DNA of 64,000 bases, from positions 7,442-71,441 of the forward strand of contig CAYZFF010000001.1 in assembly GCA_964477305.1 (NCBI GenBank), written 5' to 3'. The notes beneath the pieces are model-generated. The model did not search any database, was not told where the DNA came from, and saw only the letters and a list, made by a program, of their open reading frames with translations. How positions within the stretch are numbered: position 1 is the first letter of the stretch; the number at the start of each line of letters is the position of its first letter. The position numbers and the translations under genes were made by a program. The DNA comes from an uncultured Cytophagia bacterium. GTDB taxonomy: Bacteria; Zhuqueibacterota; Zhuqueibacteria; Zhuqueibacterales; Zhuqueibacteraceae. Of this stretch, positions 1 to 64,000 are shown piece after piece.

Positions 1-1096
1 AGTGACTTACGAATCGTATGACCCGCAACAGGCCGCCGCGATTATTAACGAATTGTGCCAGCGCTACGTCGAGCGCCACTTGGAAGTGCACGAGAGCAAA
101 GGCGCCTATTCGTTTTTTCAAAAGCAGGTCGACGTGTTGCAGGATTCGTTGCAAAACTTGCGAGCGGCGTTGGAGTATTACGAGGTTGAGCACAATTTGA
201 TCGCGCCGCAACAGCAGCAGCAATTGTATTTGCAAAAGCTGGCCGAGTATGAGGCGCAACTCAATACCCAACGTGCCAGCTCGCGGGCGGCGGCTCAGCA
301 GGTTAGTTTTCTGGAAAAGCAGATTGTCGCGGAGCCGAAGCGTTTGCAGTCGCAAAACCAGGAAGTTTCGACCACGGTGATGGAGGGGTTGGAGGATCAG
401 CTCGCTTCGCTGAAAGCGAAATATACGGAAGTGGTTTCGACGGAAAGAAACCGGAGCGAGCCGAAAGGCCAACTGGCGCGCAGCTTAAAAGCGCGCATTG
501 CGAAAATCGAGGAAACGATTCAGCAACACGAGCGCACCCAACAACCGGAAGTGGCAACCGACATCAATCGTTCGATGATGGATTTGTCGACGGAATTGAC
601 GCGCGCCCGCTTTGACCTGATTGGCTTTCAAACGAAAGAGCGCGAATTAAAAACCGCCGTGACGGAATTGCGGCAAGAGCTTAAAGCGCTCGAGCGCGCC
701 AGGTATGCGCATGAAGCCATGCTGCGCAAATTGGAATTGATGCAAAATAATTTTGAGCTTTACACCAAAAAGCAGGAAGAAGCGCGCATCTCCGAGGCGT
801 TGGATCGTGAGAAATTTGCGAACGTAACCATTATTGATCCGGCCAGTGTGCCGTTGTCGCCGGTTAGCCCAAACCGCAAATTGAATATTATGGCCGGTTT
901 TTTTCTGGCCATGTTTATCAGCGTTGGCGCCGTGCTGGGTCTCGGCTTTTTTGACGGCGTCGTTCATGCGAGCAGCGACATCGAGCGACAGCTCGATATT
1001 CCCGTCATCGTGTCGATTCCGGAGGGTGAATGGCCGCCCAATTTATTGCCGGAAACCATGTTTGAAACCGGCAGTTTGCCTGCAAACACGAAATAA
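1..1096 (+). CDS. polysaccharide chain-length determinant (GumC/Wzz, PCP family) protein, 5'-truncated by window edge
   Basis: ORF 2..1096 is open to the window start. It has a long Q/E/L/R-rich coiled-coil-like region, then a C-terminal TM helix (LNIMAGFFLAMFISVGAVLGLGFF). It lies directly upstream of a BY-kinase-like P-loop gene, as in split PCP/kinase pairs. Confidence 0.7.
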   Translation, partial: VTYESYDPQQAAAIINELCQRYVERHLEVHESKGAYSFFQKQVDVLQDSLQNLRAALEYYEVEHNLIAPQQQQQLYLQKLAEYEAQLNTQRASSRAAAQQVSFLEKQIVAEPKRLQSQNQEVSTTVMEGLEDQLASLKAKYTEVVSTERNRSEPKGQLARSLKARIAKIEETIQQHERTQQPEVATDINRSMMDLSTELTRARFDLIGFQTKERELKTAVTELRQELKALERARYAHEAMLRKLELMQNNFELYTKKQEEARISEALDREKFANVTIIDPASVPLSPVSPNRKLNIMAGFFLAMFISVGAVLGLGFFDGVVHASSDIERQLDIPVIVSIPEGEWPPNLLPETMFETGSLPANTK

Positions 1097-1152
1097 ACGC
1101 ACGCTTAATTTAAAATGTTGGCCCGATAGCCGGCGACTAAATCTGAGAGAAA

Positions 1153-1935
1153 ATGAACATAGCGAAGGACGCGTTGCCTTTGAGCGGGGAATTCGATCTG
1201 CATAGTCCAGCGACGGATTTCGCCGCGACTTCCGATCTGGCGCAGCCGCGCGTGACGCGGGACGTGCCGCGCAACGGTGTCGAGACCGAACCGTTGGCAG
1301 ACGCGACACCGCGGATGATTCCGGAATTGAGCCGCGAACAATTGCGTTTGCGCAATAATCTGTTGCTCGCCCGCGAACGCCAGGGTGTCCGCTCGCTGGT
1401 GGTGACCGGAACCAGCGAGGGCGTCGGCGTGACGGCCGTTGCCACCACACTCGCGCTCGGCTTGAGTTTGGATCAAAAGAAAAGGGTGCTGTTGATCGAA
1501 GCCAATTCGCGGCGGCCCAAACTGCACAAATTGTTTGATCTGAAAAGCAGCCACGAAATGGCGACAGAGGATATTCTTGGTTTTTTTGATATGGCCGCCG
1601 TTAACGGCATTCCGAATCTGCGCGTCATGCCGATCGAAGGCGTTCCTGCCGGCTCGGCTTTCGACATGAAGCGCTTTGTCGCGGTTTTGCCGGCGCTCCG
1701 CGAAGCGTTTGATTTTATGATTATCGACGCGCCGCCGCTGACGTTGAATTTCGAAGTGTTGATGTTGAGCCTGCATCTCGATGGCGTGATGGTGGTAGCA
1801 GAAGCAAGTCGTACCCGCGTGGAAGAAATCCAGGAATTAATGAAAGAGCTGCGCCGTACCGGCACTAATTTTCTCGGGCTGGTGCTTAATCGCGAGAAAA
1901 ACGATGTGCCGGGTATGCTGAAGAATTGGCTTTAG
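1153..1935 (+). CDS. CpsD/CapB (BY-kinase)-like P-loop protein with degenerate Walker A and no Tyr-cluster tail (probable pseudokinase)
   Basis: ATG start. Walker A-like GTSEGVGVT (1408..1434) has Val where GK[ST] needs Lys. Walker A'-like VLLIEANSRRPKLH and Walker B-like FDFMIIDAPP are present. The C-terminus ...EKNDVPGMLKNWL has no tyrosines. Confidence 0.7.
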   Translation: MNIAKDALPLSGEFDLHSPATDFAATSDLAQPRVTRDVPRNGVETEPLADATPRMIPELSREQLRLRNNLLLARERQGVRSLVVTGTSEGVGVTAVATTLALGLSLDQKKRVLLIEANSRRPKLHKLFDLKSSHEMATEDILGFFDMAAVNGIPNLRVMPIEGVPAGSAFDMKRFVAVLPALREAFDFMIIDAPPLTLNFEVLMLSLHLDGVMVVAEASRTRVEEIQELMKELRRTGTNFLGLVLNREKNDVPGMLKNWL

Positions 1936-1973
1936 CATGGTAATCAGTAACCCGAAATTTTTTGTTTAAGATA

Positions 1974-2651
1974 ATGGAATCCAATGCGACTGGTGAAGGA
2001 CTGATGAGCTTATTCTTTGAAACATGGGTAATTGGAATCATCGTCGTCAGCGCGGGCCTGTTTGTGATGGGTTTGCTGTGGCGCCGGCGCAAAGTCAATC
2101 ATGCCGTTACCAAGGGGTTGTACGGCAACTGGCATACGGCCATTCCCCGCTATCGCCGCTCGCTGCACCGCATGACCGCGGAACTGGAACGCGCGCGCCG
2201 CTACGGTAATTCTTTGACCATCGTCGTGTTGGCGGTCGATCAAGAACAACTGAAACAGAAGAAACGCAATCTGTTGCAGGTGACCGAGAATACCGAGATC
2301 GCCTCTTATTTTTTCTTTTCGCTGATTAGCGCGCTGTTGCGCGATAATTTGCGCGCTTGTGATTTGTTGACGTATGATGTGACCAACGATTATTATGTGA
2401 TTTTGATGCCGGAAACCTCTTCCGCCTTGGCGGAACAAGGCATCGTGCGTTTGAACGAATTGATCTCGGCGCGCATCAAGTTGACGTTACGCGCCGGCAT
2501 TGCAGAATTCCCCGCTGACGGGTTGACCATCGAAGATCTCGTTAGCCATGCCCATACCAGAAGCCATCGGAAGGCGACTGACAACCCACCTCAAAAAGAC
2601 GCTGCCAGATCCAGCCAGGGTGCGCAGCGCAAGGAATCTCTGGCAAAGTAG
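1974..2651 (+). CDS. membrane-anchored degenerate GGDEF-domain protein (GGDEF replaced by TNDYY)
   Basis: N-terminal TM helix (WVIGIIVVSAGLFVMGLLW). GGDEF-domain landmarks: RARRYGNSLTIVVLAVD, ...NDYYVILMPET..., LTLRAGIAEFPADGLTIEDLVSHA. The track ORF begins at a TTG (1962); the first ATG is 1974. Confidence 0.55.
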   Translation: MESNATGEGLMSLFFETWVIGIIVVSAGLFVMGLLWRRRKVNHAVTKGLYGNWHTAIPRYRRSLHRMTAELERARRYGNSLTIVVLAVDQEQLKQKKRNLLQVTENTEIASYFFFSLISALLRDNLRACDLLTYDVTNDYYVILMPETSSALAEQGIVRLNELISARIKLTLRAGIAEFPADGLTIEDLVSHAHTRSHRKATDNPPQKDAARSSQGAQRKESLAK

Positions 2652-2859
2652 CTTTTTAATGAGCGGCGCATGCGCCTCTGCAAGCGGCGGCGCAGTGCGA
2701 GTGCTAACTCGGCAACTATTTAAACGCTATTCGGAAATTTCACGTCTTAGTTAATTTTTTCGACGCGAACGGCCTGAGTGAAAATTGTCCGAATGGAAAA
2801 TTGATAAATAGTTGCACCGCTTTTTTATTTCAACCGGAGATAAGGTCTAGAGGTTGTTT

Positions 2860-3576
2860 ATGCAAGGGATTTCCAGCGCTTATCAATTGCAGGAAACCGT
2901 TGAGCCCGGAAGTTATTCGCAACCGGAGAAACCGTGGTACGAATGCGGGCCAACGGCCAAACTATTCGGACAGGGCGCGGTCTATCAAGGCCTCAAGCGC
3001 GCGACGGATCTGGCGGTTTGCTTTGCGGCACTGCCGCTGATTTTGCCCGTGCTGTTGCTTTGCTGCCTGGCGATTCGAATCGATTCACCGGGGCCGATTT
3101 TCTTTTTTCAATGGCGTACCGGCCGCGGCGGCAAGCGGTTCAAGATGTTCAAACTCCGGACGATGGTGCGGAATGCCGAGGAATTGAAAGAAAAATATAT
3201 GCACCTGAACCTGTTGACTTATCCGGATTTCAAAATCGCCAATGATCCGCGCATCACGCGCGTTGGACGTTTTTTGCGCAAAACCAGCCTGGATGAATTG
3301 CCGCAAATTTTAAACGTGCTCACCGGCGATATGGCGCTGGTCGGCCCGCGCCCGACTTCATTTAAAGCCTCGACATATAATTTGTGGCACACGGCGCGCT
3401 TGCAATTGAAACCGGGCTTGACCGGTTTGTGGCAGGTTTGCGGACGCAATGAGCTGGACTTCGATGAACGCGTTCGGCTGGATATTTCTTACCTCCGCAA
3501 TCAATGCATGTGGCTGGATTTCCAGATTATGTTCCGCACCATCGGCGCGGTTTTCACCGGGCGTGGAGCAAACTGA
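2860..3576 (+). CDS. undecaprenyl-phosphate sugar-phosphate transferase (bacterial sugar transferase family, priming enzyme)
   Basis: Motifs: [87 protein letters not shown] at 2860 is preceded by AGAGG; the track ORF starts at TTG 2854. Confidence 0.85.
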
Positions 3577-3577
3577 A

Positions 3578-4774
3578 ATGCTGACGTTTTCAATTTCCTG
3601 GTTTGCTTTCTGGATTTCCGTCGCGATGATCGTTTATTCCTATGTGGGCTTTATCCTGCTCACCATCATCGTTGCCCGACTGCGAAACCGCCGCGTGCAG
3701 CAAAAGCCGATTACGCCCAAAGTGAGTTTGATCATTCCGGTGTGGAATGAAGAACGCGCGATTGCCGAACGCCTCGACAATGCTTTGGCGCTCGACTATC
3801 CGGCGGCGCAGCTTGAAATTGTTGTCGCCTCGGATGGCTCGGATGACCGGACCCACGCCATTGTCGCGGATTATGCAAAACATGGCGTGCGCCTAATGCC
3901 TTTTCCGCGCCGCGGAAAAATTTATGCGATTAAAGATACGGTCAACTTAGTTAATGGCGAGATTCTCGTTTTCTCGGACGCCAACTCGATGTACAAAAGC
4001 GATGCGCTGCGCATGTTGGTGCGCAATTTTGCGGATCCGCAAGTTGGCGGCGTTTGCGGCAATCAGGTTTATTTGAAGGCGAAAAAAGCCGATACGACCA
4101 GCGAAGGCGAAGGCATGTACTGGTCGTTTGATAAATGGTTGAAGACGCTCGAAAGTTTAACCGGCAGCATCGTTTCGGCGCACGGCGCGATTTACGCGAT
4201 TCGCCGCAGCTTGTATGAGCCGCCGGCCAGTGCCGCGGTGACCGATGATTTTGCGATCTCGACTGCGGTTATCGCGCAGGGCCATCGCCTCGTTTTTGAA
4301 AGTGAAGCCATTGCGTATGAAGAACCGACGGCTTCGGCAGCGTTGGAATTCGGCCGCAAAGTGCGAATCATGACGCGCGGTTTACGCGGCGTGTTGCTGC
4401 GCCAGCGTTTGCTCAATCCATTTCGCTACGGTTTTTACTCGGTGGTTTTGTTCTCGCATAAAGTGTTGCGCCGGCTCGTGCCGGTTTTTTTGCTGATTCT
4501 CCTGGGGGCCAGTTGGCTGTTGAGCGGCACGCATATTTTTTATCTGAGCGCGGCCGTGGCGCAAACGCTGTTTTATCTGTTGGCCGGCGCCGGGTATTGG
4601 TTGCGCGGCCATCGCTGGGGCCGGTTAAAATTTTTGTATATTCCATTTTTTTATTGCCTGGCCAATGCCGCCGCGTTGATTGCGGTCACGCGGATCTTGC
4701 GCGGCCAGCGCATCGAATTCTGGCAGCCGCAGCGGCACGGCGCCGTGGCGCAGCCGGTTAATCAGAAGGCATGA
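3578..4774 (+). CDS. family 2 glycosyltransferase with N- and C-terminal TM segments (processive synthase-like topology)
   Basis: Motifs: VSLIIPVWNEERAI, LEIVVASDGSDDRT, FSDANS. There are multiple C-terminal TM helices. The track ORF 3449 overlaps the upstream gene, so I used ATG 3578, which lies 1 nt after the upstream stop. Confidence 0.8.
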   Translation: MLTFSISWFAFWISVAMIVYSYVGFILLTIIVARLRNRRVQQKPITPKVSLIIPVWNEERAIAERLDNALALDYPAAQLEIVVASDGSDDRTHAIVADYAKHGVRLMPFPRRGKIYAIKDTVNLVNGEILVFSDANSMYKSDALRMLVRNFADPQVGGVCGNQVYLKAKKADTTSEGEGMYWSFDKWLKTLESLTGSIVSAHGAIYAIRRSLYEPPASAAVTDDFAISTAVIAQGHRLVFESEAIAYEEPTASAALEFGRKVRIMTRGLRGVLLRQRLLNPFRYGFYSVVLFSHKVLRRLVPVFLLILLGASWLLSGTHIFYLSAAVAQTLFYLLAGAGYWLRGHRWGRLKFLYIPFFYCLANAAALIAVTRILRGQRIEFWQPQRHGAVAQPVNQKA

Positions 4775-4854
4775 CACGGATTATCAGTAAAAAATTTAAA
4801 ATTCCAAATTGAAAATTTGTAACTATCCAGCTATTGTTTTTGTAAACAGATTGA

Positions 4855-4920
4855 GCGGATAAAGCGGATTTCAAGAATTTATTGGCCAAAATCGATATCT
4901 GTTCAATCTGCTTTATCCGC
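4855..4920. repeat. imperfect 16-bp inverted repeat in the 224-bp gap upstream of the HprK-like gene
   Basis: GCGGATAAAGCGGATT (4855..4870) versus AATCTGCTTTATCCGC (4905..4920), with one mismatch to the exact reverse complement and a 34-nt spacer. Confidence 0.6.
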
Positions 4921-4998
4921 TTACAGCCTTGGTTTTTGTGAATCTCTGAGCTGAATAGTTGCGAAAATTTTAAATTGAAAATATGAGGTCAAATTCGG

Positions 4999-6165
4999 AT
5001 GTCAAATAATGGCGCATTTTCACCGGCGCACAATCATGTTGATTACGATATTCATGGACTCGTCGGCATTCGTCTGCTTAATCCCGCCACGGGTGATGAA
5101 GAGGCGGTTTCCCGGCAGCTCGGGCCGTTGAAGAAAGCCTTGAACCGCGAACCCGATATTGTGGTTCGTTTTGTCGAGCATATTCCCATCACCGGGTTGC
5201 GGCATTTGACGCTGAATGAAAATGGTTTCACCGACGATAGTTTTTTTATTTTGCGCAGCAGCAAAAAGGCCGCGCGAGTGAAAATCGCTTTCGAGCAAGT
5301 CGGCAGCAAACAATGTGAAATTATTTGCGAGACCGGCGTGCGCGCCGTGCCGTTATTGCTGGCACTGGTGAATTTGACGATGTTGCGCAAAGATTGTGTG
5401 GCGTTGCACGCGTCCGGCTTTGTTTATCAAGACACCGGCATCGTGGTGACCGGTTGGGCGAAAGGCGGCAAAACCGAAACGCTGTTATCCTTTGCTGCAC
5501 ATGGCGGTCGTTACGTTGGCGATGAATGGATTTTGCTCAGTGGCGACGGCCAAAAGATGTACGGCATCCCGGAAGTCATTCGCTTGTGGGACTGGCATAT
5601 CGAGAATCTGCCGCATGTGCGTCGCGAGGTTAAGCGCGAAAATCTTATGATGTTCAAGGCGATTCACGGTTTGGACAATTTTCAGCAGAATTTGAACGGC
5701 CCGTTCGGTAAGATGCTGCCCATCAAGCTTTTACGCGAAGGGATGCCGCGCATCAAGCGCCAGCTCAACGTTCGCGTCGAGCCGGAGGTGGTTTTTGGCG
5801 ACCGCTTTGGCCCGTTTTCGGCGCGTCCGGACAAAATATTCTTTGCCTTGAGCCACGCCGACGCGACAACCACGGTTGAGCCGATGTCACCGGCGGCGAT
5901 TGCGAAGCACATGATCTCCTCGATTCGCTTCGAGCAGATTCCGTTTATGCAGCATTACCTGGCGTTCAAATTTGCTTTTCCTGAACGCGCCAATGAATTT
6001 CTCGACAATGTGCACGAGTTGCAGTACGAAATTCTGCATCGCGCGCTCTCGGGTAAAGAAGCGTATACTGTGCGCCATCCGTACCCGGTATCGTTTCAGG
6101 ATTTGTATGAGAAGATGAAACCGTACTGCAAGTCCGTAGTGACGCCTTCAGGTGTACCGGCTTGA
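4999..6165 (+). CDS. HPr-kinase C-terminal-domain-like P-loop protein (HprK-related kinase-like), function unknown
   Basis: The segment VALHASGFVYQDTGIVVTGWAKGGKTETLLSFAAHGGRYVGDEWILL parallels the HprK core lHG..v...G.GVLi.G.SG.GKSE.al.L...GH.LV.DD. The rest of the protein was not recognised. Confidence 0.45.
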   Translation: MSNNGAFSPAHNHVDYDIHGLVGIRLLNPATGDEEAVSRQLGPLKKALNREPDIVVRFVEHIPITGLRHLTLNENGFTDDSFFILRSSKKAARVKIAFEQVGSKQCEIICETGVRAVPLLLALVNLTMLRKDCVALHASGFVYQDTGIVVTGWAKGGKTETLLSFAAHGGRYVGDEWILLSGDGQKMYGIPEVIRLWDWHIENLPHVRREVKRENLMMFKAIHGLDNFQQNLNGPFGKMLPIKLLREGMPRIKRQLNVRVEPEVVFGDRFGPFSARPDKIFFALSHADATTTVEPMSPAAIAKHMISSIRFEQIPFMQHYLAFKFAFPERANEFLDNVHELQYEILHRALSGKEAYTVRHPYPVSFQDLYEKMKPYCKSVVTPSGVPA

Positions 6166-6301
6166 CGAAAAGCAAATAGGTTCGTAGTAATGCCAAGCGC
6201 CGGTTTGATGAAAAGCTAACCCCGGAAGGGGTTACTACAAGCGGGCTACGGCAAACATTTTTACTGCATTAAAAAAAAATTACTCGTAAATTAGACAGAA
6301 C

Positions 6302-7018
6302 ATGCAAGCACTTATTTTAGCCGGCGGCCTCGGCACGCGACTCCGCCCAGTGGTGAATGACAAACCGAAACCCATGGCTGATATTGCCGGTAAGCCGTTC
6401 ATCGAATATCAGATCAAGCTGTTACAACGCGACGGCGTGCAGCACGTGATTTTTTGTGTCGGGTATCTTTACGAGCAAATTCAAAATCATTTTGGCGACG
6501 GCAAAGCGTGGGGCATGAAATTCGATTATTCCATCGAGGCAGAGTTATTGGGTACCGCTGGCGCTTTGAAGTTGGCGCAGAAATTTATTCGCGGGCCGTT
6601 TTTTGTTTTGAATGGCGACACCTATCTCGATGTCGATTTGCGGGATTTGGGTAAATTCCATCAGCAGCGGACGGAGCGGCGCGGCGGCCTCGGCACCATG
6701 GCGTTGACGGAAATTCAGGATGCCAAAGAATACGGCTCGGTGACCATCGGCGCTGCCGATGAAATTCTTAGTTTCAATGAAAAATTTGCGAGCGCCGCGC
6801 CGGCGCAATTGATCAACGCCGGCATTTACATGCTCGAGCCAACCGTGCTGGACTTCATCGCGCCGGCCAAAAAAGTTTCGCTGGAAAAAGAAACATTTCC
6901 GGCGTTGTTAAATCAAGGTCACCGGCTGTTTGGGTATGCGACCGACGGCTATTTTGTCGATATCGGCACCCCGGCCGGTTATCAGGGATTCCAGAATTTT
7001 ATCTCAGGGAAGGGATAA
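6302..7018 (+). CDS. hddC: sugar-1-phosphate nucleotidyltransferase, likely D-glycero-alpha-D-manno-heptose-1-phosphate guanylyltransferase
   Basis: N-terminal motif ALILAGGLGTRLRPVVNDKPKPMADIAGKPFIEYQI. It lies directly upstream of the GHMP heptose kinase and gmhB. Confidence 0.7.
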   Translation: MQALILAGGLGTRLRPVVNDKPKPMADIAGKPFIEYQIKLLQRDGVQHVIFCVGYLYEQIQNHFGDGKAWGMKFDYSIEAELLGTAGALKLAQKFIRGPFFVLNGDTYLDVDLRDLGKFHQQRTERRGGLGTMALTEIQDAKEYGSVTIGAADEILSFNEKFASAAPAQLINAGIYMLEPTVLDFIAPAKKVSLEKETFPALLNQGHRLFGYATDGYFVDIGTPAGYQGFQNFISGKG

Positions 7019-7021
7019 GTT

Positions 7022-8056
7022 ATGATTATTCGCAGCAAAGCGCCTTTGCGCATCAGCTTTTCCGGCGGTGGAACGGAAGTTTCGCCTTATAAAGACGAGT
7101 ATGGCGGCGTGGTGTTGAGCGCCACCATTGAAAAATATGCCTATGGTTCTTTGCGCTTGCGCGACGATCGCAACGTCACGGTGAAGTCACTCGACTACGA
7201 TATCGTGGCGAAATATAATCTCGATGAAGAAATGAATTACGACGGCGAATTGGATTTGGTGAAAGCCGTCATTAAAAATAAAAATTTGAACAAAGGCTAC
7301 GAACGGGGGTTCGATTTTTTTATTCACAGCGATGCGCCGCCAGGCTCCGGCCTCGGCTCGTCATCAACGATGGTCGTGGCGCTGATCGGCTTGCTGAAGC
7401 ATTTGCAGCGCCTGCCGCTGACCAATTATGAAATTGCCAATCTTGCGTATCACGTCGAACGTGAAGATTTGGGCATTAAAGGCGGTATGCAGGATCAATA
7501 TGCGGCGGCCTTTGGCGGATTCAATTTTATCGAATTCGGCCGCGGCCCCGGCCTCTCCAATGTCGTGGTGAATCCGTTGCGCATCGACGCTGATGTCATC
7601 AATGAACTGGAATATCGTTTGCTTTTGTGCTACACTGGCCGCACGCGGCTGTCGGCCAATATTATTTCCACGCAGGTCGAGGCGTACACGAAAAAAGAGG
7701 CCGACGTGTTGAGCGCGATGGACGAGCTGAAAAAAATCACCATCGAAATGAAAAACGCGCTGCTGCAAAAACGTGTGGATGATTTTGGCCTCCTCCTCCA
7801 TGAAGCGTGGGATAACAAAAAGAGAATGGCGAAGCAGATCACCAATGCGGCCATTGACAAGCTTTACGAGAGTGCCCGGCAGCACGGCGCCCTCGGCGGC
7901 AAAATTCTTGGCGCCGGCGGCGGCGGTTATCTGCTGCTCTATTGCGAGTTCGATAAAAAGCATGTCGTCGCCGAAGAATTGGAAAAATTAGGCGGCCAAG
8001 TGGTTGAGTTCACTTTTGATCATCACGGCCTGCAAACGTGGGACGTGCGCGGATAG
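7022..8056 (+). CDS. hddA: GHMP-family sugar kinase, likely D-glycero-alpha-D-manno-heptose-7-phosphate kinase
   Basis: N-terminus IIRSKAPLRISFSGGGTEVSPY. GHMP motif PPGSGLGSSSTMVVALIG. C-terminal GGKILGAGGGGYLLLY. Lies between hddC-like and gmhB. Confidence 0.75.
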   Translation: MIIRSKAPLRISFSGGGTEVSPYKDEYGGVVLSATIEKYAYGSLRLRDDRNVTVKSLDYDIVAKYNLDEEMNYDGELDLVKAVIKNKNLNKGYERGFDFFIHSDAPPGSGLGSSSTMVVALIGLLKHLQRLPLTNYEIANLAYHVEREDLGIKGGMQDQYAAAFGGFNFIEFGRGPGLSNVVVNPLRIDADVINELEYRLLLCYTGRTRLSANIISTQVEAYTKKEADVLSAMDELKKITIEMKNALLQKRVDDFGLLLHEAWDNKKRMAKQITNAAIDKLYESARQHGALGGKILGAGGGGYLLLYCEFDKKHVVAEELEKLGGQVVEFTFDHHGLQTWDVRG

Positions 8057-8107
8057 ATTTTTTACGCAGAGTGTCGTTCTGCCAACCCCAATTCACCTTG
8101 AGTTTTC

Positions 8108-8677
8108 ATGGCCCATCGTTGTGTTTTTCTCGATCGTGACGGCACGATCAATGAAGAAGTCAATTACCTCAGTCATCCGGATCAACTGCGTTTAATCGCC
8201 GGCGCGGCCGAGGCGATTAAGTTGCTGAACCAAAACGGCTACAAAGTTGTCGTGGTTACGAATCAGGCCGGCGTCGCGCGCGGTTATTTTACCGAACAAA
8301 CGTTGCGTGAAGTGCATGAGGTTTTAGAAAAAATGCTGGAGGCGCACGGCGCCGCCGTGGATGCGATTTATTATTGCCCGCATCATCCGGCGGCGGGCAT
8401 CGGCGTTTATCGGCAAGATTGCAACTGCCGCAAGCCCAAGCCCGGCATGCTGGAAAAGGCGGCGCGTGAGTTGGATCTCGATCTCAGTGTTTCTTTTGTC
8501 GTCGGTGATAAAATCTCCGACCTCGAAGCCGGGCACGCCGTCGGCTGCCGGAATATTTTGGTGCACACGGGCTACGGCCAGGAATCTAAAAACGAATTTT
8601 CCGGTTCCGCATGGCAGCCGGAGTATATTGCTGATGATTTGTTGGAAGCGGCGCGCTGGATTTTGCAACAGTGCTGA
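8108..8677 (+). CDS. gmhB: D-glycero-D-manno-heptose-1,7-bisphosphate phosphatase (HAD superfamily)
   Basis: Motifs: FLDRDGTIN, VVVTNQAGVARGYF, Zn-site-like YYCPHHP...CNCRKPKPGML, VGDKISDLEAG. Confidence 0.85.
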   Translation: MAHRCVFLDRDGTINEEVNYLSHPDQLRLIAGAAEAIKLLNQNGYKVVVVTNQAGVARGYFTEQTLREVHEVLEKMLEAHGAAVDAIYYCPHHPAAGIGVYRQDCNCRKPKPGMLEKAARELDLDLSVSFVVGDKISDLEAGHAVGCRNILVHTGYGQESKNEFSGSAWQPEYIADDLLEAARWILQQC

Positions 8678-8815
8678 TCGTGTTTTGGTAAATAGAACAA
8701 TGTCATCGTGAGTCAACGGCCACAGGCTGCGCCTGCAGAGCTGCGAAGCACTCGCTGTGACGATTGCAAGTTGATTTTCATCGAATAGATCTCATCCACT
8801 TGGTCAGGGTGGCCG

Positions 8816-9829
8816 ATGCGGCGAGCCGATTTAAAATTCGCCATTCCCGCGACGGTGCTCATTCTCGCGGGGCTGGCAATTGCAAAAGAAATTTATAAAG
8901 TCCCTAAACCTCTGGTAGTTTTTATCGGCGTGATGTTTGGCGTTTGCTCGCTGGTTTTTGCCATATGGCGGCGCCAGAGCAACGGGTCGGCTTTGGTGCA
9001 AATGGCGACCTGGCTGCTGAGTTGGGGAATTTTAACCACGGCTATTCTGGACGCCGTTTATTATTTCGATAAAGGCGGTTGGATGTGGTTTAAGTTATCC
9101 GGTTACAATGTCACTGTAGCCGAAGATTTGCAAATGCAAGTGAATGTGGCGCCGGCGACTTTGGTGGCGCGCTATCCGTTTTTTAAGCGCGACGCGGCCG
9201 ACTCCATGCTCTTGTCGATTGGTCGTGGCCAACACGATATTGATGAGACGATTATCGTGCCGCCCGGACTGCGAGTGATGATTGCGCCGGGCGCCGTGCT
9301 GCGTTTGGGAGTGGGCGCTTCATTGATTTCTTATAGCTCGATCATTGCCCGCGGCACGCCGGAAGCGCCGATTATTTTTACAGCGCAAAACCGCTGGCGG
9401 AAGTGGGGCGTCGTCGGCGTGGTGCGCGCCGGGCGCGCGATTTTTGAACACGTTCGTTTTGAGCATGGCCGGCAGGCGTTTGTCAATAATATTGATTTTC
9501 CCGGGGCGTTGTCTTTCGTCGACACCGACGCGGAAGTGACGCAATGTTATTTTAAAAATCTGTTCGGCAAAGATGGCGCGCAAGTTCACAAAGGCCAGGC
9601 TTTTTTTCGCAACAACACCTTTCAAGATTGTTTTAAAGACGGCCTCGATTTTGACAGCAGTGTAGGCGAGATTAGCCGCAATCGCTTCGAGTATTGCGGC
9701 GATGAAGGCATCGATCTCGACGCCGACAGTCGCGTGCAGGTTTTTGATAACGTCATTATCGGCTCAAAAGATGCGCCCAAGCGCGATCAAGCTAAATTAA
9801 GCGAGACTACGGCGAATATTGTTAATTGA
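8816..9829 (+). CDS. membrane-anchored right-handed beta-helix (pectate-lyase-fold-like) protein; paralogue of the C-terminal domain of the CotH protein at 56213
   Basis: It has three or more N-terminal TM helices. The segment IDETIIVPPGLRVMIAPGAVLRL...FEHVRFEHG...FKDGLDFDSSVGEISRNRFEYCGDEGIDLD aligns by eye with IDQNLIIPRGYRVLGGEGTRLNL...FEHVKIDNL...SDAFDSDFSNGKFTNSSFINCGNDGLDVS in ORF 56213..58894. Confidence 0.55.
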   Translation: MRRADLKFAIPATVLILAGLAIAKEIYKVPKPLVVFIGVMFGVCSLVFAIWRRQSNGSALVQMATWLLSWGILTTAILDAVYYFDKGGWMWFKLSGYNVTVAEDLQMQVNVAPATLVARYPFFKRDAADSMLLSIGRGQHDIDETIIVPPGLRVMIAPGAVLRLGVGASLISYSSIIARGTPEAPIIFTAQNRWRKWGVVGVVRAGRAIFEHVRFEHGRQAFVNNIDFPGALSFVDTDAEVTQCYFKNLFGKDGAQVHKGQAFFRNNTFQDCFKDGLDFDSSVGEISRNRFEYCGDEGIDLDADSRVQVFDNVIIGSKDAPKRDQAKLSETTANIVN

Positions 9830-9841
9830 GGATTGATTGTT

Positions 9842-11266
9842 ATGTTACGTATGCTTTTCATCAGGATGGCGGCGGTGTTGGCGGTAGCGAGCGGATTAGC
9901 GGCGCAGACCTCCAATATAATCACCGTCAAGCCACGAATTATCACCTCCTCAGTGGTCGCCGACGCTGACGATGCCGCGATCTGGATGCATCCCACGGAC
10001 CCGGCGAAGAGCTTGATTCTCGGCACCGATAAAGGTTCGTCTCCAGACGGTGGACTGTACACCTGGAATTTAGACGGTACACAAAAACAGCGACTGAGCC
10101 TGGACCGGCCGAACAATGTTGATGTACGGTATGGCTTTAAGTTGGGAAATAAAACGGTTGACCTCGCGGCGGTGACGCTGCGCGATAGTCAGAAAGTGCG
10201 TATTTTTGAAATTGACCCAGCAACGCGCAAGTTAAACGATGTGACTTCGCTCGATGACACCAACATCCTCAATAAAATGTTCAAGTCGCCGTATGGCCTG
10301 ACGATGTACCGCCGGCCGAGCGATGGTTTGATGTTTATTATTGTGAGCAGCCGAAATAGCGATGCCAAAGGCCGGCTTTGGCAAATTCGCCTGGAAGATG
10401 ATGGCACCGGCCATGTTAAAGGCGTGTTTGTCAGAGAATTTGGCAATTTTATGAATATCGTCGAAGGCATGGTCGCCGACGATGAGCTGGGTTATCTTTA
10501 TGCTTCTGAAGAAAAAGTTGGCATTCACAAATACTATGCGAATGCGCTTATGGGAAACGCCCATCTCGGTTTTTTTGCACAGGAAGATAGCCTCTCCGGC
10601 GGCAACAATGAAGGTTTGGCGTTGTATCGTTGCGCCAATGGCACGGGATATATTCTGGTTTCTCATCCTGAAACGAACAGCATTAAAGTTTACCGCCGCG
10701 AAGGCGAGAAAGGCGCGCCGCATCAACATTTATTGCTCACGCGCATTCAAGACGATAGTTTGCGCGCCGGCGACGGCCTGGAGATGAACAGCCGGGTTTT
10801 TGCGCAAAATTTTCCGCATGGCATGTTGGTCTGGCATAATCAACCGGCACGCAATTTCCGGCTGTATGGCTGGGAAGATATCGCGAAAAAATACCTCACC
10901 GTCTGCCCGGAAAGCGGCGGCACCAATGCGGTGCGCGCCGGAACGGGAGGCGTGTTGGATAGCGACGGCTTTGTCATTTTACAACAGAATACGCCGAATC
11001 CGTTTTCATTGCGCGAGGCGCAGAGCGGCGCAAACACGATGATTCATTTTTCCTTGAAAAAAGCCACGCCGGTGCAGCTCACGGTTTACAACCTGCTTGG
11101 CGAAGAAGTGCGACGCTTGCTGAATTCAACTTTCGCGCCGGGCACTTATAATGCGCGCTGGGATGCCAAAGACGGCAAAGGCGCGCCGGTAAGCGCAGGC
11201 ATTTATTTTTATCAATTGCGTGCGGATAAATTTGTCGCGACGCGACGCATGGTGATTTCGCGGTAG
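9842..11266 (+). CDS. beta-propeller phytase (3-phytase, BPP family) with T9SS-type C-terminal sorting domain
   Basis: Collinear with Bacillus PhyC landmarks: ADADDAAIWMHP, NNVDVRYGF, EGMVADDELGYLYASEEKVGIHKY, NFRLYGWEDIA. The tail NTPNPF...LTVYNLLGEEV...AGIYFYQL is CTD-like. ATG 9842 follows GAGG; the track ORF starts at TTG 9833. Confidence 0.85.
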   Translation: MLRMLFIRMAAVLAVASGLAAQTSNIITVKPRIITSSVVADADDAAIWMHPTDPAKSLILGTDKGSSPDGGLYTWNLDGTQKQRLSLDRPNNVDVRYGFKLGNKTVDLAAVTLRDSQKVRIFEIDPATRKLNDVTSLDDTNILNKMFKSPYGLTMYRRPSDGLMFIIVSSRNSDAKGRLWQIRLEDDGTGHVKGVFVREFGNFMNIVEGMVADDELGYLYASEEKVGIHKYYANALMGNAHLGFFAQEDSLSGGNNEGLALYRCANGTGYILVSHPETNSIKVYRREGEKGAPHQHLLLTRIQDDSLRAGDGLEMNSRVFAQNFPHGMLVWHNQPARNFRLYGWEDIAKKYLTVCPESGGTNAVRAGTGGVLDSDGFVILQQNTPNPFSLREAQSGANTMIHFSLKKATPVQLTVYNLLGEEVRRLLNSTFAPGTYNARWDAKDGKGAPVSAGIYFYQLRADKFVATRRMVISR

Positions 11267-11348
11267 CGGTGTGAGCGGCAGGATTGCACGAAGGCAAATC
11301 TCGACCATTGCTTCACTTAATCCACGCCCACAAGTTGCAAATAGCAAA

Positions 11349-11461
11349 GTAGTACACTGTTACCTTAATTTGTCATGGTGAGCGGAGTCGAACCATGACC
11401 GCACCCTTCGACTTCGTTCAGGGTGACACGCTAATAAGATATGGTAACAGTGTAGTAGTAC
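11349..11461. repeat. MITE-like / REP-like structured intergenic element with terminal inverted repeats and two internal hairpins
   Basis: 12-bp terminal inverted repeats TACACTGTTACC (11353..11364) / GGTAACAGTGTA (11443..11454). Flanking direct GTAG(TAC) at 11349 and 11455. Internal hairpins GTCATGGT (11372..11379) / ACCATGAC (11392..11399) and CACCCT (11402..11407) / AGGGTG (11420..11425). Confidence 0.45.
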
Positions 11462-11650
11462 GATTTTAGACCCGAAATTTTACCGGACGCAAGCCGGTTT
11501 TTATACAATAATTATTCTGTAGCCGCCAGTACTCCGGTTGAATGGCTGGCAACGAACACTCTCCGCTTTCTCGACCACCTCTTTATCACCTCCTCAAATT
11601 ACAATTTACGTTTTTATTCACGGCTTGAGAATTAACTCGGGAGTTATTGC

Positions 11651-14600
11651 ATGGATACGATGATGAACAGTTTCGTCCGGCACAAATTTCAGCAGCTTAT
11701 GCTTGCTTTATCTAACGGCAGGCTCAGCGCTGGAATTTGGGCGTTGGCCATTTTGTTGAGTTGTACGCCGGTTTTCGCACAGACTCCGATTGACGCCGGT
11801 TACCGCGATTTCTCTTATGGTTCCACGGTTTTTGAAGCGCCTACGGCGGACAAGCCGCAGAGCAAGCTGTGGTGGAATGACGGCTCATGGTGGGGCGTGC
11901 TGTGGAATCCCTCAGCGAATAAATATCGCATTCATCGTTTTGATCTGGCGACTCAAAGTTGGGCCAACGTCGGACCGGACGTTGACGACCGTTCACAATC
12001 GCTTTGCGATGCTTTGTGGGACGGGCAAAAATTATATATCGTTTCGCATGTTTATAGCGGCGGCTCGCAAACCAGCGGCGGCGCGTCCGCCTCCAGTTCG
12101 GGACGGTTTTACCGTTACACTTACGAAGCGGCAACAAAAACGTATAGTCTCGAAAGCGGTTTTCCGGTAATCGTGAACAACGCCATCTCTGAAACATTGG
12201 TGCTTGATAAAGATTCGACCGGGAAATTATGGGTGACGTGGACACAATCGAGCAAAGTGTATTTGAATTATTCGGCTAATGACGGCGCCACGTGGGCAAC
12301 GCCCTTTGCCTTGCCGACGCAGGGGGCGAATACGAGCAGCGATGACATTTCAACCTTGATTGCGTTCAATGGCAAATTAGGCGTGGTCTGGAGCAACCAA
12401 AGTGACTCCAAGATTTATTTTTCGGCGCATAAGGACAACGATGCCGCGACGGTTTGGGGCGCGCAAGAAGTGGCGTTGTCCGATCCAAGTCTGGGCGCGG
12501 TGGCGGACGATCATCTCAATATCAAAATGACCAACGATGGCGGCGGTAATTTGTATCTTGCGACGAAGACAAGTTTGAGCGGTACAACCGCCCCCGGAAT
12601 CTATCTGCTCAGGCGTGGTTTTGGCGGCGGCTGGACAAAGTACGTCGTCGCGACGAAGGCCGACGATTACACGCGACCCATCGTGGTGATCGACGACGAA
12701 AATCGCGAGTTGTATGTTTTTGCCAAGAGCAGCAGTTATATTACGAAGAAAAAAGTCAGTTTGGATAATATTAGTTTTCCCTCCGGCAAGGGCGACGCTT
12801 TCATTGAAAGCTCGGACAATTCGGATATCAATGATGCGACCACGTCGAAACATAATGTTAATAGCTTGACTGGAATTCTCATCCTCGCCAGTGATGAAGT
12901 GAACCGCTATTATTATCATAATTATTTGACGTTGGCCGGCAACGGCGGCGCGGCTCCGACGATCAGTTCATTCACACCGACAATCGGGCCGGTGGGCACG
13001 GAAGTGACGATTTACGGCAACAATTTCACCGACGCGACGGCAGTGGCGTTTACTGGCGTGGCGGCAAGTTTCACGGTGAATTCGAATACGCAAATTACCG
13101 CGACGGTTCCGTCCGGGGCGACCACGGGGAAGATTAGCGTGACGAAAGCGACCGGTACCGGCAAGAGTATAAATGTTTTTAATGTCGGATTGCCAACGAC
13201 ACAATATGCCTTATCCGTTATCAACGTGGGTTCTGGAAACGTAACGTTGAATCCAACAGGCGGTACATATGATTCCGGTACGATGGTGACGTTGACGGCG
13301 ACGCCGAACGCGGGTTATCAATTCAACGGCTGGAGCGGCGATTTGAGTGGTTCGACGAATCCCGCCACGATCATGATGGACGGCAATAAAAGTGTAACTG
13401 CGACGTTTGGGATCATCATTCCGAGCGGGCAAGTTGTACATCAGCAAACGGTAACCGGCAGTTCGAGCAGTTCCACGACAGTAGCGACCTCGGCGAGCCT
13501 CGCCGCAATGAACGGTGAACTTTATCTGGCGGCGATTTCGATGGATGCCAAAGTTGCGGTGTCGGCGGTTTCCGGCCTCGGCTTAAACTGGTTGCCGGTA
13601 AAAGTGCAATGTTCCGGTAAAAATAAAACCGCCATTGAGGTTTGGATGGCGCAGGGCGCGCCGAGCAGTAGCGGCACGGTGACCGCGACGTTTGTGTCGA
13701 AGCCGAGCAATGCAGTCATTGCGGTGTCACGTTATGCAAACGTCGATGCGACGGCGCCGCTCGGTAATATGGTTGCGGGAAATACCGCCGGCGTTAATGG
13801 CACGTGTGCTAATGGAGTTGAAGGCAAAACTTATTCATTCAACTTGAATACGACCTTAAATGGTTCGGTGGTTTATGGCGCCGCGGCGATGCGCGATCGC
13901 TCGCACACGCCGGGGTCGGGCTATACCGAACGTGCAGATATCAAAAAGAGCAAAGCCGCGGCGGCCGTGGAAGATAAAGTCATGACAACCGCAGGAACGA
14001 CGACACTCAACGGCACCTTCAGTGGCAGCGTCGATTGGGCCGTCATCGGGCTGGAGATTCGTCCACAATCAAGCAGCGGCGTGCAATTCACCTTGACGAC
14101 GAATGCTAGCGGTTCCGGCAGCGTCACGCCGACGGGCGGCTCATTTAGCGCCGGCGCCATGGTGATGGTGACGGCGACGCCGAGCACGGGTTATCAGTTC
14201 AGCGGCTGGAGCGGCGATTTGAGCGGCACGACGAATCCCGCCACGCTCAGCATGAACACAAATAAATTTGTCACGGCGACGTTTACACCAATACCGGTAA
14301 CGCAATATACGTTAACCACTAACATAAACGGTTTGGGAAATGTAACATTGAATCCGCCGGGCGGTGTTTATAACTCCGGCACGCCGGTGACGTTAACTGC
14401 GACGCCCAACAGCGGTTATCAGTTCAGCGGCTGGAGCGGTGATTTGAGCGGCTCGACGAATCCGGCCGTTATTACGATGGGGGCGAATAAGAATGTAACT
14501 GCGACGTTTACGCCCATTGCGCCGGCACAATTCACCTTGACGATGAACACCACTGGTTCCGGCAGTATTGCGCCGGTTCCGGCAGGAGGAACTTATAATT

Positions 14601-15751
14601 CCGGCACGGTCGTGACGCTGACGGCGACGCCGAATTCCGGTTTTCAGTTTACGGGTTGGAGCGGCGATTTGAGCGGCTCCAGCAACCCGGCGACGCTGGC
14701 GATGACTGCCAATAAAAATATCACAGCTAATTTTTCAAGCATCGGCGGCAGCGGGCAAGTGGTGCATGAAGAAACTGCAATTGGTGGTTCGAGCGCCTCG
14801 ACGACGGTTTCAACTGCGGCGAACCTCACCGGAGCGGCTGGACATCTTTATTTGGCGGCGATTTCGGCGAGATCGAACGTGTCCGCGACCAGCGTTTCCG
14901 GTCTCGGGTTGACGTGGACGCGTGTGCTAACCCAATGTTCCGGCCGCAACATCACCGGCGTGGACGTGTGGATGGCGCAGGGCACACCGACTGGCAATGG
15001 CGCTGTGACGGCGACGCTAGCCAAAGCCCCGGATGCCGCGGTGATTATGGTGTCGCGCTACTCCGGCGCGGATGGAATAGATCCTATTGGCACGCTGGTT
15101 TCCGGCAACACGGCCGGTGGCATCGGTGCGTGCTCCGGCGGCGTCGATAATGCGGCGTACGCCTTCAATTTCACGACGTCCGTAAACGGCGGGATGATTT
15201 ACGGCGCGATCGCGGTGCGGAATAAAACCAATACACCAGGCGCGGGTTACACGGAGCGCGGCGAGTTGATGCAGGCCGGCGCTTCGAGCGCGGCGCTGGC
15301 AGTGCAAGATAAAAGCTTTGCCACCGCCGGTGCCGTGATGTTCAACGGTACGACAAGCGGCGCCGTGGATTGGGCGGTCATCGCGCTGGAGATTAAACCG
15401 CAGCTTTCGATGAGCAAACTTCAGGCTAATGTCGCCACAGTTAATTTGCTGCCGACGGAGTTTGCGCTTGAAACGAATTATCCGAATCCATTTAACCCGA
15501 ACACAGTCATTAGTTTCATATTGCCGCAGACCGCTAATGTGAGATTGAACATCTATGACGTGACGGGCCAATTGATTCGCGTTTTGACCGCTGGGGAAAT
15601 GGCTCCTGGGCGCTATACAGAAAACTGGAATGGCCGCGATAGTTTTAATCGCGCCGTTGCCGCCGGCGCCTATTTGTATCAAATTGTTGTCGAAACTGAA
15701 GACAGCCAGGTCCTCTTTACAGAAACGCGGCGTATGACGTTGTTGAAATAA
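11651..15751 (+). CDS. giant secreted mosaic protein A: WWNDGxWWG N-domain + IPT/TIG + 4 InlB-B-repeat-like units + 2 copies of unassigned 216-aa module + T9SS-type CTD
   Basis: Signal-like N-terminus (AILLSCTPVFAQ). The N-domain runs from GYRDF..SKLWWNDGSWWGVLW to RYYYHNY. One IPT unit (PTISSFTPTIGPVGTEVTIYGNNFT). B-repeats of the form GSGNVTLNP.GG.Y..GT.VTLTATP..GYQF.GWSGDLSG. Modules at 13427 and 14753. CTD NYPNPFNPNTVISF. Confidence 0.8.
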   Translation: MDTMMNSFVRHKFQQLMLALSNGRLSAGIWALAILLSCTPVFAQTPIDAGYRDFSYGSTVFEAPTADKPQSKLWWNDGSWWGVLWNPSANKYRIHRFDLATQSWANVGPDVDDRSQSLCDALWDGQKLYIVSHVYSGGSQTSGGASASSSGRFYRYTYEAATKTYSLESGFPVIVNNAISETLVLDKDSTGKLWVTWTQSSKVYLNYSANDGATWATPFALPTQGANTSSDDISTLIAFNGKLGVVWSNQSDSKIYFSAHKDNDAATVWGAQEVALSDPSLGAVADDHLNIKMTNDGGGNLYLATKTSLSGTTAPGIYLLRRGFGGGWTKYVVATKADDYTRPIVVIDDENRELYVFAKSSSYITKKKVSLDNISFPSGKGDAFIESSDNSDINDATTSKHNVNSLTGILILASDEVNRYYYHNYLTLAGNGGAAPTISSFTPTIGPVGTEVTIYGNNFTDATAVAFTGVAASFTVNSNTQITATVPSGATTGKISVTKATGTGKSINVFNVGLPTTQYALSVINVGSGNVTLNPTGGTYDSGTMVTLTATPNAGYQFNGWSGDLSGSTNPATIMMDGNKSVTATFGIIIPSGQVVHQQTVTGSSSSSTTVATSASLAAMNGELYLAAISMDAKVAVSAVSGLGLNWLPVKVQCSGKNKTAIEVWMAQGAPSSSGTVTATFVSKPSNAVIAVSRYANVDATAPLGNMVAGNTAGVNGTCANGVEGKTYSFNLNTTLNGSVVYGAAAMRDRSHTPGSGYTERADIKKSKAAAAVEDKVMTTAGTTTLNGTFSGSVDWAVIGLEIRPQSSSGVQFTLTTNASGSGSVTPTGGSFSAGAMVMVTATPSTGYQFSGWSGDLSGTTNPATLSMNTNKFVTATFTPIPVTQYTLTTNINGLGNVTLNPPGGVYNSGTPVTLTATPNSGYQFSGWSGDLSGSTNPAVITMGANKNVTATFTPIAPAQFTLTMNTTGSGSIAPVPAGGTYNSGTVVTLTATPNSGFQFTGWSGDLSGSSNPATLAMTANKNITANFSSIGGSGQVVHEETAIGGSSASTTVSTAANLTGAAGHLYLAAISARSNVSATSVSGLGLTWTRVLTQCSGRNITGVDVWMAQGTPTGNGAVTATLAKAPDAAVIMVSRYSGADGIDPIGTLVSGNTAGGIGACSGGVDNAAYAFNFTTSVNGGMIYGAIAVRNKTNTPGAGYTERGELMQAGASSAALAVQDKSFATAGAVMFNGTTSGAVDWAVIALEIKPQLSMSKLQANVATVNLLPTEFALETNYPNPFNPNTVISFILPQTANVRLNIYDVTGQLIRVLTAGEMAPGRYTENWNGRDSFNRAVAAGAYLYQIVVETEDSQVLFTETRRMTLLK
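13427..14068 (+). repeat. unassigned ~216-aa two-Cys module, copy A1
   Basis: In-frame segment GQVVHQQT...LYLAAIS...GLGLNW...QCSGKN...VWMAQG...VSRYAN...GTCANGVE...HTPGSGYTER...VDWAVIGLEIRPQ. Confidence 0.85.
14753..15403 (+). repeat. unassigned ~216-aa two-Cys module, copy A2
   Basis: GQVVHEETAIGGSS...LYLAAIS...QCSGRN...VSRYSG...GACSGGVDN...NTPGAGYTER...VDWAVIALEIKPQ. Confidence 0.85.
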
Positions 15752-15892
15752 GAATAAAACGTAATGCGTCTCGCGTTTACGCAAACGCCGTGAGTGACGT
15801 TATTGAAATAAGTCACATAGGCAAACCCCGGCGGCAGTTGGTGCCGTTGAGGCAAAAGAGTTGTTGGCGATAAAAGTTGTCATTGGAAGACT

Positions 15893-18463
15893 TTGAATCC
15901 ATTTATGTTTTGGATGCAGCAAAAAATAATGAAAAACGGGAGCACAAGGGCGACTATTCGGGTTGTCCTTGTGCGCGTCTGGCTATTGTTGGGCGCGGGG
16001 CTATGTTTTATTTGTGAGGCAAATTGGCAAACAGCGTCGGCGCAATCCATTCCCGTGACGGCGGGGTATCGTGATTTCTATTTTGGCACCTCGGTGAACA
16101 ACACACCGACCGGCGAGAAACCGCAAAGCAAACTGTGGTGGAATGACGGCATTTGGTGGGGGTGCTTGTGGGATCCGATCCGGAAGACCAACACCATTCA
16201 GCGCTTCGAAGTGGCAACACAAAGCTGGTCGAGCACGGGCACGGGAATCGACGAACGATCGAATTCCAAAGCCGATGCGCTGTGGGACGGTAAACAGCTT
16301 TATCTCGTGTCACATATTTTTACACATACACCGATTCCGGCGGCGGAGGCGAATTCCGGGCGGCTTTACCGCTTCAGTTATCGCTCAACCTCGAAGAGTT
16401 ACAGCCTCGATCCGGGTTTTCCGGTGCTGGTCAATCGTTCCCTCTCGGAAACGCTGGTGCTTGCGAAAGATTCTTCCGGGCGGTTGTGGGTGACGTGGAC
16501 AGAGGGCGGCAAAGTGAAAATAAATCGCAGCGTCGGCAATGATCTCACGTGGGGAGCGCCGTTCGATTTGCCGGTGCAAGGCAATGACGTGGTCGAAGAT
16601 GATATTTCCACCATCATCGCATTTGGCGGCAACAAGATCGGCCTCATGTGGTCGAATCAAAATGACAAAACCACGTATTTCGCCGTGCATCGCGACGGCA
16701 ATGCCGATCAAACCTGGGAAGCGCGTGAGACCGCTTTGACCGACTCGAATCTCGGCGAAGTATCGTATGATCATATTAATCTTAAACCCGCATGCGATAA
16801 CGACGGCAATATTTATGCGGCAACGAAAACCAGTTTGGCGCGCAGCGAGCAGCCGTTGACCTACGTTTTAAAAAGAACCGCCGCCGGCGTTTGGTCGCGC
16901 TATCTTTTTGGCAAAGTCAGCGACGCCCACACGCGCCCGATTCTGTTGATCGACAGTGAACATCGCAAGCTCTACGTTGTTGCCACCCATGAGGTGACGA
17001 AAAAGCGCTGGGATATTTATATGAAGAGCAGCGATCTCGACAACATCGTCTTTGCTCCGGGATTGGGAACGCCGTTTATTAAAAGCGAAACGGATACGAT
17101 GATCAATAATCCGTCTTCAACCAAACAATGTTTGAGCGGTCGCACCGGTTTGTTGGTTATTGCCAGCGATCAATCGACCCGGCATTATTTACACAATTTC
17201 AACGATCTGGGCGGCGATCAAAATTTTTATCCGCTCACATTGCATAAAGTCGGCTCCGGCCGCGTGGCTCTAAATCCGCCGAGCGGCCCGTATAAAGCCG
17301 GCACAGTGGTAACGTTGACGGCGATACCGGATTCCGGTTTTCAATTTAATGGTTGGACCGGTGATTTGAGCGGCTTCGCCAATCCGGCGACAATAAAGAT
17401 CGACGCCGCGCGCAAAACAACAGCGATTTTTACGATCAGTAACGGCCGCGGGCAAGTGGTGCATGAAGAAACCAAGACTGGCGGCTCAAGCAATATTACG
17501 AGCGTGGCAACAGCCACGGCGCTTTCCGGTGCATCGAACCGTTTGTATTTGGCGGCGATTGCGACCAAGCCTAAAGTCAGTGTGTCGGGCGTCTCCGGAT
17601 TGGGATTGGAATGGGAACGGGTAAAAACGCAATGCTCCGGCCGTAATCAAACCGGCGTGGAGTTGTGGTTGGCGAAAGGCACGCCGCGCCACAGCGGCGC
17701 CGTGAGCGCGACATTTTCGTCGGCGCCGGTGAATGCCGTGATTGCCGTGTCCCGTTATGCCGGCGCGGATACGGCCAATCCGCTCGGCGCCATGCTCGCG
17801 GGCAATCCGAATGGAGTGAATGGCGCTTGTGAAAATGGCGTCGACAATAATTCTTATTCTTTTGAAATGACGACGACCCTACATGGCGCGATACTTTATA
17901 GCGCGGCGACGATGCGAAATTTGACACACACGCCGGGCGCCGGATTTACCGAGCGAACTGAAATCGTACAGGGCAGTTTCGGGCCGGCAGCGTCGGTGGC
18001 AGTGATGGATCGCCGGCTCACGACGGCGGGCACGGTTGCGGTCAATGGTACGTTTAGCAACAGCTCGGATTGGGCGGTGATTACGGCGGAGATTCGCCCG
18101 TTGGTCACGATGGATGTCAATGGCGTGGTGATTGGCCGCGAGACGCCAAGCGCCTTTGGCTTGACGCAAAACTATCCGAACCCGTTTTCCGCTGAGCGCA
18201 ATTTTGACAATCCGCACACGTTGATTAATTTCTCATTGCCGGAAGCGGGCGAGGTGACGCTGAATATTTATAATGAACTGGGCCGGTTTGTGCGCCAGTT
18301 GGTCGGGGGCAAATACCCGCGCGGCACGTACCAGGTGAATTGGAACGGCCGCGATGACACCGGCCGCCCGGTTGCGACCGGGATGTATTTTTATCAGATC
18401 ATCGTAAAGGGCGATAACGGCAACAACGTTTTTATGCAAACGCGGCGAATGATTTTGTTTTAA
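15893..18463 (+). CDS. secreted mosaic protein B: WWNDGxWWG N-domain + 1 B-repeat + 1 unassigned module + T9SS-type CTD
   Basis: Same N-domain as A, C and E (SKLWWNDGIWWGCLW ... RHYLHNF). B-repeat YPLTLHKVGSGRVALNP. Module at 17450. CTD NYPNPFSAE...LINFSLPEAGEVTLNIYN. The track start is TTG; in-frame ATGs follow at 15905 and 15929, so the true start is uncertain. Confidence 0.8.
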   Translation: MNPFMFWMQQKIMKNGSTRATIRVVLVRVWLLLGAGLCFICEANWQTASAQSIPVTAGYRDFYFGTSVNNTPTGEKPQSKLWWNDGIWWGCLWDPIRKTNTIQRFEVATQSWSSTGTGIDERSNSKADALWDGKQLYLVSHIFTHTPIPAAEANSGRLYRFSYRSTSKSYSLDPGFPVLVNRSLSETLVLAKDSSGRLWVTWTEGGKVKINRSVGNDLTWGAPFDLPVQGNDVVEDDISTIIAFGGNKIGLMWSNQNDKTTYFAVHRDGNADQTWEARETALTDSNLGEVSYDHINLKPACDNDGNIYAATKTSLARSEQPLTYVLKRTAAGVWSRYLFGKVSDAHTRPILLIDSEHRKLYVVATHEVTKKRWDIYMKSSDLDNIVFAPGLGTPFIKSETDTMINNPSSTKQCLSGRTGLLVIASDQSTRHYLHNFNDLGGDQNFYPLTLHKVGSGRVALNPPSGPYKAGTVVTLTAIPDSGFQFNGWTGDLSGFANPATIKIDAARKTTAIFTISNGRGQVVHEETKTGGSSNITSVATATALSGASNRLYLAAIATKPKVSVSGVSGLGLEWERVKTQCSGRNQTGVELWLAKGTPRHSGAVSATFSSAPVNAVIAVSRYAGADTANPLGAMLAGNPNGVNGACENGVDNNSYSFEMTTTLHGAILYSAATMRNLTHTPGAGFTERTEIVQGSFGPAASVAVMDRRLTTAGTVAVNGTFSNSSDWAVITAEIRPLVTMDVNGVVIGRETPSAFGLTQNYPNPFSAERNFDNPHTLINFSLPEAGEVTLNIYNELGRFVRQLVGGKYPRGTYQVNWNGRDDTGRPVATGMYFYQIIVKGDNGNNVFMQTRRMILF
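17450..18100 (+). repeat. unassigned ~216-aa two-Cys module, copy B1
   Basis: GQVVHEETKTGGSS...LYLAAIA...QCSGRN...VSRYAG...GACENGVDN...HTPGAGFTER...SDWAVITAEIRP. Confidence 0.85.
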
Positions 18464-18622
18464 AAATAACGAAGTAAAAGTGAAGTCCGGCTCGTTCCGC
18501 GCAATTTGAGTATATTAGAAAAAATCGCCACATCAGCCGAGCTTCACTCCACACCAAAAAACGAAGTCGTGAAAATGTCAACCGGGAGCCTGAACATCGG
18601 TGGCGTGAGACGAGGAGCACCC

Positions 18623-21600
18623 ATGATTCGCGAATCTCGGACAGCAGCGGCAATGGCGCGTTTCGGCTTGGTGATTTTGGGTCTGACGCTGTTTTTTGCC
18701 GGACGGCAAACGGCGCAGGCGCAATCGACGCCGGTGACCAACGGCCATCGCGATTTTTATTTTGGCGTGGCTGCGACGAATGAGCCGACGTATGGCAAGT
18801 CGGAAAGCAAGCTGTGGTGGAACGATGGTTGGTGGTGGGGTTTGTTGTGGAATCCGCTGACCAACCAATACGAAATTTACCGCCTGGATCCGGCCGTTCA
18901 AAGTTGGGTGGGCACAAATATCGTCGCCGATAATCGTGCCGGTTCGCGCGGCGATGTGTTGTGGGATGGGCAGTATCTTTATATCGCTTCGCATTATTAC
19001 GCTTCGAATGCCGGCCCCGCCACCGCGGGCCAACTCGCGAGACTTTATCGGTATAGCTACAACGCTGCAACCAAACAATACACGCCCGACGCGAACTTTC
19101 CCGTCACGATCAATAATTCCAAATCTGAAACGCTGACCCTCGACAAAGATTCGAGCGGCAAGCTGTGGGTCACGTGGATGGAAGGCAATAAAGTTTATCT
19201 CAATCGCACGCTGGGCAACGATCTGACGTGGGGCACGCCGTTTACTTTGCCGGTGCAAGGCGGCGATGCCGATCCGGATGATATTTCGGCTCTTGTCGCT
19301 TTCGGCGAAAATAAGCTTGGCGTGATGTGGTCGAACCAAAAAGATTCGACGAACTATTTTGCGGTGCATCGCGATGGCGAGGCGGATGAGGCCTGGCAGC
19401 CGCGTGAGGTGGCGCTGTCCGGCGCGGGCCTCGGGCCGGCAGTGGATGATCATTTCATCTTGAAAGCGTCGTGCGATGGCTCGGGCAATTTGTATGCGGC
19501 GGCTGTCACCAATCTTTCTGGTTCGCAAGCTGCCAGCATTTTTGTCTTAAAGCGAAATCCCGCTGGCGTTTGGAGCCGGCACGTTTTTGCCACGGGAAAT
19601 TTGAATCACACGCGGCCGATGTTAGTCGTGAATGATGAAGAACAGCGGTTGTATGTTTTGGCGCGCAGCACCGATACCAATCGCGGCAACATTTACCTGA
19701 AAAGCGCGAGCCTGAACGATCTGGTTTTTCCCACGGGCCGCGGCACGCCGATTTTGCGCAGCGCCTCCGACGCCGATATTACCAATCCCACTTCGACCAA
19801 ACAATGCGTCACCGACGCGACCGGCATTTTGATTTTAGCGGCGGACAAAGGCACTCGGTATTACCTGCACAATAATATTGATCTGCTCAATCGCACGCCG
19901 CGTATCACCGCTTTTGTTCCGGCGAGCGCGCCGATCAGCTCGCTGGTGACAATCACCGGCAGCAATTTTACTGGTGTGAGCAAAGTGTTATTCAACGGCT
20001 CGCCGGCGAATTTTACTTTTGATACCGATACGCAGATTCGCGCCATCGTGCCGATTGACGCGACGAACGGCAAAATTACCATCATCAATGATTTTGGCGT
20101 CGGCACCAGTTCCACGGAATTTTTCGTAACCTTACCTCCAATCATCAGCTCGTTTGCGCCAGTAAGCGGGCCGGTGGGAACATCCGTCACGATTCTCGGC
20201 AATAATTTTAGCGGGATTACCAGCATCGCTTTTAATGGTGTGAATGCGCCGGGTTTTACGGTGGATTCGAACACACAAATTCGTGCGAGCGTTCCGGCGG
20301 GCGCGGCGACGGGCAAGATTAGCGTCGCCGGCGTGAATGGCACGGGCCTTAGCCCGAATGTTTTTACGGTGACCTCGCCGCCGCAAATTTTTTCTTTTGC
20401 GCCAACGCGCGGCGCTGCCGGAACGGAAATCACGATTACCGGCAGTTCTTTCAGTGGCGTGACCGGAGTGAGTTTTAACGGCCGAGCAGCGACCTTTGCG
20501 CTGGATTCGGATGCGCAATTGCGCGCAAAAGTTCCGACCGGTGTAACTTCCGGGCCGATCATCATCACCAACTCGGCTGGCGCCGGCGCGAGCTTTGCCA
20601 ATTTTATCGCGCAATACGCGCTCACGGTTTCGGCGGTCGGCTCTGGCCGTGTGGAATTGAATCCGGCCGGCGGCGTTTATGATCAAGGCGCGGTGGTGGC
20701 GTTGAATGCCGTGCCGTTGCCGGGCGCGACGTTTCGCGATTGGGACGGCGATCTCAAAGGCACAAATCCGGCGATGACACTCGTGATGGATGGCGATAAA
20801 AAAGTCACCGCAAAATTTCAGGATATTGGGCGTTACACGGTGGCGTTGAATATTGTGGGCGCCGGTAACGTGGCGCTTGATCCGCCGAGCGGGGTGTATT
20901 TTGCCGGCACGGTGGTGACACTTACCGCAACGCCCTCAGCGGGATACGTGTTCAGTGGTTATGCCGGCGATTTTAAAGGGTGGATGAATGTCGAAACAAT
21001 CACAATTGACGCCAATAAAAATTTAACGGCGATTTTTTCGCCGCGCCCGGTCCCGCGTTTTGCCAATGGCATCTGGACGAGCGCCGCGGAAATCAGCGGT
21101 TTGCCGACAGCAGGATTAAGCTGGAATGAGATTAAAAACGGCGCGGACGAACCTATCGGCTTGCCGAATTTATCCGATCTGGAAGATTCGGTGAATGTGC
21201 ATGTGCTGGCGAAAGCGTTGGTTTATGCGCGCACCGGCGAAGAAAAATATCGCGACGCGGTGATCGCGGCATGCATGAGCGCGATTGACAGCGAAGATGG
21301 CGGTGAGACGCTGGCGTTGGGGCGTGAGTTGCTGGCGTACGTTTTGGCGGCGGATCTGGTTGTGCTGCCGGCAAATCAAGATGCAACGTTTCGCCAGTGG
21401 CTGCGAAAAATTTTGACGGAAGATTTAAATGGACAATCGCTGCGTACGGCGCATGAAACGCGGCCCAATAACTGGGGCCTGCACTGCGGCGCGACGCGCG
21501 CGGCGATTGCGCGCTACCTCGGCGACGTGACCGAGTTGGAACGCACGGCGCGCGTGTTCAAAGGATGGCTTGGCGATCGCGCGACCTACGCGGATTTTAC

Positions 21601-23644
21601 ATTTAACCCCGAAGAACTGTCGTGGCATGCCGATCCGAATGCGCCGGTCGGGATCAATCCTGCCGGAGCGACGATTCAAGGCCATTCGGTGGACGGGGTG
21701 CTGCCGGATGATCAGCGTCGGGACGGGCCGTTTCGGTGGCCGCCGCCCAAAGAAAATTATGTCTACGGCGCGTTGCAGGGCGCGTTGATGCAGGCGATTA
21801 TTTTGCATCGGGCTGGTTACGAGGTGTGGAACTGGCAGGATCGAGCTTTGTTGCGCGCGATGAAATGGTTGTACGAAGAAGCTGACTATCCAGTGGCGGG
21901 TGACGACAAGTGGTTGCCGCATATCATTAATTATTTTTACCAAACAGATTTTCCCGCGCCAATTCCGGCGGGCGCCGGTAAAAACGCGGGCTGGACGGAT
22001 TGGCTTTATGGTTCGAAATATGCATTGACGACGCGCTCGAGCAATGGCGGCATCGCGGTGCATGCCCTCGGCATGACAACTGACAGTTTAACGGTGTTGA
22101 GCTTACTGGCGGTGCCACAGTCCGGTTATCTGTTTACGGGGTGGAGCGATGATTTGAGCGGCCCTAAAAACCCTGAAACGCTCATCATGAATGCGCCGAA
22201 AAATGTGAGCGCCAATTTTGTGAAAGCCGGCCCGTTTAATGTCATGGTGAACATCGTTGGGCCGGGCGCAGTTACATTGAATCCGCCGGGCGGCGTGTAT
22301 TATGGCGGCACGGTAGTAAAACTGACGGCAACGGCGAATCCGGGGTTTGCTTTCGCCGGCTGGAGCGGCGATTTGACGGGCACGGTGAATCCGGTGAATT
22401 TGACGATCACCAATCATCGGAACATTACGGCGACATTTAAAGCGACTTACAATTTAACCGCGGAAATTGTGGGCCACGGCAAAATTTTGTTGGATCCGGC
22501 GAACGGCCCTTATGAAGCCGGCACGGTGGTAACGCTGACGGCGATTCCAGATACCGGTTATCAGTTTGTTGAATGGCGCGGCGATTTGTTGGGCGTGACC
22601 AATCCGGCAACGCTGACGATGAACGCCGCGAAGCGTGTGCAGGCGGTGTTCACGGTTATTCGCGTGTCGCATGAAGAAACCCAAACGGGCGGCTCCAGCA
22701 GTTCGGCATTGGTGACGACTGCGGCAAGTCTCGCCGGGGTGAAAGATCATCTCTATTTGGCGGCGATTACCACCCGGCCGCGGGCGCGCGTGAATTCGGT
22801 CACCGGGCTTGGGCTGAATTGGACACTGGTGAAAGTGCAGTGTTCCGGGCGGGATAATATCGGCGCGGAATTGTGGATGGCGCAAGGCGAGCCGGCCAGC
22901 GTCGGCACGGTGAATGCCAATCTCGCGTCCGCGCCATATAACTCGGCGATTGTGGTATCGCGTTACGCCGGCGTTTCGATAACGCATCCGTTGGACGATT
23001 TGGTCTCGGGCAACACCAAAGGTTTGGATGGCCCATGTGACGGCGGTTTGGATAACACCTCGTACTCGTTTAATGTGACGACCGCGGCTAACGGCGGCGT
23101 GATTTATAGCGTGGCGGCTATGCGCAACAAAACCCACACGCCGGGGCTGGGCTACCTCGAGCGCGTAGAAATGAAACAGGGGAGCAGCAGCAACGCGGCT
23201 TCGCTGGTGGTACAGGATAAAGTTTTTCCGACCGCCGGTACGGCAACCGTGAATGGCGCGTTTAACGGCAGCACCGATTGGGCCATGTTGGCGGTGGCCC
23301 TGCGACCGCAGGCGAGCGGCGATCCCGGCGATTTTGAAGATCCGGATGACAAGCCCCGCCCGCCGTTCTCGTTGCAGCTTTATCCGAATTATCCGAATCC
23401 GTTTAATTTCGGCACAAGCATCGAGTTTTTTATTTCCATCGAAACCAATGTGCGATTGGAGATTTTCAACCTTTCCGGCCAGCGAGTGCGCACCCTCATC
23501 AATGGCTTGCAATCCGCCGGCCGCAGCGTGGTGCAATGGAACGGCGCCGATGACGACGATGCGCCGGTGAGCGCCGGCATTTATTTGTTGCACCTCCGCG
23601 CCGGCGTCGAAAAATTAACGCGAAGAATTATTCTGCTGAAATAG
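18623..23644 (+). CDS. giant secreted mosaic protein C: WWNDGxWWG N-domain + 3 IPT/TIG + 2 B-repeats + alginate-lyase-like domain + 3 B-repeats + 1 unassigned module + T9SS-type CTD
   Basis: ATG 18623 follows GAGGAG (18612..18617) and gives a signal-like MIRESRTAAAMARFGLVILGLTLFFAG; the track ORF opens at 18506. The lyase-like domain is about 21059..22012 (GIWTSAAEISGLP...RPNNWGLHCGATRAA...NAGWTDWLYG). Module at 22661. Confidence 0.8.
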   Translation: MIRESRTAAAMARFGLVILGLTLFFAGRQTAQAQSTPVTNGHRDFYFGVAATNEPTYGKSESKLWWNDGWWWGLLWNPLTNQYEIYRLDPAVQSWVGTNIVADNRAGSRGDVLWDGQYLYIASHYYASNAGPATAGQLARLYRYSYNAATKQYTPDANFPVTINNSKSETLTLDKDSSGKLWVTWMEGNKVYLNRTLGNDLTWGTPFTLPVQGGDADPDDISALVAFGENKLGVMWSNQKDSTNYFAVHRDGEADEAWQPREVALSGAGLGPAVDDHFILKASCDGSGNLYAAAVTNLSGSQAASIFVLKRNPAGVWSRHVFATGNLNHTRPMLVVNDEEQRLYVLARSTDTNRGNIYLKSASLNDLVFPTGRGTPILRSASDADITNPTSTKQCVTDATGILILAADKGTRYYLHNNIDLLNRTPRITAFVPASAPISSLVTITGSNFTGVSKVLFNGSPANFTFDTDTQIRAIVPIDATNGKITIINDFGVGTSSTEFFVTLPPIISSFAPVSGPVGTSVTILGNNFSGITSIAFNGVNAPGFTVDSNTQIRASVPAGAATGKISVAGVNGTGLSPNVFTVTSPPQIFSFAPTRGAAGTEITITGSSFSGVTGVSFNGRAATFALDSDAQLRAKVPTGVTSGPIIITNSAGAGASFANFIAQYALTVSAVGSGRVELNPAGGVYDQGAVVALNAVPLPGATFRDWDGDLKGTNPAMTLVMDGDKKVTAKFQDIGRYTVALNIVGAGNVALDPPSGVYFAGTVVTLTATPSAGYVFSGYAGDFKGWMNVETITIDANKNLTAIFSPRPVPRFANGIWTSAAEISGLPTAGLSWNEIKNGADEPIGLPNLSDLEDSVNVHVLAKALVYARTGEEKYRDAVIAACMSAIDSEDGGETLALGRELLAYVLAADLVVLPANQDATFRQWLRKILTEDLNGQSLRTAHETRPNNWGLHCGATRAAIARYLGDVTELERTARVFKGWLGDRATYADFTFNPEELSWHADPNAPVGINPAGATIQGHSVDGVLPDDQRRDGPFRWPPPKENYVYGALQGALMQAIILHRAGYEVWNWQDRALLRAMKWLYEEADYPVAGDDKWLPHIINYFYQTDFPAPIPAGAGKNAGWTDWLYGSKYALTTRSSNGGIAVHALGMTTDSLTVLSLLAVPQSGYLFTGWSDDLSGPKNPETLIMNAPKNVSANFVKAGPFNVMVNIVGPGAVTLNPPGGVYYGGTVVKLTATANPGFAFAGWSGDLTGTVNPVNLTITNHRNITATFKATYNLTAEIVGHGKILLDPANGPYEAGTVVTLTAIPDTGYQFVEWRGDLLGVTNPATLTMNAAKRVQAVFTVIRVSHEETQTGGSSSSALVTTAASLAGVKDHLYLAAITTRPRARVNSVTGLGLNWTLVKVQCSGRDNIGAELWMAQGEPASVGTVNANLASAPYNSAIVVSRYAGVSITHPLDDLVSGNTKGLDGPCDGGLDNTSYSFNVTTAANGGVIYSVAAMRNKTHTPGLGYLERVEMKQGSSSNAASLVVQDKVFPTAGTATVNGAFNGSTDWAMLAVALRPQASGDPGDFEDPDDKPRPPFSLQLYPNYPNPFNFGTSIEFFISIETNVRLEIFNLSGQRVRTLINGLQSAGRSVVQWNGADDDDAPVSAGIYLLHLRAGVEKLTRRIILLK
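22661..23311 (+). repeat. unassigned ~216-aa two-Cys module, copy C1
   Basis: RVSHEETQTGGSS...LYLAAIT...QCSGRD...VSRYAG...GPCDGGLDN...HTPGLGYLER...TDWAMLAVALRPQ. Confidence 0.85.
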
Positions 23645-23744
23645 GCTTTTGTCGGTATTAGCAGATATGGCATTGAGCAATTGTCTGGCAAAATATTATT
23701 GCCAGAATCCCGGACGGGATTAACCATAAATCGGGTTGTTTTTT

Positions 23745-23766
23745 CCCGCAACACATTGCGGGTTTA
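23745..23766 (+). terminator. possible terminator hairpin downstream of protein C gene
   Basis: 7-bp stem CCCGCAA (23745..23751) / TTGCGGG (23756..23762), 4-nt loop, followed by TTTAT and preceded by a T-run. Confidence 0.35.
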
Positions 23767-23941
23767 TCATGTTGGACATTCTACACCTCTTTTAGCGAAT
23801 TTTTCCTCGGCAGTAAGTTTTTTTTGTTTTAAATAAATTTTGGCAGGGCCGGAGCAGGCTAAAGTCAATTGGTTAGTGCAGGCAGAGCACTAATGGTCTC
23901 GCAGGGACGCTACGTTAAACCACAAAAAAGCGAGACTTTTT

Positions 23942-26900
23942 ATGAACACGTTGAAATCCCGCAAAATCGCGGGACTCGTGGCCAGCGTTGCGGCATTTTT
24001 GCTGTGCGCCATCGGTTTGAGCTCCGCTCAAATCGTCCACGAAGAGACGAAGTTTGGCGCGTCCGGCCCTGATCCGAGCGTGACGACTTCGGCGAGCCTC
24101 ACCGGTGTAAATGGCAACCTGTACCTGGCCGCCATTACCACCAAGCCCAAATTGGGCGTCACCTCAGTCTCCGGCCTCGGCTTAAACTGGAAACCAGTGA
24201 AAGCGCAGTGCTCCGGACGCAATTCCACCAATGTACAAGTTTGGATGGCGCAAGGAACGCCGACCGGCAACGGTACGGTAACCGCCACATTTGCCGACTC
24301 GGCAAAGAATGCCATTCTCGTGGTGTCACGCTATTCTGGCGTGCATGCCTCGTTTCCGCTGGGCAGTGTAATTTCCGGCAACACCACGGGCAGCAACGGT
24401 GCTTGTGCCGGCGGCGTGGATAATATTTCGTATTTGTTTAATCTGACCACAGGTTCGAACGGCGCCTACGTGTATAGCGCGGTGGTCATGCGCGCCAAAA
24501 CCAACACACCGGGCCCCAGTTTTATTGAGCGCGCCGAGTTGATCAAAGGCACCGGCGGTGATGTGGTTTCCTTGGCCGTGCAGGATAAAAGCGTGCCAGT
24601 GGTGACGTCGACGACGATTGACGGTTTCTTCAACAGCGCGGTCGATTGGTCGTTGATTGGATTGGAAATTCGCCCGGCCAATGCGGTCGGCGGCCCGACG
24701 CAATATTCCTTGACGACGAATGCGGTCGGCCTCGGCAGCGTGGAGCTGACCCCGGCGGGCGGCGCGTATGATTTCGGCACGGAAGTGACTTTGAAAGCCG
24801 TGCCGGTGACCGGCTTCAAGTTTGACGGTTGGAGCGGCGATGTGAGCAGCACCACCAATCCGGTCAAGATTACGATGAATGCGAACAAGCATGTCATCGC
24901 GACGTTCTCCCAGGTTATTCCCTCCTATCGTTTAAATGTTAACACGATCGGCAATGGCAGCGTTACGCTTAACCCGCCGGGCGGCACGTACAAGGCCGGC
25001 ACGGTGGTGACTTTGACCGCAAAGCCTGCTCCGAGTTTTGTGTTCAATGGCTGGAAAGGCGCATTGACCGGTTTGACCAGCCCGCGCACGATTACCATGA
25101 ATGCGCATCAGAACGTGACGGCAACTTTTACCGGCGGCGCGGCCACCGGCAAGGTGTTGCACAAAGAAACCAAATTCGGCGTCGCCAGCAAATCGCTGGT
25201 GGTTACCACTTCTGAAAATCTCGCGCCCGCCAACGGTCAAATTTATTTGGCGGCGATTTCTTCCAAGCCGAAACTCGGCGTGGTGAGTGTAACCGGCCTC
25301 GGCATGACTTGGGTGCCGGTGAAAGTACAATGCTCCGGCCGCAATGGCAACGTCATCCAGGTGTGGATGGCGCAGGGTACGCCGACGGGCGCCGCGCCGG
25401 TCTCCGCCACGTTTGCGGATACCGCGACCAACGCGATCATTGTGGTGTCGAGATATTTTGGCGTGCATGCCACGAAACCGCTCAGCAATGTGATTTCGGC
25501 AAACACCACGGGCCTCGATGGCGATTGTTCGGGCGGCGTTGACAGCAATGTGTATTTGATGAACACCGCAACGACGGCCGCGGGCTCGCTGATTTTTTCG
25601 GTGACGACGATGCGCTCCAGAATGCATACGCCGGGCGCCGGCTATGCCGAGCGTGCCGAAGCCGTATTTGGCATTGGCGGCGATGTGATCTCAGTGGCGA
25701 CCTCCGACAAGAATTTCCCCACCGCCGGCAATGCGGCAGTGGCTGGTTCTTTTGACGGTGATACCGACTGGGCCACAGTGGGTATCGAACTCAGACCGGC
25801 AGGGGCGACGATTGTCAACGCCAAGTACACGGTTGTTGCGACCCCGGATGATTCCGGTACGGTGAATGTTAATCCGGTGCAGCCCGTCGGCGGCTACGTC
25901 GCCGGCAGCACGGTAACTTTGACGGCCACGCCAATGTCAGGGTTCAAATTCACTGGCTGGAGCGGTGACATTTACAACACCGCCAATCCGGTGACCATGG
26001 TGATGAACGCCAACAAAGTTGTGTCGGCTAAGTTTGTGGCGCTGCCGCCGACGTTGTACAAACTCGCGGTCAGCACCCTCGGGCAAGGCAAAGTGATTCT
26101 CGATCCGCCCGGCGGCACTTACAAAGCCGGAACGCTGGTCAACATGTCGGTAGTGCCGGACAGCGGTTTTACGTTTCTGGGTTGGGGCGGTGATTTGAGC
26201 GGCACGACCACGCCGACCTCGATCTTGATGAGTGCCAACAAAAATGTGAAAGCGACTTTTAAGGGCAGCTTCACCAAAGGTCAGATTGTCAACGAGGAAA
26301 CCCAGGTTGGCACCTCGAGCGGCGCTTCGACGATCACCACGCTGTTTCCGATAACGGCAGCGCCGGGTGATCTGTATCTCGCCGCGATTACCAGCAAACC
26401 GCGCCTCAATGTGATGTCGGTAACCGGCCTCGGCCTGACCTGGACTCCGGTGACGACGCAATGCTCCGGCCGCAACAGTGGCGGCGTTGAAATTTGGATG
26501 GCGCAAGGCACGCCGACCGCTGACGACGTGGTGGTGGCCAGTCTGATCAGCCCGGCGACGAACGCCGTCATGGTGGTGTCGCGTTATTCCGGGGTGAGCA
26601 CCACGTCCCCGATTGGCACCATCCTCGCGGCAAATACGAATGGTCCCGCGGGCATCTGCGCCAATGGCGTGGACAATGCGGCTTATGCCTTGAACATGAA
26701 CACGACGGTAAACGGCGCGCTGATTTTTGGCGCCGCGATCATGCGCTCTAAAACGCATACCGCCGGCCTCGGCTTCACCGAGCAGGTCGAGTTGGCGCAA
26801 GGCACGGGCGGCAACATGGTTTCGTTGGCGGTTTTCGATAAACATACCACGGCCCCGGGCCCGATAATCGTTGACGGTAAATTCAATGGTTCAGTTGATT

Positions 26901-27868
26901 GGGCGCTGGTGGCGCTCGAGTTAAAACCGGGTCTGGCGAAACTGCGGGTCAAAATTGTTGGCGACGGCACCGTGGGCGTTGTTCCGGCTGATTCAATTTT
27001 TGCTCCCGGCACGTTGGTGACCTTGCGTGCCACTGCCGGCGCCAGTTCGATCTTCGGCGGCTGGAGCGGCGACATGACCAGCACCGCCAATCCGCTGGCG
27101 TTCAACATCAGCGGCGAAAAGAATCTGATTGCGACGTTCATCGCCAAACCGGATCCGACCATCAACATTGCGAAGGGCAGCGCGGTTAAAACCTCCGGTT
27201 CTGATCCGGGCTTCTTGGTGGAAAACGTGGTCGATGCCAATAAAGACACCTACTGGCGCAGCGTGCCGCTGACGACCGCCGCCCCCACAGCGTGGATTCG
27301 GATCGATCTCGGCTCCGCGAAAACATTTGGCCGCTTCGTGATCAAATGGAAATCGAGCTATTTTGCCAAGACCTACGAAGTGCAAGTCTCCAACGACGAT
27401 TCCACCTGGACAACGGTGGCGAGCAGCACCTCCGGCAAAAAAGGCACGACGGATATTAAGTTCAAGCAGACGACCTCGCGGTACATTCGCTTGAACATGC
27501 TGAAATATTCTACCAGCACCTACCGCATTACCGATCTGGAAGCTTATTACGACGCTTCCGTGACCAAAGGCGTCGCCGAAGTGAGCGAGGCCGAAGAAAT
27601 CCCGACGGAAATTTTCCTCGCGCAAAATTATCCGAACCCGTTCAATCCCTCGACGGCGATAGAATATGGTTTGCCGCAGAGCAGCCGGGTGACGCTGAAA
27701 GTCTTCAACGTTGCCGGCCAGTTGGTGGCGACGTTGTTCGACGGTTATCAGGATGCAGGCCGACATGAGGTGATTTTCAACGCGGCGCGTTTGTCCAGCG
27801 GTACCTATTTTACGGTGCTGCAAGCCGGCTCCTTCAAACAGGTGCGCCGCCTCGTGTTGATGAAGTAA
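23942..27868 (+). CDS. giant secreted mosaic protein D: 3 unassigned modules + 5 B-repeats + F5/8 type C (discoidin) domain + T9SS-type CTD; no recognisable catalytic domain
   Basis: The signal peptide MNTLKSRKIAGLVASVAAFLLCAIGLSSAQ is followed directly by module copy 1. The discoidin-like region is about 27161..27550 (VENVVDANKDTYWRS...WIRIDLG...YEVQVSNDDSTW...SRYIRLNM). CTD NYPNPFNPSTAIEY. Confidence 0.8.
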   Translation: MNTLKSRKIAGLVASVAAFLLCAIGLSSAQIVHEETKFGASGPDPSVTTSASLTGVNGNLYLAAITTKPKLGVTSVSGLGLNWKPVKAQCSGRNSTNVQVWMAQGTPTGNGTVTATFADSAKNAILVVSRYSGVHASFPLGSVISGNTTGSNGACAGGVDNISYLFNLTTGSNGAYVYSAVVMRAKTNTPGPSFIERAELIKGTGGDVVSLAVQDKSVPVVTSTTIDGFFNSAVDWSLIGLEIRPANAVGGPTQYSLTTNAVGLGSVELTPAGGAYDFGTEVTLKAVPVTGFKFDGWSGDVSSTTNPVKITMNANKHVIATFSQVIPSYRLNVNTIGNGSVTLNPPGGTYKAGTVVTLTAKPAPSFVFNGWKGALTGLTSPRTITMNAHQNVTATFTGGAATGKVLHKETKFGVASKSLVVTTSENLAPANGQIYLAAISSKPKLGVVSVTGLGMTWVPVKVQCSGRNGNVIQVWMAQGTPTGAAPVSATFADTATNAIIVVSRYFGVHATKPLSNVISANTTGLDGDCSGGVDSNVYLMNTATTAAGSLIFSVTTMRSRMHTPGAGYAERAEAVFGIGGDVISVATSDKNFPTAGNAAVAGSFDGDTDWATVGIELRPAGATIVNAKYTVVATPDDSGTVNVNPVQPVGGYVAGSTVTLTATPMSGFKFTGWSGDIYNTANPVTMVMNANKVVSAKFVALPPTLYKLAVSTLGQGKVILDPPGGTYKAGTLVNMSVVPDSGFTFLGWGGDLSGTTTPTSILMSANKNVKATFKGSFTKGQIVNEETQVGTSSGASTITTLFPITAAPGDLYLAAITSKPRLNVMSVTGLGLTWTPVTTQCSGRNSGGVEIWMAQGTPTADDVVVASLISPATNAVMVVSRYSGVSTTSPIGTILAANTNGPAGICANGVDNAAYALNMNTTVNGALIFGAAIMRSKTHTAGLGFTEQVELAQGTGGNMVSLAVFDKHTTAPGPIIVDGKFNGSVDWALVALELKPGLAKLRVKIVGDGTVGVVPADSIFAPGTLVTLRATAGASSIFGGWSGDMTSTANPLAFNISGEKNLIATFIAKPDPTINIAKGSAVKTSGSDPGFLVENVVDANKDTYWRSVPLTTAAPTAWIRIDLGSAKTFGRFVIKWKSSYFAKTYEVQVSNDDSTWTTVASSTSGKKGTTDIKFKQTTSRYIRLNMLKYSTSTYRITDLEAYYDASVTKGVAEVSEAEEIPTEIFLAQNYPNPFNPSTAIEYGLPQSSRVTLKVFNVAGQLVATLFDGYQDAGRHEVIFNAARLSSGTYFTVLQAGSFKQVRRLVLMK
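24029..24676 (+). repeat. unassigned ~216-aa two-Cys module, copy D1
   Basis: QIVHEETKFG...LYLAAIT...QCSGRN...VSRYSG...GACAGGVDN...NTPGPSFIER...VDWSLIGLEIRP. Follows the signal peptide directly. Confidence 0.85.
25148..25798 (+). repeat. unassigned ~216-aa two-Cys module, copy D2
   Basis: GKVLHKETKFG...IYLAAIS...QCSGRN...VSRYFG...GDCSGGVDS...HTPGAGYAER...TDWATVGIELRP. Confidence 0.85.
26279..26929 (+). repeat. unassigned ~216-aa two-Cys module, copy D3
   Basis: GQIVNEETQVG...LYLAAIT...QCSGRN...VSRYSG...GICANGVDN...HTAGLGFTEQ...VDWALVALELKP. Confidence 0.85.
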
Positions 27869-27932
27869 GGTTTGAAGTTCAAGTTCAAATGTCCGGGGAC
27901 ATTTGACGCATGTTTGTGAAGAGTTGTTCTGA

Positions 27933-27967
27933 TTGACCGGCCGCCTCCCGCGGCCGGTCAATTTTTT
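27933..27967 (+). terminator. rho-independent terminator downstream of protein D gene
   Basis: Perfect 12-bp GC-rich stem TTGACCGGCCGC (27933..27944) / GCGGCCGGTCAA (27950..27961), 5-nt loop, then TTTTTT (27962..27967). It lies 65 nt after the stop at 27868. Confidence 0.85.
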
Positions 27968-28031
27968 CTAAGGGATAATTTTCGACGATCTCCTCTTGAT
28001 TTTTGATAACGACGCCTGGTAATGGATTGAG

Positions 28032-31000
28032 ATGATACGGAGCTTGAGCATGAGTGTGAGAAGAGGATTCTTCCCCCAAGATCGCGCTTTTAATATGAGG
28101 ACTCTGAAACACCGTAGTACAAATAAAATTTTGATCAAAATAATAACACACGCTGGTCAAGCCGTCCCTCGATATGCGGTTTGGCTTTTGTTTGCTATGG
28201 TTGGTTTGGCGCCGTTGGCCTGGGCCCAGTCCATACCGGTAACGGCCGGTTATCGCGATTTTAATTTCGGCCCCACGACGAACGCCGAGCCGACATTTGG
28301 CAAAACCGAGAGCAAGTTGTGGTGGAATGACGGCTCGTGGTGGGGCGTGCTGTGGAATGCTGCTGCAAATCGTTATGAAATTTATCGGCTGAACGCCGCA
28401 ACGCAAAGTTGGGTCGCCACCAATACGGCCGTTGACACGCGCAATGGCTCGCGGCCGGACGTGTTGTGGGACGGACAGCGGCTTTATGTGGCCTCGCATT
28501 TTTATACAACCAGTCCCGGCCCAACCACGGCGACGTATTTTAGCAAGCTCTATCGCTACAGCTACAATCTGACAACGAAACAATATAGCGGCGATCCTGG
28601 TTTTCCGGTGAATATCAACAGTTCGAAATCCGAAACGTTGACCATCGATAAAGACACCACCGGCAAATTGTGGATTACGTGGATGGAGAAGAACAAAATC
28701 ATGATTAACCGCACCGTGGGCAGCGACCTGACGTGGGGCGCGCCGTTCGTTTTGCCGGTGCAAGGTGCTGACACGGATCCCGACGATATCTCCGGTCTCG
28801 TATCGTTTGGCGGCAACAAAATCGGCGTCATGTGGTCGAACCAAAAGGACTCAACGATTTATTTTGCCGTGCACGCCGACGGCGCCGCCGATCAAACCTG
28901 GAAGCCGCGCGAGATTGCTCTTTCCGGCCTCGGTCTGGGCCGCGTCGCCGAAGATCATTTTTGTTTGAAGCCGGCGCGCGACAACAGCGGCAATCTGTTC
29001 GCGGTGACGCAAACCAATCTCTCCGGCTCGTCCGCCACCAGTATTTTTGTGTTAAAACGCAGTACCCTCGGCGCGTGGACGCGGCATGTTTTTTCCACTG
29101 GCGGTTTTAATCACTCGCGTCCGCAACTTGTGGTCGACAGCGAGAATAAACGTTTGCATGTGTTTGCGCGCAGTAACGACACCGGCCCCGCGAACATTTA
29201 TTTAAAAAGCGTGAGCCTGGAGGATTTGGTTTTTCCCTCCGGCCTCGGCACCCCGGTGATTCAAAGCGTGGCGGACGTCAATCTCACGAACCCCGCCGCC
29301 ACCAAGCAAAACGTTAACCGCACCACCGGCTTGTTAATCTTGGCGGCAGACAAAGACAGCCGGTATTATTTGCACGGCAAGGTCGATTTGAGCAGTTCGC
29401 CGCAAATTACCGCTTTTTCTCCGGCCCAAGGGGTGATCGGCACGCAAGTGACCATGATCGGCATGAATTTCACCGGCGTCTCAGCCGTAAAATTTAACGG
29501 CATTCCCGCGACGTTTACTGTGCTTTCGGGCACGCAGTTGCGCACGACGGTTCCGGCGGGCGCGACCACGGGAACGATCAGCCTGACCAATTCCACCGGT
29601 AGCGGCGCGACCTTGACGAATTTTGTCATACAGCGCGCGCTCAAAGTTTCCACGCTTGGCTCCGGTAATGTCACCGTGAATCCGCCGGGTGGCGTTTATA
29701 ATGAAGGGCTTGCCGTCACCTTAACGGCAGTGCCGGCTGCTGGTTGGTTTTTTCATGATTGGAACGGCCATCTCGACGGGACCAATGCCACCGCCACCAT
29801 TACGATGAATACGGATAAAAACATCACCGCCGAGTTTCGTGAGATTGGAAAATTTACGGTCACGGTAAATGTCAACGGCGCCGGTAGCATCACACTGAGT
29901 CCGCCGGGCGGTTTGTATTTCAACGGGACGATGGTGACCTTGGTCGCCACCCCGGCGCCGGGATATGTGTTTAGCGGCTATTCCGGCGGATTCAAAGGCT
30001 GGAAAAGCATCGAGACGTTGGCGGTGAACGGCAACAAGATTTTGACGGCTACATTTTCGCCGCAACCGGTGCCGCGTTTTGCCGCCGGGATTTGGACGAG
30101 CGCAACGGAAATCAGCAAACTGCCGGCAACCGGATTGGCGTGGAATAATTTGAAAGCTGGGGCCGACGAACCAATTGGCAAGCCGAATCTTGCAGACCTT
30201 GAAGACTCCGTGAACGTGGCGATTCTGGCGAAGGCCCTGGTTTATGCGCGCACCGGCAATGAAATTTACCGGCAGGCGGTGATCGCGGCATGCATGCAGG
30301 CTATCGGCACCGAAGGCACGGAAACCCTCGCGCTGGGCCGCGAGTTGCTCGCGTATGTGCTCGCGGCGGATCTGGTGAAATTACCGGCCAGCGACGATGC
30401 GACGTTCCGCACCTGGCTGCGTCTCTTGCTGGCTAAAAATATCGGCTCGCAATCGTTGCGCACCTCGAACGAGAGCCGTCCGAATAACTGGGGCATGCAT
30501 TGCGGCGCCACCCGCGCGGCGATTGCGCGTTATCTTGGCGACGCGACGGAACTCGAACGCACGGCGCGTGTTTTTAAGGGCTGGCTCGGCGATCGCAACA
30601 CGTATGCGGATTTTTCCTACAGCCTCAACGAGTTGTGGTGGCAATCCAATCCCGCCGCGCCGGTTGGCATCAATCCAGTGGGCGCGATGATTCAGGGCCA
30701 TTTGGTTGATGGCGTGTTGCCGGATGATCAACGCCGGGCCGGGCCGTTTACCTGGCCGCCGGTGCCGGAGAATTATGTGTACGGCGCGTTGCAGGGCGCG
30801 TTGATGCAAGCAACGATTCTCTATCGCGCCGGTTATGACGTGTGGAACTGGGAAAATCAAGCGCTGCGGCGCGCCATGCAATGGTTATATCAAGAAGCGG
30901 ATTACCCGGCGGACGGCGACGATGAATGGCTGCCGCATATCGTTAATCATTTTTATGGCGCTGCTTTTCCAGCGCCGATGCCGGCGCCACCGGGAAAAAA

Positions 31001-32651
31001 TGCCGGCTGGACGGATTGGCTTTATGGTTCGAAGTATGCGCTGACGAAAACCGATAACAACGGTGATATCGAAATTCAAGCGCTCGGTTTCAATAAAGAC
31101 AGTTTGGCCGTGATCAAATTGACCGCGATTTCCTTTGCGGATTACTCGTTTAGCGGTTGGAGCGGCAGTTTAAGCGGCACAAAAAATCCTGATACGCTGG
31201 TGATGAACGCCAATAAAAATGTAATCGCCAATTTTGTGAAGAGTGGCAATTTTACGCTAACAGTTACGCCGATAGGCTCGGGTACAGTCACACTAAATCC
31301 GCCGGGCGGTGTTTATGTCGGCGGCACCACCGTCATGTTGACGGCGAAACCCGCGGCGGGATTCAAATTTACCGGTTGGAGCAATGGCTTGAGTGGCGCA
31401 ACCAATCCGGCCAGTTTGACCATCAACGCCAATAAAAATATTACCGCGACGTTCAAGCCAATTTATAGTTTGAATGTGGAGGTGGCTGGCGCCGGAAAAG
31501 TGACGCTCTTTCCGTCATCCGGCCTTTATGAAAACGGCACGGTGGTGACTTTGATTGCAACGCCGGATAGCGGCCAGCAGTTTTTAGGTTGGAGTGGCGA
31601 TTTAAGCGGCACCGCCAATCCGTTGGCGTTTGTGATGAATGCCAACAAGAATGCGACCGCCAATTTTACGGCGGTGCGTGTGGTGCATGAAGAAACGCAA
31701 ACCGGCGGCTCGAGTTTTGGGTCAACCGTCGCGACGGCAGCAAGCCTCAGTGGCGGAGCCAATTATCTTTATTTGGCTGCCATCACCACGCGGCCGAAGA
31801 TTAAAGTAAATGCAGTGGCAGGCCTCGGATTAAACTGGAAACAAGTGAAAGCGCAATGCTCCGGACGCAATAATCTCGGCGTTGAATTGTGGATGGCGCA
31901 AGGCATACCGGCTGCGGCCGGCGCGGTAACGGCCACACTTGCCTCAACCGCGACCAATGCGGTCATCGCGGTGTCGCGCTATTCCGGCGCTTCGACGGTG
32001 ACTCCGCTGAGTACGGCAATTGCCGGTAATAATAAAGGCGTGAATGGAACTTGCACCGGTGGCATTGATAATGCTTCCTATTCGTTTAATCTGACCACCA
32101 CCGATGCGGGTGAAACCGTTTTCGGCGTCGCCGGCCTGCGCAATAAAACCCACACGCCGGCGGTAGGCTCGACCGAACGCGCAGAAATCAAGCAGGGAAC
32201 GAATAGCAATGTCGCGGCGATGGCGGTGACCGACAAAATCGTTCCGCTGGCGAGTGCGACCACGGTTAGCGGCGCTTTTAGCGGCGCGACGGATTGGGCC
32301 GTCATTGCAGTTGCCATCAAACCGTTGGCAGCGAGTCTCTCCATCGGTGCCGAATTGACCAAAGCCCGCGTGAATTCCACTGCGCCGAAAGATTTAACGT
32401 TGTTACAAAATTATCCGAATCCGTTTAATCCGACGACAGTCATTGCTTACTCTTTGCCGCAGGAAATGCGCGTGACGCTCAACGTTTATAACCTCACGGG
32501 ACAGTTGGTTGCCACGCTGGTTGAAGGTTCGCAACCAGCCGGCCAGCATGAAGTGATCTTTGACGCGGCCACATTGCCGAGCGGAAATTATTTTACGGTT
32601 TTGCAAGCAGGGGAGACGAAGTTGGTGCGACGAATCGTGTTGATGAGATAA
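28032..32651 (+). CDS. giant secreted mosaic protein E (paralogue of C): WWNDGxWWG N-domain + 1 IPT/TIG + 2 B-repeats + alginate-lyase-like domain + 3 B-repeats + 1 unassigned module + T9SS-type CTD
   Basis: Collinear with protein C. The lyase-like domain is 30078..31028 (GIWTSATEISKLP...RPNNWGMHCGATRAA...NAGWTDWLYG). Module at 31677. The start is uncertain: in-frame Met codons at 28032, 28050 and 28095 precede the signal-like AVWLLFAMVGLAPLAWAQ. Confidence 0.8.
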   Translation: MIRSLSMSVRRGFFPQDRAFNMRTLKHRSTNKILIKIITHAGQAVPRYAVWLLFAMVGLAPLAWAQSIPVTAGYRDFNFGPTTNAEPTFGKTESKLWWNDGSWWGVLWNAAANRYEIYRLNAATQSWVATNTAVDTRNGSRPDVLWDGQRLYVASHFYTTSPGPTTATYFSKLYRYSYNLTTKQYSGDPGFPVNINSSKSETLTIDKDTTGKLWITWMEKNKIMINRTVGSDLTWGAPFVLPVQGADTDPDDISGLVSFGGNKIGVMWSNQKDSTIYFAVHADGAADQTWKPREIALSGLGLGRVAEDHFCLKPARDNSGNLFAVTQTNLSGSSATSIFVLKRSTLGAWTRHVFSTGGFNHSRPQLVVDSENKRLHVFARSNDTGPANIYLKSVSLEDLVFPSGLGTPVIQSVADVNLTNPAATKQNVNRTTGLLILAADKDSRYYLHGKVDLSSSPQITAFSPAQGVIGTQVTMIGMNFTGVSAVKFNGIPATFTVLSGTQLRTTVPAGATTGTISLTNSTGSGATLTNFVIQRALKVSTLGSGNVTVNPPGGVYNEGLAVTLTAVPAAGWFFHDWNGHLDGTNATATITMNTDKNITAEFREIGKFTVTVNVNGAGSITLSPPGGLYFNGTMVTLVATPAPGYVFSGYSGGFKGWKSIETLAVNGNKILTATFSPQPVPRFAAGIWTSATEISKLPATGLAWNNLKAGADEPIGKPNLADLEDSVNVAILAKALVYARTGNEIYRQAVIAACMQAIGTEGTETLALGRELLAYVLAADLVKLPASDDATFRTWLRLLLAKNIGSQSLRTSNESRPNNWGMHCGATRAAIARYLGDATELERTARVFKGWLGDRNTYADFSYSLNELWWQSNPAAPVGINPVGAMIQGHLVDGVLPDDQRRAGPFTWPPVPENYVYGALQGALMQATILYRAGYDVWNWENQALRRAMQWLYQEADYPADGDDEWLPHIVNHFYGAAFPAPMPAPPGKNAGWTDWLYGSKYALTKTDNNGDIEIQALGFNKDSLAVIKLTAISFADYSFSGWSGSLSGTKNPDTLVMNANKNVIANFVKSGNFTLTVTPIGSGTVTLNPPGGVYVGGTTVMLTAKPAAGFKFTGWSNGLSGATNPASLTINANKNITATFKPIYSLNVEVAGAGKVTLFPSSGLYENGTVVTLIATPDSGQQFLGWSGDLSGTANPLAFVMNANKNATANFTAVRVVHEETQTGGSSFGSTVATAASLSGGANYLYLAAITTRPKIKVNAVAGLGLNWKQVKAQCSGRNNLGVELWMAQGIPAAAGAVTATLASTATNAVIAVSRYSGASTVTPLSTAIAGNNKGVNGTCTGGIDNASYSFNLTTTDAGETVFGVAGLRNKTHTPAVGSTERAEIKQGTNSNVAAMAVTDKIVPLASATTVSGAFSGATDWAVIAVAIKPLAASLSIGAELTKARVNSTAPKDLTLLQNYPNPFNPTTVIAYSLPQEMRVTLNVYNLTGQLVATLVEGSQPAGQHEVIFDAATLPSGNYFTVLQAGETKLVRRIVLMR
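31677..32324 (+). repeat. unassigned ~216-aa two-Cys module, copy E1
   Basis: RVVHEETQTGGSS...LYLAAIT...QCSGRN...VSRYSG...GTCTGGIDN...HTPAVGSTER...TDWAVIAVAIKP. Confidence 0.85.
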
Positions 32652-32819
32652 GGTCCGAGGCCAGTGGCCCCGAAGTCGAAACGGAGTGTCAAGCTTCAGT
32701 CTGACGCTGATTAGCGGCGCATGAACGGATGGAAAACAGGGATTAAGCTCTGAACAAGTGGGCGGAAATGAGCGCAAAAAATATAAAGGGACTTTGTAGA
32801 ATTAACGGTGAGAAGATTT

Positions 32820-35800
32820 ATGAATAATTTAGGACGAAGATTTCGAGCCATGAGGGCAGCTTTAGTTTTAGGAATATTGGAGCGTGTTCAATCAAATCGA
32901 TGCCCCCAAAATAAAAAAATTTCCTTGACGCGATCTTTTCATTTCTGCGCCTTCGCGTGCTGGCTTGCTTTGGGTGCATCGGCATGGGCGCAAGGCCAAC
33001 AGATTATTTTTTCCGCCACCGGCGACGTGCCGTATAATTCCACCGAGACCGCAACGTTTCAACAACAGCTCACCAATCATAATAAATACAGTCCGTCAGC
33101 CTTTTTTGTGCACCTCGGTGATGTTTTTCTCGGCGGCGAGCCGTGTGATAGCGCGCATTATGCGCCCATCGCCAATATGATGAAAAGCCTCGCCGTTCCG
33201 GTTTACACCATTCCGGGAGACAACGAAACCATTGATTGCGATACCGCGGCCGTGGGGCTAATGCGGTGGAAACAGTATTTTATTAACTACGAACAAAATT
33301 TTTGCGGCGCGACGCCGACCGTCCACCAAGCGGCGCGCCCGGAAAATTGGGCTTTCCTCAAAGACGGTGTGCTGTTCGTCGGCATCAACATGGTCGGCGG
33401 CAGCAGTCCGTATCAACTGGACGCCGATTGGATTGCCGAGCAGTTGGCAACGCATGGAACACAAGTCCGCGCCGCAGTGATTTTGTCACATATCGGACCG
33501 GACAAGAGCACGACGTTTTCCACACCGTTTCGCCAGGCCGCCGCGGCGTTTGGCAAGCCGGTGCTGTTTCTACATGGACACGGCCACGCGTGGAGTACGG
33601 GCTATCCTTTTCCCGAGCCGAATATTTTTCGCGTGCAAGTTGAAAACGGCTCGGCTGAAGATCCCGTCGAAGTCACCGTCACGATGGATGTAACCTCGCC
33701 GGCCACCGCGTTTGTTTTAAAACGCAATCCGTGGACGAGCCAAACAATCGTCAATATGCCGCCGTGCGTGGATGCCGGGCCGGATCAAACGATTATTTTT
33801 CCGCAAAGCGCAACGTTGACCGGCGGCGCGAGCGATGACGGCGACCCTATTTCACCGGGAACGCTCACGACGGTGTGGAGCAAAATCAGTGGGCCGGGCA
33901 CGGTGAATTTTGCCAATGCGAATGCGCTCAACACCACGGCGAGTTTCGGCAGCATCGGCATTTATGTTTTGCGTTTGACCGCCGATGACGGCGTTTTGCA
34001 AACGAATGATGAGGTGACTATCGAAGCGAGCGATGGCGTGCCGATCATCACCTCATTCAGTCCCATCGAAGGCGCTGCTGGAACTGAAGTCACGCTGACC
34101 GGAAATTATTTTAGCGGCGCGACGAGTGTCACCTTCAACAATTTAGGCGCGGCGAGTTTTGTGGTGGATAATGCCACCCAAATTCGCGCCACGGTTCCGG
34201 TTGGCGTCACAACTGGCAAAATTCGTATCACCAACACCAATGGGACCGGCGTTAGCGCGACGGATTTTACCGCGCGCTATGCTTTGGCGTTGAGCACGTT
34301 CGGGTTCGGCGACGTCACACTCAATCCAGCCGGCGGTATTTATGAGGCGGGAACCGTGGTTACTTTGACCGCAACACCGGCGCTCGGTTTTCAATTCTCC
34401 GGTTGGAGCGGCAATTTGAGCGGCTCCAGCAACCCTGCAATGCTGACGATGAACGCGGATAAAAACGTCACCGCAATTTTTACCTCCACGAGTCCGATTG
34501 GGCAAATCACGCACGAAGAAACACGCACCGGCGGTTCCTCAAGTTCGACGACTGTGAAAACTTCGACGGCGCTGACCGCCGTTGGCGGCCAACTTTATCT
34601 TGCGGCGATTTCGACGCGGCCCAAAGTGAGCGTGACTTCTGTCTCCGGGCTTGGCCTGTCGTGGACATTGGTGAAAGCGCAATGCTCCGGACGCAACGCC
34701 ACGAGCATTGAGGTTTGGAAAGCCTTCGGCACGCCGTCGGGCAACGATACGGTGCGCGCCACGCTGGCGAGCGCGCCGAACAATGCAGCCCTTGCCGTCT
34801 CGCGCTATTCCGGCGTTGAAAGTGTGGCGCCGATCGGCAATTTTATTTCCGGCAACACGATAGGTTTGAACGGCGCGTGTTCCGGCGGCGTCGATACGAG
34901 TTTTTATTCTTTTAATTTGACGACGACGGCCAATAACGCGATGATTTACGGCGCTGCCGCGATGCGCGCCAAAACCCATGCGCCGGGCGCTGGTTACACC
35001 GAGCGCGCGGAAATATTGCAGGGTGGCGTGAGCAACACCGCCGCCTCGGTGGCGATTGAAGATCAAACTTTCGCGACGGCAGGAACAAACATCATCAATG
35101 GCACCCTCAGCAGCAATGTCGATTGGGCCGTGGTCGCGTTGGAAATGCGGCCGCAACTCACTTTGACTTTAAACACCACTGGCTCCGGCAGTATCACGCT
35201 CAGTCCGCCGGGCGGCGAATACAATCCGGGCACGGTGGTGACTTTGACTGCAACGCCGGCGACGGGCTTTGAGTTTAGCGGTTGGAGCGGCGATTTGAGC
35301 GGATCGAATAATCCCGTTACGCTAACGATGAGCAGCAACAAAATTGTAACAGCGATTTTTACGCCGCAATTAACGCTCACGACCAACACTATTGGCTCAG
35401 GCACGTTAACGCTGAATCCGGCTGGCGGTATTTATAACAGCGGCGTGGTGGTGAGATTAACCGCAACACCCGCGATGGGATTTCAATTTAGCGGCTGGAG
35501 CGGCGATTTGAGCGGCGCGGCCAATCCGGATTCATTAACAATGAACGAAAATAAAACGGTGACGGCAACATTCATCGCATTGCCGCCGCCACAATATAAT
35601 TTGACCGTGAATAAAATCGGCTCGGGCACGGTGACACTCGATCCGGCCGGCGGCGTTTATAATGAGAATACCAAAGTGCGCTTGACGGCAACGCCGGCAC
35701 AGGATTATGAGTTCACCGGCTGGAGCGGCGATCTGAGCAGCGCCTCGCCGCTGGATTCGCTAACAATGAATGCGAATAAAACCGTCACGGCAACATTTAC

Positions 35801-37676
35801 GCAATTGTCTGCCGCGGTCACACACATGGAAACGCGAATCGGCGGCGCTTCTAACTCGACAACGGTGACGACGCTCGGCAATCTTACCGCGGCGAGCGAT
35901 CATCTTTACCTCGCGGCGATTTCGATGCGGCCCAAAGTCAGCGTCGTTTCCGTTTCCGGCCTCGGTTTGAATTGGACATTGGTGCGCTCGAAATGTGCCG
36001 GCCGCAACACCACCGCAATTGAGGTGTGGATGGCACAAGGCACACCAACCGGAAGCGGCCCGGTGACGGCGGCCTTTGGCAGCGCGCCAAGCACTGCCGT
36101 GATAGCAGTCTCGCGTTATTCCGGCGTGGCAACAACAAACCCAATCGGCAACACGTTAGCCGGCAATACCAATGGCGCGAATGCGAGCGGCGCGTGCGCC
36201 GGCGGCGTTGATAAAAACTCGTATTCATTCAACCTCAACACCACGTTGAACGGCGCGGTGATTTATGGCGCGGCGGCATTGAAAGCGCGAACGCACACGC
36301 CGGGCGCTGGTTATGCGGAGCGCACTGAAGTTCATCAAGCGAGTGGCGCGAACACCAGTGGGCTCGCCGTGGAAGACAAAGCCATTGCTTCACCCGCCAC
36401 GATTGCAGTTAACGGCTCTTTCGGCGGCGTGGTGGATTGGGCGATGGTAGCGTTGGAGATCAAGCCGCGCGTGGTGTCGCAATATACGCTGACGGTGAAT
36501 ACGGTCGGCTCCGGCAATGTGACGTTGAATCCACCGGGCGGAATTTACCATCAAGGTACGCAGGTAACATTGACCGCCATCCCCACGATAGGATTTCAGT
36601 TTAATGGCTGGAGCGGCGCGCTCGCCGGATTGAACAATCCCGCCACAGTGCTGATCGACAGCAATAAAACCGTCACTGCCAATTTTGTCGCCAACGGCTC
36701 GATTGTGCATGAAGAAACCCAAAGCGGCGGTTCGGCCAATTCGACAATGGTGAAAACCGCGGCACTGGTAACCGGCGTGAGCGATCATGTTTATCTTGCC
36801 GCGATTTCGATGCGGCCCAAAGTGAAAGTGAATAGCGTGGCCGGCCTCGGATTAAATTGGACGCTGGTACGCGCCAAATGCGCCGGGCGCAACACCACCG
36901 GCCTCGAAATTTGGATGGCGCAGGGCGAGCCGAGCCGCGATGATTCGGTGCAAGCGATTTTCGCGAGCGCGCCGACCACCGCCGTGATCACGGTCTCGCG
37001 CTATTCCGGCGTGAATATTTCCGCGCCGCTCGGCAATATCGTCGCAGCGAACACGGTTGGTTTGAATGGCAGCGCGACTTGCAGCGGCGGCGTGGATAAC
37101 AACGCATATTTATTTAATCTCACCACCACAACCAACGGCGCGTTAATTTACAATGCCGTCGCGTTAAAAGCGCGCACGCACACCCCGGGCGCTGGTTACA
37201 CCGAGCGCCTCGAAGCGCAACAAATTGGCGGCAATCTCAACACAACGGTAGCACTGGCAGATCGCCACATTACCACGGCAGGAGTTGCCACGGTCAACGG
37301 CACCTTCAACGGCGCGGTGGATTGGGTCGCGGTTGCAGTGGAAATTAAACCGGAAACGCCGTTGAGCAAAAAAGGCCGCGACGCAGAAAATGCCCAACCA
37401 GTTGAATTGCCCGCGGCTTTTTATCTGGCGCAAAATTATCCGAATCCGTTTAATCCGGCTACGGTGATTTCGTATGGTTTGCCGAACGCCGCACGTATCA
37501 CGCTGAAAGTTTATAATCTCACCGGTCAGCTCGTTGCCACGCTGGTTGATGGCGAACAAACCGCCGGCCGTCACGAAGTGATGTTCAATGCCGCGCGCCT
37601 GCCGAGCGGCAATTATTTCACGGTTTTGCAAGCTGGCTCGATGCGATTGGTGCGACGCATGGTATTGATGAAATAA
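32820..37676 (+). CDS. giant secreted mosaic protein F: calcineurin-like metallophosphoesterase + PKD-like domain + IPT/TIG + 5 B-repeats + 3 unassigned modules + T9SS-type CTD
   Basis: MPE motifs: ATGDVPY, VHLGDVF, IPGDNE, LHGHGHAW. PKD-like region DAGPDQTI...LTADDGVLQTNDEVTI. Modules at 34500, 35814 and 36696. CTD NYPNPFNPATVISY. The track ORF starts at GTG 32808; the first ATG is 32820. Confidence 0.8.
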   Translation: MNNLGRRFRAMRAALVLGILERVQSNRCPQNKKISLTRSFHFCAFACWLALGASAWAQGQQIIFSATGDVPYNSTETATFQQQLTNHNKYSPSAFFVHLGDVFLGGEPCDSAHYAPIANMMKSLAVPVYTIPGDNETIDCDTAAVGLMRWKQYFINYEQNFCGATPTVHQAARPENWAFLKDGVLFVGINMVGGSSPYQLDADWIAEQLATHGTQVRAAVILSHIGPDKSTTFSTPFRQAAAAFGKPVLFLHGHGHAWSTGYPFPEPNIFRVQVENGSAEDPVEVTVTMDVTSPATAFVLKRNPWTSQTIVNMPPCVDAGPDQTIIFPQSATLTGGASDDGDPISPGTLTTVWSKISGPGTVNFANANALNTTASFGSIGIYVLRLTADDGVLQTNDEVTIEASDGVPIITSFSPIEGAAGTEVTLTGNYFSGATSVTFNNLGAASFVVDNATQIRATVPVGVTTGKIRITNTNGTGVSATDFTARYALALSTFGFGDVTLNPAGGIYEAGTVVTLTATPALGFQFSGWSGNLSGSSNPAMLTMNADKNVTAIFTSTSPIGQITHEETRTGGSSSSTTVKTSTALTAVGGQLYLAAISTRPKVSVTSVSGLGLSWTLVKAQCSGRNATSIEVWKAFGTPSGNDTVRATLASAPNNAALAVSRYSGVESVAPIGNFISGNTIGLNGACSGGVDTSFYSFNLTTTANNAMIYGAAAMRAKTHAPGAGYTERAEILQGGVSNTAASVAIEDQTFATAGTNIINGTLSSNVDWAVVALEMRPQLTLTLNTTGSGSITLSPPGGEYNPGTVVTLTATPATGFEFSGWSGDLSGSNNPVTLTMSSNKIVTAIFTPQLTLTTNTIGSGTLTLNPAGGIYNSGVVVRLTATPAMGFQFSGWSGDLSGAANPDSLTMNENKTVTATFIALPPPQYNLTVNKIGSGTVTLDPAGGVYNENTKVRLTATPAQDYEFTGWSGDLSSASPLDSLTMNANKTVTATFTQLSAAVTHMETRIGGASNSTTVTTLGNLTAASDHLYLAAISMRPKVSVVSVSGLGLNWTLVRSKCAGRNTTAIEVWMAQGTPTGSGPVTAAFGSAPSTAVIAVSRYSGVATTNPIGNTLAGNTNGANASGACAGGVDKNSYSFNLNTTLNGAVIYGAAALKARTHTPGAGYAERTEVHQASGANTSGLAVEDKAIASPATIAVNGSFGGVVDWAMVALEIKPRVVSQYTLTVNTVGSGNVTLNPPGGIYHQGTQVTLTAIPTIGFQFNGWSGALAGLNNPATVLIDSNKTVTANFVANGSIVHEETQSGGSANSTMVKTAALVTGVSDHVYLAAISMRPKVKVNSVAGLGLNWTLVRAKCAGRNTTGLEIWMAQGEPSRDDSVQAIFASAPTTAVITVSRYSGVNISAPLGNIVAANTVGLNGSATCSGGVDNNAYLFNLTTTTNGALIYNAVALKARTHTPGAGYTERLEAQQIGGNLNTTVALADRHITTAGVATVNGTFNGAVDWVAVAVEIKPETPLSKKGRDAENAQPVELPAAFYLAQNYPNPFNPATVISYGLPNAARITLKVYNLTGQLVATLVDGEQTAGRHEVMFNAARLPSGNYFTVLQAGSMRLVRRMVLMK
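34500..35156 (+). repeat. unassigned ~216-aa two-Cys module, copy F1
   Basis: GQITHEETRTGGSS...LYLAAIS...QCSGRN...VSRYSG...GACSGGVDT...HAPGAGYTER...VDWAVVALEMRPQ. Confidence 0.85.
35814..36467 (+). repeat. unassigned ~216-aa two-Cys module, copy F2
   Basis: AVTHMETRIGGAS...LYLAAIS...KCAGRN...VSRYSG...GACAGGVDK...HTPGAGYAER...VDWAMVALEIKP. Confidence 0.85.
36696..37352 (+). repeat. unassigned ~216-aa two-Cys module, copy F3
   Basis: GSIVHEETQSGGSA...VYLAAIS...KCAGRN...VSRYSG...ATCSGGVDN...HTPGAGYTER...VDWVAVAVEIKP. Confidence 0.85.
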
Positions 37677-37749
37677 AAAGTGGGACGAAAACGTAAGACG
37701 CAATGCGTGAAGCTTGGCTTGCGGTTTAAACTTTGACGTTTTACAGACG

Positions 37750-37799
37750 AACACGCCGTTTGTCCGCGCAACGTGGAACAAACGGCGTGTTTGTTTGTC
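37750..37799 (+). terminator. probable terminator hairpin downstream of protein F gene
   Basis: Perfect 14-bp stem AACACGCCGTTTGT (37750..37763) / ACAAACGGCGTGTT (37778..37791), 14-nt loop, followed by the T-rich TGTTTGT. Confidence 0.5.
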
Positions 37800-38032
37800 C
37801 CGTCAATTTCTGCAACAACTCGCCGTTGTGGGTACGAATAACCATGTAGTTATCACGCACAAACTCTTGCCATGGATTGGCTGCGCTCGTTGTGCCGTGC
37901 GCCTTTAATGGCGTCTTGCTGTGACAGGTCAGGGACAATGCGAGTGGCCGGTTTGACCCCAAATAACAATCTCGCGCCGAAGTCTTCGGTTAAAGGTTTT
38001 AACTGAACATAAATTGCTTTATCGTCACGGAT

Positions 38033-39256
38033 ATGAAAATTTTGTATGTCACCCCGTCGTTTCAACATCCAGCCATGCGCGGCCCGACGCGGTGTTATCA
38101 TTTTATTAAAGAATTGTCGCAGCGGCATAAAATTACCCTGATGGCGCTCTCCAACTGTGAAGTCGCCGAAGCGCCGCTGCGCGAGATGGCGGCGTATACC
38201 GAACGTATTGAAATTTTCAGCGCCAACGGCAAGTCCAACTCGTCAACCGCGACGGCCGTTGGACATGTGCCGGTGGTGGGCAAGAAAGTCAAGCGGGTTT
38301 TGCAGCGCCGTACCGGCATTGAGCAGATGAAGAAAGCCTTTGGGCAAATCGTAAAAAAGGGCGCATTCGATGTTGTGCTTTTTCACGGCAAAAGTATTTT
38401 TTCCGTGATCGAAGACTGGAATGACCGGCCGTTGGTGGTGGATTTTTGCGATGCCACCTCGATGCGCTATCAAAACAAAATGGATTATGCCAGTCCGGCC
38501 AAGCGGTTGTGGTATTCGCTGCGGTATCGCCAAATCAAGCAAATTGAAGATCGCATGATCGCGAAAACGCCGCATGTGGCGTTTGTTTCCTGGCGCGACC
38601 GCGAAGCCGTGCTTGGCGCGGAAGAGCGCGGCCGCGTCGTGCCCATCGGCGTCGATCATCGGTACTGGACGCGTAAAACCAATAAGCCGCGACCAAATTG
38701 TCTTGCGTTCACCGGCGTCATGAATTACGCGCCGAACGAAGATGCTGCAATTTTTTTGCTCGACAAAATTGCGCCGCTGGTTCGTCGTCAAATTCCGAAT
38801 TTGGAAATTCTCCTCATCGGGCGCGACCCCGCGCCGGTGTTACAAGAGAAGGCAAAACAATTTCCCGGTGTCACCGTCACCGGTTTCGTCGAGGATGTGC
38901 GCACTTATCTCGAACGCGCCAGCGTGTTTGTTGCGCCGCTGCGCTACGGCTCCGGCATTCAAAATAAAATTCTTGAAGCCATGTCGATGGAAATGCCCGT
39001 CATCACCACCTCGCTGGCCGAAGCCGGCCTGCGGGTGGATGGCGCCGGCACGCCGCCCGTCATCGTTGCCGATGGTGAAGAAAAATTTGCCCAAAGCATC
39101 GTTACGCTGCTTGGCCAAAAAGCGCAACGCCAACGTCTCGCCCGCGAAGGCCGGCGTTTTGTCGAAAGCCATTTTGTCTGGGCCAGCAGCGCCGCGAAGC
39201 TGGAGGAAATGTGCTTCGCCGCAGTTGGCACCAATGGTAAATATAAAAAAGGTTGA
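38033..39256 (+). CDS. GT-B fold glycosyltransferase (GT4/GT1-like)
   Basis: MKILYVTPSF start. C-terminal donor-binding region VFVAPLRYGSGIQNKILEAMSMEMPVITTSLAEAG (E-x7-E-like). Confidence 0.8.
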   Translation: MKILYVTPSFQHPAMRGPTRCYHFIKELSQRHKITLMALSNCEVAEAPLREMAAYTERIEIFSANGKSNSSTATAVGHVPVVGKKVKRVLQRRTGIEQMKKAFGQIVKKGAFDVVLFHGKSIFSVIEDWNDRPLVVDFCDATSMRYQNKMDYASPAKRLWYSLRYRQIKQIEDRMIAKTPHVAFVSWRDREAVLGAEERGRVVPIGVDHRYWTRKTNKPRPNCLAFTGVMNYAPNEDAAIFLLDKIAPLVRRQIPNLEILLIGRDPAPVLQEKAKQFPGVTVTGFVEDVRTYLERASVFVAPLRYGSGIQNKILEAMSMEMPVITTSLAEAGLRVDGAGTPPVIVADGEEKFAQSIVTLLGQKAQRQRLAREGRRFVESHFVWASSAAKLEEMCFAAVGTNGKYKKG

Positions 39257-39341
39257 AAATTCTTACTCTTTCCCTTACTCATTTTAAAATTCCACAAAAG
39301 CAAATAAGAGTTGGAGAAATGAGCCAGAATAAAAAACAATT

Positions 39342-40079
39342 ATGATATCCGTTGCATTGATTGGCCCGGATGGCGCGGGCAAAACCACTATCGCCCGCAT
39401 GATCGAAAAATCCTTTCCGGTGCCGATCAAATATTTATACATGGGCGTTAGTGTCGAGTCCAGCAATATCGCGTTGCCGACGACGCGTATCGTCGAATAT
39501 TTTAAGCGCCTGCGCCGCAAAAAGAAAGGCGTCACCGTCGCGAAAAACTTAGTGCCGCCGAATCGCAAAAATGGCAAACACAAAAAATCCGGTTTGCGCG
39601 CGATGCTGCGGCTCACAAACCGTCTCGCCGAAGAATGGTATCGCCAATATCTCTCGTGGAATTACCGCCGTCAAGGCCAAATCGTGATTTACGACCGGCA
39701 TTATAAATTCGATTTTGAATTGGACAAAGTCAAATTGCCCGGCGAAAAAATTCCCTTCACGGACTGGTTGCATCGCTGGTTTTTGGCGAAAGTTTATCCG
39801 GCGCCGGACATGGTGATTTATCTCGACGCGCCCGCCGAAGTGCTGTTCGCGCGCAAAGGCGAATTTACCCTGGAATGGCTCGATTCGCGCCGACAGGCGT
39901 TTATCACGCAGGGCAAAAAAACGCCCAATTTTTTTCAAATCGACGCCACCCAGCCGCTGGAAAAAGTTTTCGCCACTGTCACTGAGCGCATAATGCAGCA
40001 TTATCAAAAAAAAGGCGGACGCCGGCCGGCGGTTGAAAGAAATACAAATGGTAAAGTCATGGCCGGCAAAACGATTTAG
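39342..40079 (+). CDS. P-loop NMP/dNMP-kinase-fold protein (thymidylate-kinase-like), substrate unknown
   Basis: Walker A VALIGPDGAGKTTIA, then IVIYDRHY and VIYLDAPAEVLFARKGE. Paralogous to the C-terminal half of ORF 42544 (VALLAPDGAGKSTLA ... VVFDRYIYD ... VVLLDAPGKMLWERKHE). Confidence 0.55.
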   Translation: MISVALIGPDGAGKTTIARMIEKSFPVPIKYLYMGVSVESSNIALPTTRIVEYFKRLRRKKKGVTVAKNLVPPNRKNGKHKKSGLRAMLRLTNRLAEEWYRQYLSWNYRRQGQIVIYDRHYKFDFELDKVKLPGEKIPFTDWLHRWFLAKVYPAPDMVIYLDAPAEVLFARKGEFTLEWLDSRRQAFITQGKKTPNFFQIDATQPLEKVFATVTERIMQHYQKKGGRRPAVERNTNGKVMAGKTI

Positions 40080-40245
40080 TTTTAAGCATACGTTTTACGC
40101 TTTAAAAACCTTGTCGCCACTTCGTCAGGAGTTGAATGCGTAACCTGGCTGGATGCCGATTCGCCCCGCTTTTGCCATGCGCAAAAGCAGACGACGAAAG
40201 TACGGCGACGTTTAATTTTTACACTTTTTATCTCGAGGTCAGGTT

Positions 40246-41091
40246 ATGAAACAGGCATCCAGTTCTATCGCCGCGTCGCAACCCGCGATCGAAGCTGAAA
40301 GCGCCGGTCTATCGGTAAAAAGCCTTTTGGCGCGCGGCGCCCGCGCGTGGAAACTATCCACCGGCGCGATGCTATTCTTTAGTTTGATTCTGCCGGCCCT
40401 CGCCATGCTTGCCGGCGCGGCAAGCGCATTGCTGGGCAAGGAAGCCTATAAAGCGTTCACCGGCGAAGACGGCATCGCTGAAAATTTTCAGGTGCTCTTT
40501 TTTGCGCTGGCGTGGATTTTAACTTTTCCGGTGATCAGCCGTCTCTGGAAAGCCGGCGCCAAGCTTTTCGCCGCGATGTACATGGTGTTATGTCTCGGCC
40601 TCTTCTTCATCATTGGTGAAGAAGTGAGCTGGGGCCAGCGCCTCTTCGGTTGGGAAACTTCCGAAGAGATGAAAGCCATCAACAAACAGGAAGAAACCAA
40701 TATTCATAACATCGAAGGCATTGGCGATAAAATCAAATGGATTCACGTCATCATCGGCGCCTACGGCACCATCCTGCCGCTGGTTTTTCTTCGCGCCCAA
40801 ATGATGGCGCGCCCGCTTGACGCGGTGATGCTGCTCGTGCCGCATTTTACCTTGCTGCCCTATTTTTTCACCACGCTGGTTTGGCGCCTGCAGGCCAATT
40901 TATGGAAACCGCCAAAGAGCCTTTATTTCGTCATCACCGAATATTCCGAGGTGATGGAGTTGGTTTTGGCGATGGCATTTTTTGCCGTAGTGTTTTTTCA
41001 ATTCCGCAATCTCCGCGGCACCGCCACTCCCGTGCGCGTGGAAGATGAACCCGTGCTTAACAGCCGCGCTAAGTTTAATCATGCGCGATAG
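40246..41091 (+). CDS. polytopic membrane protein of unknown family with GEEVSWGQRLFGWET motif (paralogue of 41781)
   Basis: It has six or more predicted TM helices. The conserved block FFIIGEEVSWGQRLFGWETSEEMKAINKQEETNIHN...IIGAYGTILPL is shared with ORF 41781..42551. Confidence 0.6.
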   Translation: MKQASSSIAASQPAIEAESAGLSVKSLLARGARAWKLSTGAMLFFSLILPALAMLAGAASALLGKEAYKAFTGEDGIAENFQVLFFALAWILTFPVISRLWKAGAKLFAAMYMVLCLGLFFIIGEEVSWGQRLFGWETSEEMKAINKQEETNIHNIEGIGDKIKWIHVIIGAYGTILPLVFLRAQMMARPLDAVMLLVPHFTLLPYFFTTLVWRLQANLWKPPKSLYFVITEYSEVMELVLAMAFFAVVFFQFRNLRGTATPVRVEDEPVLNSRAKFNHAR

Positions 41092-41147
41092 CCTCGTCGG
41101 ATAATAATTCACCGTATGCGCAGTTAAGCATTTTTACGAGATCACCC

Positions 41148-41744
41148 ATGACCACCAAGAATAACCTGGCTTTGCAATTTGTCGTTGCGCTCGAAGAGAG
41201 CATTGAAACCAAACGGCGCGTTATCGAGAAAAGCATTCCCGTTTTGGAGAACATTGCCGAAGTTTTGATCAAGGCGCTGAAGACGGGAAACAAAATTTTA
41301 TTGTTCGGCAATGGCGGCAGCGCCGCAGATTCACAACACATTGCCGCCGAACTGGTCAGCCGTTTTTTGCGCGAGCGCAAAGCCTTGCCCGCCATTGCGT
41401 TGACCACGGACACCTCGATTCTTACCGCCATCGGCAACGATTATAGTTTTGACAATGTCTTCGCCCGGCAAATCGAAGCGCTGGGGTTGCCCGGCGACGT
41501 CGCCTTCGGCATCAGCACGAGCGGTAATTCGAAGAATGTCATCAAAGCCATGCAGGCCGCGAAACGGTTGGAGATGATCACCATCGGCTTCACTGGCGAA
41601 AATGGCGGCGGACTCAAAAACGACGTCGACTTTTGCTTTCATGCGCCGTCATCGAGCACGCCGCACATTCAAGAAGCGCATCTCGCCGTCGCGCACGCGC
41701 TTTGTGACGTGGTGGAGCGTGAATTTTCCACGACCGCGGAGTAG
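41148..41744 (+). CDS. gmhA: phosphoheptose isomerase (sedoheptulose-7-phosphate isomerase, SIS domain)
   Basis: Collinear with E. coli GmhA landmarks: KILLFGNGGSAADSQHIAAEL, AIALTTDTSILTAIGNDYSFDNVFARQIEALG, GISTSGNSKNVIKA, IQEAHLAVAH. Confidence 0.9.
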   Translation: MTTKNNLALQFVVALEESIETKRRVIEKSIPVLENIAEVLIKALKTGNKILLFGNGGSAADSQHIAAELVSRFLRERKALPAIALTTDTSILTAIGNDYSFDNVFARQIEALGLPGDVAFGISTSGNSKNVIKAMQAAKRLEMITIGFTGENGGGLKNDVDFCFHAPSSSTPHIQEAHLAVAHALCDVVEREFSTTAE

Positions 41745-41780
41745 AGGCTTTTGTAAAATTCTATTCGGTGAGAAACTCTC

Positions 41781-42551
41781 ATGAGTAACGTTGCGATTTC
41801 CACGCCGCCTTTGCAGCAAGATACCGCCACCGGTGGCTGGTTTAAGCGATTGCTGAACGCGAGTGCGAAAGAATGGAGACTTTCTCCCGGCCTGGTTGCC
41901 ATGCTCTGGTGGGCGCCGGTTGTTATTTTGCTCATCGGTGGCTTGGCGGCGGTAATCGGCGGCAATGTCTACCGCGTGCTTACCGGCGAAGATCGTCTCG
42001 CGGAAAATTTGCAGGTTTACTGCTGGCTGCTCGCGTTTGGCATGGGCTGGTTGGTCATTTCGCGCCTCGGCAAAGCCGGACGGTACGGCATGGCCTTTCT
42101 GTATTTTTGCCTCGTTGCCGGTATTTTTGTCATTATCGGCGAAGAAGTGAGTTGGGGACAAAGGCTGTTCGGCTGGGAAACGCCCGAAGCTTTGAAAGCC
42201 GTCAACCGGCAACACGAAATCAATATCCATAGCCTGGAAGGCATGGTCGACACGTTTCGGTCGCTGTATTTGTTGATTGGCGCCTACGGGACGATTTTAC
42301 CGTTGCTCTTTTGGAAAGCGCGATCGGCGGCTATTTATCAAAAGTTCATTTCTTTGCTGGTGCCGCATATTACACTGGTGCCCTATTTTCTGGCCACCTT
42401 CGCCTGGCGAATCTATCTAAGCTTCTGGAAATTGCCGGAGAAATATTATTTCGAGATTTCAAAGTATTCGGAAGTCGTCGAATTGATTCTCGCGCTGGGA
42501 TTTCTATTGTTTATGAGTTTTCAGTTTAGGAAAATAAAACCGCATGGATAG
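41781..42551 (+). CDS. polytopic membrane protein of unknown family with GEEVSWGQRLFGWET motif (paralogue of 40246)
   Basis: Shares the block FVIIGEEVSWGQRLFGWETPEALKAVNRQHEINIHS...LIGAYGTILPL and has the same topology as ORF 40246. Its stop overlaps the next start by 8 nt. Confidence 0.6.
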   Translation: MSNVAISTPPLQQDTATGGWFKRLLNASAKEWRLSPGLVAMLWWAPVVILLIGGLAAVIGGNVYRVLTGEDRLAENLQVYCWLLAFGMGWLVISRLGKAGRYGMAFLYFCLVAGIFVIIGEEVSWGQRLFGWETPEALKAVNRQHEINIHSLEGMVDTFRSLYLLIGAYGTILPLLFWKARSAAIYQKFISLLVPHITLVPYFLATFAWRIYLSFWKLPEKYYFEISKYSEVVELILALGFLLFMSFQFRKIKPHG

Positions 42552-43872
42552 TTTTCTGCGCCAGGTTTTTGCGGCGCTCGATGAAGCGAAGATCACCTAT
42601 TCTTTGTTGCGTGGCTTTGAGGAGCTGGAAATGCCGGCCGAAAGCAGCGAAGTGGATTTAGTGGTGGCGCCCGCGCATCTGTCGCAACTCGCCCAAACTT
42701 TAGCCGCGAAAGGTTTTGTCGCGCTTCCCGCTTGGGGACACGCCCCGCATCATTTTTTTGTCGCCTATAATCGCGCCACCGGCAGTTGGTTGAAATTCGA
42801 CGTCGTGAGCGCTTTGCGCTACGGCCAACCGTTTCGGACCTTGCACGTCGATTTGCTCGAGAGTTGCTTGCGGAATCGGCAACGCCGCGAATTTACTTAT
42901 GTCCTGGCGCCGGGCGACGAGTTCTTTACGCTTCTCTTGCATTGTTTGCTCGATAAAGGCAACTTTCGTGACGCGCGCCGCGAGCGCCTCATTGAACTGC
43001 GCCGGCAAATGCAAACTAATACTGCCATGCAGAAAAACGTCGCCGAAAATATTGCCCGCTATCTGGCGCCGGCGCTTACTTGGGACATGCTCACCGCGGC
43101 CATTGATCAGGATGACTGGCTGGCACTTTTGCAACGCCGTAAAGCTGTGGCGCGCCGTCTCTTTCAGCGCGCTCCTATGGCCAATACCTGGCGCAAGATT
43201 TCTACGATCATGTTGCGTCGCTTGCGCCCGCTGCTTTTTATGCTCCGTGGCCGCGGCGTCTCGGTTGCTTTACTCGCGCCGGATGGCGCCGGCAAATCGA
43301 CGCTCGCGCAAGCGTTGACAAAGGATCATTTTCTGCGCGCCAAACTGGTTTACATGGGAAGCAATATCGCTGCCAGCACCGTTGGCCTGCCCACGACTAA
43401 ATGGCTCCATCAGCGGCTGAAAGCGCGCAACGGCGTTAAGAAAAAGAAAAAAAATCTTAGCTTTCTCGCGTTGAAAGGTTTCAGCTTCATCAACCGTCTC
43501 GTCGAGCAATGGTATCGCGCCGGCGCCGCGCTGGGTTATTTGTTGCGCGGCCAGCTTGTGGTGTTTGATCGTTATATTTATGACTCGTGGTTGAATAAGC
43601 CGGCCAAAACGCCGTGGAAACGGTTACGCCGTAAAATGTTCGAATCGATTTGCCCGACGCCTGACCTCGTCGTTTTATTGGATGCGCCCGGCAAAATGCT
43701 GTGGGAGCGCAAACACGAGCACACGCCCGAGTGGCTTGAGCAGCAGCGCCACGGCTATCTCGCGCTCAAAGAACGCGTTCCGCAAATGCGGGTGGTCGAT
43801 GCCACGCAGCAGGCCGAATACGTGAAGCGCGAAGTTACAGCGTTGATTTGGGCGCAGCAGCGTTCTCGTTAA
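42544..43872 (+). CDS. two-domain protein: N-terminal uncharacterised-nucleotidyltransferase-like domain fused to P-loop kinase-fold domain
   Basis: The N-terminal half (ITYSLLRGFEELEMPAESSEVDLVVAPAHLSQLAQTLAAKGFV) resembles the PF14907-type nucleotidyltransferase family by eye. The C-terminal half carries Walker A LLAPDGAGKST and is collinear with ORF 39342. Confidence 0.45.
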   Translation: MDSFLRQVFAALDEAKITYSLLRGFEELEMPAESSEVDLVVAPAHLSQLAQTLAAKGFVALPAWGHAPHHFFVAYNRATGSWLKFDVVSALRYGQPFRTLHVDLLESCLRNRQRREFTYVLAPGDEFFTLLLHCLLDKGNFRDARRERLIELRRQMQTNTAMQKNVAENIARYLAPALTWDMLTAAIDQDDWLALLQRRKAVARRLFQRAPMANTWRKISTIMLRRLRPLLFMLRGRGVSVALLAPDGAGKSTLAQALTKDHFLRAKLVYMGSNIAASTVGLPTTKWLHQRLKARNGVKKKKKNLSFLALKGFSFINRLVEQWYRAGAALGYLLRGQLVVFDRYIYDSWLNKPAKTPWKRLRRKMFESICPTPDLVVLLDAPGKMLWERKHEHTPEWLEQQRHGYLALKERVPQMRVVDATQQAEYVKREVTALIWAQQRSR

Positions 43873-43925
43873 AGAGTTATTTCGGGACGCCATCAAATTA
43901 TTTAGTTGAAGAATCATTGCAAAAT

Positions 43926-45503
43926 ATGCCTTCGGAAACTGATATTCAAGAACTGCCTTCCGCCAAAGAATCGGCCAAGCTGGGCCGTATTGGCAAACGC
44001 GACGCAACGAAGAAACAAATTCGTGGCTCCAGTCTGCTGCTCTTCGGCAAGTTGCTGTCGATGGGAATTAACTTCGCTGCACAGGTGGTAATCGTTCGCT
44101 ATCTTTCCAAAACCGATTATGGTGCGTGGGCCTATGCGCTATCGGTCGTCTCTTTTTGTCAAAACATTGCCATCTTCGGCCTCGATCGCGGTATCACGCG
44201 TTTTATTCCGATCTATCACGAGAAGAACGACTATAACAAACTTTTCGGCACGCTGGTTTTGGTTTTTGGATCGATCCTGCTGGCGTGCGGCCTTGTCATC
44301 GCTGCGTTTTATGCGGCGCCGGAACAGGTGGCGCGCCTCATCAACGATAAAGATCAGCCCGTCGCGCTATTGTTTATCATGATTCTACTGTTGCCGACCG
44401 AAGCGCTGGACGCGCTGTTAACCGGTTTGTTTGCCAGCTTCACCAATCCGCGCGCGATTTTTTTTCGCAAACATATTCTCGGCCCGGCAATGCGCTTCGG
44501 CGTCGTGCTGCTCTTGATTTTTTTCAAAAGCACTGTGATTTTTTTGGCGTACGGCTATATTGCCGCCAGCGCTTGTGGGGTGTTGATCTATTGTGTTTTT
44601 CTTTATCGACTGTTGAAGCAAGAAGGCCTCTTTGCGCATTTTAATTTAAAAACCATCAACATTCCGGCAAAAGAAATCTTGGCGTTTACCTTGCCGCTGC
44701 TCTCTTCCGATCTGGTCAACATTTTAACCCATTCCGCGGATACGCTACTGCTCGGATATTTTCATAATGCCAGCGAAGTCGCCTTATATCGCGTCGTTCT
44801 GCCCGCGGCGCATTTTAATAAGTTAGTGATGACGAGTTTTGGATTTCTTTTTACTCCGCTTGCCGCGCGCCTGTTGGCCAACAATGATTTGAAAGCGATC
44901 AACGATTTGTACTGGCGCACGGCCATTTGGATGGGCGTCTTGAGCTTCCCGATTTTTGCATTGACTTTTTCGATGGCGAAACCGTTGACGCAATTTCTTT
45001 ACGGCGAGCGTTATATCGACTCATGGGTTTTCCTGCAACTGATTTCATTTGGATATTATTTCAGCGCCGCGCTCGGTTTCAACGGTTTGACGCTGAAAGT
45101 GTTGGGAAAACTGCGATATATGGTCACCATCAATATTATCGCGGTTATTGTCAATGTCGGCGTTAATCTTGTGCTCATTCCCAAGTACGGTGCATTGGGC
45201 GCGGCGATCGGCACCACCGGCACGATGATCGTTCACAACATTTTCAAGCAGATCGGCTTGCGTTTGACGGCGGGCATCAGCATTTTTGACCGGCAGTACC
45301 TGCCGTTTTATCTGATCATTACCGGTAGTGCCGCTGCATTGTTTCTCATCACGATCTTTCTCTCCGAGAATATCTATATCGCTGTGCCGCTGGTTGCACT
45401 CGCGACTCTTTTCGTCCTGCGAATGGGCAAAGATAAACTCAAAGTCGAGGAAACTTTCCCCGAGTTGTTGAAGCTGCCGTTCATGAAAAAATTGTTGACT
45501 TGA
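43926..45503 (+). CDS. wzx: oligosaccharide-unit flippase (Wzx, MOP superfamily)
   Basis: About 12 TM helices. N-terminus IRGSSLLLFGKLLSMGINFAAQVVIVRYLSKTDYGAWAYALSV is typical of polysaccharide-biosynthesis flippases. I chose ATG 43926 because track start 43848 overlaps the upstream gene. Confidence 0.75.
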   Translation: MPSETDIQELPSAKESAKLGRIGKRDATKKQIRGSSLLLFGKLLSMGINFAAQVVIVRYLSKTDYGAWAYALSVVSFCQNIAIFGLDRGITRFIPIYHEKNDYNKLFGTLVLVFGSILLACGLVIAAFYAAPEQVARLINDKDQPVALLFIMILLLPTEALDALLTGLFASFTNPRAIFFRKHILGPAMRFGVVLLLIFFKSTVIFLAYGYIAASACGVLIYCVFLYRLLKQEGLFAHFNLKTINIPAKEILAFTLPLLSSDLVNILTHSADTLLLGYFHNASEVALYRVVLPAAHFNKLVMTSFGFLFTPLAARLLANNDLKAINDLYWRTAIWMGVLSFPIFALTFSMAKPLTQFLYGERYIDSWVFLQLISFGYYFSAALGFNGLTLKVLGKLRYMVTINIIAVIVNVGVNLVLIPKYGALGAAIGTTGTMIVHNIFKQIGLRLTAGISIFDRQYLPFYLIITGSAAALFLITIFLSENIYIAVPLVALATLFVLRMGKDKLKVEETFPELLKLPFMKKLLT

Positions 45504-45556
45504 GTTGTTGCCAGCAGCTTGTTACTGAAATCTGATTACTGAAAACTGAACACTGG

Positions 45557-47341
45557 ATGTTAGAAAATACCCTCGCCACTGACTTTATTCCCGGTACCAA
45601 TCTCACCGGCGGCCTCGCGCGCGCCTCGTGGCGATTTTTATTGCCCAACCTGGAATTAGATCGCATTGTCTGTTTCGGCGTGCCCTCGGCTGCGACGTTG
45701 AACGTACTTGCCACTATGGGCAAGGAAATGTTGGTGCTTTCTACCAACGCGCCGCAATTGGAGGCCGTTCGGAAAGAGGTTGATTCGCACAACCTCACTT
45801 TGACGCACGTGACGGATTTCACACGACTGCCTTTGCCGGATCGCAGTGTGTCGCTGGTTTTGCTCGCCGGGAAAAAGGAATTGGCGAGTCTCCTGCTCGA
45901 TACGGTATTTCCAGCGGAGTTGAATCGACTGCTCAAAGAAGACGGCGCGATTTACTTCGAGGTAAAAAATCTGTCCGAGCGATCGGTGGCGCGCCAGATG
46001 ATGCATAATCTCGCGGAACTGGGCTTTAAAGGAGTGCGGGAGTTTTGGCTCACACCGTTCAAAGGCGAGTTGCGCACCGCGTTCCCGCTGGATGATCGGA
46101 TGTCCAAATATCTTTTCACCAATGTCTTGTATGGCCAATCCGTAAAAAAACGGGCCTTGAGCCGCGCCGGCGTCATGCTCAGTCAGGCTGGCCTGCTTCG
46201 TCATCTAGCGCCGCGCCGCGCTATTTTCGTGCAACGCTCGTCGGCGCAACTGGAAAAGCAGACGCCGCAATATTTGAACACGCTGGCAAAAAAGGCGGGC
46301 GTCGATTTATCCGCCATGTCCTGCGGCCTTTCGGCGCGAGGAAAATTTAACGCCAACAAAAACATTTTTTATTTGTTTGATGCCGGCAAAGGGGAGAAAG
46401 CCCGGGCCGTCGTTAAAATGACGCGCGCGACCGACTTCAATAAACGTTTGGAGAATGAGTATCGCGTACTTGCGAAACTCCATCAAAATGGCTTTGTCGA
46501 CAAAGGCACCTATCCCGAGCCTTTATTCTACGGCACCCATGCCGGTCTCGCCATTCTCGGGCAAATGGCCGTCTACGGCGAACCGTTCCGCAGCCGCACT
46601 AAAGCGACCATTGATTGCCCCATTGCCAATGACGCCCTCAATTGGATCGTGAAGCTCGGCGCCGCTTCGGCGAATACCGCCGCGGCCGCTTCTGCTGAAG
46701 TTGAAGCCGCAATGATGAAACTGTATCGTCGCTTCGCGGAGATTTATCCGCTGACCAATGCCGAAGCCGATTTTCTCGTTGAGCAAATTAAAACGATCGG
46801 CCGGGTCTCAAAAAAATTCCCTTTGGTTTTTCAGCACGGCGATCCCGGCACGTGGAACATGCTGGTCTCCCCGGAAAATCGCGTTATCGTCATTGATTGG
46901 GAAGCGGGCGAACCCGAAGGCATGCCGTTGTGGGATCTGTTTTATTTCACGCGCACCTACGGCAGTTGGATGTCGCGTATGCAAGGCAGCCGCAATCCGC
47001 TCAAAAATTTTACGCAACATTTTCTCGAACCCTCGCCGTTGCACGAGTTGCTGCTTGCCACCCTCCGGCGTTATTGTCAGGGCGTCGGCCTGGCGCCGGC
47101 TTTAATTGCGCCGCTCTTTTATACCTGCTGGATGCATCGCGCGCTCAAAGAGTCGACGCGTTTGCAAACAGATGGATTAATTCAAGGCACTTTTTTTACC
47201 TTGCTCCGGCATTGCATTGAGCATTACAATACCGCTGCCCTGCAAACTCTTTTTTCGCTGAGCACGAACAACCAGGCCTCAAGCTCCGATGACAAAAATT
47301 CAGCCGGAGTGAATCAATTAAAAGTGAATGCCGGTTTGTAA
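45557..47341 (+). CDS. fusion of a degenerate Rossmann/methyltransferase-like N-domain and an aminoglycoside/choline-kinase-like (APH fold) phosphotransferase domain
   Basis: The C-terminal half has APH-type catalytic and Mg motifs: FQHGDPGTWNMLVSPENRVIVIDWEAGEPEGMPLWDLFYF. The N-terminal half (RIVCFGVPSAATLNVLATMG...LVLLAG...LKEDGAIYFEV) looks like a class I methyltransferase fold without a clean GxGxG. Confidence 0.55.
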   Translation: MLENTLATDFIPGTNLTGGLARASWRFLLPNLELDRIVCFGVPSAATLNVLATMGKEMLVLSTNAPQLEAVRKEVDSHNLTLTHVTDFTRLPLPDRSVSLVLLAGKKELASLLLDTVFPAELNRLLKEDGAIYFEVKNLSERSVARQMMHNLAELGFKGVREFWLTPFKGELRTAFPLDDRMSKYLFTNVLYGQSVKKRALSRAGVMLSQAGLLRHLAPRRAIFVQRSSAQLEKQTPQYLNTLAKKAGVDLSAMSCGLSARGKFNANKNIFYLFDAGKGEKARAVVKMTRATDFNKRLENEYRVLAKLHQNGFVDKGTYPEPLFYGTHAGLAILGQMAVYGEPFRSRTKATIDCPIANDALNWIVKLGAASANTAAAASAEVEAAMMKLYRRFAEIYPLTNAEADFLVEQIKTIGRVSKKFPLVFQHGDPGTWNMLVSPENRVIVIDWEAGEPEGMPLWDLFYFTRTYGSWMSRMQGSRNPLKNFTQHFLEPSPLHELLLATLRRYCQGVGLAPALIAPLFYTCWMHRALKESTRLQTDGLIQGTFFTLLRHCIEHYNTAALQTLFSLSTNNQASSSDDKNSAGVNQLKVNAGL

Positions 47342-47446
47342 GAAATTTTGAGGTTCCAGCGCGATTTTATATTTCGGGAATTTTTGTTCCGGGCCCAATG
47401 TTGCTGCGAGTTGCAGTCGGATTTAAATTAGAGTATTTAACTTTTT

Positions 47447-48502
47447 ATGTTGCGTGTTTCATGTTTGAAGAATAGACTGAAAATTCGGTTGAATTTTTTT
47501 ATTCTTGCCGTTGCGGTAACTTCTTGTTCGGCGCAAATCGGCATTTGGACGTCCGCAGCCGAGTTGGAAAAAATTCCAACTTCCGGCCCGGCGTGGGACG
47601 CCGTTTTAATGGGGGCGAGCCAGGATTGCGCCCATCCGGAGGTTGCCAATCCAGACGACGACACCAACGTGTACGTTCTCGCCGCCGCCATTGTCTACGC
47701 ACGCACCGGCGATAGCCGCTATAAAAATAAAGTAATCGCTGCTTGTGACCAACTGGTTGCCAAAGGCAACCCCGGCGGCCTTACTCTTGCGTGGGGCCGC
47801 GAAGTCGGCGCGTATGCGATGGCAGCGGATTTAGCCGGTTACCGCACCCCGGCATTTGAAAAATGGTTGCGTCACATGGCCGAAGTGTACAAAGATGATG
47901 AGGGCAACACGCTGCAAAAAACATTCAAGCGCCGCGCCAACAACTGGGGATCACATGCATTCGGTGCGCTGTGCGCGATTTATCGTTATCTCAATGACAA
48001 AGCGGCGCTCACTGCGATTCGGGAGTATTGGAGTAAAGGCGTAACCGGCCCCAATCCCGGCTATAAATTCGGCGATGATATTTCATGGCATGTGGATGAA
48101 AACAATCTGCGCCTATTCAATCCCAAAGGCGCCGTGAAAAAAAATATTAACCTCGACGGCGCCATGCCGGATGATCTGCGCCGTGGCGGCAAACTGCAGA
48201 ATCCGCCCGGGCACACGAATTATGCGTGGGGTTTTATGCAAGGGCAGGTCATGGCCGCGAGAATTCTCGAGCGCGCCGGCATGCCGATCTGGGCCGTCGG
48301 TGATAGCGCCCTCTATCGCGCCGCATATTGTTTACAGGTTCGGTTTGAAAAACTTTACGGCGGTTGGGCCGCACACGGCGACGACGAATGGCTCTTGCCG
48401 TTTTTGGACAAAGCTTACGGCGCCCAATGGGCGCAGCAGCAAAAAAAAATATGGCAACATGGCAAAAATGCCGGTTGGGGATATGTGACTTTAAGTAAAT
48501 AA
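47447..48502 (+). CDS. alginate-lyase-family-like (alpha/alpha toroid) secreted or lipoprotein; free-standing paralogue of the domain embedded in proteins C and E
   Basis: The signal with Cys (FILAVAVTSCSAQ) is followed by IGIWTSAAELEKIPTSGPAW, VYVLAAAIVYARTGDSRYKNKVIAAC, RRANNWGSHAFGALCAIYRYL, DGAMPDDLRRGG and GKNAGWGY. It is collinear with 21059..22012 and 30078..31028. Confidence 0.5.
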   Translation: MLRVSCLKNRLKIRLNFFILAVAVTSCSAQIGIWTSAAELEKIPTSGPAWDAVLMGASQDCAHPEVANPDDDTNVYVLAAAIVYARTGDSRYKNKVIAACDQLVAKGNPGGLTLAWGREVGAYAMAADLAGYRTPAFEKWLRHMAEVYKDDEGNTLQKTFKRRANNWGSHAFGALCAIYRYLNDKAALTAIREYWSKGVTGPNPGYKFGDDISWHVDENNLRLFNPKGAVKKNINLDGAMPDDLRRGGKLQNPPGHTNYAWGFMQGQVMAARILERAGMPIWAVGDSALYRAAYCLQVRFEKLYGGWAAHGDDEWLLPFLDKAYGAQWAQQQKKIWQHGKNAGWGYVTLSK

Positions 48503-48588
48503 CATTTTACCGAAGATTTGAGAAGTTAAGATTTGCAATATGTTAACATGAAATTAACTGCAGCCATACGGCCTCACCTCAAAACAAA

Positions 48589-50106
48589 ATGAAAACTCTC
48601 GCCAGTTCCCCGTCCGTTCCCGCCCATCGCGACGGAGGGAAAAAACTCTTTGTGTTTACTGCAGTGATCGCTTTGATCGGCGCCGCGGCTTACTTTGTTT
48701 CGAAAGATCAAATCATCCTGTTAATCGGCGGAGTGGTTGCCTTGAGTGCCGTTTATTTTCTTTTTAAAAAACCGGAATTTGCAACACTGGTTTTTGCCGC
48801 CATCCTCTATGCCAACCTCGCGGTCATTGCCGTGCAATTTTATCACGTGCCGCAAATCGCTGCCGCCGGTGTTTCCGGCCTGCTCGTGTTGCCGCTGGCA
48901 AATTTTTTAATTGTGCGGCATGAGAAATTGATTTTCAATTTTGGTTTTTTTCTGGCGCTGCTTTATTTTGGCGCACTCGTCGCCGCTTCACTGCTGGCGC
49001 GCGACATGAACATCGCCATGAATGAATTGGGCAATTTTTTAGCCGAAGGTTTGATTCTTTATTTCTTGCTCATCAACGTTATGCGCGAGCTTTCGACACT
49101 CAAGCGCGTGATCTGGACCCTGCTCATTGTTGGCAGCGTTTTGGGCAGCCTCTCACTTTTTCAGGAGGCGACCAAAAGTTACGACAACAATTACGGCGGC
49201 CTGGCGCAAAAAAGCGACGATATCGACATGTCGGACATCAAGGTCGACGAATATGGCGGCTCGCGCCGCGCCGGTGGGCCGCTTGGCAAGGAAAATCGCT
49301 ATGCGCAAATCATGGTCGTGATTTTTCCACTCGCATTGTGCATGGCATACATCGAACCGACGCGCAAACGGCGGCTGCTCGCCCTCGTTACTGCGGGCTT
49401 GATTCTCGGCGGCATCGTGCTCACCTTTTCGCGCGGCGCTTTTGTAACGCTCGCGGGCATGGTGCTGATCATGGTCTTTTTACGTTATATTCGGCCAACG
49501 CAAGCGCTCGGCGGCATCGCCTTGCTGGTTATGGCAATCCTTACTGTGCTGCCGGAATATGTTGAGCGCGTCAGTTCCGTGACGAATTTATCTTCGGTGG
49601 TCTCGCAGGACAGTGAAGGCACGCGCGAGGCCGACGGTTCCTTGCGCGGCCGCTTCGCGCAAAATCTTGCCGCCGTGCGCGTGTTTTTTGAGCATCCGTT
49701 TTTAGGCGTCGGCCCCGGACACTTTGCCAAATTTTATTCCGCGCGTTACGGCAACGAAGTCGGCACCAAGCGCCTCATCAGCAACCGCCGCGCACACAGC
49801 CTTTATCTCGAAATGTTGGCGGATACCGGGCTTACGGGCACGTTCGCTTTTATGCTCGTCGTTTTTTTTACGGCTCGCGGACTGTGGCACGCGCGCCGTC
49901 GCTTTATGCAAACGCGGCCCGATCTCGTGCATATCGCCACCGCGCTTTTGCTCGGCATTTTTAATTATTTTGGCACCGCCACATTTTTGCATTTATCTTA
50001 TCAGCGTTATTATTGGTTTTTAATGGCCCTCGCCGCGGCCGCGCTGTTGATTTTTGAAAAGGAAGGAAAGTTAATCCCCTCGGTCCAGCCGCAAGCCGCT
50101 GCATAA
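48589..50106 (+). CDS. O-antigen ligase/polymerase family (Wzy-like) membrane protein
   Basis: About 10 or more TM helices. Wzy_C-like core ALVTAGLILGGIVLTFSRGAFVTLAGMVLIMV and a large loop with R/H residues (RRAHSLYLEMLADTG). Confidence 0.7.
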   Translation: MKTLASSPSVPAHRDGGKKLFVFTAVIALIGAAAYFVSKDQIILLIGGVVALSAVYFLFKKPEFATLVFAAILYANLAVIAVQFYHVPQIAAAGVSGLLVLPLANFLIVRHEKLIFNFGFFLALLYFGALVAASLLARDMNIAMNELGNFLAEGLILYFLLINVMRELSTLKRVIWTLLIVGSVLGSLSLFQEATKSYDNNYGGLAQKSDDIDMSDIKVDEYGGSRRAGGPLGKENRYAQIMVVIFPLALCMAYIEPTRKRRLLALVTAGLILGGIVLTFSRGAFVTLAGMVLIMVFLRYIRPTQALGGIALLVMAILTVLPEYVERVSSVTNLSSVVSQDSEGTREADGSLRGRFAQNLAAVRVFFEHPFLGVGPGHFAKFYSARYGNEVGTKRLISNRRAHSLYLEMLADTGLTGTFAFMLVVFFTARGLWHARRRFMQTRPDLVHIATALLLGIFNYFGTATFLHLSYQRYYWFLMALAAAALLIFEKEGKLIPSVQPQAAA

Positions 50107-50256
50107 AAAGTAGCTCTGCCCTCATGATTCTTTTACAGCAACGCAATTTTCATTCGCTGGCAACCGATTCAGGCTTCCGCACAAATGGCTGCTTGTACAT
50201 AAAATTATAGATCAAACTTTAATAAGAAAATTCGCTTTACAGGAGAGCTTCGATAT

Positions 50257-52419
50257 ATGAGCAAAGAAATCTGGTGTACCCTCGGCCCGGCGTCGCTTAA
50301 CGACCGGGTGATTGGCCGTCTTGAGGAATTGGGCGTGAGTTTATTCCGCTTGAATCTGTCGCACACCAAACTGGAAAAAGTCGCGGAGATCGTCGAGTTC
50401 ATTCAGACGCGCACCAAAGTGCCGGTGTGTTTGGATTCCGAAGGCGCGCAGGTTCGCACCAGCGATCTCCCCGGCGGCAAAGTTGTCGTGCGCGAGAATA
50501 ACACCATTCGCATTCATTTCAAACGCGTTCCCGGCGACGCGACGGACATGAATCTCAATCCCGACAACATTGCGAAACAATTGGAAGTCGGCGATTTGCT
50601 CAAGATCGATGCGGAAGTTTTAGCGCAAGTCGTTGCCCTTGAAAGCGAATGGGTTGTGCTTTGGGTTTTGAATGGCGGGGAAATCGGCCAGAACAAGGCC
50701 GTGACCATTCTTGAGCGCGATCTCATTATGCCCGCGATGACGGAGAAAGATCGCAAAGCCCTCGCCATCGGCAACAAAATGGGCGTGCGGCATGTCGCGC
50801 TCTCTTTTGCGAACCACGCAGCCGATGTGGAGGAAGTCCGCGCGCTGGTTGGACGCGACACGATGATTACTTCCAAAATTGAATGCTTGAACGGCTTGCA
50901 CCACCTGCCGGAGATCACTGCGAAATCCGATGCGCTGCTCATCGACCGCGGCGATTTGTCGAGACAGGTCAATATCGAAAAAATTCCGGCGCTGCAAAAG
51001 GATATTATTCGGCACGCCAAAGTTGCGGGCAAAAGAATTTACGTTGCAACCAATTTGCTCGAATCGATGGTCACCTCGCCCAACCCGACGCGCGCGGAAG
51101 TCAACGATGTGTTCAACACGCTGATGGATGGCGCTGACGGCCTCGTGTTAGCAGCGGAAACCGCGATTGGCGCGTTCCCCGTCGCGGCTGCCATGATGGT
51201 GCGAAAAGTGATGCGCGAATATGAGAATAAACAAAGCTGGAAACAATTTCATTATACCTCCGCGCCGATCTCGACGCTGGTTGAACCGCACGGCGGTTTT
51301 CTCATTACTCGTGAAAACCGTCCCGTCGCGAATGGGGCCATCCAAAACCTGCGCACGTTGCCGGTGAAAGATGCCGACTTGATGGACTGCGTACAGATTG
51401 CCAACGGCACTTATTCGCCGCTCACCGGCTTTATGGGTTCTCGAGAGCTTGCCAGTGTGCTCAATAACAATCGTTTGCTTAACGGCCAAATCTGGACGAT
51501 GCCGATTGTCCTGCAAGCCGATGCGGAAGCATTAGCCAATATTTCCGCGGGCGACGTCATTGCGTTGACGGATGCGAATGCCAAAATTTACGCGACGATG
51601 AATGTGTGCGAAATTTACGCTTTTGATTTTAATGAAGTCGCGCAAAAATGGTTCGGCACGACTTCGCACCAGCATTCCGGCGTCAAAAAATTGGCAGAAA
51701 ACGGCGGCCTTTTTGTCGCAGGTGAAGTGACCCTCGTGGACAAGTTAGCCTCGGCGTATGCGCAATATGAATTAAGCCCGCGCCAGACGCGCATGATTTT
51801 CGCCCAAAAAGGCTGGAGCCGCATCGTTGGTTTTCAGGCCGCCAGCGTGCCGAATCGTCTGCAAGAATACGCGCAGATCCGCGCGCTCGAAGCTGCGCAT
51901 GCCGACGGTATTTTTATCAGCCCGCTGATTGGCACACCACCTTCCGGTGGGTTTCTGCCGGAGCCGATTATTAAAAGCTACCAGCTTTTGCTTAATAATA
52001 GCGTTTACCCCGCCGGGAAAATTTTGCTCGGCGCTTCGTTCGCCTATCCGCGTTGCTGCGGTCCGCGCGAAACGGTTTTTACGGCGCTCTGTTTCAAAAA
52101 TATGGGGTGCAGCCATTTTATCGTCGAACATGACAACGGCCATTTCGACGGATTTTACGACGATGCGCAAACACGCGAGCTTTTTAAAAGCCTCGGCGAC
52201 CTTGGAATCACGCCGATTTTTTTCGACGCCATCGAATACAATCCCGAGACGCAAAATTATTTTGAATCCAAATCGGCGAAAACCATGGCGATGAGCGATA
52301 AGGCGATTCAAGCCGCGTTGCTTAACGAAGAAGCTTTGCCGGAATGGATCATGCGCAACGTTGTGCAGGAAATGTTGAAAAAAGAAATTTCAGAGAATCG
52401 TTCGATTTTTTATTTGTAG
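50257..52419 (+). CDS. fusion protein: pyruvate-kinase-like TIM-barrel domain (no C-terminal allosteric domain) + full-length ATP-sulfurylase-like domain with substituted catalytic motifs
   Basis: PK landmarks are retained: IWCTLGPAS, RLNLSH, CLDSEGAQVR, SKIECLNG, IDRGDL, VATNLLESM, NPTRAEVNDV, AAETAIGAFP. The Sat-like part is LVEPHGGFL, YSPLTGFM, then GFQAASVPNRLQEY (canonical FQTRNPxHRAH), SPLIGTPPSGG (canonical HPLxGxTKxxD) and GPRETVFTALCFKNMGCSHFIVEHDNGH (canonical GPREAxxHAxxRxNxGxTHFIVGRDHAG). Confidence 0.65.
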   Translation: MSKEIWCTLGPASLNDRVIGRLEELGVSLFRLNLSHTKLEKVAEIVEFIQTRTKVPVCLDSEGAQVRTSDLPGGKVVVRENNTIRIHFKRVPGDATDMNLNPDNIAKQLEVGDLLKIDAEVLAQVVALESEWVVLWVLNGGEIGQNKAVTILERDLIMPAMTEKDRKALAIGNKMGVRHVALSFANHAADVEEVRALVGRDTMITSKIECLNGLHHLPEITAKSDALLIDRGDLSRQVNIEKIPALQKDIIRHAKVAGKRIYVATNLLESMVTSPNPTRAEVNDVFNTLMDGADGLVLAAETAIGAFPVAAAMMVRKVMREYENKQSWKQFHYTSAPISTLVEPHGGFLITRENRPVANGAIQNLRTLPVKDADLMDCVQIANGTYSPLTGFMGSRELASVLNNNRLLNGQIWTMPIVLQADAEALANISAGDVIALTDANAKIYATMNVCEIYAFDFNEVAQKWFGTTSHQHSGVKKLAENGGLFVAGEVTLVDKLASAYAQYELSPRQTRMIFAQKGWSRIVGFQAASVPNRLQEYAQIRALEAAHADGIFISPLIGTPPSGGFLPEPIIKSYQLLLNNSVYPAGKILLGASFAYPRCCGPRETVFTALCFKNMGCSHFIVEHDNGHFDGFYDDAQTRELFKSLGDLGITPIFFDAIEYNPETQNYFESKSAKTMAMSDKAIQAALLNEEALPEWIMRNVVQEMLKKEISENRSIFYL

Positions 52420-52573
52420 GCGTTAAAAAATTTCCAACGAATAAAAAGCTGCTGCCGGATTTTAAAAAATCAAAGTATTAATCCATTGGCCGTTTTTCAT
52501 CCGTTGGTAGAAAAGGCTGTTTGAGTTTTTCTGAATCCGATGATTAAATTTATCTAATACGAAACTTCACCAC

Positions 52574-53482
52574 ATGATCACTTTTGATCGCCCCCTCATG
52601 ATCACCTGCACGGGCCGCAGCGGTTCAACGGTTTTTTACCGCATTCTTGCCCGGCATCGCGAGTTGGGTTTTTTATCGACCCTCAATCAACAATTTCCCA
52701 CGCAAACTTGGATGGGGATTTTTTCGCGATTGTACCCGATGCCGCTTTTTAGCAGCATTCGCGATCATCGCCTGTTTCCGAAACCGTTCAGCCCGTACAA
52801 TTTCTGGCAGCAGTATTTGCCGGACGTCACGCGCCATGATCGGCCGCTGTATCCTGAAGACGTGCAGGAAGCCATGATCGAGCCTTTGCGCCGGAAAGTT
52901 TCAACGCTTCTCAAGCTGCAGGGCAAAAAACGATTTTTGATGAAAGTCACCGGCTGGGCGCGGATGGCTTATTTCGAGCGCGTGTTCACCGGCATGCGTT
53001 TTATTTATCTCAAGCGCCTGCCGCGTGACGTCGTCTCGTCCTGGATTCAAGCCGGCTGGCTGAACGTCACTGCCGCTCCGGACAGCGACAAATGGGAGTG
53101 GGGAAAAATTCCCGACGAATATCTTACGATTTGGCGCGACCTCGGCAAGAAACCGATTCTCGCCGCCGCGATCAAAACGCAATTGGATATCGATGACATT
53201 CGTCGCAACATGGCGCTGTTCCCGAATCGCTGCACGGAGCATAATTACGAAGATTTCGTCAAAGATCCGGTTCCGATTTTACGCGAAGTGACAAAATTCT
53301 GTGAGCTCGAATGGTATCCGGAATTTGAAAATATTATTCGGCGCACGGAGATTTACAACTTTGCCGACAAGTGGAAAAAATTTATGACCGAAGAGGAAGG
53401 CGAGTTAATCGCAGAATTTTACGCCCGCGTTAATCGTGTCAACCACGCCAAACGTCCGCAGCCGGTTTATCAGCCTGCGTAA
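52574..53482 (+). CDS. sulfotransferase family protein
   Basis: 5'-PSB-like P-loop LMITCTGRSGSTVFYRILARH. 3'-PB-like YLKRLPRDVVSSW. Size and layout match cytosolic Sulfotransfer_3-type enzymes. Confidence 0.7.
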   Translation: MITFDRPLMITCTGRSGSTVFYRILARHRELGFLSTLNQQFPTQTWMGIFSRLYPMPLFSSIRDHRLFPKPFSPYNFWQQYLPDVTRHDRPLYPEDVQEAMIEPLRRKVSTLLKLQGKKRFLMKVTGWARMAYFERVFTGMRFIYLKRLPRDVVSSWIQAGWLNVTAAPDSDKWEWGKIPDEYLTIWRDLGKKPILAAAIKTQLDIDDIRRNMALFPNRCTEHNYEDFVKDPVPILREVTKFCELEWYPEFENIIRRTEIYNFADKWKKFMTEEEGELIAEFYARVNRVNHAKRPQPVYQPA

Positions 53483-53503
53483 AAAATATCATTAAAGCAG
53501 AAA

Positions 53504-53549
53504 GATTGAAAATTTTGAATGGTAAACCGGCAATTTAAAATTTTCAATC
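53504..53549. repeat. perfect 13-bp AT-rich inverted repeat between sulfotransferase and antiporter genes
   Basis: GATTGAAAATTTT (53504..53516) / AAAATTTTCAATC (53537..53549), with a 20-nt spacer, ending 12 nt before ATG 53562. Confidence 0.6.
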
Positions 53550-53561
53550 AAATCTTTTTAC

Positions 53562-54866
53562 ATGAACGCCAACTCGATCACCATTGCCGAGCACGAGCTG
53601 ACTCGGTTTTTTTTTGCGATTACCCTGTTGCTGGTTCTCGCCCATAGCTTAGGGTACGTCTTCAATAAATTGAAACTGCCCAAAGTCGTCGGCGAGATTT
53701 GCGGCGGCCTGTTGCTCGGCCCCACCGTGTTGGGGACGCTTTCCCCGGAAAGTTACAATTGGCTGTTCAATGCGTTCGCGTTTGAAGGGAAACTGCTGTC
53801 GATCGTTTATTGGCTCGGCCTCGTGCTGCTGATGTTCGTCTCCGGCTTCGAAATCAAAATGTCGTTGGACAAAGACGATAAAAAGATCATCATCGCTTTA
53901 CTCGTCGGCTCGACCGTGCCATTCATCGCCGGCTGGATTGCGCCATATTTTTTTGATTTTTCACGGCTGTTGGGCGAGAAACAAAATATGCTGGCGTTGA
54001 AAATCGTTATCGGCATTGCTGTCGCCGTTACTTCGATTCCGGTCATTTCGAAGATCTTTCTCGATTTAAACATCATGCAGACGCGTTTCGCGCGTATCAT
54101 CTTGACGACGGCGACGATTCATGACGTCTTTTTGTGGGTGGCGCTGGCGATCGCTACCGGCCTGGTGAGCGCGACGAGTTATTCGATGACGCACATCGTT
54201 TCCACTGTCTGCGTGTCGTTTGCCTTTCTTGGCGTGTCGCTTATGGTGATGCCGAAAATTTTGCCGATTTTGACGGGCAATCGTTATAATCTGGTGCGCA
54301 AATCTTCCAGCGCCGGTTATATTCTTTTTCTCTGTTTTCTGTTTTCAGCGGTCGCGAGCCTGTTAAACGTCAATATCATCTTCGGCGCATTTTTGGCAGG
54401 CGTCGCGATTGGGGTGTTGCCCGCAAGTTTCAATAAAGAGAAAGATCATGTCAAAGAAATCGCGCTGGCATTTTTTACACCGCTCTATTTCGCCATCGTC
54501 GGTTTGAAATTGGATTTGATTCATCAGTTCGATCTCAAGTTTTTTCTATTCTTTTTGTTGTTCTCGGCCGTGTTTGAAACGCTCGGCACGCTGGCTGCCG
54601 CAAAATCTTTGAAGAAAGATTGGCTGACGAGCTTCAACTTCGCGGTCGCGATGAACACGCGCGGCGGCCCCGGCATCGTGCTCGCCACCATCGCGTACGA
54701 TCTTGGCATTATCAGCGCAACGTTTTTTGTCACGCTGGTAATGATTGCGATCATCACTTCGCTGCTCGCCGGAATGTGGTTCAAGTTTGTTTTGGCGCGC
54801 GGTTACGAGTTGTTAAAAGAGGCGCCTGTGAAGTCCGGCGTACGGGAAAAGAGCTTTCAGATTTAA
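53562..54866 (+). CDS. monovalent cation:proton antiporter (CPA2 / Na+/H+ exchanger family)
   Basis: About 12 TM helices. N-terminal motif LKLPKVVGEICGGLLLGPTVLG is typical of Kef/NapA-type exchangers. Confidence 0.75.
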   Translation: MNANSITIAEHELTRFFFAITLLLVLAHSLGYVFNKLKLPKVVGEICGGLLLGPTVLGTLSPESYNWLFNAFAFEGKLLSIVYWLGLVLLMFVSGFEIKMSLDKDDKKIIIALLVGSTVPFIAGWIAPYFFDFSRLLGEKQNMLALKIVIGIAVAVTSIPVISKIFLDLNIMQTRFARIILTTATIHDVFLWVALAIATGLVSATSYSMTHIVSTVCVSFAFLGVSLMVMPKILPILTGNRYNLVRKSSSAGYILFLCFLFSAVASLLNVNIIFGAFLAGVAIGVLPASFNKEKDHVKEIALAFFTPLYFAIVGLKLDLIHQFDLKFFLFFLLFSAVFETLGTLAAAKSLKKDWLTSFNFAVAMNTRGGPGIVLATIAYDLGIISATFFVTLVMIAIITSLLAGMWFKFVLARGYELLKEAPVKSGVREKSFQI

Positions 54867-54880
54867 TTTGTCACTGCGTC

Positions 54881-56116
54881 ATGCAAACCAAACGAATTTT
54901 TCTCTACGGCTCCATTTTAGCGGGCAGTTTAGTTTTCGGCTATCTCGGCAGCAATTATTTTCTCGAGCAGGTGAATACCTCGCTGGTTTATTATGATCCG
55001 GGAAAAACTTTAGCTATTGGAACGCCCTCCGCCAAAGCCACATCGTTGCCGCTGTTGCCCGATCAGCAAATCCGCAATATCATTCTCTTCATCGGCGACG
55101 GCATGGGATTGAGTCATCTCACCGCGGCGCGCATCAATTCATTTGGGCCGGACGGCAGATTTCATCTCGAGCATATGCCAGTGACGGGCTTGGTGACGAC
55201 ACATGCCGTCGATAACCTCATCACTGATTCTGCCGCCGCAGGAACGGCGCTCGCCACCGGCGTGAAAACCACGAACGGCAGCATCGGCGTGGATTCAAGC
55301 GGCACGAGTCATCTGACGATTTTGGAAGCCGCGCGCGATGCGGGCCTGGCAACGGGCTTGGTGACGACGACGTATATCACCGACGCCACACCCGCGACTT
55401 TTGCCGCGCATGTGAGAAGCCGCGCGATGAAGGACGAAATCGCGCTGCAGTTGCTCAACGCGCGCGTGAATATTTTATTCGGCGAAGGCGATCATTTTTA
55501 TCCGAAAACCGATTCCCGCAGCGCCAGAAAAGATGGCGAGAATCCTCTCACGCTCGCCAAGGCATTGGGCTATACGCTTGTCGAAAAAAAAGAAGATCTG
55601 GTCAATGCGAATGCCAATTTTCTGCTCGGCCTGTTTCCAGATTTGACTACCGATAGAATGAAGCCGGAATTGCAATCGCCGCCGCAAACGCCGAGCTTGG
55701 CAGAAATGGCGGCGAAAGCGATTGAAGTTTTGCATCGCAATGAAAAGGGGTTTTTTCTGATGGTGGAAGAGGAAGGCGTGGATATGGGCAGCCATGTCAA
55801 TCGCGAGGATTATTTCATTCATCATTTGAATCGTTTGGATGAAGCGATCAAAGTCGGGCTCGATTTTGCGGCGCGCAATGGGCAAACCTTGGTGCTCGTC
55901 ACTGCCGATCACGAAACCGGCGGGGTGAATATCATCGGCGGTGTGAAAAGAAAAAATAAAGTAAAGTTGTCATGGGCCACCGATCGCCATACCGGCCAAC
56001 CCGTGCCGCTGTTTGCCTACGGTCCGCACGCGCTGCGCTTCACCGGCTTAAAAGATAATACGGAAATTCCCAAGATGATGGCGGAGTTGCTGCAATTGGA
56101 AAAATTTCCCCAATAG
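54881..56116 (+). CDS. alkaline phosphatase (PhoA family), N-terminally membrane-anchored or secreted
   Basis: Motifs: ILFIGDGMGLSHLTAARI, active-site Ser region LITDSAAAGTALATGVKT, EEEGVDMGSH, TADHETGG. Track ORF 54620 overlaps the antiporter; ATG 54881 gives a hydrophobic N-terminus MQTKRIFLYGSILAGSLVFGYLG. Confidence 0.85.
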   Translation: MQTKRIFLYGSILAGSLVFGYLGSNYFLEQVNTSLVYYDPGKTLAIGTPSAKATSLPLLPDQQIRNIILFIGDGMGLSHLTAARINSFGPDGRFHLEHMPVTGLVTTHAVDNLITDSAAAGTALATGVKTTNGSIGVDSSGTSHLTILEAARDAGLATGLVTTTYITDATPATFAAHVRSRAMKDEIALQLLNARVNILFGEGDHFYPKTDSRSARKDGENPLTLAKALGYTLVEKKEDLVNANANFLLGLFPDLTTDRMKPELQSPPQTPSLAEMAAKAIEVLHRNEKGFFLMVEEEGVDMGSHVNREDYFIHHLNRLDEAIKVGLDFAARNGQTLVLVTADHETGGVNIIGGVKRKNKVKLSWATDRHTGQPVPLFAYGPHALRFTGLKDNTEIPKMMAELLQLEKFPQ

Positions 56117-56212
56117 CATTTTCAGCGCAAAAAAAATTCCGCATGGAATTTGCATATCAGGTATAATCCTAACTTGAAATCTTGAAAATACAAGCGATTT
56201 GGAGAAGGCTCG

Positions 56213-58894
56213 ATGATCATCAAGAATGTCGAAAAAGAAAATGGGATTTTAATTTTGTCGCCGATACGGCGTGCCGTCGGTAATCCTCGGCCTCGTTTCG
56301 TTTTAATTGTCCTGCTCGGCATCTTTAGCCTCGCGGCTGTCAGTTTAGCGAGCGTTTATTACGGCATGGTTTTGTTCAAATCAAAGGCGGCAGCTTCTTT
56401 TTCCGAATTTTTTGAGAACGCCGTCCAAACGAAGCTGAACATCGTTCCCAATTACATCAAGGGCCAATTCATGGCCAAACCGGAACAAATCACCATCGAT
56501 ATCAAACACGAAAATTTTCAACGATTGGCCTACAGCCGTGAGCTGGCCTTGCAGCGCCGTATTTTGATGACGACAGACGATGATTTCGTGCCGGCCAAAG
56601 TGAGCTACCAGGGCAAAACCTACGACGTGAAAATGCGCTTGAAAGGCGATTGGGTGGATCATCTGCTTGGCGACAAATGGTCGTTTCGCATCGTTTTGAA
56701 AGGCGACGCGACGATTTTCGGCATGAAACAATTTTCCATTCACCAACCGAAAACGCGCAATTATATTTACGAATGGATTTATCATCAGGCGCTGCGCCGC
56801 GAGAACGTTTTGTCTTTGCGCTATGATTTTATCGACGTGACGCTCAACGGCAAGAATTTGGGCATATACGCGCTCGAAGAGAGTTTTGAAAAACGGGTCA
56901 TCGAGAACAACCGTTTTCGCGAAGGTCCGATTCTCAAATTCAACGAGGAATTATTGTGGGAAGATCGCGCCATGCACTATCGTTTCGGCGATCTCAGCCC
57001 AACGGGATTGCAAGCCGAACGGGTCGGCAACATTGATGCTTTTAAGCTGGGCCGCATTATGGGCGATCCCGGCTTGTACAAACAGTTTCTGCTGGCCAAC
57101 AATCTGTTGGATGCGTTTCGCTATAAAAAGCTGCCGACCCACAAAGTATTTGACATCAACAAGCTGGCCATGTTTTTTGCGACGGCCGATTTGTTAGGCT
57201 CGACACACAGCGCTGTTTGGCATAATTTGCGGTTTTATTATAATCCGATTACCTCGCAGTTGGAGCCGATTGGCTTTGACGCCAATGCGGGCCACCCGAC
57301 GGTGCAAGTGTTGGGCTCCAGCCGGGATTTGGACGGCGAAACCGATCCCTTCAAATTCAAAGATATTGCTTTTAGCGACGAGTTGTTCTTTGAGGCTTAT
57401 ATCAAAGCGCTGCAAAGAGTCGCAGCCCCGGCTTATTTGGACAGCTTGCTGCACGACATTGCTCCGGAGATGGAGAAAAAGCTGGCGATTATTTACAAAG
57501 ACGATGCGCATTTTTATTTTACCCCAAAAGTTTTTTACGATAACCAAGAGACCATTCGCCAGACGCTGCACCCGGCCAAAGGCCTGCATGCTTATTGCGA
57601 TGCGGCGACGAATGATCGCCTCGCGCTGGAGTTGGGCAATATTCAAATCATGCCAATTGAAGTGTTGAGCGCTTCTTTTAAAGACGCGATTTTGTTTACG
57701 CCGAAAGAGCGGATCATTTTGCATCCGTTGCGACCCGGCGTGCCGGTGGATTATCGGCGATTTGATTTTGCCTGCCCCGCTGGCTTCGTGTGGGCGGATA
57801 CCATGCGGGCGGATCTGAAAATTAATTATCGCGTGCTGGGCACCGAGGAAAAACGGCAGCATCCCATTTTGGAATGGCCGCGGCACACGGAAAATTTTCT
57901 GGATAATGATTTTATGCGGCAGGATGCGAACGCCCGGCAATTCGCGTTTCTCGCGTTTGACGATTCGAGCAAGCGTATTTTTATCAAACCCGGCAGTTGG
58001 AATATCGACCAGAATTTAATTATCCCGCGTGGTTATCGCGTGCTCGGTGGCGAAGGCACACGCCTCAACCTCTCGAATAAGGCGCTGATTCTTTCTTACT
58101 CCGCGCTGGAGCTGCGTGGCAGCGAAGATTTTCCGTTCGTCATCGAATCCAAAGATTCTACCGGCCAGGGTTTGGTGGTGTTGAATGCGCATGCGACGTC
58201 AGTCTTCGAACACGTGAAGATTGATAATTTGTCCAATCCCGCGCAAAAAGGCTGGACGTTGACCGGCGCGGTGACGTTTTACGAATCGCCCATCAATACC
58301 GTGCATACACAATTCCTTGGCAATCGTTGCGAGGACGGCGTCAATGTTTTTCGCTCCGATTTTCATTTTGATAAAACACTGTTCCAAAACACCAAATCCG
58401 ACGCCTTTGATTCCGATTTTTCCAATGGTAAATTCACCAATTCGTCTTTTATTAATTGCGGCAACGACGGCTTGGACGTCTCCGGCTCCGTGGTCGAGCT
58501 GAGTCATGTCTATATCAACGGCACGGGTGATAAAGGCGTCAGCGGTGGCGAGTTCAGTCACGTGCAAGCGGATAATATTGAAATTCATCACGCCGAAATC
58601 GCCGTGGCCAGCAAAGACAAAACGGAACTGAATATCAGCAATGTCAAGATTGACAGTTGCGGCGTCGGCTTCACAGCCTATCGCAAAAAGCCCGAGTTCG
58701 GCGCGGCCGCGATCTTCGCCAAAAATGTGCAAATGGGCCGCTGCAAAGCGCCTTTTCTGATCGAGAACAATTCCTCGATGAAACTTGATGGCAAAGTGAT
58801 CGCCACCGAACACGATCACGTCGAAAAGCTTTTTTATGGCAATGAATTTGGTAAAGACACCAAAACCGGCAGAACCGTCCAAAAACCGCAATGA
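56213..58894 (+). CDS. CotH kinase-family protein with N-terminal TM anchor and C-terminal right-handed beta-helix domain
   Basis: CotH-like core: KMRLKGDWVDHL..KWSFRIVLKG, FSIHQPKTRNYIYEWIYHQALRRENVLSLRYDFIDVTLNGKNLGIYALEESFEKRVIE, WHNLRFYYNPITSQLEPIGFDAN. The C-terminal beta-helix repeats are paralogous to ORF 8816. GGAG-like RBS. Confidence 0.7.
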   Translation: MIIKNVEKENGILILSPIRRAVGNPRPRFVLIVLLGIFSLAAVSLASVYYGMVLFKSKAAASFSEFFENAVQTKLNIVPNYIKGQFMAKPEQITIDIKHENFQRLAYSRELALQRRILMTTDDDFVPAKVSYQGKTYDVKMRLKGDWVDHLLGDKWSFRIVLKGDATIFGMKQFSIHQPKTRNYIYEWIYHQALRRENVLSLRYDFIDVTLNGKNLGIYALEESFEKRVIENNRFREGPILKFNEELLWEDRAMHYRFGDLSPTGLQAERVGNIDAFKLGRIMGDPGLYKQFLLANNLLDAFRYKKLPTHKVFDINKLAMFFATADLLGSTHSAVWHNLRFYYNPITSQLEPIGFDANAGHPTVQVLGSSRDLDGETDPFKFKDIAFSDELFFEAYIKALQRVAAPAYLDSLLHDIAPEMEKKLAIIYKDDAHFYFTPKVFYDNQETIRQTLHPAKGLHAYCDAATNDRLALELGNIQIMPIEVLSASFKDAILFTPKERIILHPLRPGVPVDYRRFDFACPAGFVWADTMRADLKINYRVLGTEEKRQHPILEWPRHTENFLDNDFMRQDANARQFAFLAFDDSSKRIFIKPGSWNIDQNLIIPRGYRVLGGEGTRLNLSNKALILSYSALELRGSEDFPFVIESKDSTGQGLVVLNAHATSVFEHVKIDNLSNPAQKGWTLTGAVTFYESPINTVHTQFLGNRCEDGVNVFRSDFHFDKTLFQNTKSDAFDSDFSNGKFTNSSFINCGNDGLDVSGSVVELSHVYINGTGDKGVSGGEFSHVQADNIEIHHAEIAVASKDKTELNISNVKIDSCGVGFTAYRKKPEFGAAAIFAKNVQMGRCKAPFLIENNSSMKLDGKVIATEHDHVEKLFYGNEFGKDTKTGRTVQKPQ

Positions 58895-58968
58895 TGGTTG
58901 CACGGATTCGCTGAACACTGAACGTTTTTGTTTTAATTTATCATATTTAATTTAAGGAAAACCGGTTT

Positions 58969-59658
58969 ATGGATAAGCTGCAGATGACATTCGAGCAGTT
59001 CTTGACCACCCAGAGTGTGCAGGTTTCGGTTTGGGACTTTGTCTTAAATTTAGTTTTATCCGCGATTCTCGCATATTTGTTGAGCTTGGTTTACGCCAAA
59101 TACGGACACTCGCTTTCTAACCGCAAAATGTTTGCGCGGAATTTTATGCTCATTACGATGGCGACAATGTTGATTATCTCCATTGTCAAAGCCTCGCTGG
59201 CGTTGTCACTTGGCCTCGTCGGCGCGCTCTCTATCGTGCGCTTTCGCGCGGCGATCAAAGAGCCGGAAGAGCTGGCGTATTTGTTTCTTGCCATCGGCAT
59301 CGGCCTCGGTTTCGGCGCGGATCAACGGCTCGTCACCACCGTGGCGTTTGCCATCATCTTCGGGATGATTTGGCTGCGCAGCCGCTCGCGCGCCGGACGG
59401 GAAAATCATTCATTGTATTTGACGCTTACCAGCCGTAATCCCAGCAAAGTCGAATTGGATCGTATCGTCGAAACATTGCAAAAACATTGCGCCACCGCGA
59501 GCATCAAACGTTTTGACGAAAACAAAGACGTGTTGGAAGCCTCGTTTTTGGTTGAAGTCGATAATTACGAAAAATTGAATCAGAGCAAAGCCGAGTTGCG
59601 AAAGCTGAACGACGCGATGACGATCAGCTTCATGCAGAATAACGGCATGTTGTCGTAA
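58969..59658 (+). CDS. DUF4956-domain membrane protein (copy 1)
   Basis: TM helices plus the signature LSLGLVGALSIVRFRAAIKEPEELAYLFLAIGIGLGFGA. Its stop overlaps the next start (TAATG). Confidence 0.7.
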   Translation: MDKLQMTFEQFLTTQSVQVSVWDFVLNLVLSAILAYLLSLVYAKYGHSLSNRKMFARNFMLITMATMLIISIVKASLALSLGLVGALSIVRFRAAIKEPEELAYLFLAIGIGLGFGADQRLVTTVAFAIIFGMIWLRSRSRAGRENHSLYLTLTSRNPSKVELDRIVETLQKHCATASIKRFDENKDVLEASFLVEVDNYEKLNQSKAELRKLNDAMTISFMQNNGMLS

Positions 59659-60524
59659 TGATTTCCCGCCGTGAATTTCTCCAGCTCGGTGCAGTTGCTG
59701 GGCTGGGAATGGCCGGAATATTGAACGGACAATCCTCTGCCGAATTCGCTTTCGGTATTGTCGGTGATATTCATTACGCCGATAAAGACATGCGGATCAA
59801 TCGCTACTATCGCGATTCAATTGCGAAGCTGGAGCAATGTGTTGCCACGTTTAATGAGAGCCGGCTGGCGTTTGTGGTGATGTTGGGCGATTTTATTGAC
59901 AAAGCGCCTGACAAAGCCACGGAATTGGAATATTTAAAAACCATTCGGCAGGTTTGGGCGCAATTTCGCGGCGATAAACATTTCGTGCTCGGCAATCACG
60001 ATCTTGCGCGCTTATCCAAAACCGAGTATCTGGATAATTGTGACGCGGTGGTATCTCAGAGCTATTATTCATTCGATGCGGACGGTTATCACTTCGTAAT
60101 TTTGGATGCGGGCTTCACGAAGGCGGGCACGGCTTATGATGCCGGAAATTTTCAATGGAAAGATGCCAATATTCCGGCAGCGCAGCAAGAGTGGCTCAGA
60201 CAAGATTTGCAGAACGCCAGTACGAAGAAAACTATTGTGTTTGTACACCAAAACCTGCACGAGACCGCGAGCATTTACGGCGTGAAGAACGCTAAAGACG
60301 TGCGCCGGATTTTAGAGAAATCGGGAAATGTGGTGGCCGTCCTGCAAGGCCATGATCACAAGGGTGCATACGCGAAAATCAACGGCATTCACTATTTTAC
60401 CTTAAAAGCGTTGGTGGATGGTGCGACGTTAAAAAATAATGCTTACGCCATTGTGACGATAGCACCGAATGGCCGCCTGAGCTTGCGCGGCTTTGGAAAA
60501 GAGCAAGATTTCATTTTTGTTTAA
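59658..60524 (+). CDS. Tat-signal metallophosphoesterase (calcineurin-like)
   Basis: Twin-arginine-like MISRREFLQLGAVAGLGMAG. MPE motifs GDIHY, LGDFID, GNHD, VFVHQNLH, GHDHKG. Confidence 0.8.
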   Translation: MISRREFLQLGAVAGLGMAGILNGQSSAEFAFGIVGDIHYADKDMRINRYYRDSIAKLEQCVATFNESRLAFVVMLGDFIDKAPDKATELEYLKTIRQVWAQFRGDKHFVLGNHDLARLSKTEYLDNCDAVVSQSYYSFDADGYHFVILDAGFTKAGTAYDAGNFQWKDANIPAAQQEWLRQDLQNASTKKTIVFVHQNLHETASIYGVKNAKDVRRILEKSGNVVAVLQGHDHKGAYAKINGIHYFTLKALVDGATLKNNAYAIVTIAPNGRLSLRGFGKEQDFIFV

Positions 60525-60526
60525 TT

Positions 60527-61297
60527 ATGGAACTTCTGGTCGAAGAAAAAGCCGCTGAGCCGCGTCTTAAAAAAACGCCGGCCACCGAGGCGGCGGTGAA
60601 AAAAGAAAAAACGGTTTTTACGCCCGAAGATTATCGTTTCGAGCGCAAATATTTTGTGGCGGATTTGACGAAGCGCGAGATTCTCGATCTTGTCCGGCTG
60701 CATCCGGCGCTGTTTACGGAGATTTATCACGAACGCTTTGTCAATAATATTTATTTTGACTCGCACGAATTTGAGAGTTATTTCGCCGCGATGGATGGCT
60801 TGGCGCATCGCGTGAAGCGCCGGATTCGCTGGTATGGCAATTTGCAAGGGCGCATCGAAAAACCGGTGTTGGAGCTGAAAATCAAAGACGGGCAAGTCAA
60901 TCGCAAAGAGGATCACAAGCTGACGCCGTTTGCGCTCGACGAAAACTACAGTTTCAACACCACCGGCGAAGTTTTCAAAAATTCTGGGCTGCCGGAGAAA
61001 TTAAAGGAAGAAATGCTGGGGTTGCAGCCGTCGCTGGTCAATCGTTATCGCCGCCAGTATTTTATGTCGGCCAACCGGCAGTATCGTGTGACAGTGGACA
61101 CCGATCTCGAATATTATCGCATTAAACCGTGCGACAATACATTTTTAGATCGTTGGATTGACCGCGATAACGTGATCGTTGAACTGAAATACGCGAACGC
61201 GGAAGATCGCAATGCGGATTTGGTCTCGCGCCGTTTTCCGTTTCGCGTGACCAAAAGCTCGAAATATTGCATGGGCATCGAAAGATTTTATTTATAA
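60527..61297 (+). CDS. VTC-domain (polyphosphate-polymerase/CYTH-like) protein (copy 1)
   Basis: FERKYFV start of domain, RIRWYG, LELKIK, RRQYFMS, IVELKY alternating beta-strand pattern. Collinear with ORF 62143. Confidence 0.6.
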   Translation: MELLVEEKAAEPRLKKTPATEAAVKKEKTVFTPEDYRFERKYFVADLTKREILDLVRLHPALFTEIYHERFVNNIYFDSHEFESYFAAMDGLAHRVKRRIRWYGNLQGRIEKPVLELKIKDGQVNRKEDHKLTPFALDENYSFNTTGEVFKNSGLPEKLKEEMLGLQPSLVNRYRRQYFMSANRQYRVTVDTDLEYYRIKPCDNTFLDRWIDRDNVIVELKYANAEDRNADLVSRRFPFRVTKSSKYCMGIERFYL

Positions 61298-61336
61298 ATT
61301 CTAACAACTTTAAAGGAAATCGCAGGAGCACCTTCT

Positions 61337-62008
61337 ATGAATCCTTCCAGTGTATTAAAAATTGATTTGACCCCCGGCCAAGTGGCATTGAGCTTCTTGC
61401 TCGCGTTTTCGCTGGCGTTTATCTGGGCAACGGTCTATCGCAAAACCCACAGCGGCGTCGCCTACACGCGCTCGTTTTTTCTGACGTTGCTGTTGATTGC
61501 ACCGATTGTAACGATGGTGATGATGGCCATTGGCAGCAACGTGGCGCTGTCACTCGGCTTGGTCGGTTCCTTGTCCGTCATTCGTTTTCGCACCGTCATT
61601 AAAGACTCCAAAGACATGGTGTTCTTGTTCCTGGCCATTGCCATTGGCTTGTGTACCGGCGCCAATGCCTGGTTGGTCGCGGCTATCGGCACGGGCGCGA
61701 TTTCCTTGATTGCGTTGCTGATGTCGAAGATCGGCCACGCGGGAGCCGGCTCGGCGGACTATATTTTGATCTTCCGCTCGAATCAAAAAGAGCCGTGGAA
61801 TTTGTTGTCGCCGACGGCGCAAGATTTAATTCCGTGGAAGCAATTGCGCGGCGTGACGGATGTGGATTCCGGCACCGAGTTCGAGTATACGTACAACGTG
61901 CGCTTGGCCGCCAAAACTTCGCCGGAACGCCTTATCGGTGAATTTAGCAAGAACGGCGCGATGAAGCAAGTGACGATGATCACCCCGGAGAATCATTTGG
62001 ATCTGTAA
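61337..62008 (+). CDS. DUF4956-domain membrane protein (copy 2)
   Basis: Signature LSLGLVGSLSVIRFRTVIKDSKDMVFLFLAIAIGLCTGA. Collinear with ORF 58969. Confidence 0.7.
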   Translation: MNPSSVLKIDLTPGQVALSFLLAFSLAFIWATVYRKTHSGVAYTRSFFLTLLLIAPIVTMVMMAIGSNVALSLGLVGSLSVIRFRTVIKDSKDMVFLFLAIAIGLCTGANAWLVAAIGTGAISLIALLMSKIGHAGAGSADYILIFRSNQKEPWNLLSPTAQDLIPWKQLRGVTDVDSGTEFEYTYNVRLAAKTSPERLIGEFSKNGAMKQVTMITPENHLDL

Positions 62009-62034
62009 TCCGTTCGTCGTAGTGCCTTCAGGCA

Positions 62035-62063
62035 CACAGCGTTTTGATTTAGGAAACGCTGTG
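62035..62063 (+). other. 10-bp perfect hairpin after DUF4956 copy 2, followed by a 12-bp palindrome
   Basis: CACAGCGTTT (62035..62044) / AAACGCTGTG (62054..62063), 9-nt loop. ACAAAATTTTGT (62072..62083) is self-complementary. No T-tract follows, so it is not called a terminator. Confidence 0.4.
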
Positions 62064-62142
62064 ATTGCGTAACAAAATTTTGTGCTAACTCAAGCGATCT
62101 ACGTCTGAAGGCGTCACTGCAAAATTTTTTTAATTTTTAATC

Positions 62143-62907
62143 ATGACCTCCAACCGCACTTTATTATTCAATCGTCTCGAAGTGAAGTACTTCGTTGACC
62201 GCACGACCCGCACGGCGTTGACCCGGGATTTGCTGGCATTCATGCGTCCGGATCAACACTCGACGAGCGACGACGGTTACCTGGTGCGCAGCCTTTATTA
62301 TGACACGCACGATTACATGGCGTATCATGAGAAGCTTTCTGGCATGGCGCAGCGGCATAAACTGCGCGCCCGGGCTTATGGCGCGAATCCGAGCGACAGC
62401 AAATTGGTGCGCTTCGAAGTGAAGTCGCGCTATTTGAGCTACATTTACAAAACCTCGGTCGATGTGCCGCGCTCCAATTACGAAGAAGTTGAATATGCGC
62501 TCAAACGCCGCATTTTGCCGCCCACGACTTTAATGAATGACGCGAAGGTGTCGAAAGAATTTTTTCGCCTGCAACGACAATATAACATGTCGCCGAAAAT
62601 TCTTATTCAATATCGCCGGCAAGCTTTTGAGCGCAATGAAGGCAGCCGCGTGCGGGCCAATTTCGATGACGAACTGTTAGTCACGCCGAATCTCGATTTG
62701 CTGGGGCCATTGCAGGGGGCGCGCCGCTTGTTGCAATACGGCCGTGCGATTTTCGAAATTAAAGTCGACGAACATTTGCCGTACTGGCTGCACCAGCTTA
62801 TTTCCAAATACAATTTGCAAAGTCAAGCGATCAGCAAATATTGTTATGCCGTGCGCAGCGAAGCACGCATGTCCGCGGCCGGTAGGCCGGAAGAGCACGT
62901 GAATTGA
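62143..62907 (+). CDS. VTC-domain (polyphosphate-polymerase/CYTH-like) protein (copy 2)
   Basis: Motifs: RLEVKYFVD, LRARAYG, VRFEVKSR, YRRQAFE, IFEIKV. Paralogue of ORF 60527. Confidence 0.6.
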   Translation: MTSNRTLLFNRLEVKYFVDRTTRTALTRDLLAFMRPDQHSTSDDGYLVRSLYYDTHDYMAYHEKLSGMAQRHKLRARAYGANPSDSKLVRFEVKSRYLSYIYKTSVDVPRSNYEEVEYALKRRILPPTTLMNDAKVSKEFFRLQRQYNMSPKILIQYRRQAFERNEGSRVRANFDDELLVTPNLDLLGPLQGARRLLQYGRAIFEIKVDEHLPYWLHQLISKYNLQSQAISKYCYAVRSEARMSAAGRPEEHVN

Positions 62908-62939
62908 AGATAAAACGTAATGCGTAAAGCCTAATCCCC

Positions 62940-64000
62940 ATGTCACAGTCCAAACAAAAAATTACCGCCACGTTGGAGCGCGTGAGCAGCCCGGTGCGCG
63001 GCATCTGGCCGCGATTGTCGGATGCGTTGATCGGCATAAGCGCGCTGGTTGTCATTGCGTTTTGTTGCCTGACATATTCTACCACTTTGGCGCGTCGCGC
63101 CAGTGAGTTGGTGACTGGCAACAAATACCTCGCGCTGATTGACGGCTTCTTCAATCCTTTTCGCAGCCGCCATTTGTTGCTGAACTCCGGTCTGCCGGTT
63201 TACGATTTGAAAATTTCACCGGAAGAGTATAATAAAGTCGAACAGACCGTCGCGCAAAACCTCAAACACGGTTGGATGAACGACGACGCCAAAATCTGGT
63301 CGAAAGCGCAATTCATTTATGAAGGCGAAAAGCGCGGTGTGGAGATTCGGGTGCGTGGCGCGCTGCCACCGCATTGGGCGCACCCCAAAAAATCTTGGCG
63401 CATCAAATTCGGCAAAGAGAAGCTTAATGACAATGGCAAGGTGATCGAAGAGAAGATTTATTTTCGCGGCAAACGTCAGATCAATCTCGTCATCCCCAGC
63501 GACAAACTTTATGGGATGGCCACTTTCATCAATTCACTGCTGCGCAATTATAAGTTAGTGACGATGGATGATCGCTTCGTCATTCTGCGCATCAACGGTA
63601 TCGTGCAGGGCGTCTATTACGAAGTTGAACAGTTTGATAAAGCCATGTTCGCCGCAGATAATCGGCCGGAGACGCCGTTGTTCGGGCAGAATGGTCGCGG
63701 CATGCATTTCGAGCAATACACCAAATACGGCACGCCCGCGGCTTCCGACGCGAAGTATGACATGGGTTCGATCGAGCGCGCGGTTGATCCGGAGAATGAC
63801 ATCGGTATGCGGGCGATTGAAACGCTCAACGAACACGCAAAGAACCCGACGCCGGAAAATTTTCGCCGCGCGCGCAACGTGCTGGATTGGGAAAAATATT
63901 TGCGTTTTCGCTGCATGACGACGCTGTGCAACACCAATCACGTGCGTTTCGGCTCGGACAACATGAAGCTTTACTACGATCCCAGCCGCGGCCTGCTGGA
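62940..64000 (+). CDS. CotH kinase-family protein, 3'-truncated by window edge (absent from the ORF track because no stop is reached)
   Basis: I translated the frame from ATG 62940 by hand and it stays open to 64000. It has an N-terminal TM helix (ALIGISALVVIAFCCL). CotH-like blocks: EIRVRGALPPHWAHPKKSWRIKF, INLVIPSDKLYGMATFINSLLRNYKLVTMDDRFVILRINGIVQGVYYEVEQFDKAMF, CNTNHVRFGSDNMKLYYDPSRG. Confidence 0.65.
   Translation, partial: MSQSKQKITATLERVSSPVRGIWPRLSDALIGISALVVIAFCCLTYSTTLARRASELVTGNKYLALIDGFFNPFRSRHLLLNSGLPVYDLKISPEEYNKVEQTVAQNLKHGWMNDDAKIWSKAQFIYEGEKRGVEIRVRGALPPHWAHPKKSWRIKFGKEKLNDNGKVIEEKIYFRGKRQINLVIPSDKLYGMATFINSLLRNYKLVTMDDRFVILRINGIVQGVYYEVEQFDKAMFAADNRPETPLFGQNGRGMHFEQYTKYGTPAASDAKYDMGSIERAVDPENDIGMRAIETLNEHAKNPTPENFRRARNVLDWEKYLRFRCMTTLCNTNHVRFGSDNMKLYYDPSRGLL

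What the first reader, a model, noticed from the sequence alone, without database searches (positions are those of the whole stretch)
54881..64000. A duplicated CotH / DUF4956 / VTC cluster with a Tat metallophosphoesterase lies next to PhoA
The gene order is PhoA, CotH with beta-helix, DUF4956, Tat-MPE, VTC, DUF4956, VTC, CotH (partial). Intergenic distances are minimal: a TAATG stop/start overlap at 59656..59660, 2 nt between 60524 and 60527, and 39 nt before 61337.

CotH proteins are atypical protein kinases. VTC domains are the catalytic tunnel of eukaryotic polyphosphate polymerase. DUF4956 is a membrane protein repeatedly found beside bacterial VTC genes. As far as I know the biochemical role of this bacterial trio is not established.

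Here the DUF4956-VTC pair is tandemly duplicated and bracketed by two CotH genes with N-terminal TM anchors. It is embedded in an island full of secreted phosphatases. This suggests an envelope-associated polyphosphate or phosphotransfer system, possibly acting on the matrix or on the giant surface proteins.
Basis: partly seen in the sequence, partly recalled or inferred. Interest (0 to 1): 0.7.

Follow-up and report, generated by a model that had tools for sequence, protein, structure and literature searches.

The report
Paired polyphosphate-polymerase/CotH modules in polysaccharide locus
The end of this window carries two anciently diverged copies of a little-studied bacterial gene set (a polyphosphate-polymerase-like enzyme, its obligatory membrane partner and a surface-exposed kinase-like protein fused to a sugar-binding domain) inside an exopolysaccharide locus. 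The set probably makes polyphosphate and uses it outside the cell membrane to modify the polysaccharide, but no one has tested this.

Summary
Genes, order and spacing are as described, and VTC, DUF4956, CotH, metallophosphoesterase and PhoA assignments hold.

Three corrections:
- **Not a recent duplication.** The two VTC/DUF4956/CotH sets share only 22-33% identity. Each has its own orthologues, which occur alone in other genomes.
- **Not a phosphatase island.** The surroundings are a Wzx/Wzy-type, probably sulfated, exopolysaccharide and T9SS surface-protein locus.
- **Already noted in the literature.** The trio was described as accessory genes of Gram-positive pel loci, with function unknown.

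New here:
- In 46 of 46 VTC genes with enough flank, DUF4956 lies within 4.5 kb on the same strand. A CotH-like gene is within 4.5 kb in at least 38 of 46. The neighbours are mostly glycosyltransferase, flippase and polymerase genes, in MAGs of several phyla.
- Both VTC paralogues keep every Vtc4 catalytic tunnel residue.
- Both CotH-like proteins are membrane-anchored and probably face outwards. They have the CotH kinase fold plus a polysaccharide-type beta-helix. They lack a conserved canonical catalytic Asp and carry an invariant His there.

Best reading (inferred, about 0.4): cytoplasmic polyphosphate synthesis is coupled through DUF4956 to an extracytoplasmic CotH-like transferase acting on the polysaccharide. 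The Tat-exported phosphoesterase and PhoA would trim or recycle phosphate.

The parts
54881..56116 (+). PhoA-type alkaline phosphatase with an N-terminal hydrophobic signal or anchor. It is a recurrent upstream neighbour of module A.
   Evidence: Pfam Alk_phosphatase E = 9e-88. NCBIfam alkaline phosphatase E = 1.9e-62, below the equivalog cut-off. PhoA lies next to CotH-A in L006, L009, L010 and L045, and within 10 kb in L007. N-termini are shown.
56213..58894 (+). CotH-A: single N-terminal TM helix (about residues 30-48), CotH kinase-fold domain (about 90-450), and C-terminal right-handed beta-helix (about 580-860). It has an invariant His332 in place of a conserved catalytic Asp. Asn338 and Asp356 are kept.
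   Evidence: Domain, fold and motif results. Topology N-in/C-out by the positive-inside rule in 33 of 39 orthologues. The family has 2098 50%-identity clusters at E <= 1e-30.
58969..59658 (+). DUF4956-A: polytopic membrane protein with the invariant ALSLGLVGxLSxxRFRxxIK motif and a soluble C-terminal domain.
   Evidence: Pfam DUF4956 E = 8.8e-17. Hydrophobic segments. Family invariants. Its stop overlaps the next start (TAATG).
59658..60524 (+). Tat-exported metallophosphoesterase of the ADPRibase-Mn-like branch, with all five MPE motifs present.
   Evidence: Pfam Metallophos E = 2.4e-15 plus TAT_signal. The SRRxFL motif and MPE motifs occur in all six orthologues. Nearest solved structure is 2nxf, E = 8.3e-12. 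It sits inside module A in L005-L007, L045, L047 and L048, and between CotH-A and DUF4956-B in L009 and L010.
60527..61297 (+). VTC-A: soluble triphosphate-tunnel (Vtc4-like) domain protein with no signal peptide or TM helix.
   Evidence: Pfam VTC E = 2.8e-27. The invariant tunnel residues are shared with VTC-B and map onto Vtc4 K200, R264, R266, K281, Y359, R361, R373, E426, S457 and K458. No hydrophobic segment was found.
61337..62008 (+). DUF4956-B: membrane partner of VTC-B. About five predicted helices followed by a ferredoxin-like C-terminal domain.
   Evidence: Pfam DUF4956 E = 1.5e-14. Weak MgtC similarity, E = 0.094. AF2 model has TM-part pLDDT 52-59 and C-terminal domain about 80. 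Invariant G77, R83, R85 and G104 in 85 of 85 sequences.
62143..62907 (+). VTC-B: second soluble Vtc4-like tunnel enzyme. Highly conserved, at 54-87% identity across MAGs of several phyla.
   Evidence: Pfam VTC E = 1.2e-35. Supporting results.
62940..64000 (+). CotH-B, cut by the window end (first 353 of about 1005-1040 aa). TM-anchored CotH-like domain. Orthologues continue into a beta-helix.
   Evidence: Pfam CotH E = 6.9e-13. A profile of orthologues hits B. cereus CotH 5jd9, E = 6e-12. The NTNHVRFGSDN motif is invariant. Full-length orthologues carry CotH plus Beta_helix. Topology is N-in in 17 of 20.

Best explanation
The region holds two separately evolved 'VTC modules' built into an exopolysaccharide (EPS) biosynthesis locus of an uncultured bacterium, probably related to candidate division KSB1.

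Each module has three core parts:
- A cytoplasmic Vtc4-like tunnel enzyme.
- A DUF4956 inner-membrane protein that always accompanies it.
- A membrane-anchored, outward-facing CotH-like protein fused to a polysaccharide-type beta-helix.

Proposed mechanism:
1. The VTC enzyme polymerises polyphosphate from cytoplasmic ATP while docked on DUF4956.
2. DUF4956 passes the chain, or its phosphoryl groups, across the membrane. This would be functionally analogous to the transmembrane channel of the eukaryotic VTC complex.
3. On the outer side, where ATP is not available, the CotH-like domain uses this donor to phosphorylate or polyphosphorylate the nascent polysaccharide held by its beta-helix. The invariant His that replaces the usual catalytic Asp may take part in this step.
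4. The Tat-exported metallophosphoesterase, PhoA and the recurrent phytase-like proteins trim the chains and recover phosphate.

Shown here: gene content, co-conservation, conservation of the catalytic residues of VTC, the fold of CotH-A, the predicted topology, and the EPS context.

Inferred: polyphosphate synthesis, its export through DUF4956, the use of polyphosphate by the CotH-like domain, and the polysaccharide as acceptor.
For: **Domain identity.**

**VTC catalytic residues.** In 35 sequences covering both paralogue families the invariant columns are R11, E13, K15, R75, R77, Y157, R159, R171, E205, S231 and K232 (K94 is nearly invariant, at least 90%). These align with Vtc4 R196, T198, K200, R264, R266, K281, Y359, R361, R373, E426, S457 and K458. 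The profile hits the Vtc4 catalytic domain at E = 1e-12.

**Obligate VTC-DUF4956 pairing.** All 46 VTC genes with at least 4 kb on both sides have DUF4956 on the same strand within 4.5 kb. At least 38 of 46 have a CotH-like gene within 4.5 kb (gene maps).

**Module independence and sharing.**
- Module B occurs alone in L001 and L003.
- Module A occurs alone in L007.
- Both occur together in L005 and L006.
- In L009 and L010, one VTC/DUF4956 pair sits next to both CotH-A plus MPE and CotH-B.

**Compartment logic.**
- VTC proteins have no signal peptide or TM helix.
- CotH-A and CotH-B have one TM helix with more K+R on the N-terminal flank: 4.46 vs 2.13, and 3.1 vs 1.6.
- The MPE has a twin-arginine signal in all orthologues.

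**CotH-like domain.**
- Kinase fold: Foldseek E = 6e-12 to 5jda.
- The beta-helix resembles the AlgG and AlgE4 epimerases, a GH87 glucanase, tailspike depolymerases and polygalacturonases.
- The metal-binding Asn and Asp and basic residues are kept. An invariant His sits at or next to the catalytic Asp position.

**DUF4956.** Invariant R83, R85, G77 and G104, and near-invariant S80 and K89, across 85 sequences of 19-86% identity.

**Context.** Wzc, initiating transferase, GT2, GT1, Wzx, Wzy, the heptose-nucleotide pathway, sulfotransferase and ATP sulfurylase.

**Operon-like packing.**

**Genetics elsewhere.** Deleting the DUF4956 and CotH homologues of S. intermedius changes Pel polysaccharide level and aggregation (PMC12345266).
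Against: - I found no report of a biochemical assay of a bacterial VTC-domain protein (literature searches).
- In S. intermedius, deletion of the VTC gene gave no significant change in aggregation, while the DUF4956 and CotH deletions did (PMC12345266). The three may therefore not form one linear pathway.
- Nothing shows that DUF4956 is a channel. Its AF2 model is poor in the membrane part. It has no solved relative. Its weak relative MgtC is described as a regulator, not a transporter (PMC12345266).
- Lacking the canonical catalytic Asp, the CotH-like domains could be non-catalytic. Two CotH-B orthologues (L011, L025) have lost both loop Asp residues.
- Topology rests on the positive-inside rule only. 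For the window's own CotH-B the flanks are balanced (my count on the sequence).
- The register of the His/Asp alignment is uncertain by one or two residues.
Confidence: 0.4

Rival explanations
1. Regulatory model. VTC and DUF4956 form a cytoplasmic-face sensor or regulator. Polyphosphate or a triphosphate ligand is made or bound by VTC, and the MgtC-like membrane part with its small ligand-binding-type C-terminal domain tunes EPS production to phosphate or energy status. The CotH-beta-helix proteins are independent extracytoplasmic polysaccharide-binding or processing proteins. No phosphate crosses the membrane through DUF4956.
For: - DUF4956-B has weak MgtC similarity (E = 0.094). JGI names homologues 'YhiD', an MgtC-family name.
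- The C-terminal domain is a small ferredoxin-like fold of the kind used for ligand binding. It is described as ACT in PMC12345266.
- Deletion of the S. intermedius DUF4956 gene raised Pel and deletion of CotH lowered it. That is a regulatory-looking, opposite effect, and the VTC deletion gave no significant change in aggregation (PMC12345266).
- The beta-helix resembles enzymes that act without phosphate chemistry, such as epimerases and lyases.
Against: - It does not explain why a kinase-fold domain with conserved metal and phosphate-binding residues is fused to the beta-helix and so tightly linked to VTC (at least 38 of 46).
- It does not explain why exported phosphoesterases (Tat-MPE, PhoA, phytase-like) recur inside or beside the module.
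- It does not explain why all polymerase residues of Vtc4 are invariant.
Confidence: 0.25
2. Protein-kinase model. The CotH-like proteins are genuine ATP-dependent Ser/Thr kinases like Bacillus CotH. They phosphorylate secreted or surface proteins, for example the giant T9SS proteins of the same island. VTC-made polyphosphate is a separate matrix or storage component.
For: - CotH fold and a CotH Pfam hit.
- Bacillus CotH is a proven protein kinase (PMC7821199).
- Six giant T9SS surface proteins are encoded in the same window.
Against: - The canonical catalytic Asp (B. subtilis D228) is not conserved in either paralogue family.
- The domains are predicted to lie outside the cytoplasmic membrane, where ATP is not expected (the ATP point is general knowledge).
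- The fused domain is a polysaccharide-type beta-helix.
- Most related loci have the modules without giant surface proteins but with glycosyltransferases.
Confidence: 0.1
3. Non-polymerase tunnel enzyme. The bacterial VTC domains are triphosphate-tunnel metalloenzymes with another activity, such as tripolyphosphatase, polyphosphatase or nucleotide-triphosphate cleavage. The module degrades or senses condensed phosphates rather than making them.
For: - TTM enzymes carry out diverse reactions with one fold (PMC4641920).
- The bacterial proteins keep a Glu (E13) of the classical ExExK motif where Vtc4 has Thr198.
- SPX and transmembrane domains of eukaryotic VTC subunits are absent.
Against: - Sequence similarity is specifically to the VTC family (Pfam E down to 1e-35). 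The only solved structures hit by the profile are VTC subunits.
- The Vtc4 residues S457 and K458 are invariant.
Confidence: 0.1

Closest known systems
Accessory genes cotH / 'poly-phosphate polymerase' / DUF4956 (plus DUF4832) next to Gram-positive pelDEADAFG operons. Sources: Whitfield et al., bioRxiv 10.1101/768473; S. intermedius SIR_1592-1594, PMC12345266.
   Same: - The same three protein families are contiguous and attached to an exopolysaccharide locus.
- CotH is predicted to be secreted, VTC cytoplasmic, and DUF4956 a 4-TM protein with a small C-terminal domain.
- Function is unknown.
   Different: - No pel genes are present here. The locus is Wzc/Wzx/Wzy-type. This contradicts the published statement that the trio is not found outside pel loci.
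- Here there are two diverged modules, and CotH is about 900-1000 aa with a beta-helix instead of FN3.
- The catalytic Asp is replaced by His, whereas the one Firmicute CotH sampled here (L042) keeps the canonical Asp.
- A Tat metallophosphoesterase and PhoA are added.
- The hosts are uncultured lineages known only from MAGs (KSB1, Calditrichaceae, Chloroflexota, Acidobacteriaceae, Myxococcota, Cytophagia), not Firmicutes or Actinobacteria.
Eukaryotic VTC complex (Vtc4 catalytic tunnel plus Vtc1/2/3 transmembrane channel; PDB 3g3q, 7ytj, 8i6v; PMC9911596).
   Same: - The tunnel domain is homologous (profile E = 1e-12) and all catalytic residues are conserved.
- The enzyme is always partnered with a membrane protein.
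- The product would be delivered to the non-cytosolic side of a membrane.
   Different: - There are no SPX domains.
- The membrane partner (DUF4956, weakly MgtC-like) shows no detectable similarity to any solved structure, VTC subunits included, and is a separate polypeptide.
- Translocation is only inferred.
Bacillus CotH spore-coat Ser/Thr kinase (PDB 5jd9/5jda; PMC7821199).
   Same: - Same fold (Foldseek E = 6e-12, TM-score 0.61-0.63 on the target).
- Conserved metal-binding Asn and Asp (the B. subtilis D251 equivalent) and the basic KxS and RxG motifs.
   Different: - The catalytic Asp (B. subtilis D228) is not conserved, and an invariant His is adjacent.
- The proteins here are membrane-anchored and probably extracytoplasmic.
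- They are fused to a beta-helix.
- There is no spore context.
Clostridium perfringens NELoc-2 (VTC, 226-aa membrane protein, resolvase, VTC, 222-aa membrane protein, CotH; PMC2879425).
   Same: Two VTC plus small-membrane-protein pairs lie next to one CotH and a glycosyltransferase gene.
   Different: - It is a Firmicute pathogenicity locus.
- The membrane proteins were annotated 'tubulin/FtsZ'. I did not compare the sequences.
- No MPE or PhoA is reported.
MgtC/SapB family membrane proteins.
   Same: - Similar size and layout: a polytopic N-terminal part plus a small soluble C-terminal domain.
- Weak Pfam similarity (E = 0.094). JGI names homologues YhiD.
   Different: - Far below any family threshold.
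- DUF4956 has its own invariant GxLSxxRFR motif.
- It is always next to VTC.

Membership tests
VTC / Vtc4-like polyphosphate polymerase tunnel domain (PF09359) | Significant match to the family profile | tested here: met
   VTC-A E = 2.8e-27 and VTC-B E = 1.2e-35, both full length. The profile of both families hits Vtc4 structures at E = 1e-12.
VTC / Vtc4-like polyphosphate polymerase tunnel domain (PF09359) | Basic tunnel and catalytic residues of Vtc4 (K200, R264, R266, K281, Y359, R361, R373, E426, S457, K458) | tested here: met
   All align to invariant columns in 35 sequences of both paralogue families, except K281, whose column is nearly invariant (at least 90%). Numbering was checked against full-length chain 8i6v_E.
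VTC / Vtc4-like polyphosphate polymerase tunnel domain (PF09359) | ATP-dependent polyphosphate synthesis | not testable with these tools
   Needs an enzyme assay. I found no published assay of a bacterial member.
Eukaryotic VTC complex | SPX regulatory domain and C-terminal transmembrane domain on the same polypeptide | tested here: not met
   Both proteins are about 255 aa, with VTC as the only Pfam hit and no hydrophobic segment.
CotH kinase family (PF08757) | Profile match and kinase-like fold | tested here: met
   CotH-B E = 6.9e-13. CotH-A scores 23.5 bits against a 23.8-bit cut-off, but hhalign gives 98% to CotH-B, 47 of 50 relatives hit CotH, and Foldseek gives 5jda at E = 6e-12.
CotH kinase family (PF08757) | Catalytic Asp (B. 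subtilis D228; B. cereus 'NFDGF') | tested here: not met
   This position aligns to Arg (CotH-B) or to a variable Ser/Ala/Glu (CotH-A). An invariant His lies one to two residues away. Canonical N-x-D is kept only in other, shorter VTC-linked CotH proteins. The register is uncertain by 1-2 residues.
CotH kinase family (PF08757) | Metal-binding Asn and Asp (B. subtilis D251; 'IPWD') | tested here: met
   Asn in 65 of 83 sequences and Asp/Glu in 71 of 83 sequences. Both are nearly invariant (at least 90%) in the CotH-A alignment; in the CotH-B alignment Asn is invariant and Asp nearly invariant.
CotH kinase family (PF08757) | Protein Ser/Thr kinase activity | not testable with these tools
   Needs biochemistry.
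DUF4956 (PF16316) | Profile match; polytopic membrane protein | tested here: met
   E = 8.8e-17 and 1.5e-14. Hydrophobic segments. Invariant motif.
Calcineurin-like metallophosphoesterase (PF00149), Tat-exported | Five metal-binding motifs (GDxH, GDxxD, GNH[DE], H, GHxH) and a twin-arginine signal | tested here: met
   Motifs at residues 36, 77, 112 and 231, and SRREFL at residue 3. The twin-arginine motif is present in all six orthologues.
Gram-positive pel-locus accessory cluster (cotH-PPP-DUF4956) | The three families contiguous on one strand | tested here: met
Gram-positive pel-locus accessory cluster (cotH-PPP-DUF4956) | Contiguity with pelDEADAFG | tested here: not met
   No Pel family was detected among the 36 window ORFs scanned. 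The locus has Wzc-like, Bac_transf, Wzx and Wzy genes instead.

The most novel reading that the evidence does not exclude
Bacteria possess a two-protein counterpart of the eukaryotic VTC complex. A Vtc4-like polymerase and DUF4956 together make polyphosphate and thread it across the cytoplasmic membrane. There it serves as the phosphoryl donor for a large, undescribed clade of His-type CotH-like transferases that phosphorylate or polyphosphorylate exopolysaccharides. This would be polyphosphate acting as the 'ATP of the periplasm'.
Probability: 0.25. Interest if true: 0.85.

Novelty: new variant of a known kind. Interest (0 to 1): 0.6.

Why it matters
- **An unsolved energy problem.** Kinase-like enzymes outside the cytoplasmic membrane have no obvious ATP supply. 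From general knowledge, known periplasmic phosphorylations borrow phosphate from lipid carriers, for example LpxT using undecaprenyl pyrophosphate. An exported polyphosphate donor would be a new solution.
- **Function for widespread families.** It would give a function to bacterial VTC-domain proteins, to DUF4956, and to a very large CotH-like clade. That clade has more than 2000 50%-identity clusters.
- **Origin of the eukaryotic VTC complex.** It would bear on where the coupled synthesis and translocation seen in eukaryotes came from.
- **Biofilm matrix chemistry.** It would point to phosphate or polyphosphate as a polysaccharide modification in environmental and host-associated bacteria. 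The same trio sits beside pel loci in streptococci and in a C. perfringens virulence-associated locus.
- **If the mechanism is wrong.** The obligate VTC-DUF4956 pairing and the His-for-Asp change still give directly testable handles.

Tried and rejected
- **Exact look-up of window VTC-A and VTC-B:** not on record. DUF4956-B is 100% identical to P0241 on an NCBI 74,872-bp contig. Only 1-kb Logan contigs could be fetched, and no name or accession was available. The source organism and the rest of CotH-B were therefore not recovered.
- **Single-sequence PDB searches:** those with VTC-A, VTC-B and CotH-A gave nothing useful. The six-sequence CotH-A profile also gave no PDB hit. Profiles of the VTC and CotH-B families worked; for CotH-A the fold search was needed.
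- **Locus search with the mixed VTC-A plus VTC-B alignment:** It was rerun per family.
- **DUF4956 structure:** the AF2 model has pLDDT 62.8. Foldseek gave only generic ferredoxin-like or BMC-like matches at E > 0.02. The profile against PDB gave no hit. There is no support for or against a channel.
- **A CotH-A/VTC 'fusion protein' (P0414):** considered as Rosetta-stone evidence and rejected. The junction is an Arg/Gly-rich stretch typical of a frameshifted read-through.
- **NCBIfam:** no model for VTC, DUF4956 or CotH here.
- **tblastn of VTC-A against plasmids:** no match.
- **Nguyen et al. 2016 (CotH structure paper):** not held. The D228/D251 mapping rests on the 23-residue spacing and on PMC7821199.
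- **Recent tandem duplication:** rejected.
- **Horizontally acquired island:** no compositional signal.

Full report
**1. What is there**

The last 9 kb of the window carry eight same-strand genes with short spacers.
- PhoA: 54881-56116.
- An 893-aa CotH-like protein, here CotH-A: 56213-58894.
- DUF4956-A: 58969-59658.
- A metallophosphoesterase (MPE): 59658-60524.
- VTC-A: 60527-61297.
- DUF4956-B: 61337-62008.
- VTC-B: 62143-62907.
- A second CotH-like gene, CotH-B, cut by the window end: 62940 onward.

Pfam supports every assignment. The only sub-threshold one, CotH-A at 23.5 against 23.8 bits, was confirmed three ways:
- A profile-profile match to the CotH-B family, probability 98%.
- CotH hits in 47 of 50 family members.
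- A confident AF2 model (pLDDT 90.2) whose best PDB match is the B. cereus CotH kinase, E = 6e-12.

The TAATG overlap and the 2-nt spacer were read directly. No terminator-like site falls in a + strand intergenic gap.

**2. The two sets are old paralogues, not a local duplication**

- VTC-A and VTC-B align over only 72 residues at 33% identity.
- The two DUF4956 proteins share 32% over the membrane part.
- The two CotH-like proteins share 22%.

Each has its own orthologues at 55-97% identity. The modules occur separately in other contigs:
- Module B (DUF4956-VTC-CotH of about 1005-1040 aa with beta-helix) is alone in L001 and L003.
- Module A (CotH of about 885-898 aa, DUF4956, MPE, VTC) is alone in L007.
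- Both lie side by side as in the window in L005 and L006. L006 is also syntenic for sulfotransferase, Na/H exchanger and PhoA.
- In L009 and L010, PhoA-CotH-A-MPE is followed directly by DUF4956-B-VTC-B-CotH-B, with no A-type VTC or DUF4956. One polymerase/membrane pair may therefore serve both CotH-like proteins.

**3. Context**

The whole window is a polysaccharide and surface-protein island. It encodes:
- Wzc-like GNVR and P-loop proteins, the initiating sugar transferase, GT2, and a nucleotidyltransferase with a GHMP kinase.
- A beta-helix protein and a T9SS phytase.
- Six 850-1700-aa T9SS proteins with InlB B-repeats and alginate-lyase-like domains.
- GT1, Wzx, an APH-methyltransferase fusion, an alginate-lyase-like protein and Wzy.
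- A pyruvate-kinase-barrel/ATP-sulfurylase fusion, a sulfotransferase and a Na/H exchanger.

In related genomes module B sits in a stereotyped locus: Wzc, Bac_transf, GT2, then DUF4956-VTC-CotH, then NTP-transferase, GHMP kinase (with SIS and HAD genes in L003/L004), a beta-helix protein and GT1. 'Island full of secreted phosphatases' is therefore an overstatement. It is nonetheless true that exported phosphoesterases recur with the modules. These are PhoA, the Tat-MPE, phytase and phytase-like proteins.

**4. Co-conservation**

I fetched 36 genome loci with the VTC-B family and 80 metagenome loci with the VTC-A family. I annotated all ORFs with iterated HMM searches seeded from the window proteins.
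- Of 46 VTC genes with at least 4 kb on both sides, 46 have a DUF4956 gene on the same strand within 4.5 kb. In the gene maps it is the immediate neighbour or separated only by the CotH gene.
- At least 38 of 46 have a CotH-like gene within 4.5 kb. At least two of the eight misses (L014, L116) are ORF-overlap artefacts of my filter.
- Gene order varies: DUF-CotH-VTC, DUF-VTC-CotH, CotH-DUF-VTC, CotH-DUF-MPE-VTC, and VTC-DUF in distant Firmicute, Actinobacterial and Chloroflexi versions.
- This argues for functional rather than merely inherited linkage. Neighbours are mostly glycosyltransferases, Wzx and Wzy.
- VTC-B orthologues of 54-87% identity occur in MAGs labelled KSB1, Calditrichaceae, Anaerolineales/Chloroflexota, Cytophagia, Acidobacteriaceae and Myxococcota. 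This suggests lateral spread together with the EPS locus.
- The named relatives of VTC-A and DUF4956-B with the highest identity are candidate division KSB1. T9SS sorting domains fit an FCB-type organism. The window's source itself could not be retrieved.

**5. The VTC proteins look catalytically competent**

An alignment of 35 sequences from both families has few invariant columns. Nearly all of them are the Vtc4 tunnel and catalytic residues.
- Mapped through the profile alignment to full-length Vtc4 (8i6v_E numbering), the window's VTC-B residues correspond as follows:
  - K15 = K200
  - R75/R77 = R264/R266
  - K94 = K281
  - Y157/R159 = Y359/R361
  - R171 = R373
  - E205 = E426
  - S231/K232 = S457/K458.
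- Both proteins are about 255 aa, with no signal peptide, TM helix or SPX domain.
- That they polymerise phosphate is inferred. I found no biochemical study of a bacterial member.

**6. DUF4956**

- Across 85 distinct sequences of 19-86% identity, the invariant residues are G77, R83, R85 and G104. S80, K89, G108 and E183 are near-invariant. This gives the motif ALSLGLVGxLSxxRFRxxIK.
- Hydrophobicity and the AF2 secondary structure give about five helices, followed by a ferredoxin-like domain of about 85 aa.
- With the positively charged loop at residues 35-46 inside, the RFR-K cluster and the C-terminal domain would face the cytoplasm. This is my inference from the positive-inside rule.
- The membrane part of the model is unreliable (pLDDT 52-59). 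Foldseek and a profile search of PDB found nothing significant.
- There is a weak MgtC resemblance, E = 0.094. This matches the published description of the S. intermedius homologue (PMC12345266).
- Whether DUF4956 is a conduit, an anchor or a regulator is open.

**7. The CotH-like proteins are unusual**

- Both have a single N-terminal TM helix. Across orthologues the N-terminal flank carries about twice as many K+R as the C-terminal flank: CotH-A 4.46 vs 2.13, N>C in 33 of 39; CotH-B 3.1 vs 1.6, N>C in 17 of 20. This predicts that the bulk of the protein lies outside the cytoplasmic membrane.
- The CotH-A model matches B. cereus CotH over about 400 columns.
- Its C-terminal beta-helix matches a GH87 glucanase, the alginate epimerases AlgE4 and AlgG, phage tailspike depolymerases, polygalacturonases and alginate or pectate lyases. 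All of these are polysaccharide-binding or polysaccharide-processing folds.
- B. subtilis CotH is inactivated by D228Q and D251A (PMC7821199). By the 23-residue spacing these correspond to B. cereus D224 ('QNFDGFVHN') and D247 ('IPWD').
- In CotH-B the corresponding stretch is the invariant NTNHVRFGSDN...EPIPWD. In CotH-A it is H332-x5-N338...EPIGFD356.
- The Asn and the second Asp are conserved. The first Asp is not. It aligns to Arg in CotH-B and to a variable residue in CotH-A. An invariant His, shared by both families in the profile-profile alignment, lies one or two positions away.
- In a joint alignment of 83 VTC-linked CotH-like proteins, the canonical N-x-D is retained only in other types. 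These are the Firmicute L042, Actinoplanes L040, L076 and L110, and the roughly 580-aa CotH proteins of L066, L077, L105 and L121. In those last four loci it coexists with a His-type protein of about 860-880 aa.
- The His-type clade is very large: 2098 representative clusters at E <= 1e-30.
- These are therefore CotH-fold proteins that fail one defining catalytic feature of CotH kinases. I file them as CotH-like, not as CotH kinases.

**8. The phosphoesterases**

- The MPE has all five metallophosphoesterase motifs and a twin-arginine signal in every orthologue.
- Its nearest solved relative is the ADPRibase-Mn-like protein 2nxf. From general knowledge, that group cleaves pyrophosphate linkages.
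- Also from general knowledge, the yeast vacuolar endopolyphosphatases Ppn1 and Ppn2 are metallophosphoesterases. An analogous trimming role is plausible but untested.
- PhoA has an N-terminal hydrophobic signal.

**9. Mechanism**

The compartment logic is the main argument.
- The only ATP-using candidates, the VTC proteins, are cytoplasmic.
- The kinase-fold proteins and the phosphoesterases are predicted to be extracytoplasmic.
- The one invariable membrane protein lies between them.

The most economical model is that polyphosphate made from ATP is handed across the membrane via DUF4956. The CotH-like domain then uses it to modify the polysaccharide bound by its beta-helix. The MPE and PhoA recycle phosphate. 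I put this at about 0.4.

The main rival, at about 0.25, is a regulatory VTC/DUF4956 unit with independent CotH-beta-helix proteins. It is favoured by the S. intermedius genetics: the DUF4956 and CotH deletions change Pel levels in opposite directions, and the VTC deletion gave no significant change in aggregation (PMC12345266).

Two further rivals are each at about 0.1:
- A classical protein-kinase reading. It is weakened by the missing Asp, the predicted topology and the beta-helix.
- A non-polymerase tunnel enzyme.

**10. Relation to what is known, and novelty**

- The trio was reported in 2019-2020 as accessory genes of Gram-positive pel loci (10.1101/768473). It was examined genetically in S. 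intermedius (PMC12345266), whose authors state that they could not find the arrangement outside pel loci.
- A doubled VTC plus membrane-protein pair beside CotH is visible in C. perfringens NELoc-2 (PMC2879425).
- The gene set is therefore not new, and its function remains unknown.
- New here:
  - The presence of the trio in Wzx/Wzy-type EPS loci in MAGs of several other phyla (KSB1, Calditrichaceae, Chloroflexota, Cytophagia, Acidobacteriaceae, Myxococcota).
  - The two-module architecture with an embedded Tat-MPE and PhoA.
  - The quantitative demonstration of the obligate VTC-DUF4956 pairing.
  - Full conservation of the polymerase residues.
  - The recognition of a large His-type CotH-beta-helix clade.
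- I rate it a new variant of a known kind, interest 0.6.

Noticed in passing
window 50257-52419 (+): A single 720-aa protein fuses a pyruvate-kinase barrel domain (residues 4-311) to a PUA-like domain and an ATP sulfurylase (343-709). The same fusion (735 aa) lies next to module A in L007 at 11925-14132. It may couple PEP-driven ATP regeneration to sulfate activation for the adjacent sulfotransferase.
   Followed up: partly
window 11651-37676 (+): Six consecutive giant genes (856-1712 aa) encode proteins with divergent InlB B-repeats and FlgD-Ig or Por_Secre_tail (T9SS) C-termini. Some also carry alginate-lyase-like, TIG, F5/8 type C or PKD domains. They split the conserved EPS locus between the phytase gene and GT1.
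   Followed up: no
L011:1310-4351 and L025:10858-13881 (CotH-B orthologues, Anaerolineales MAGs): Both have Asn instead of Asp at two loop positions at once (SNN for SDN, and IPWN for IPWD). The rest of the invariant motif is kept. This correlated double change could mark inactive copies or a different metal requirement.
   Followed up: no
L066, L077, L105, L121 (metagenome loci): One DUF4956-VTC pair is followed by a roughly 580-aa CotH with the canonical N-x-D motif (CNSDW). About 3 kb further on lies a His-type CotH-like protein of about 860-880 aa. Asp-type and His-type proteins can therefore coexist with a single polymerase.
   Followed up: partly
window 45557-47341 (+) and 39342-40079, 42544-43872 (+): The EPS locus contains a methyltransferase-APH (aminoglycoside-phosphotransferase-like kinase) fusion and two P-loop 'thymidylate-kinase-like' proteins. 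APH-like genes recur near the VTC modules in L003, L005, L007, L010, L012 and L025. They are possibly cytoplasmic kinases for sugar modification.
   Followed up: no
window 54620-54880: The mechanical ORF for PhoA starts at TTG 54620 and overlaps the end of the Na/H exchanger gene. Orthologues and the signal-like N-terminus show that the real start is ATG 54881.
   Followed up: yes
P0414 (1110 aa, metagenomic): An apparent CotH-A plus VTC fusion protein. The junction is Arg/Gly-rich and looks like a frameshifted read-through of two adjacent genes in a high-GC genome. It is not a true fusion.
   Followed up: yes
window 4999-6165, 40246-41091, 41781-42551, 1962-2651 (+): Four ORFs of 229-388 aa inside the EPS locus have no Pfam match at E <= 0.001.
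   Followed up: no
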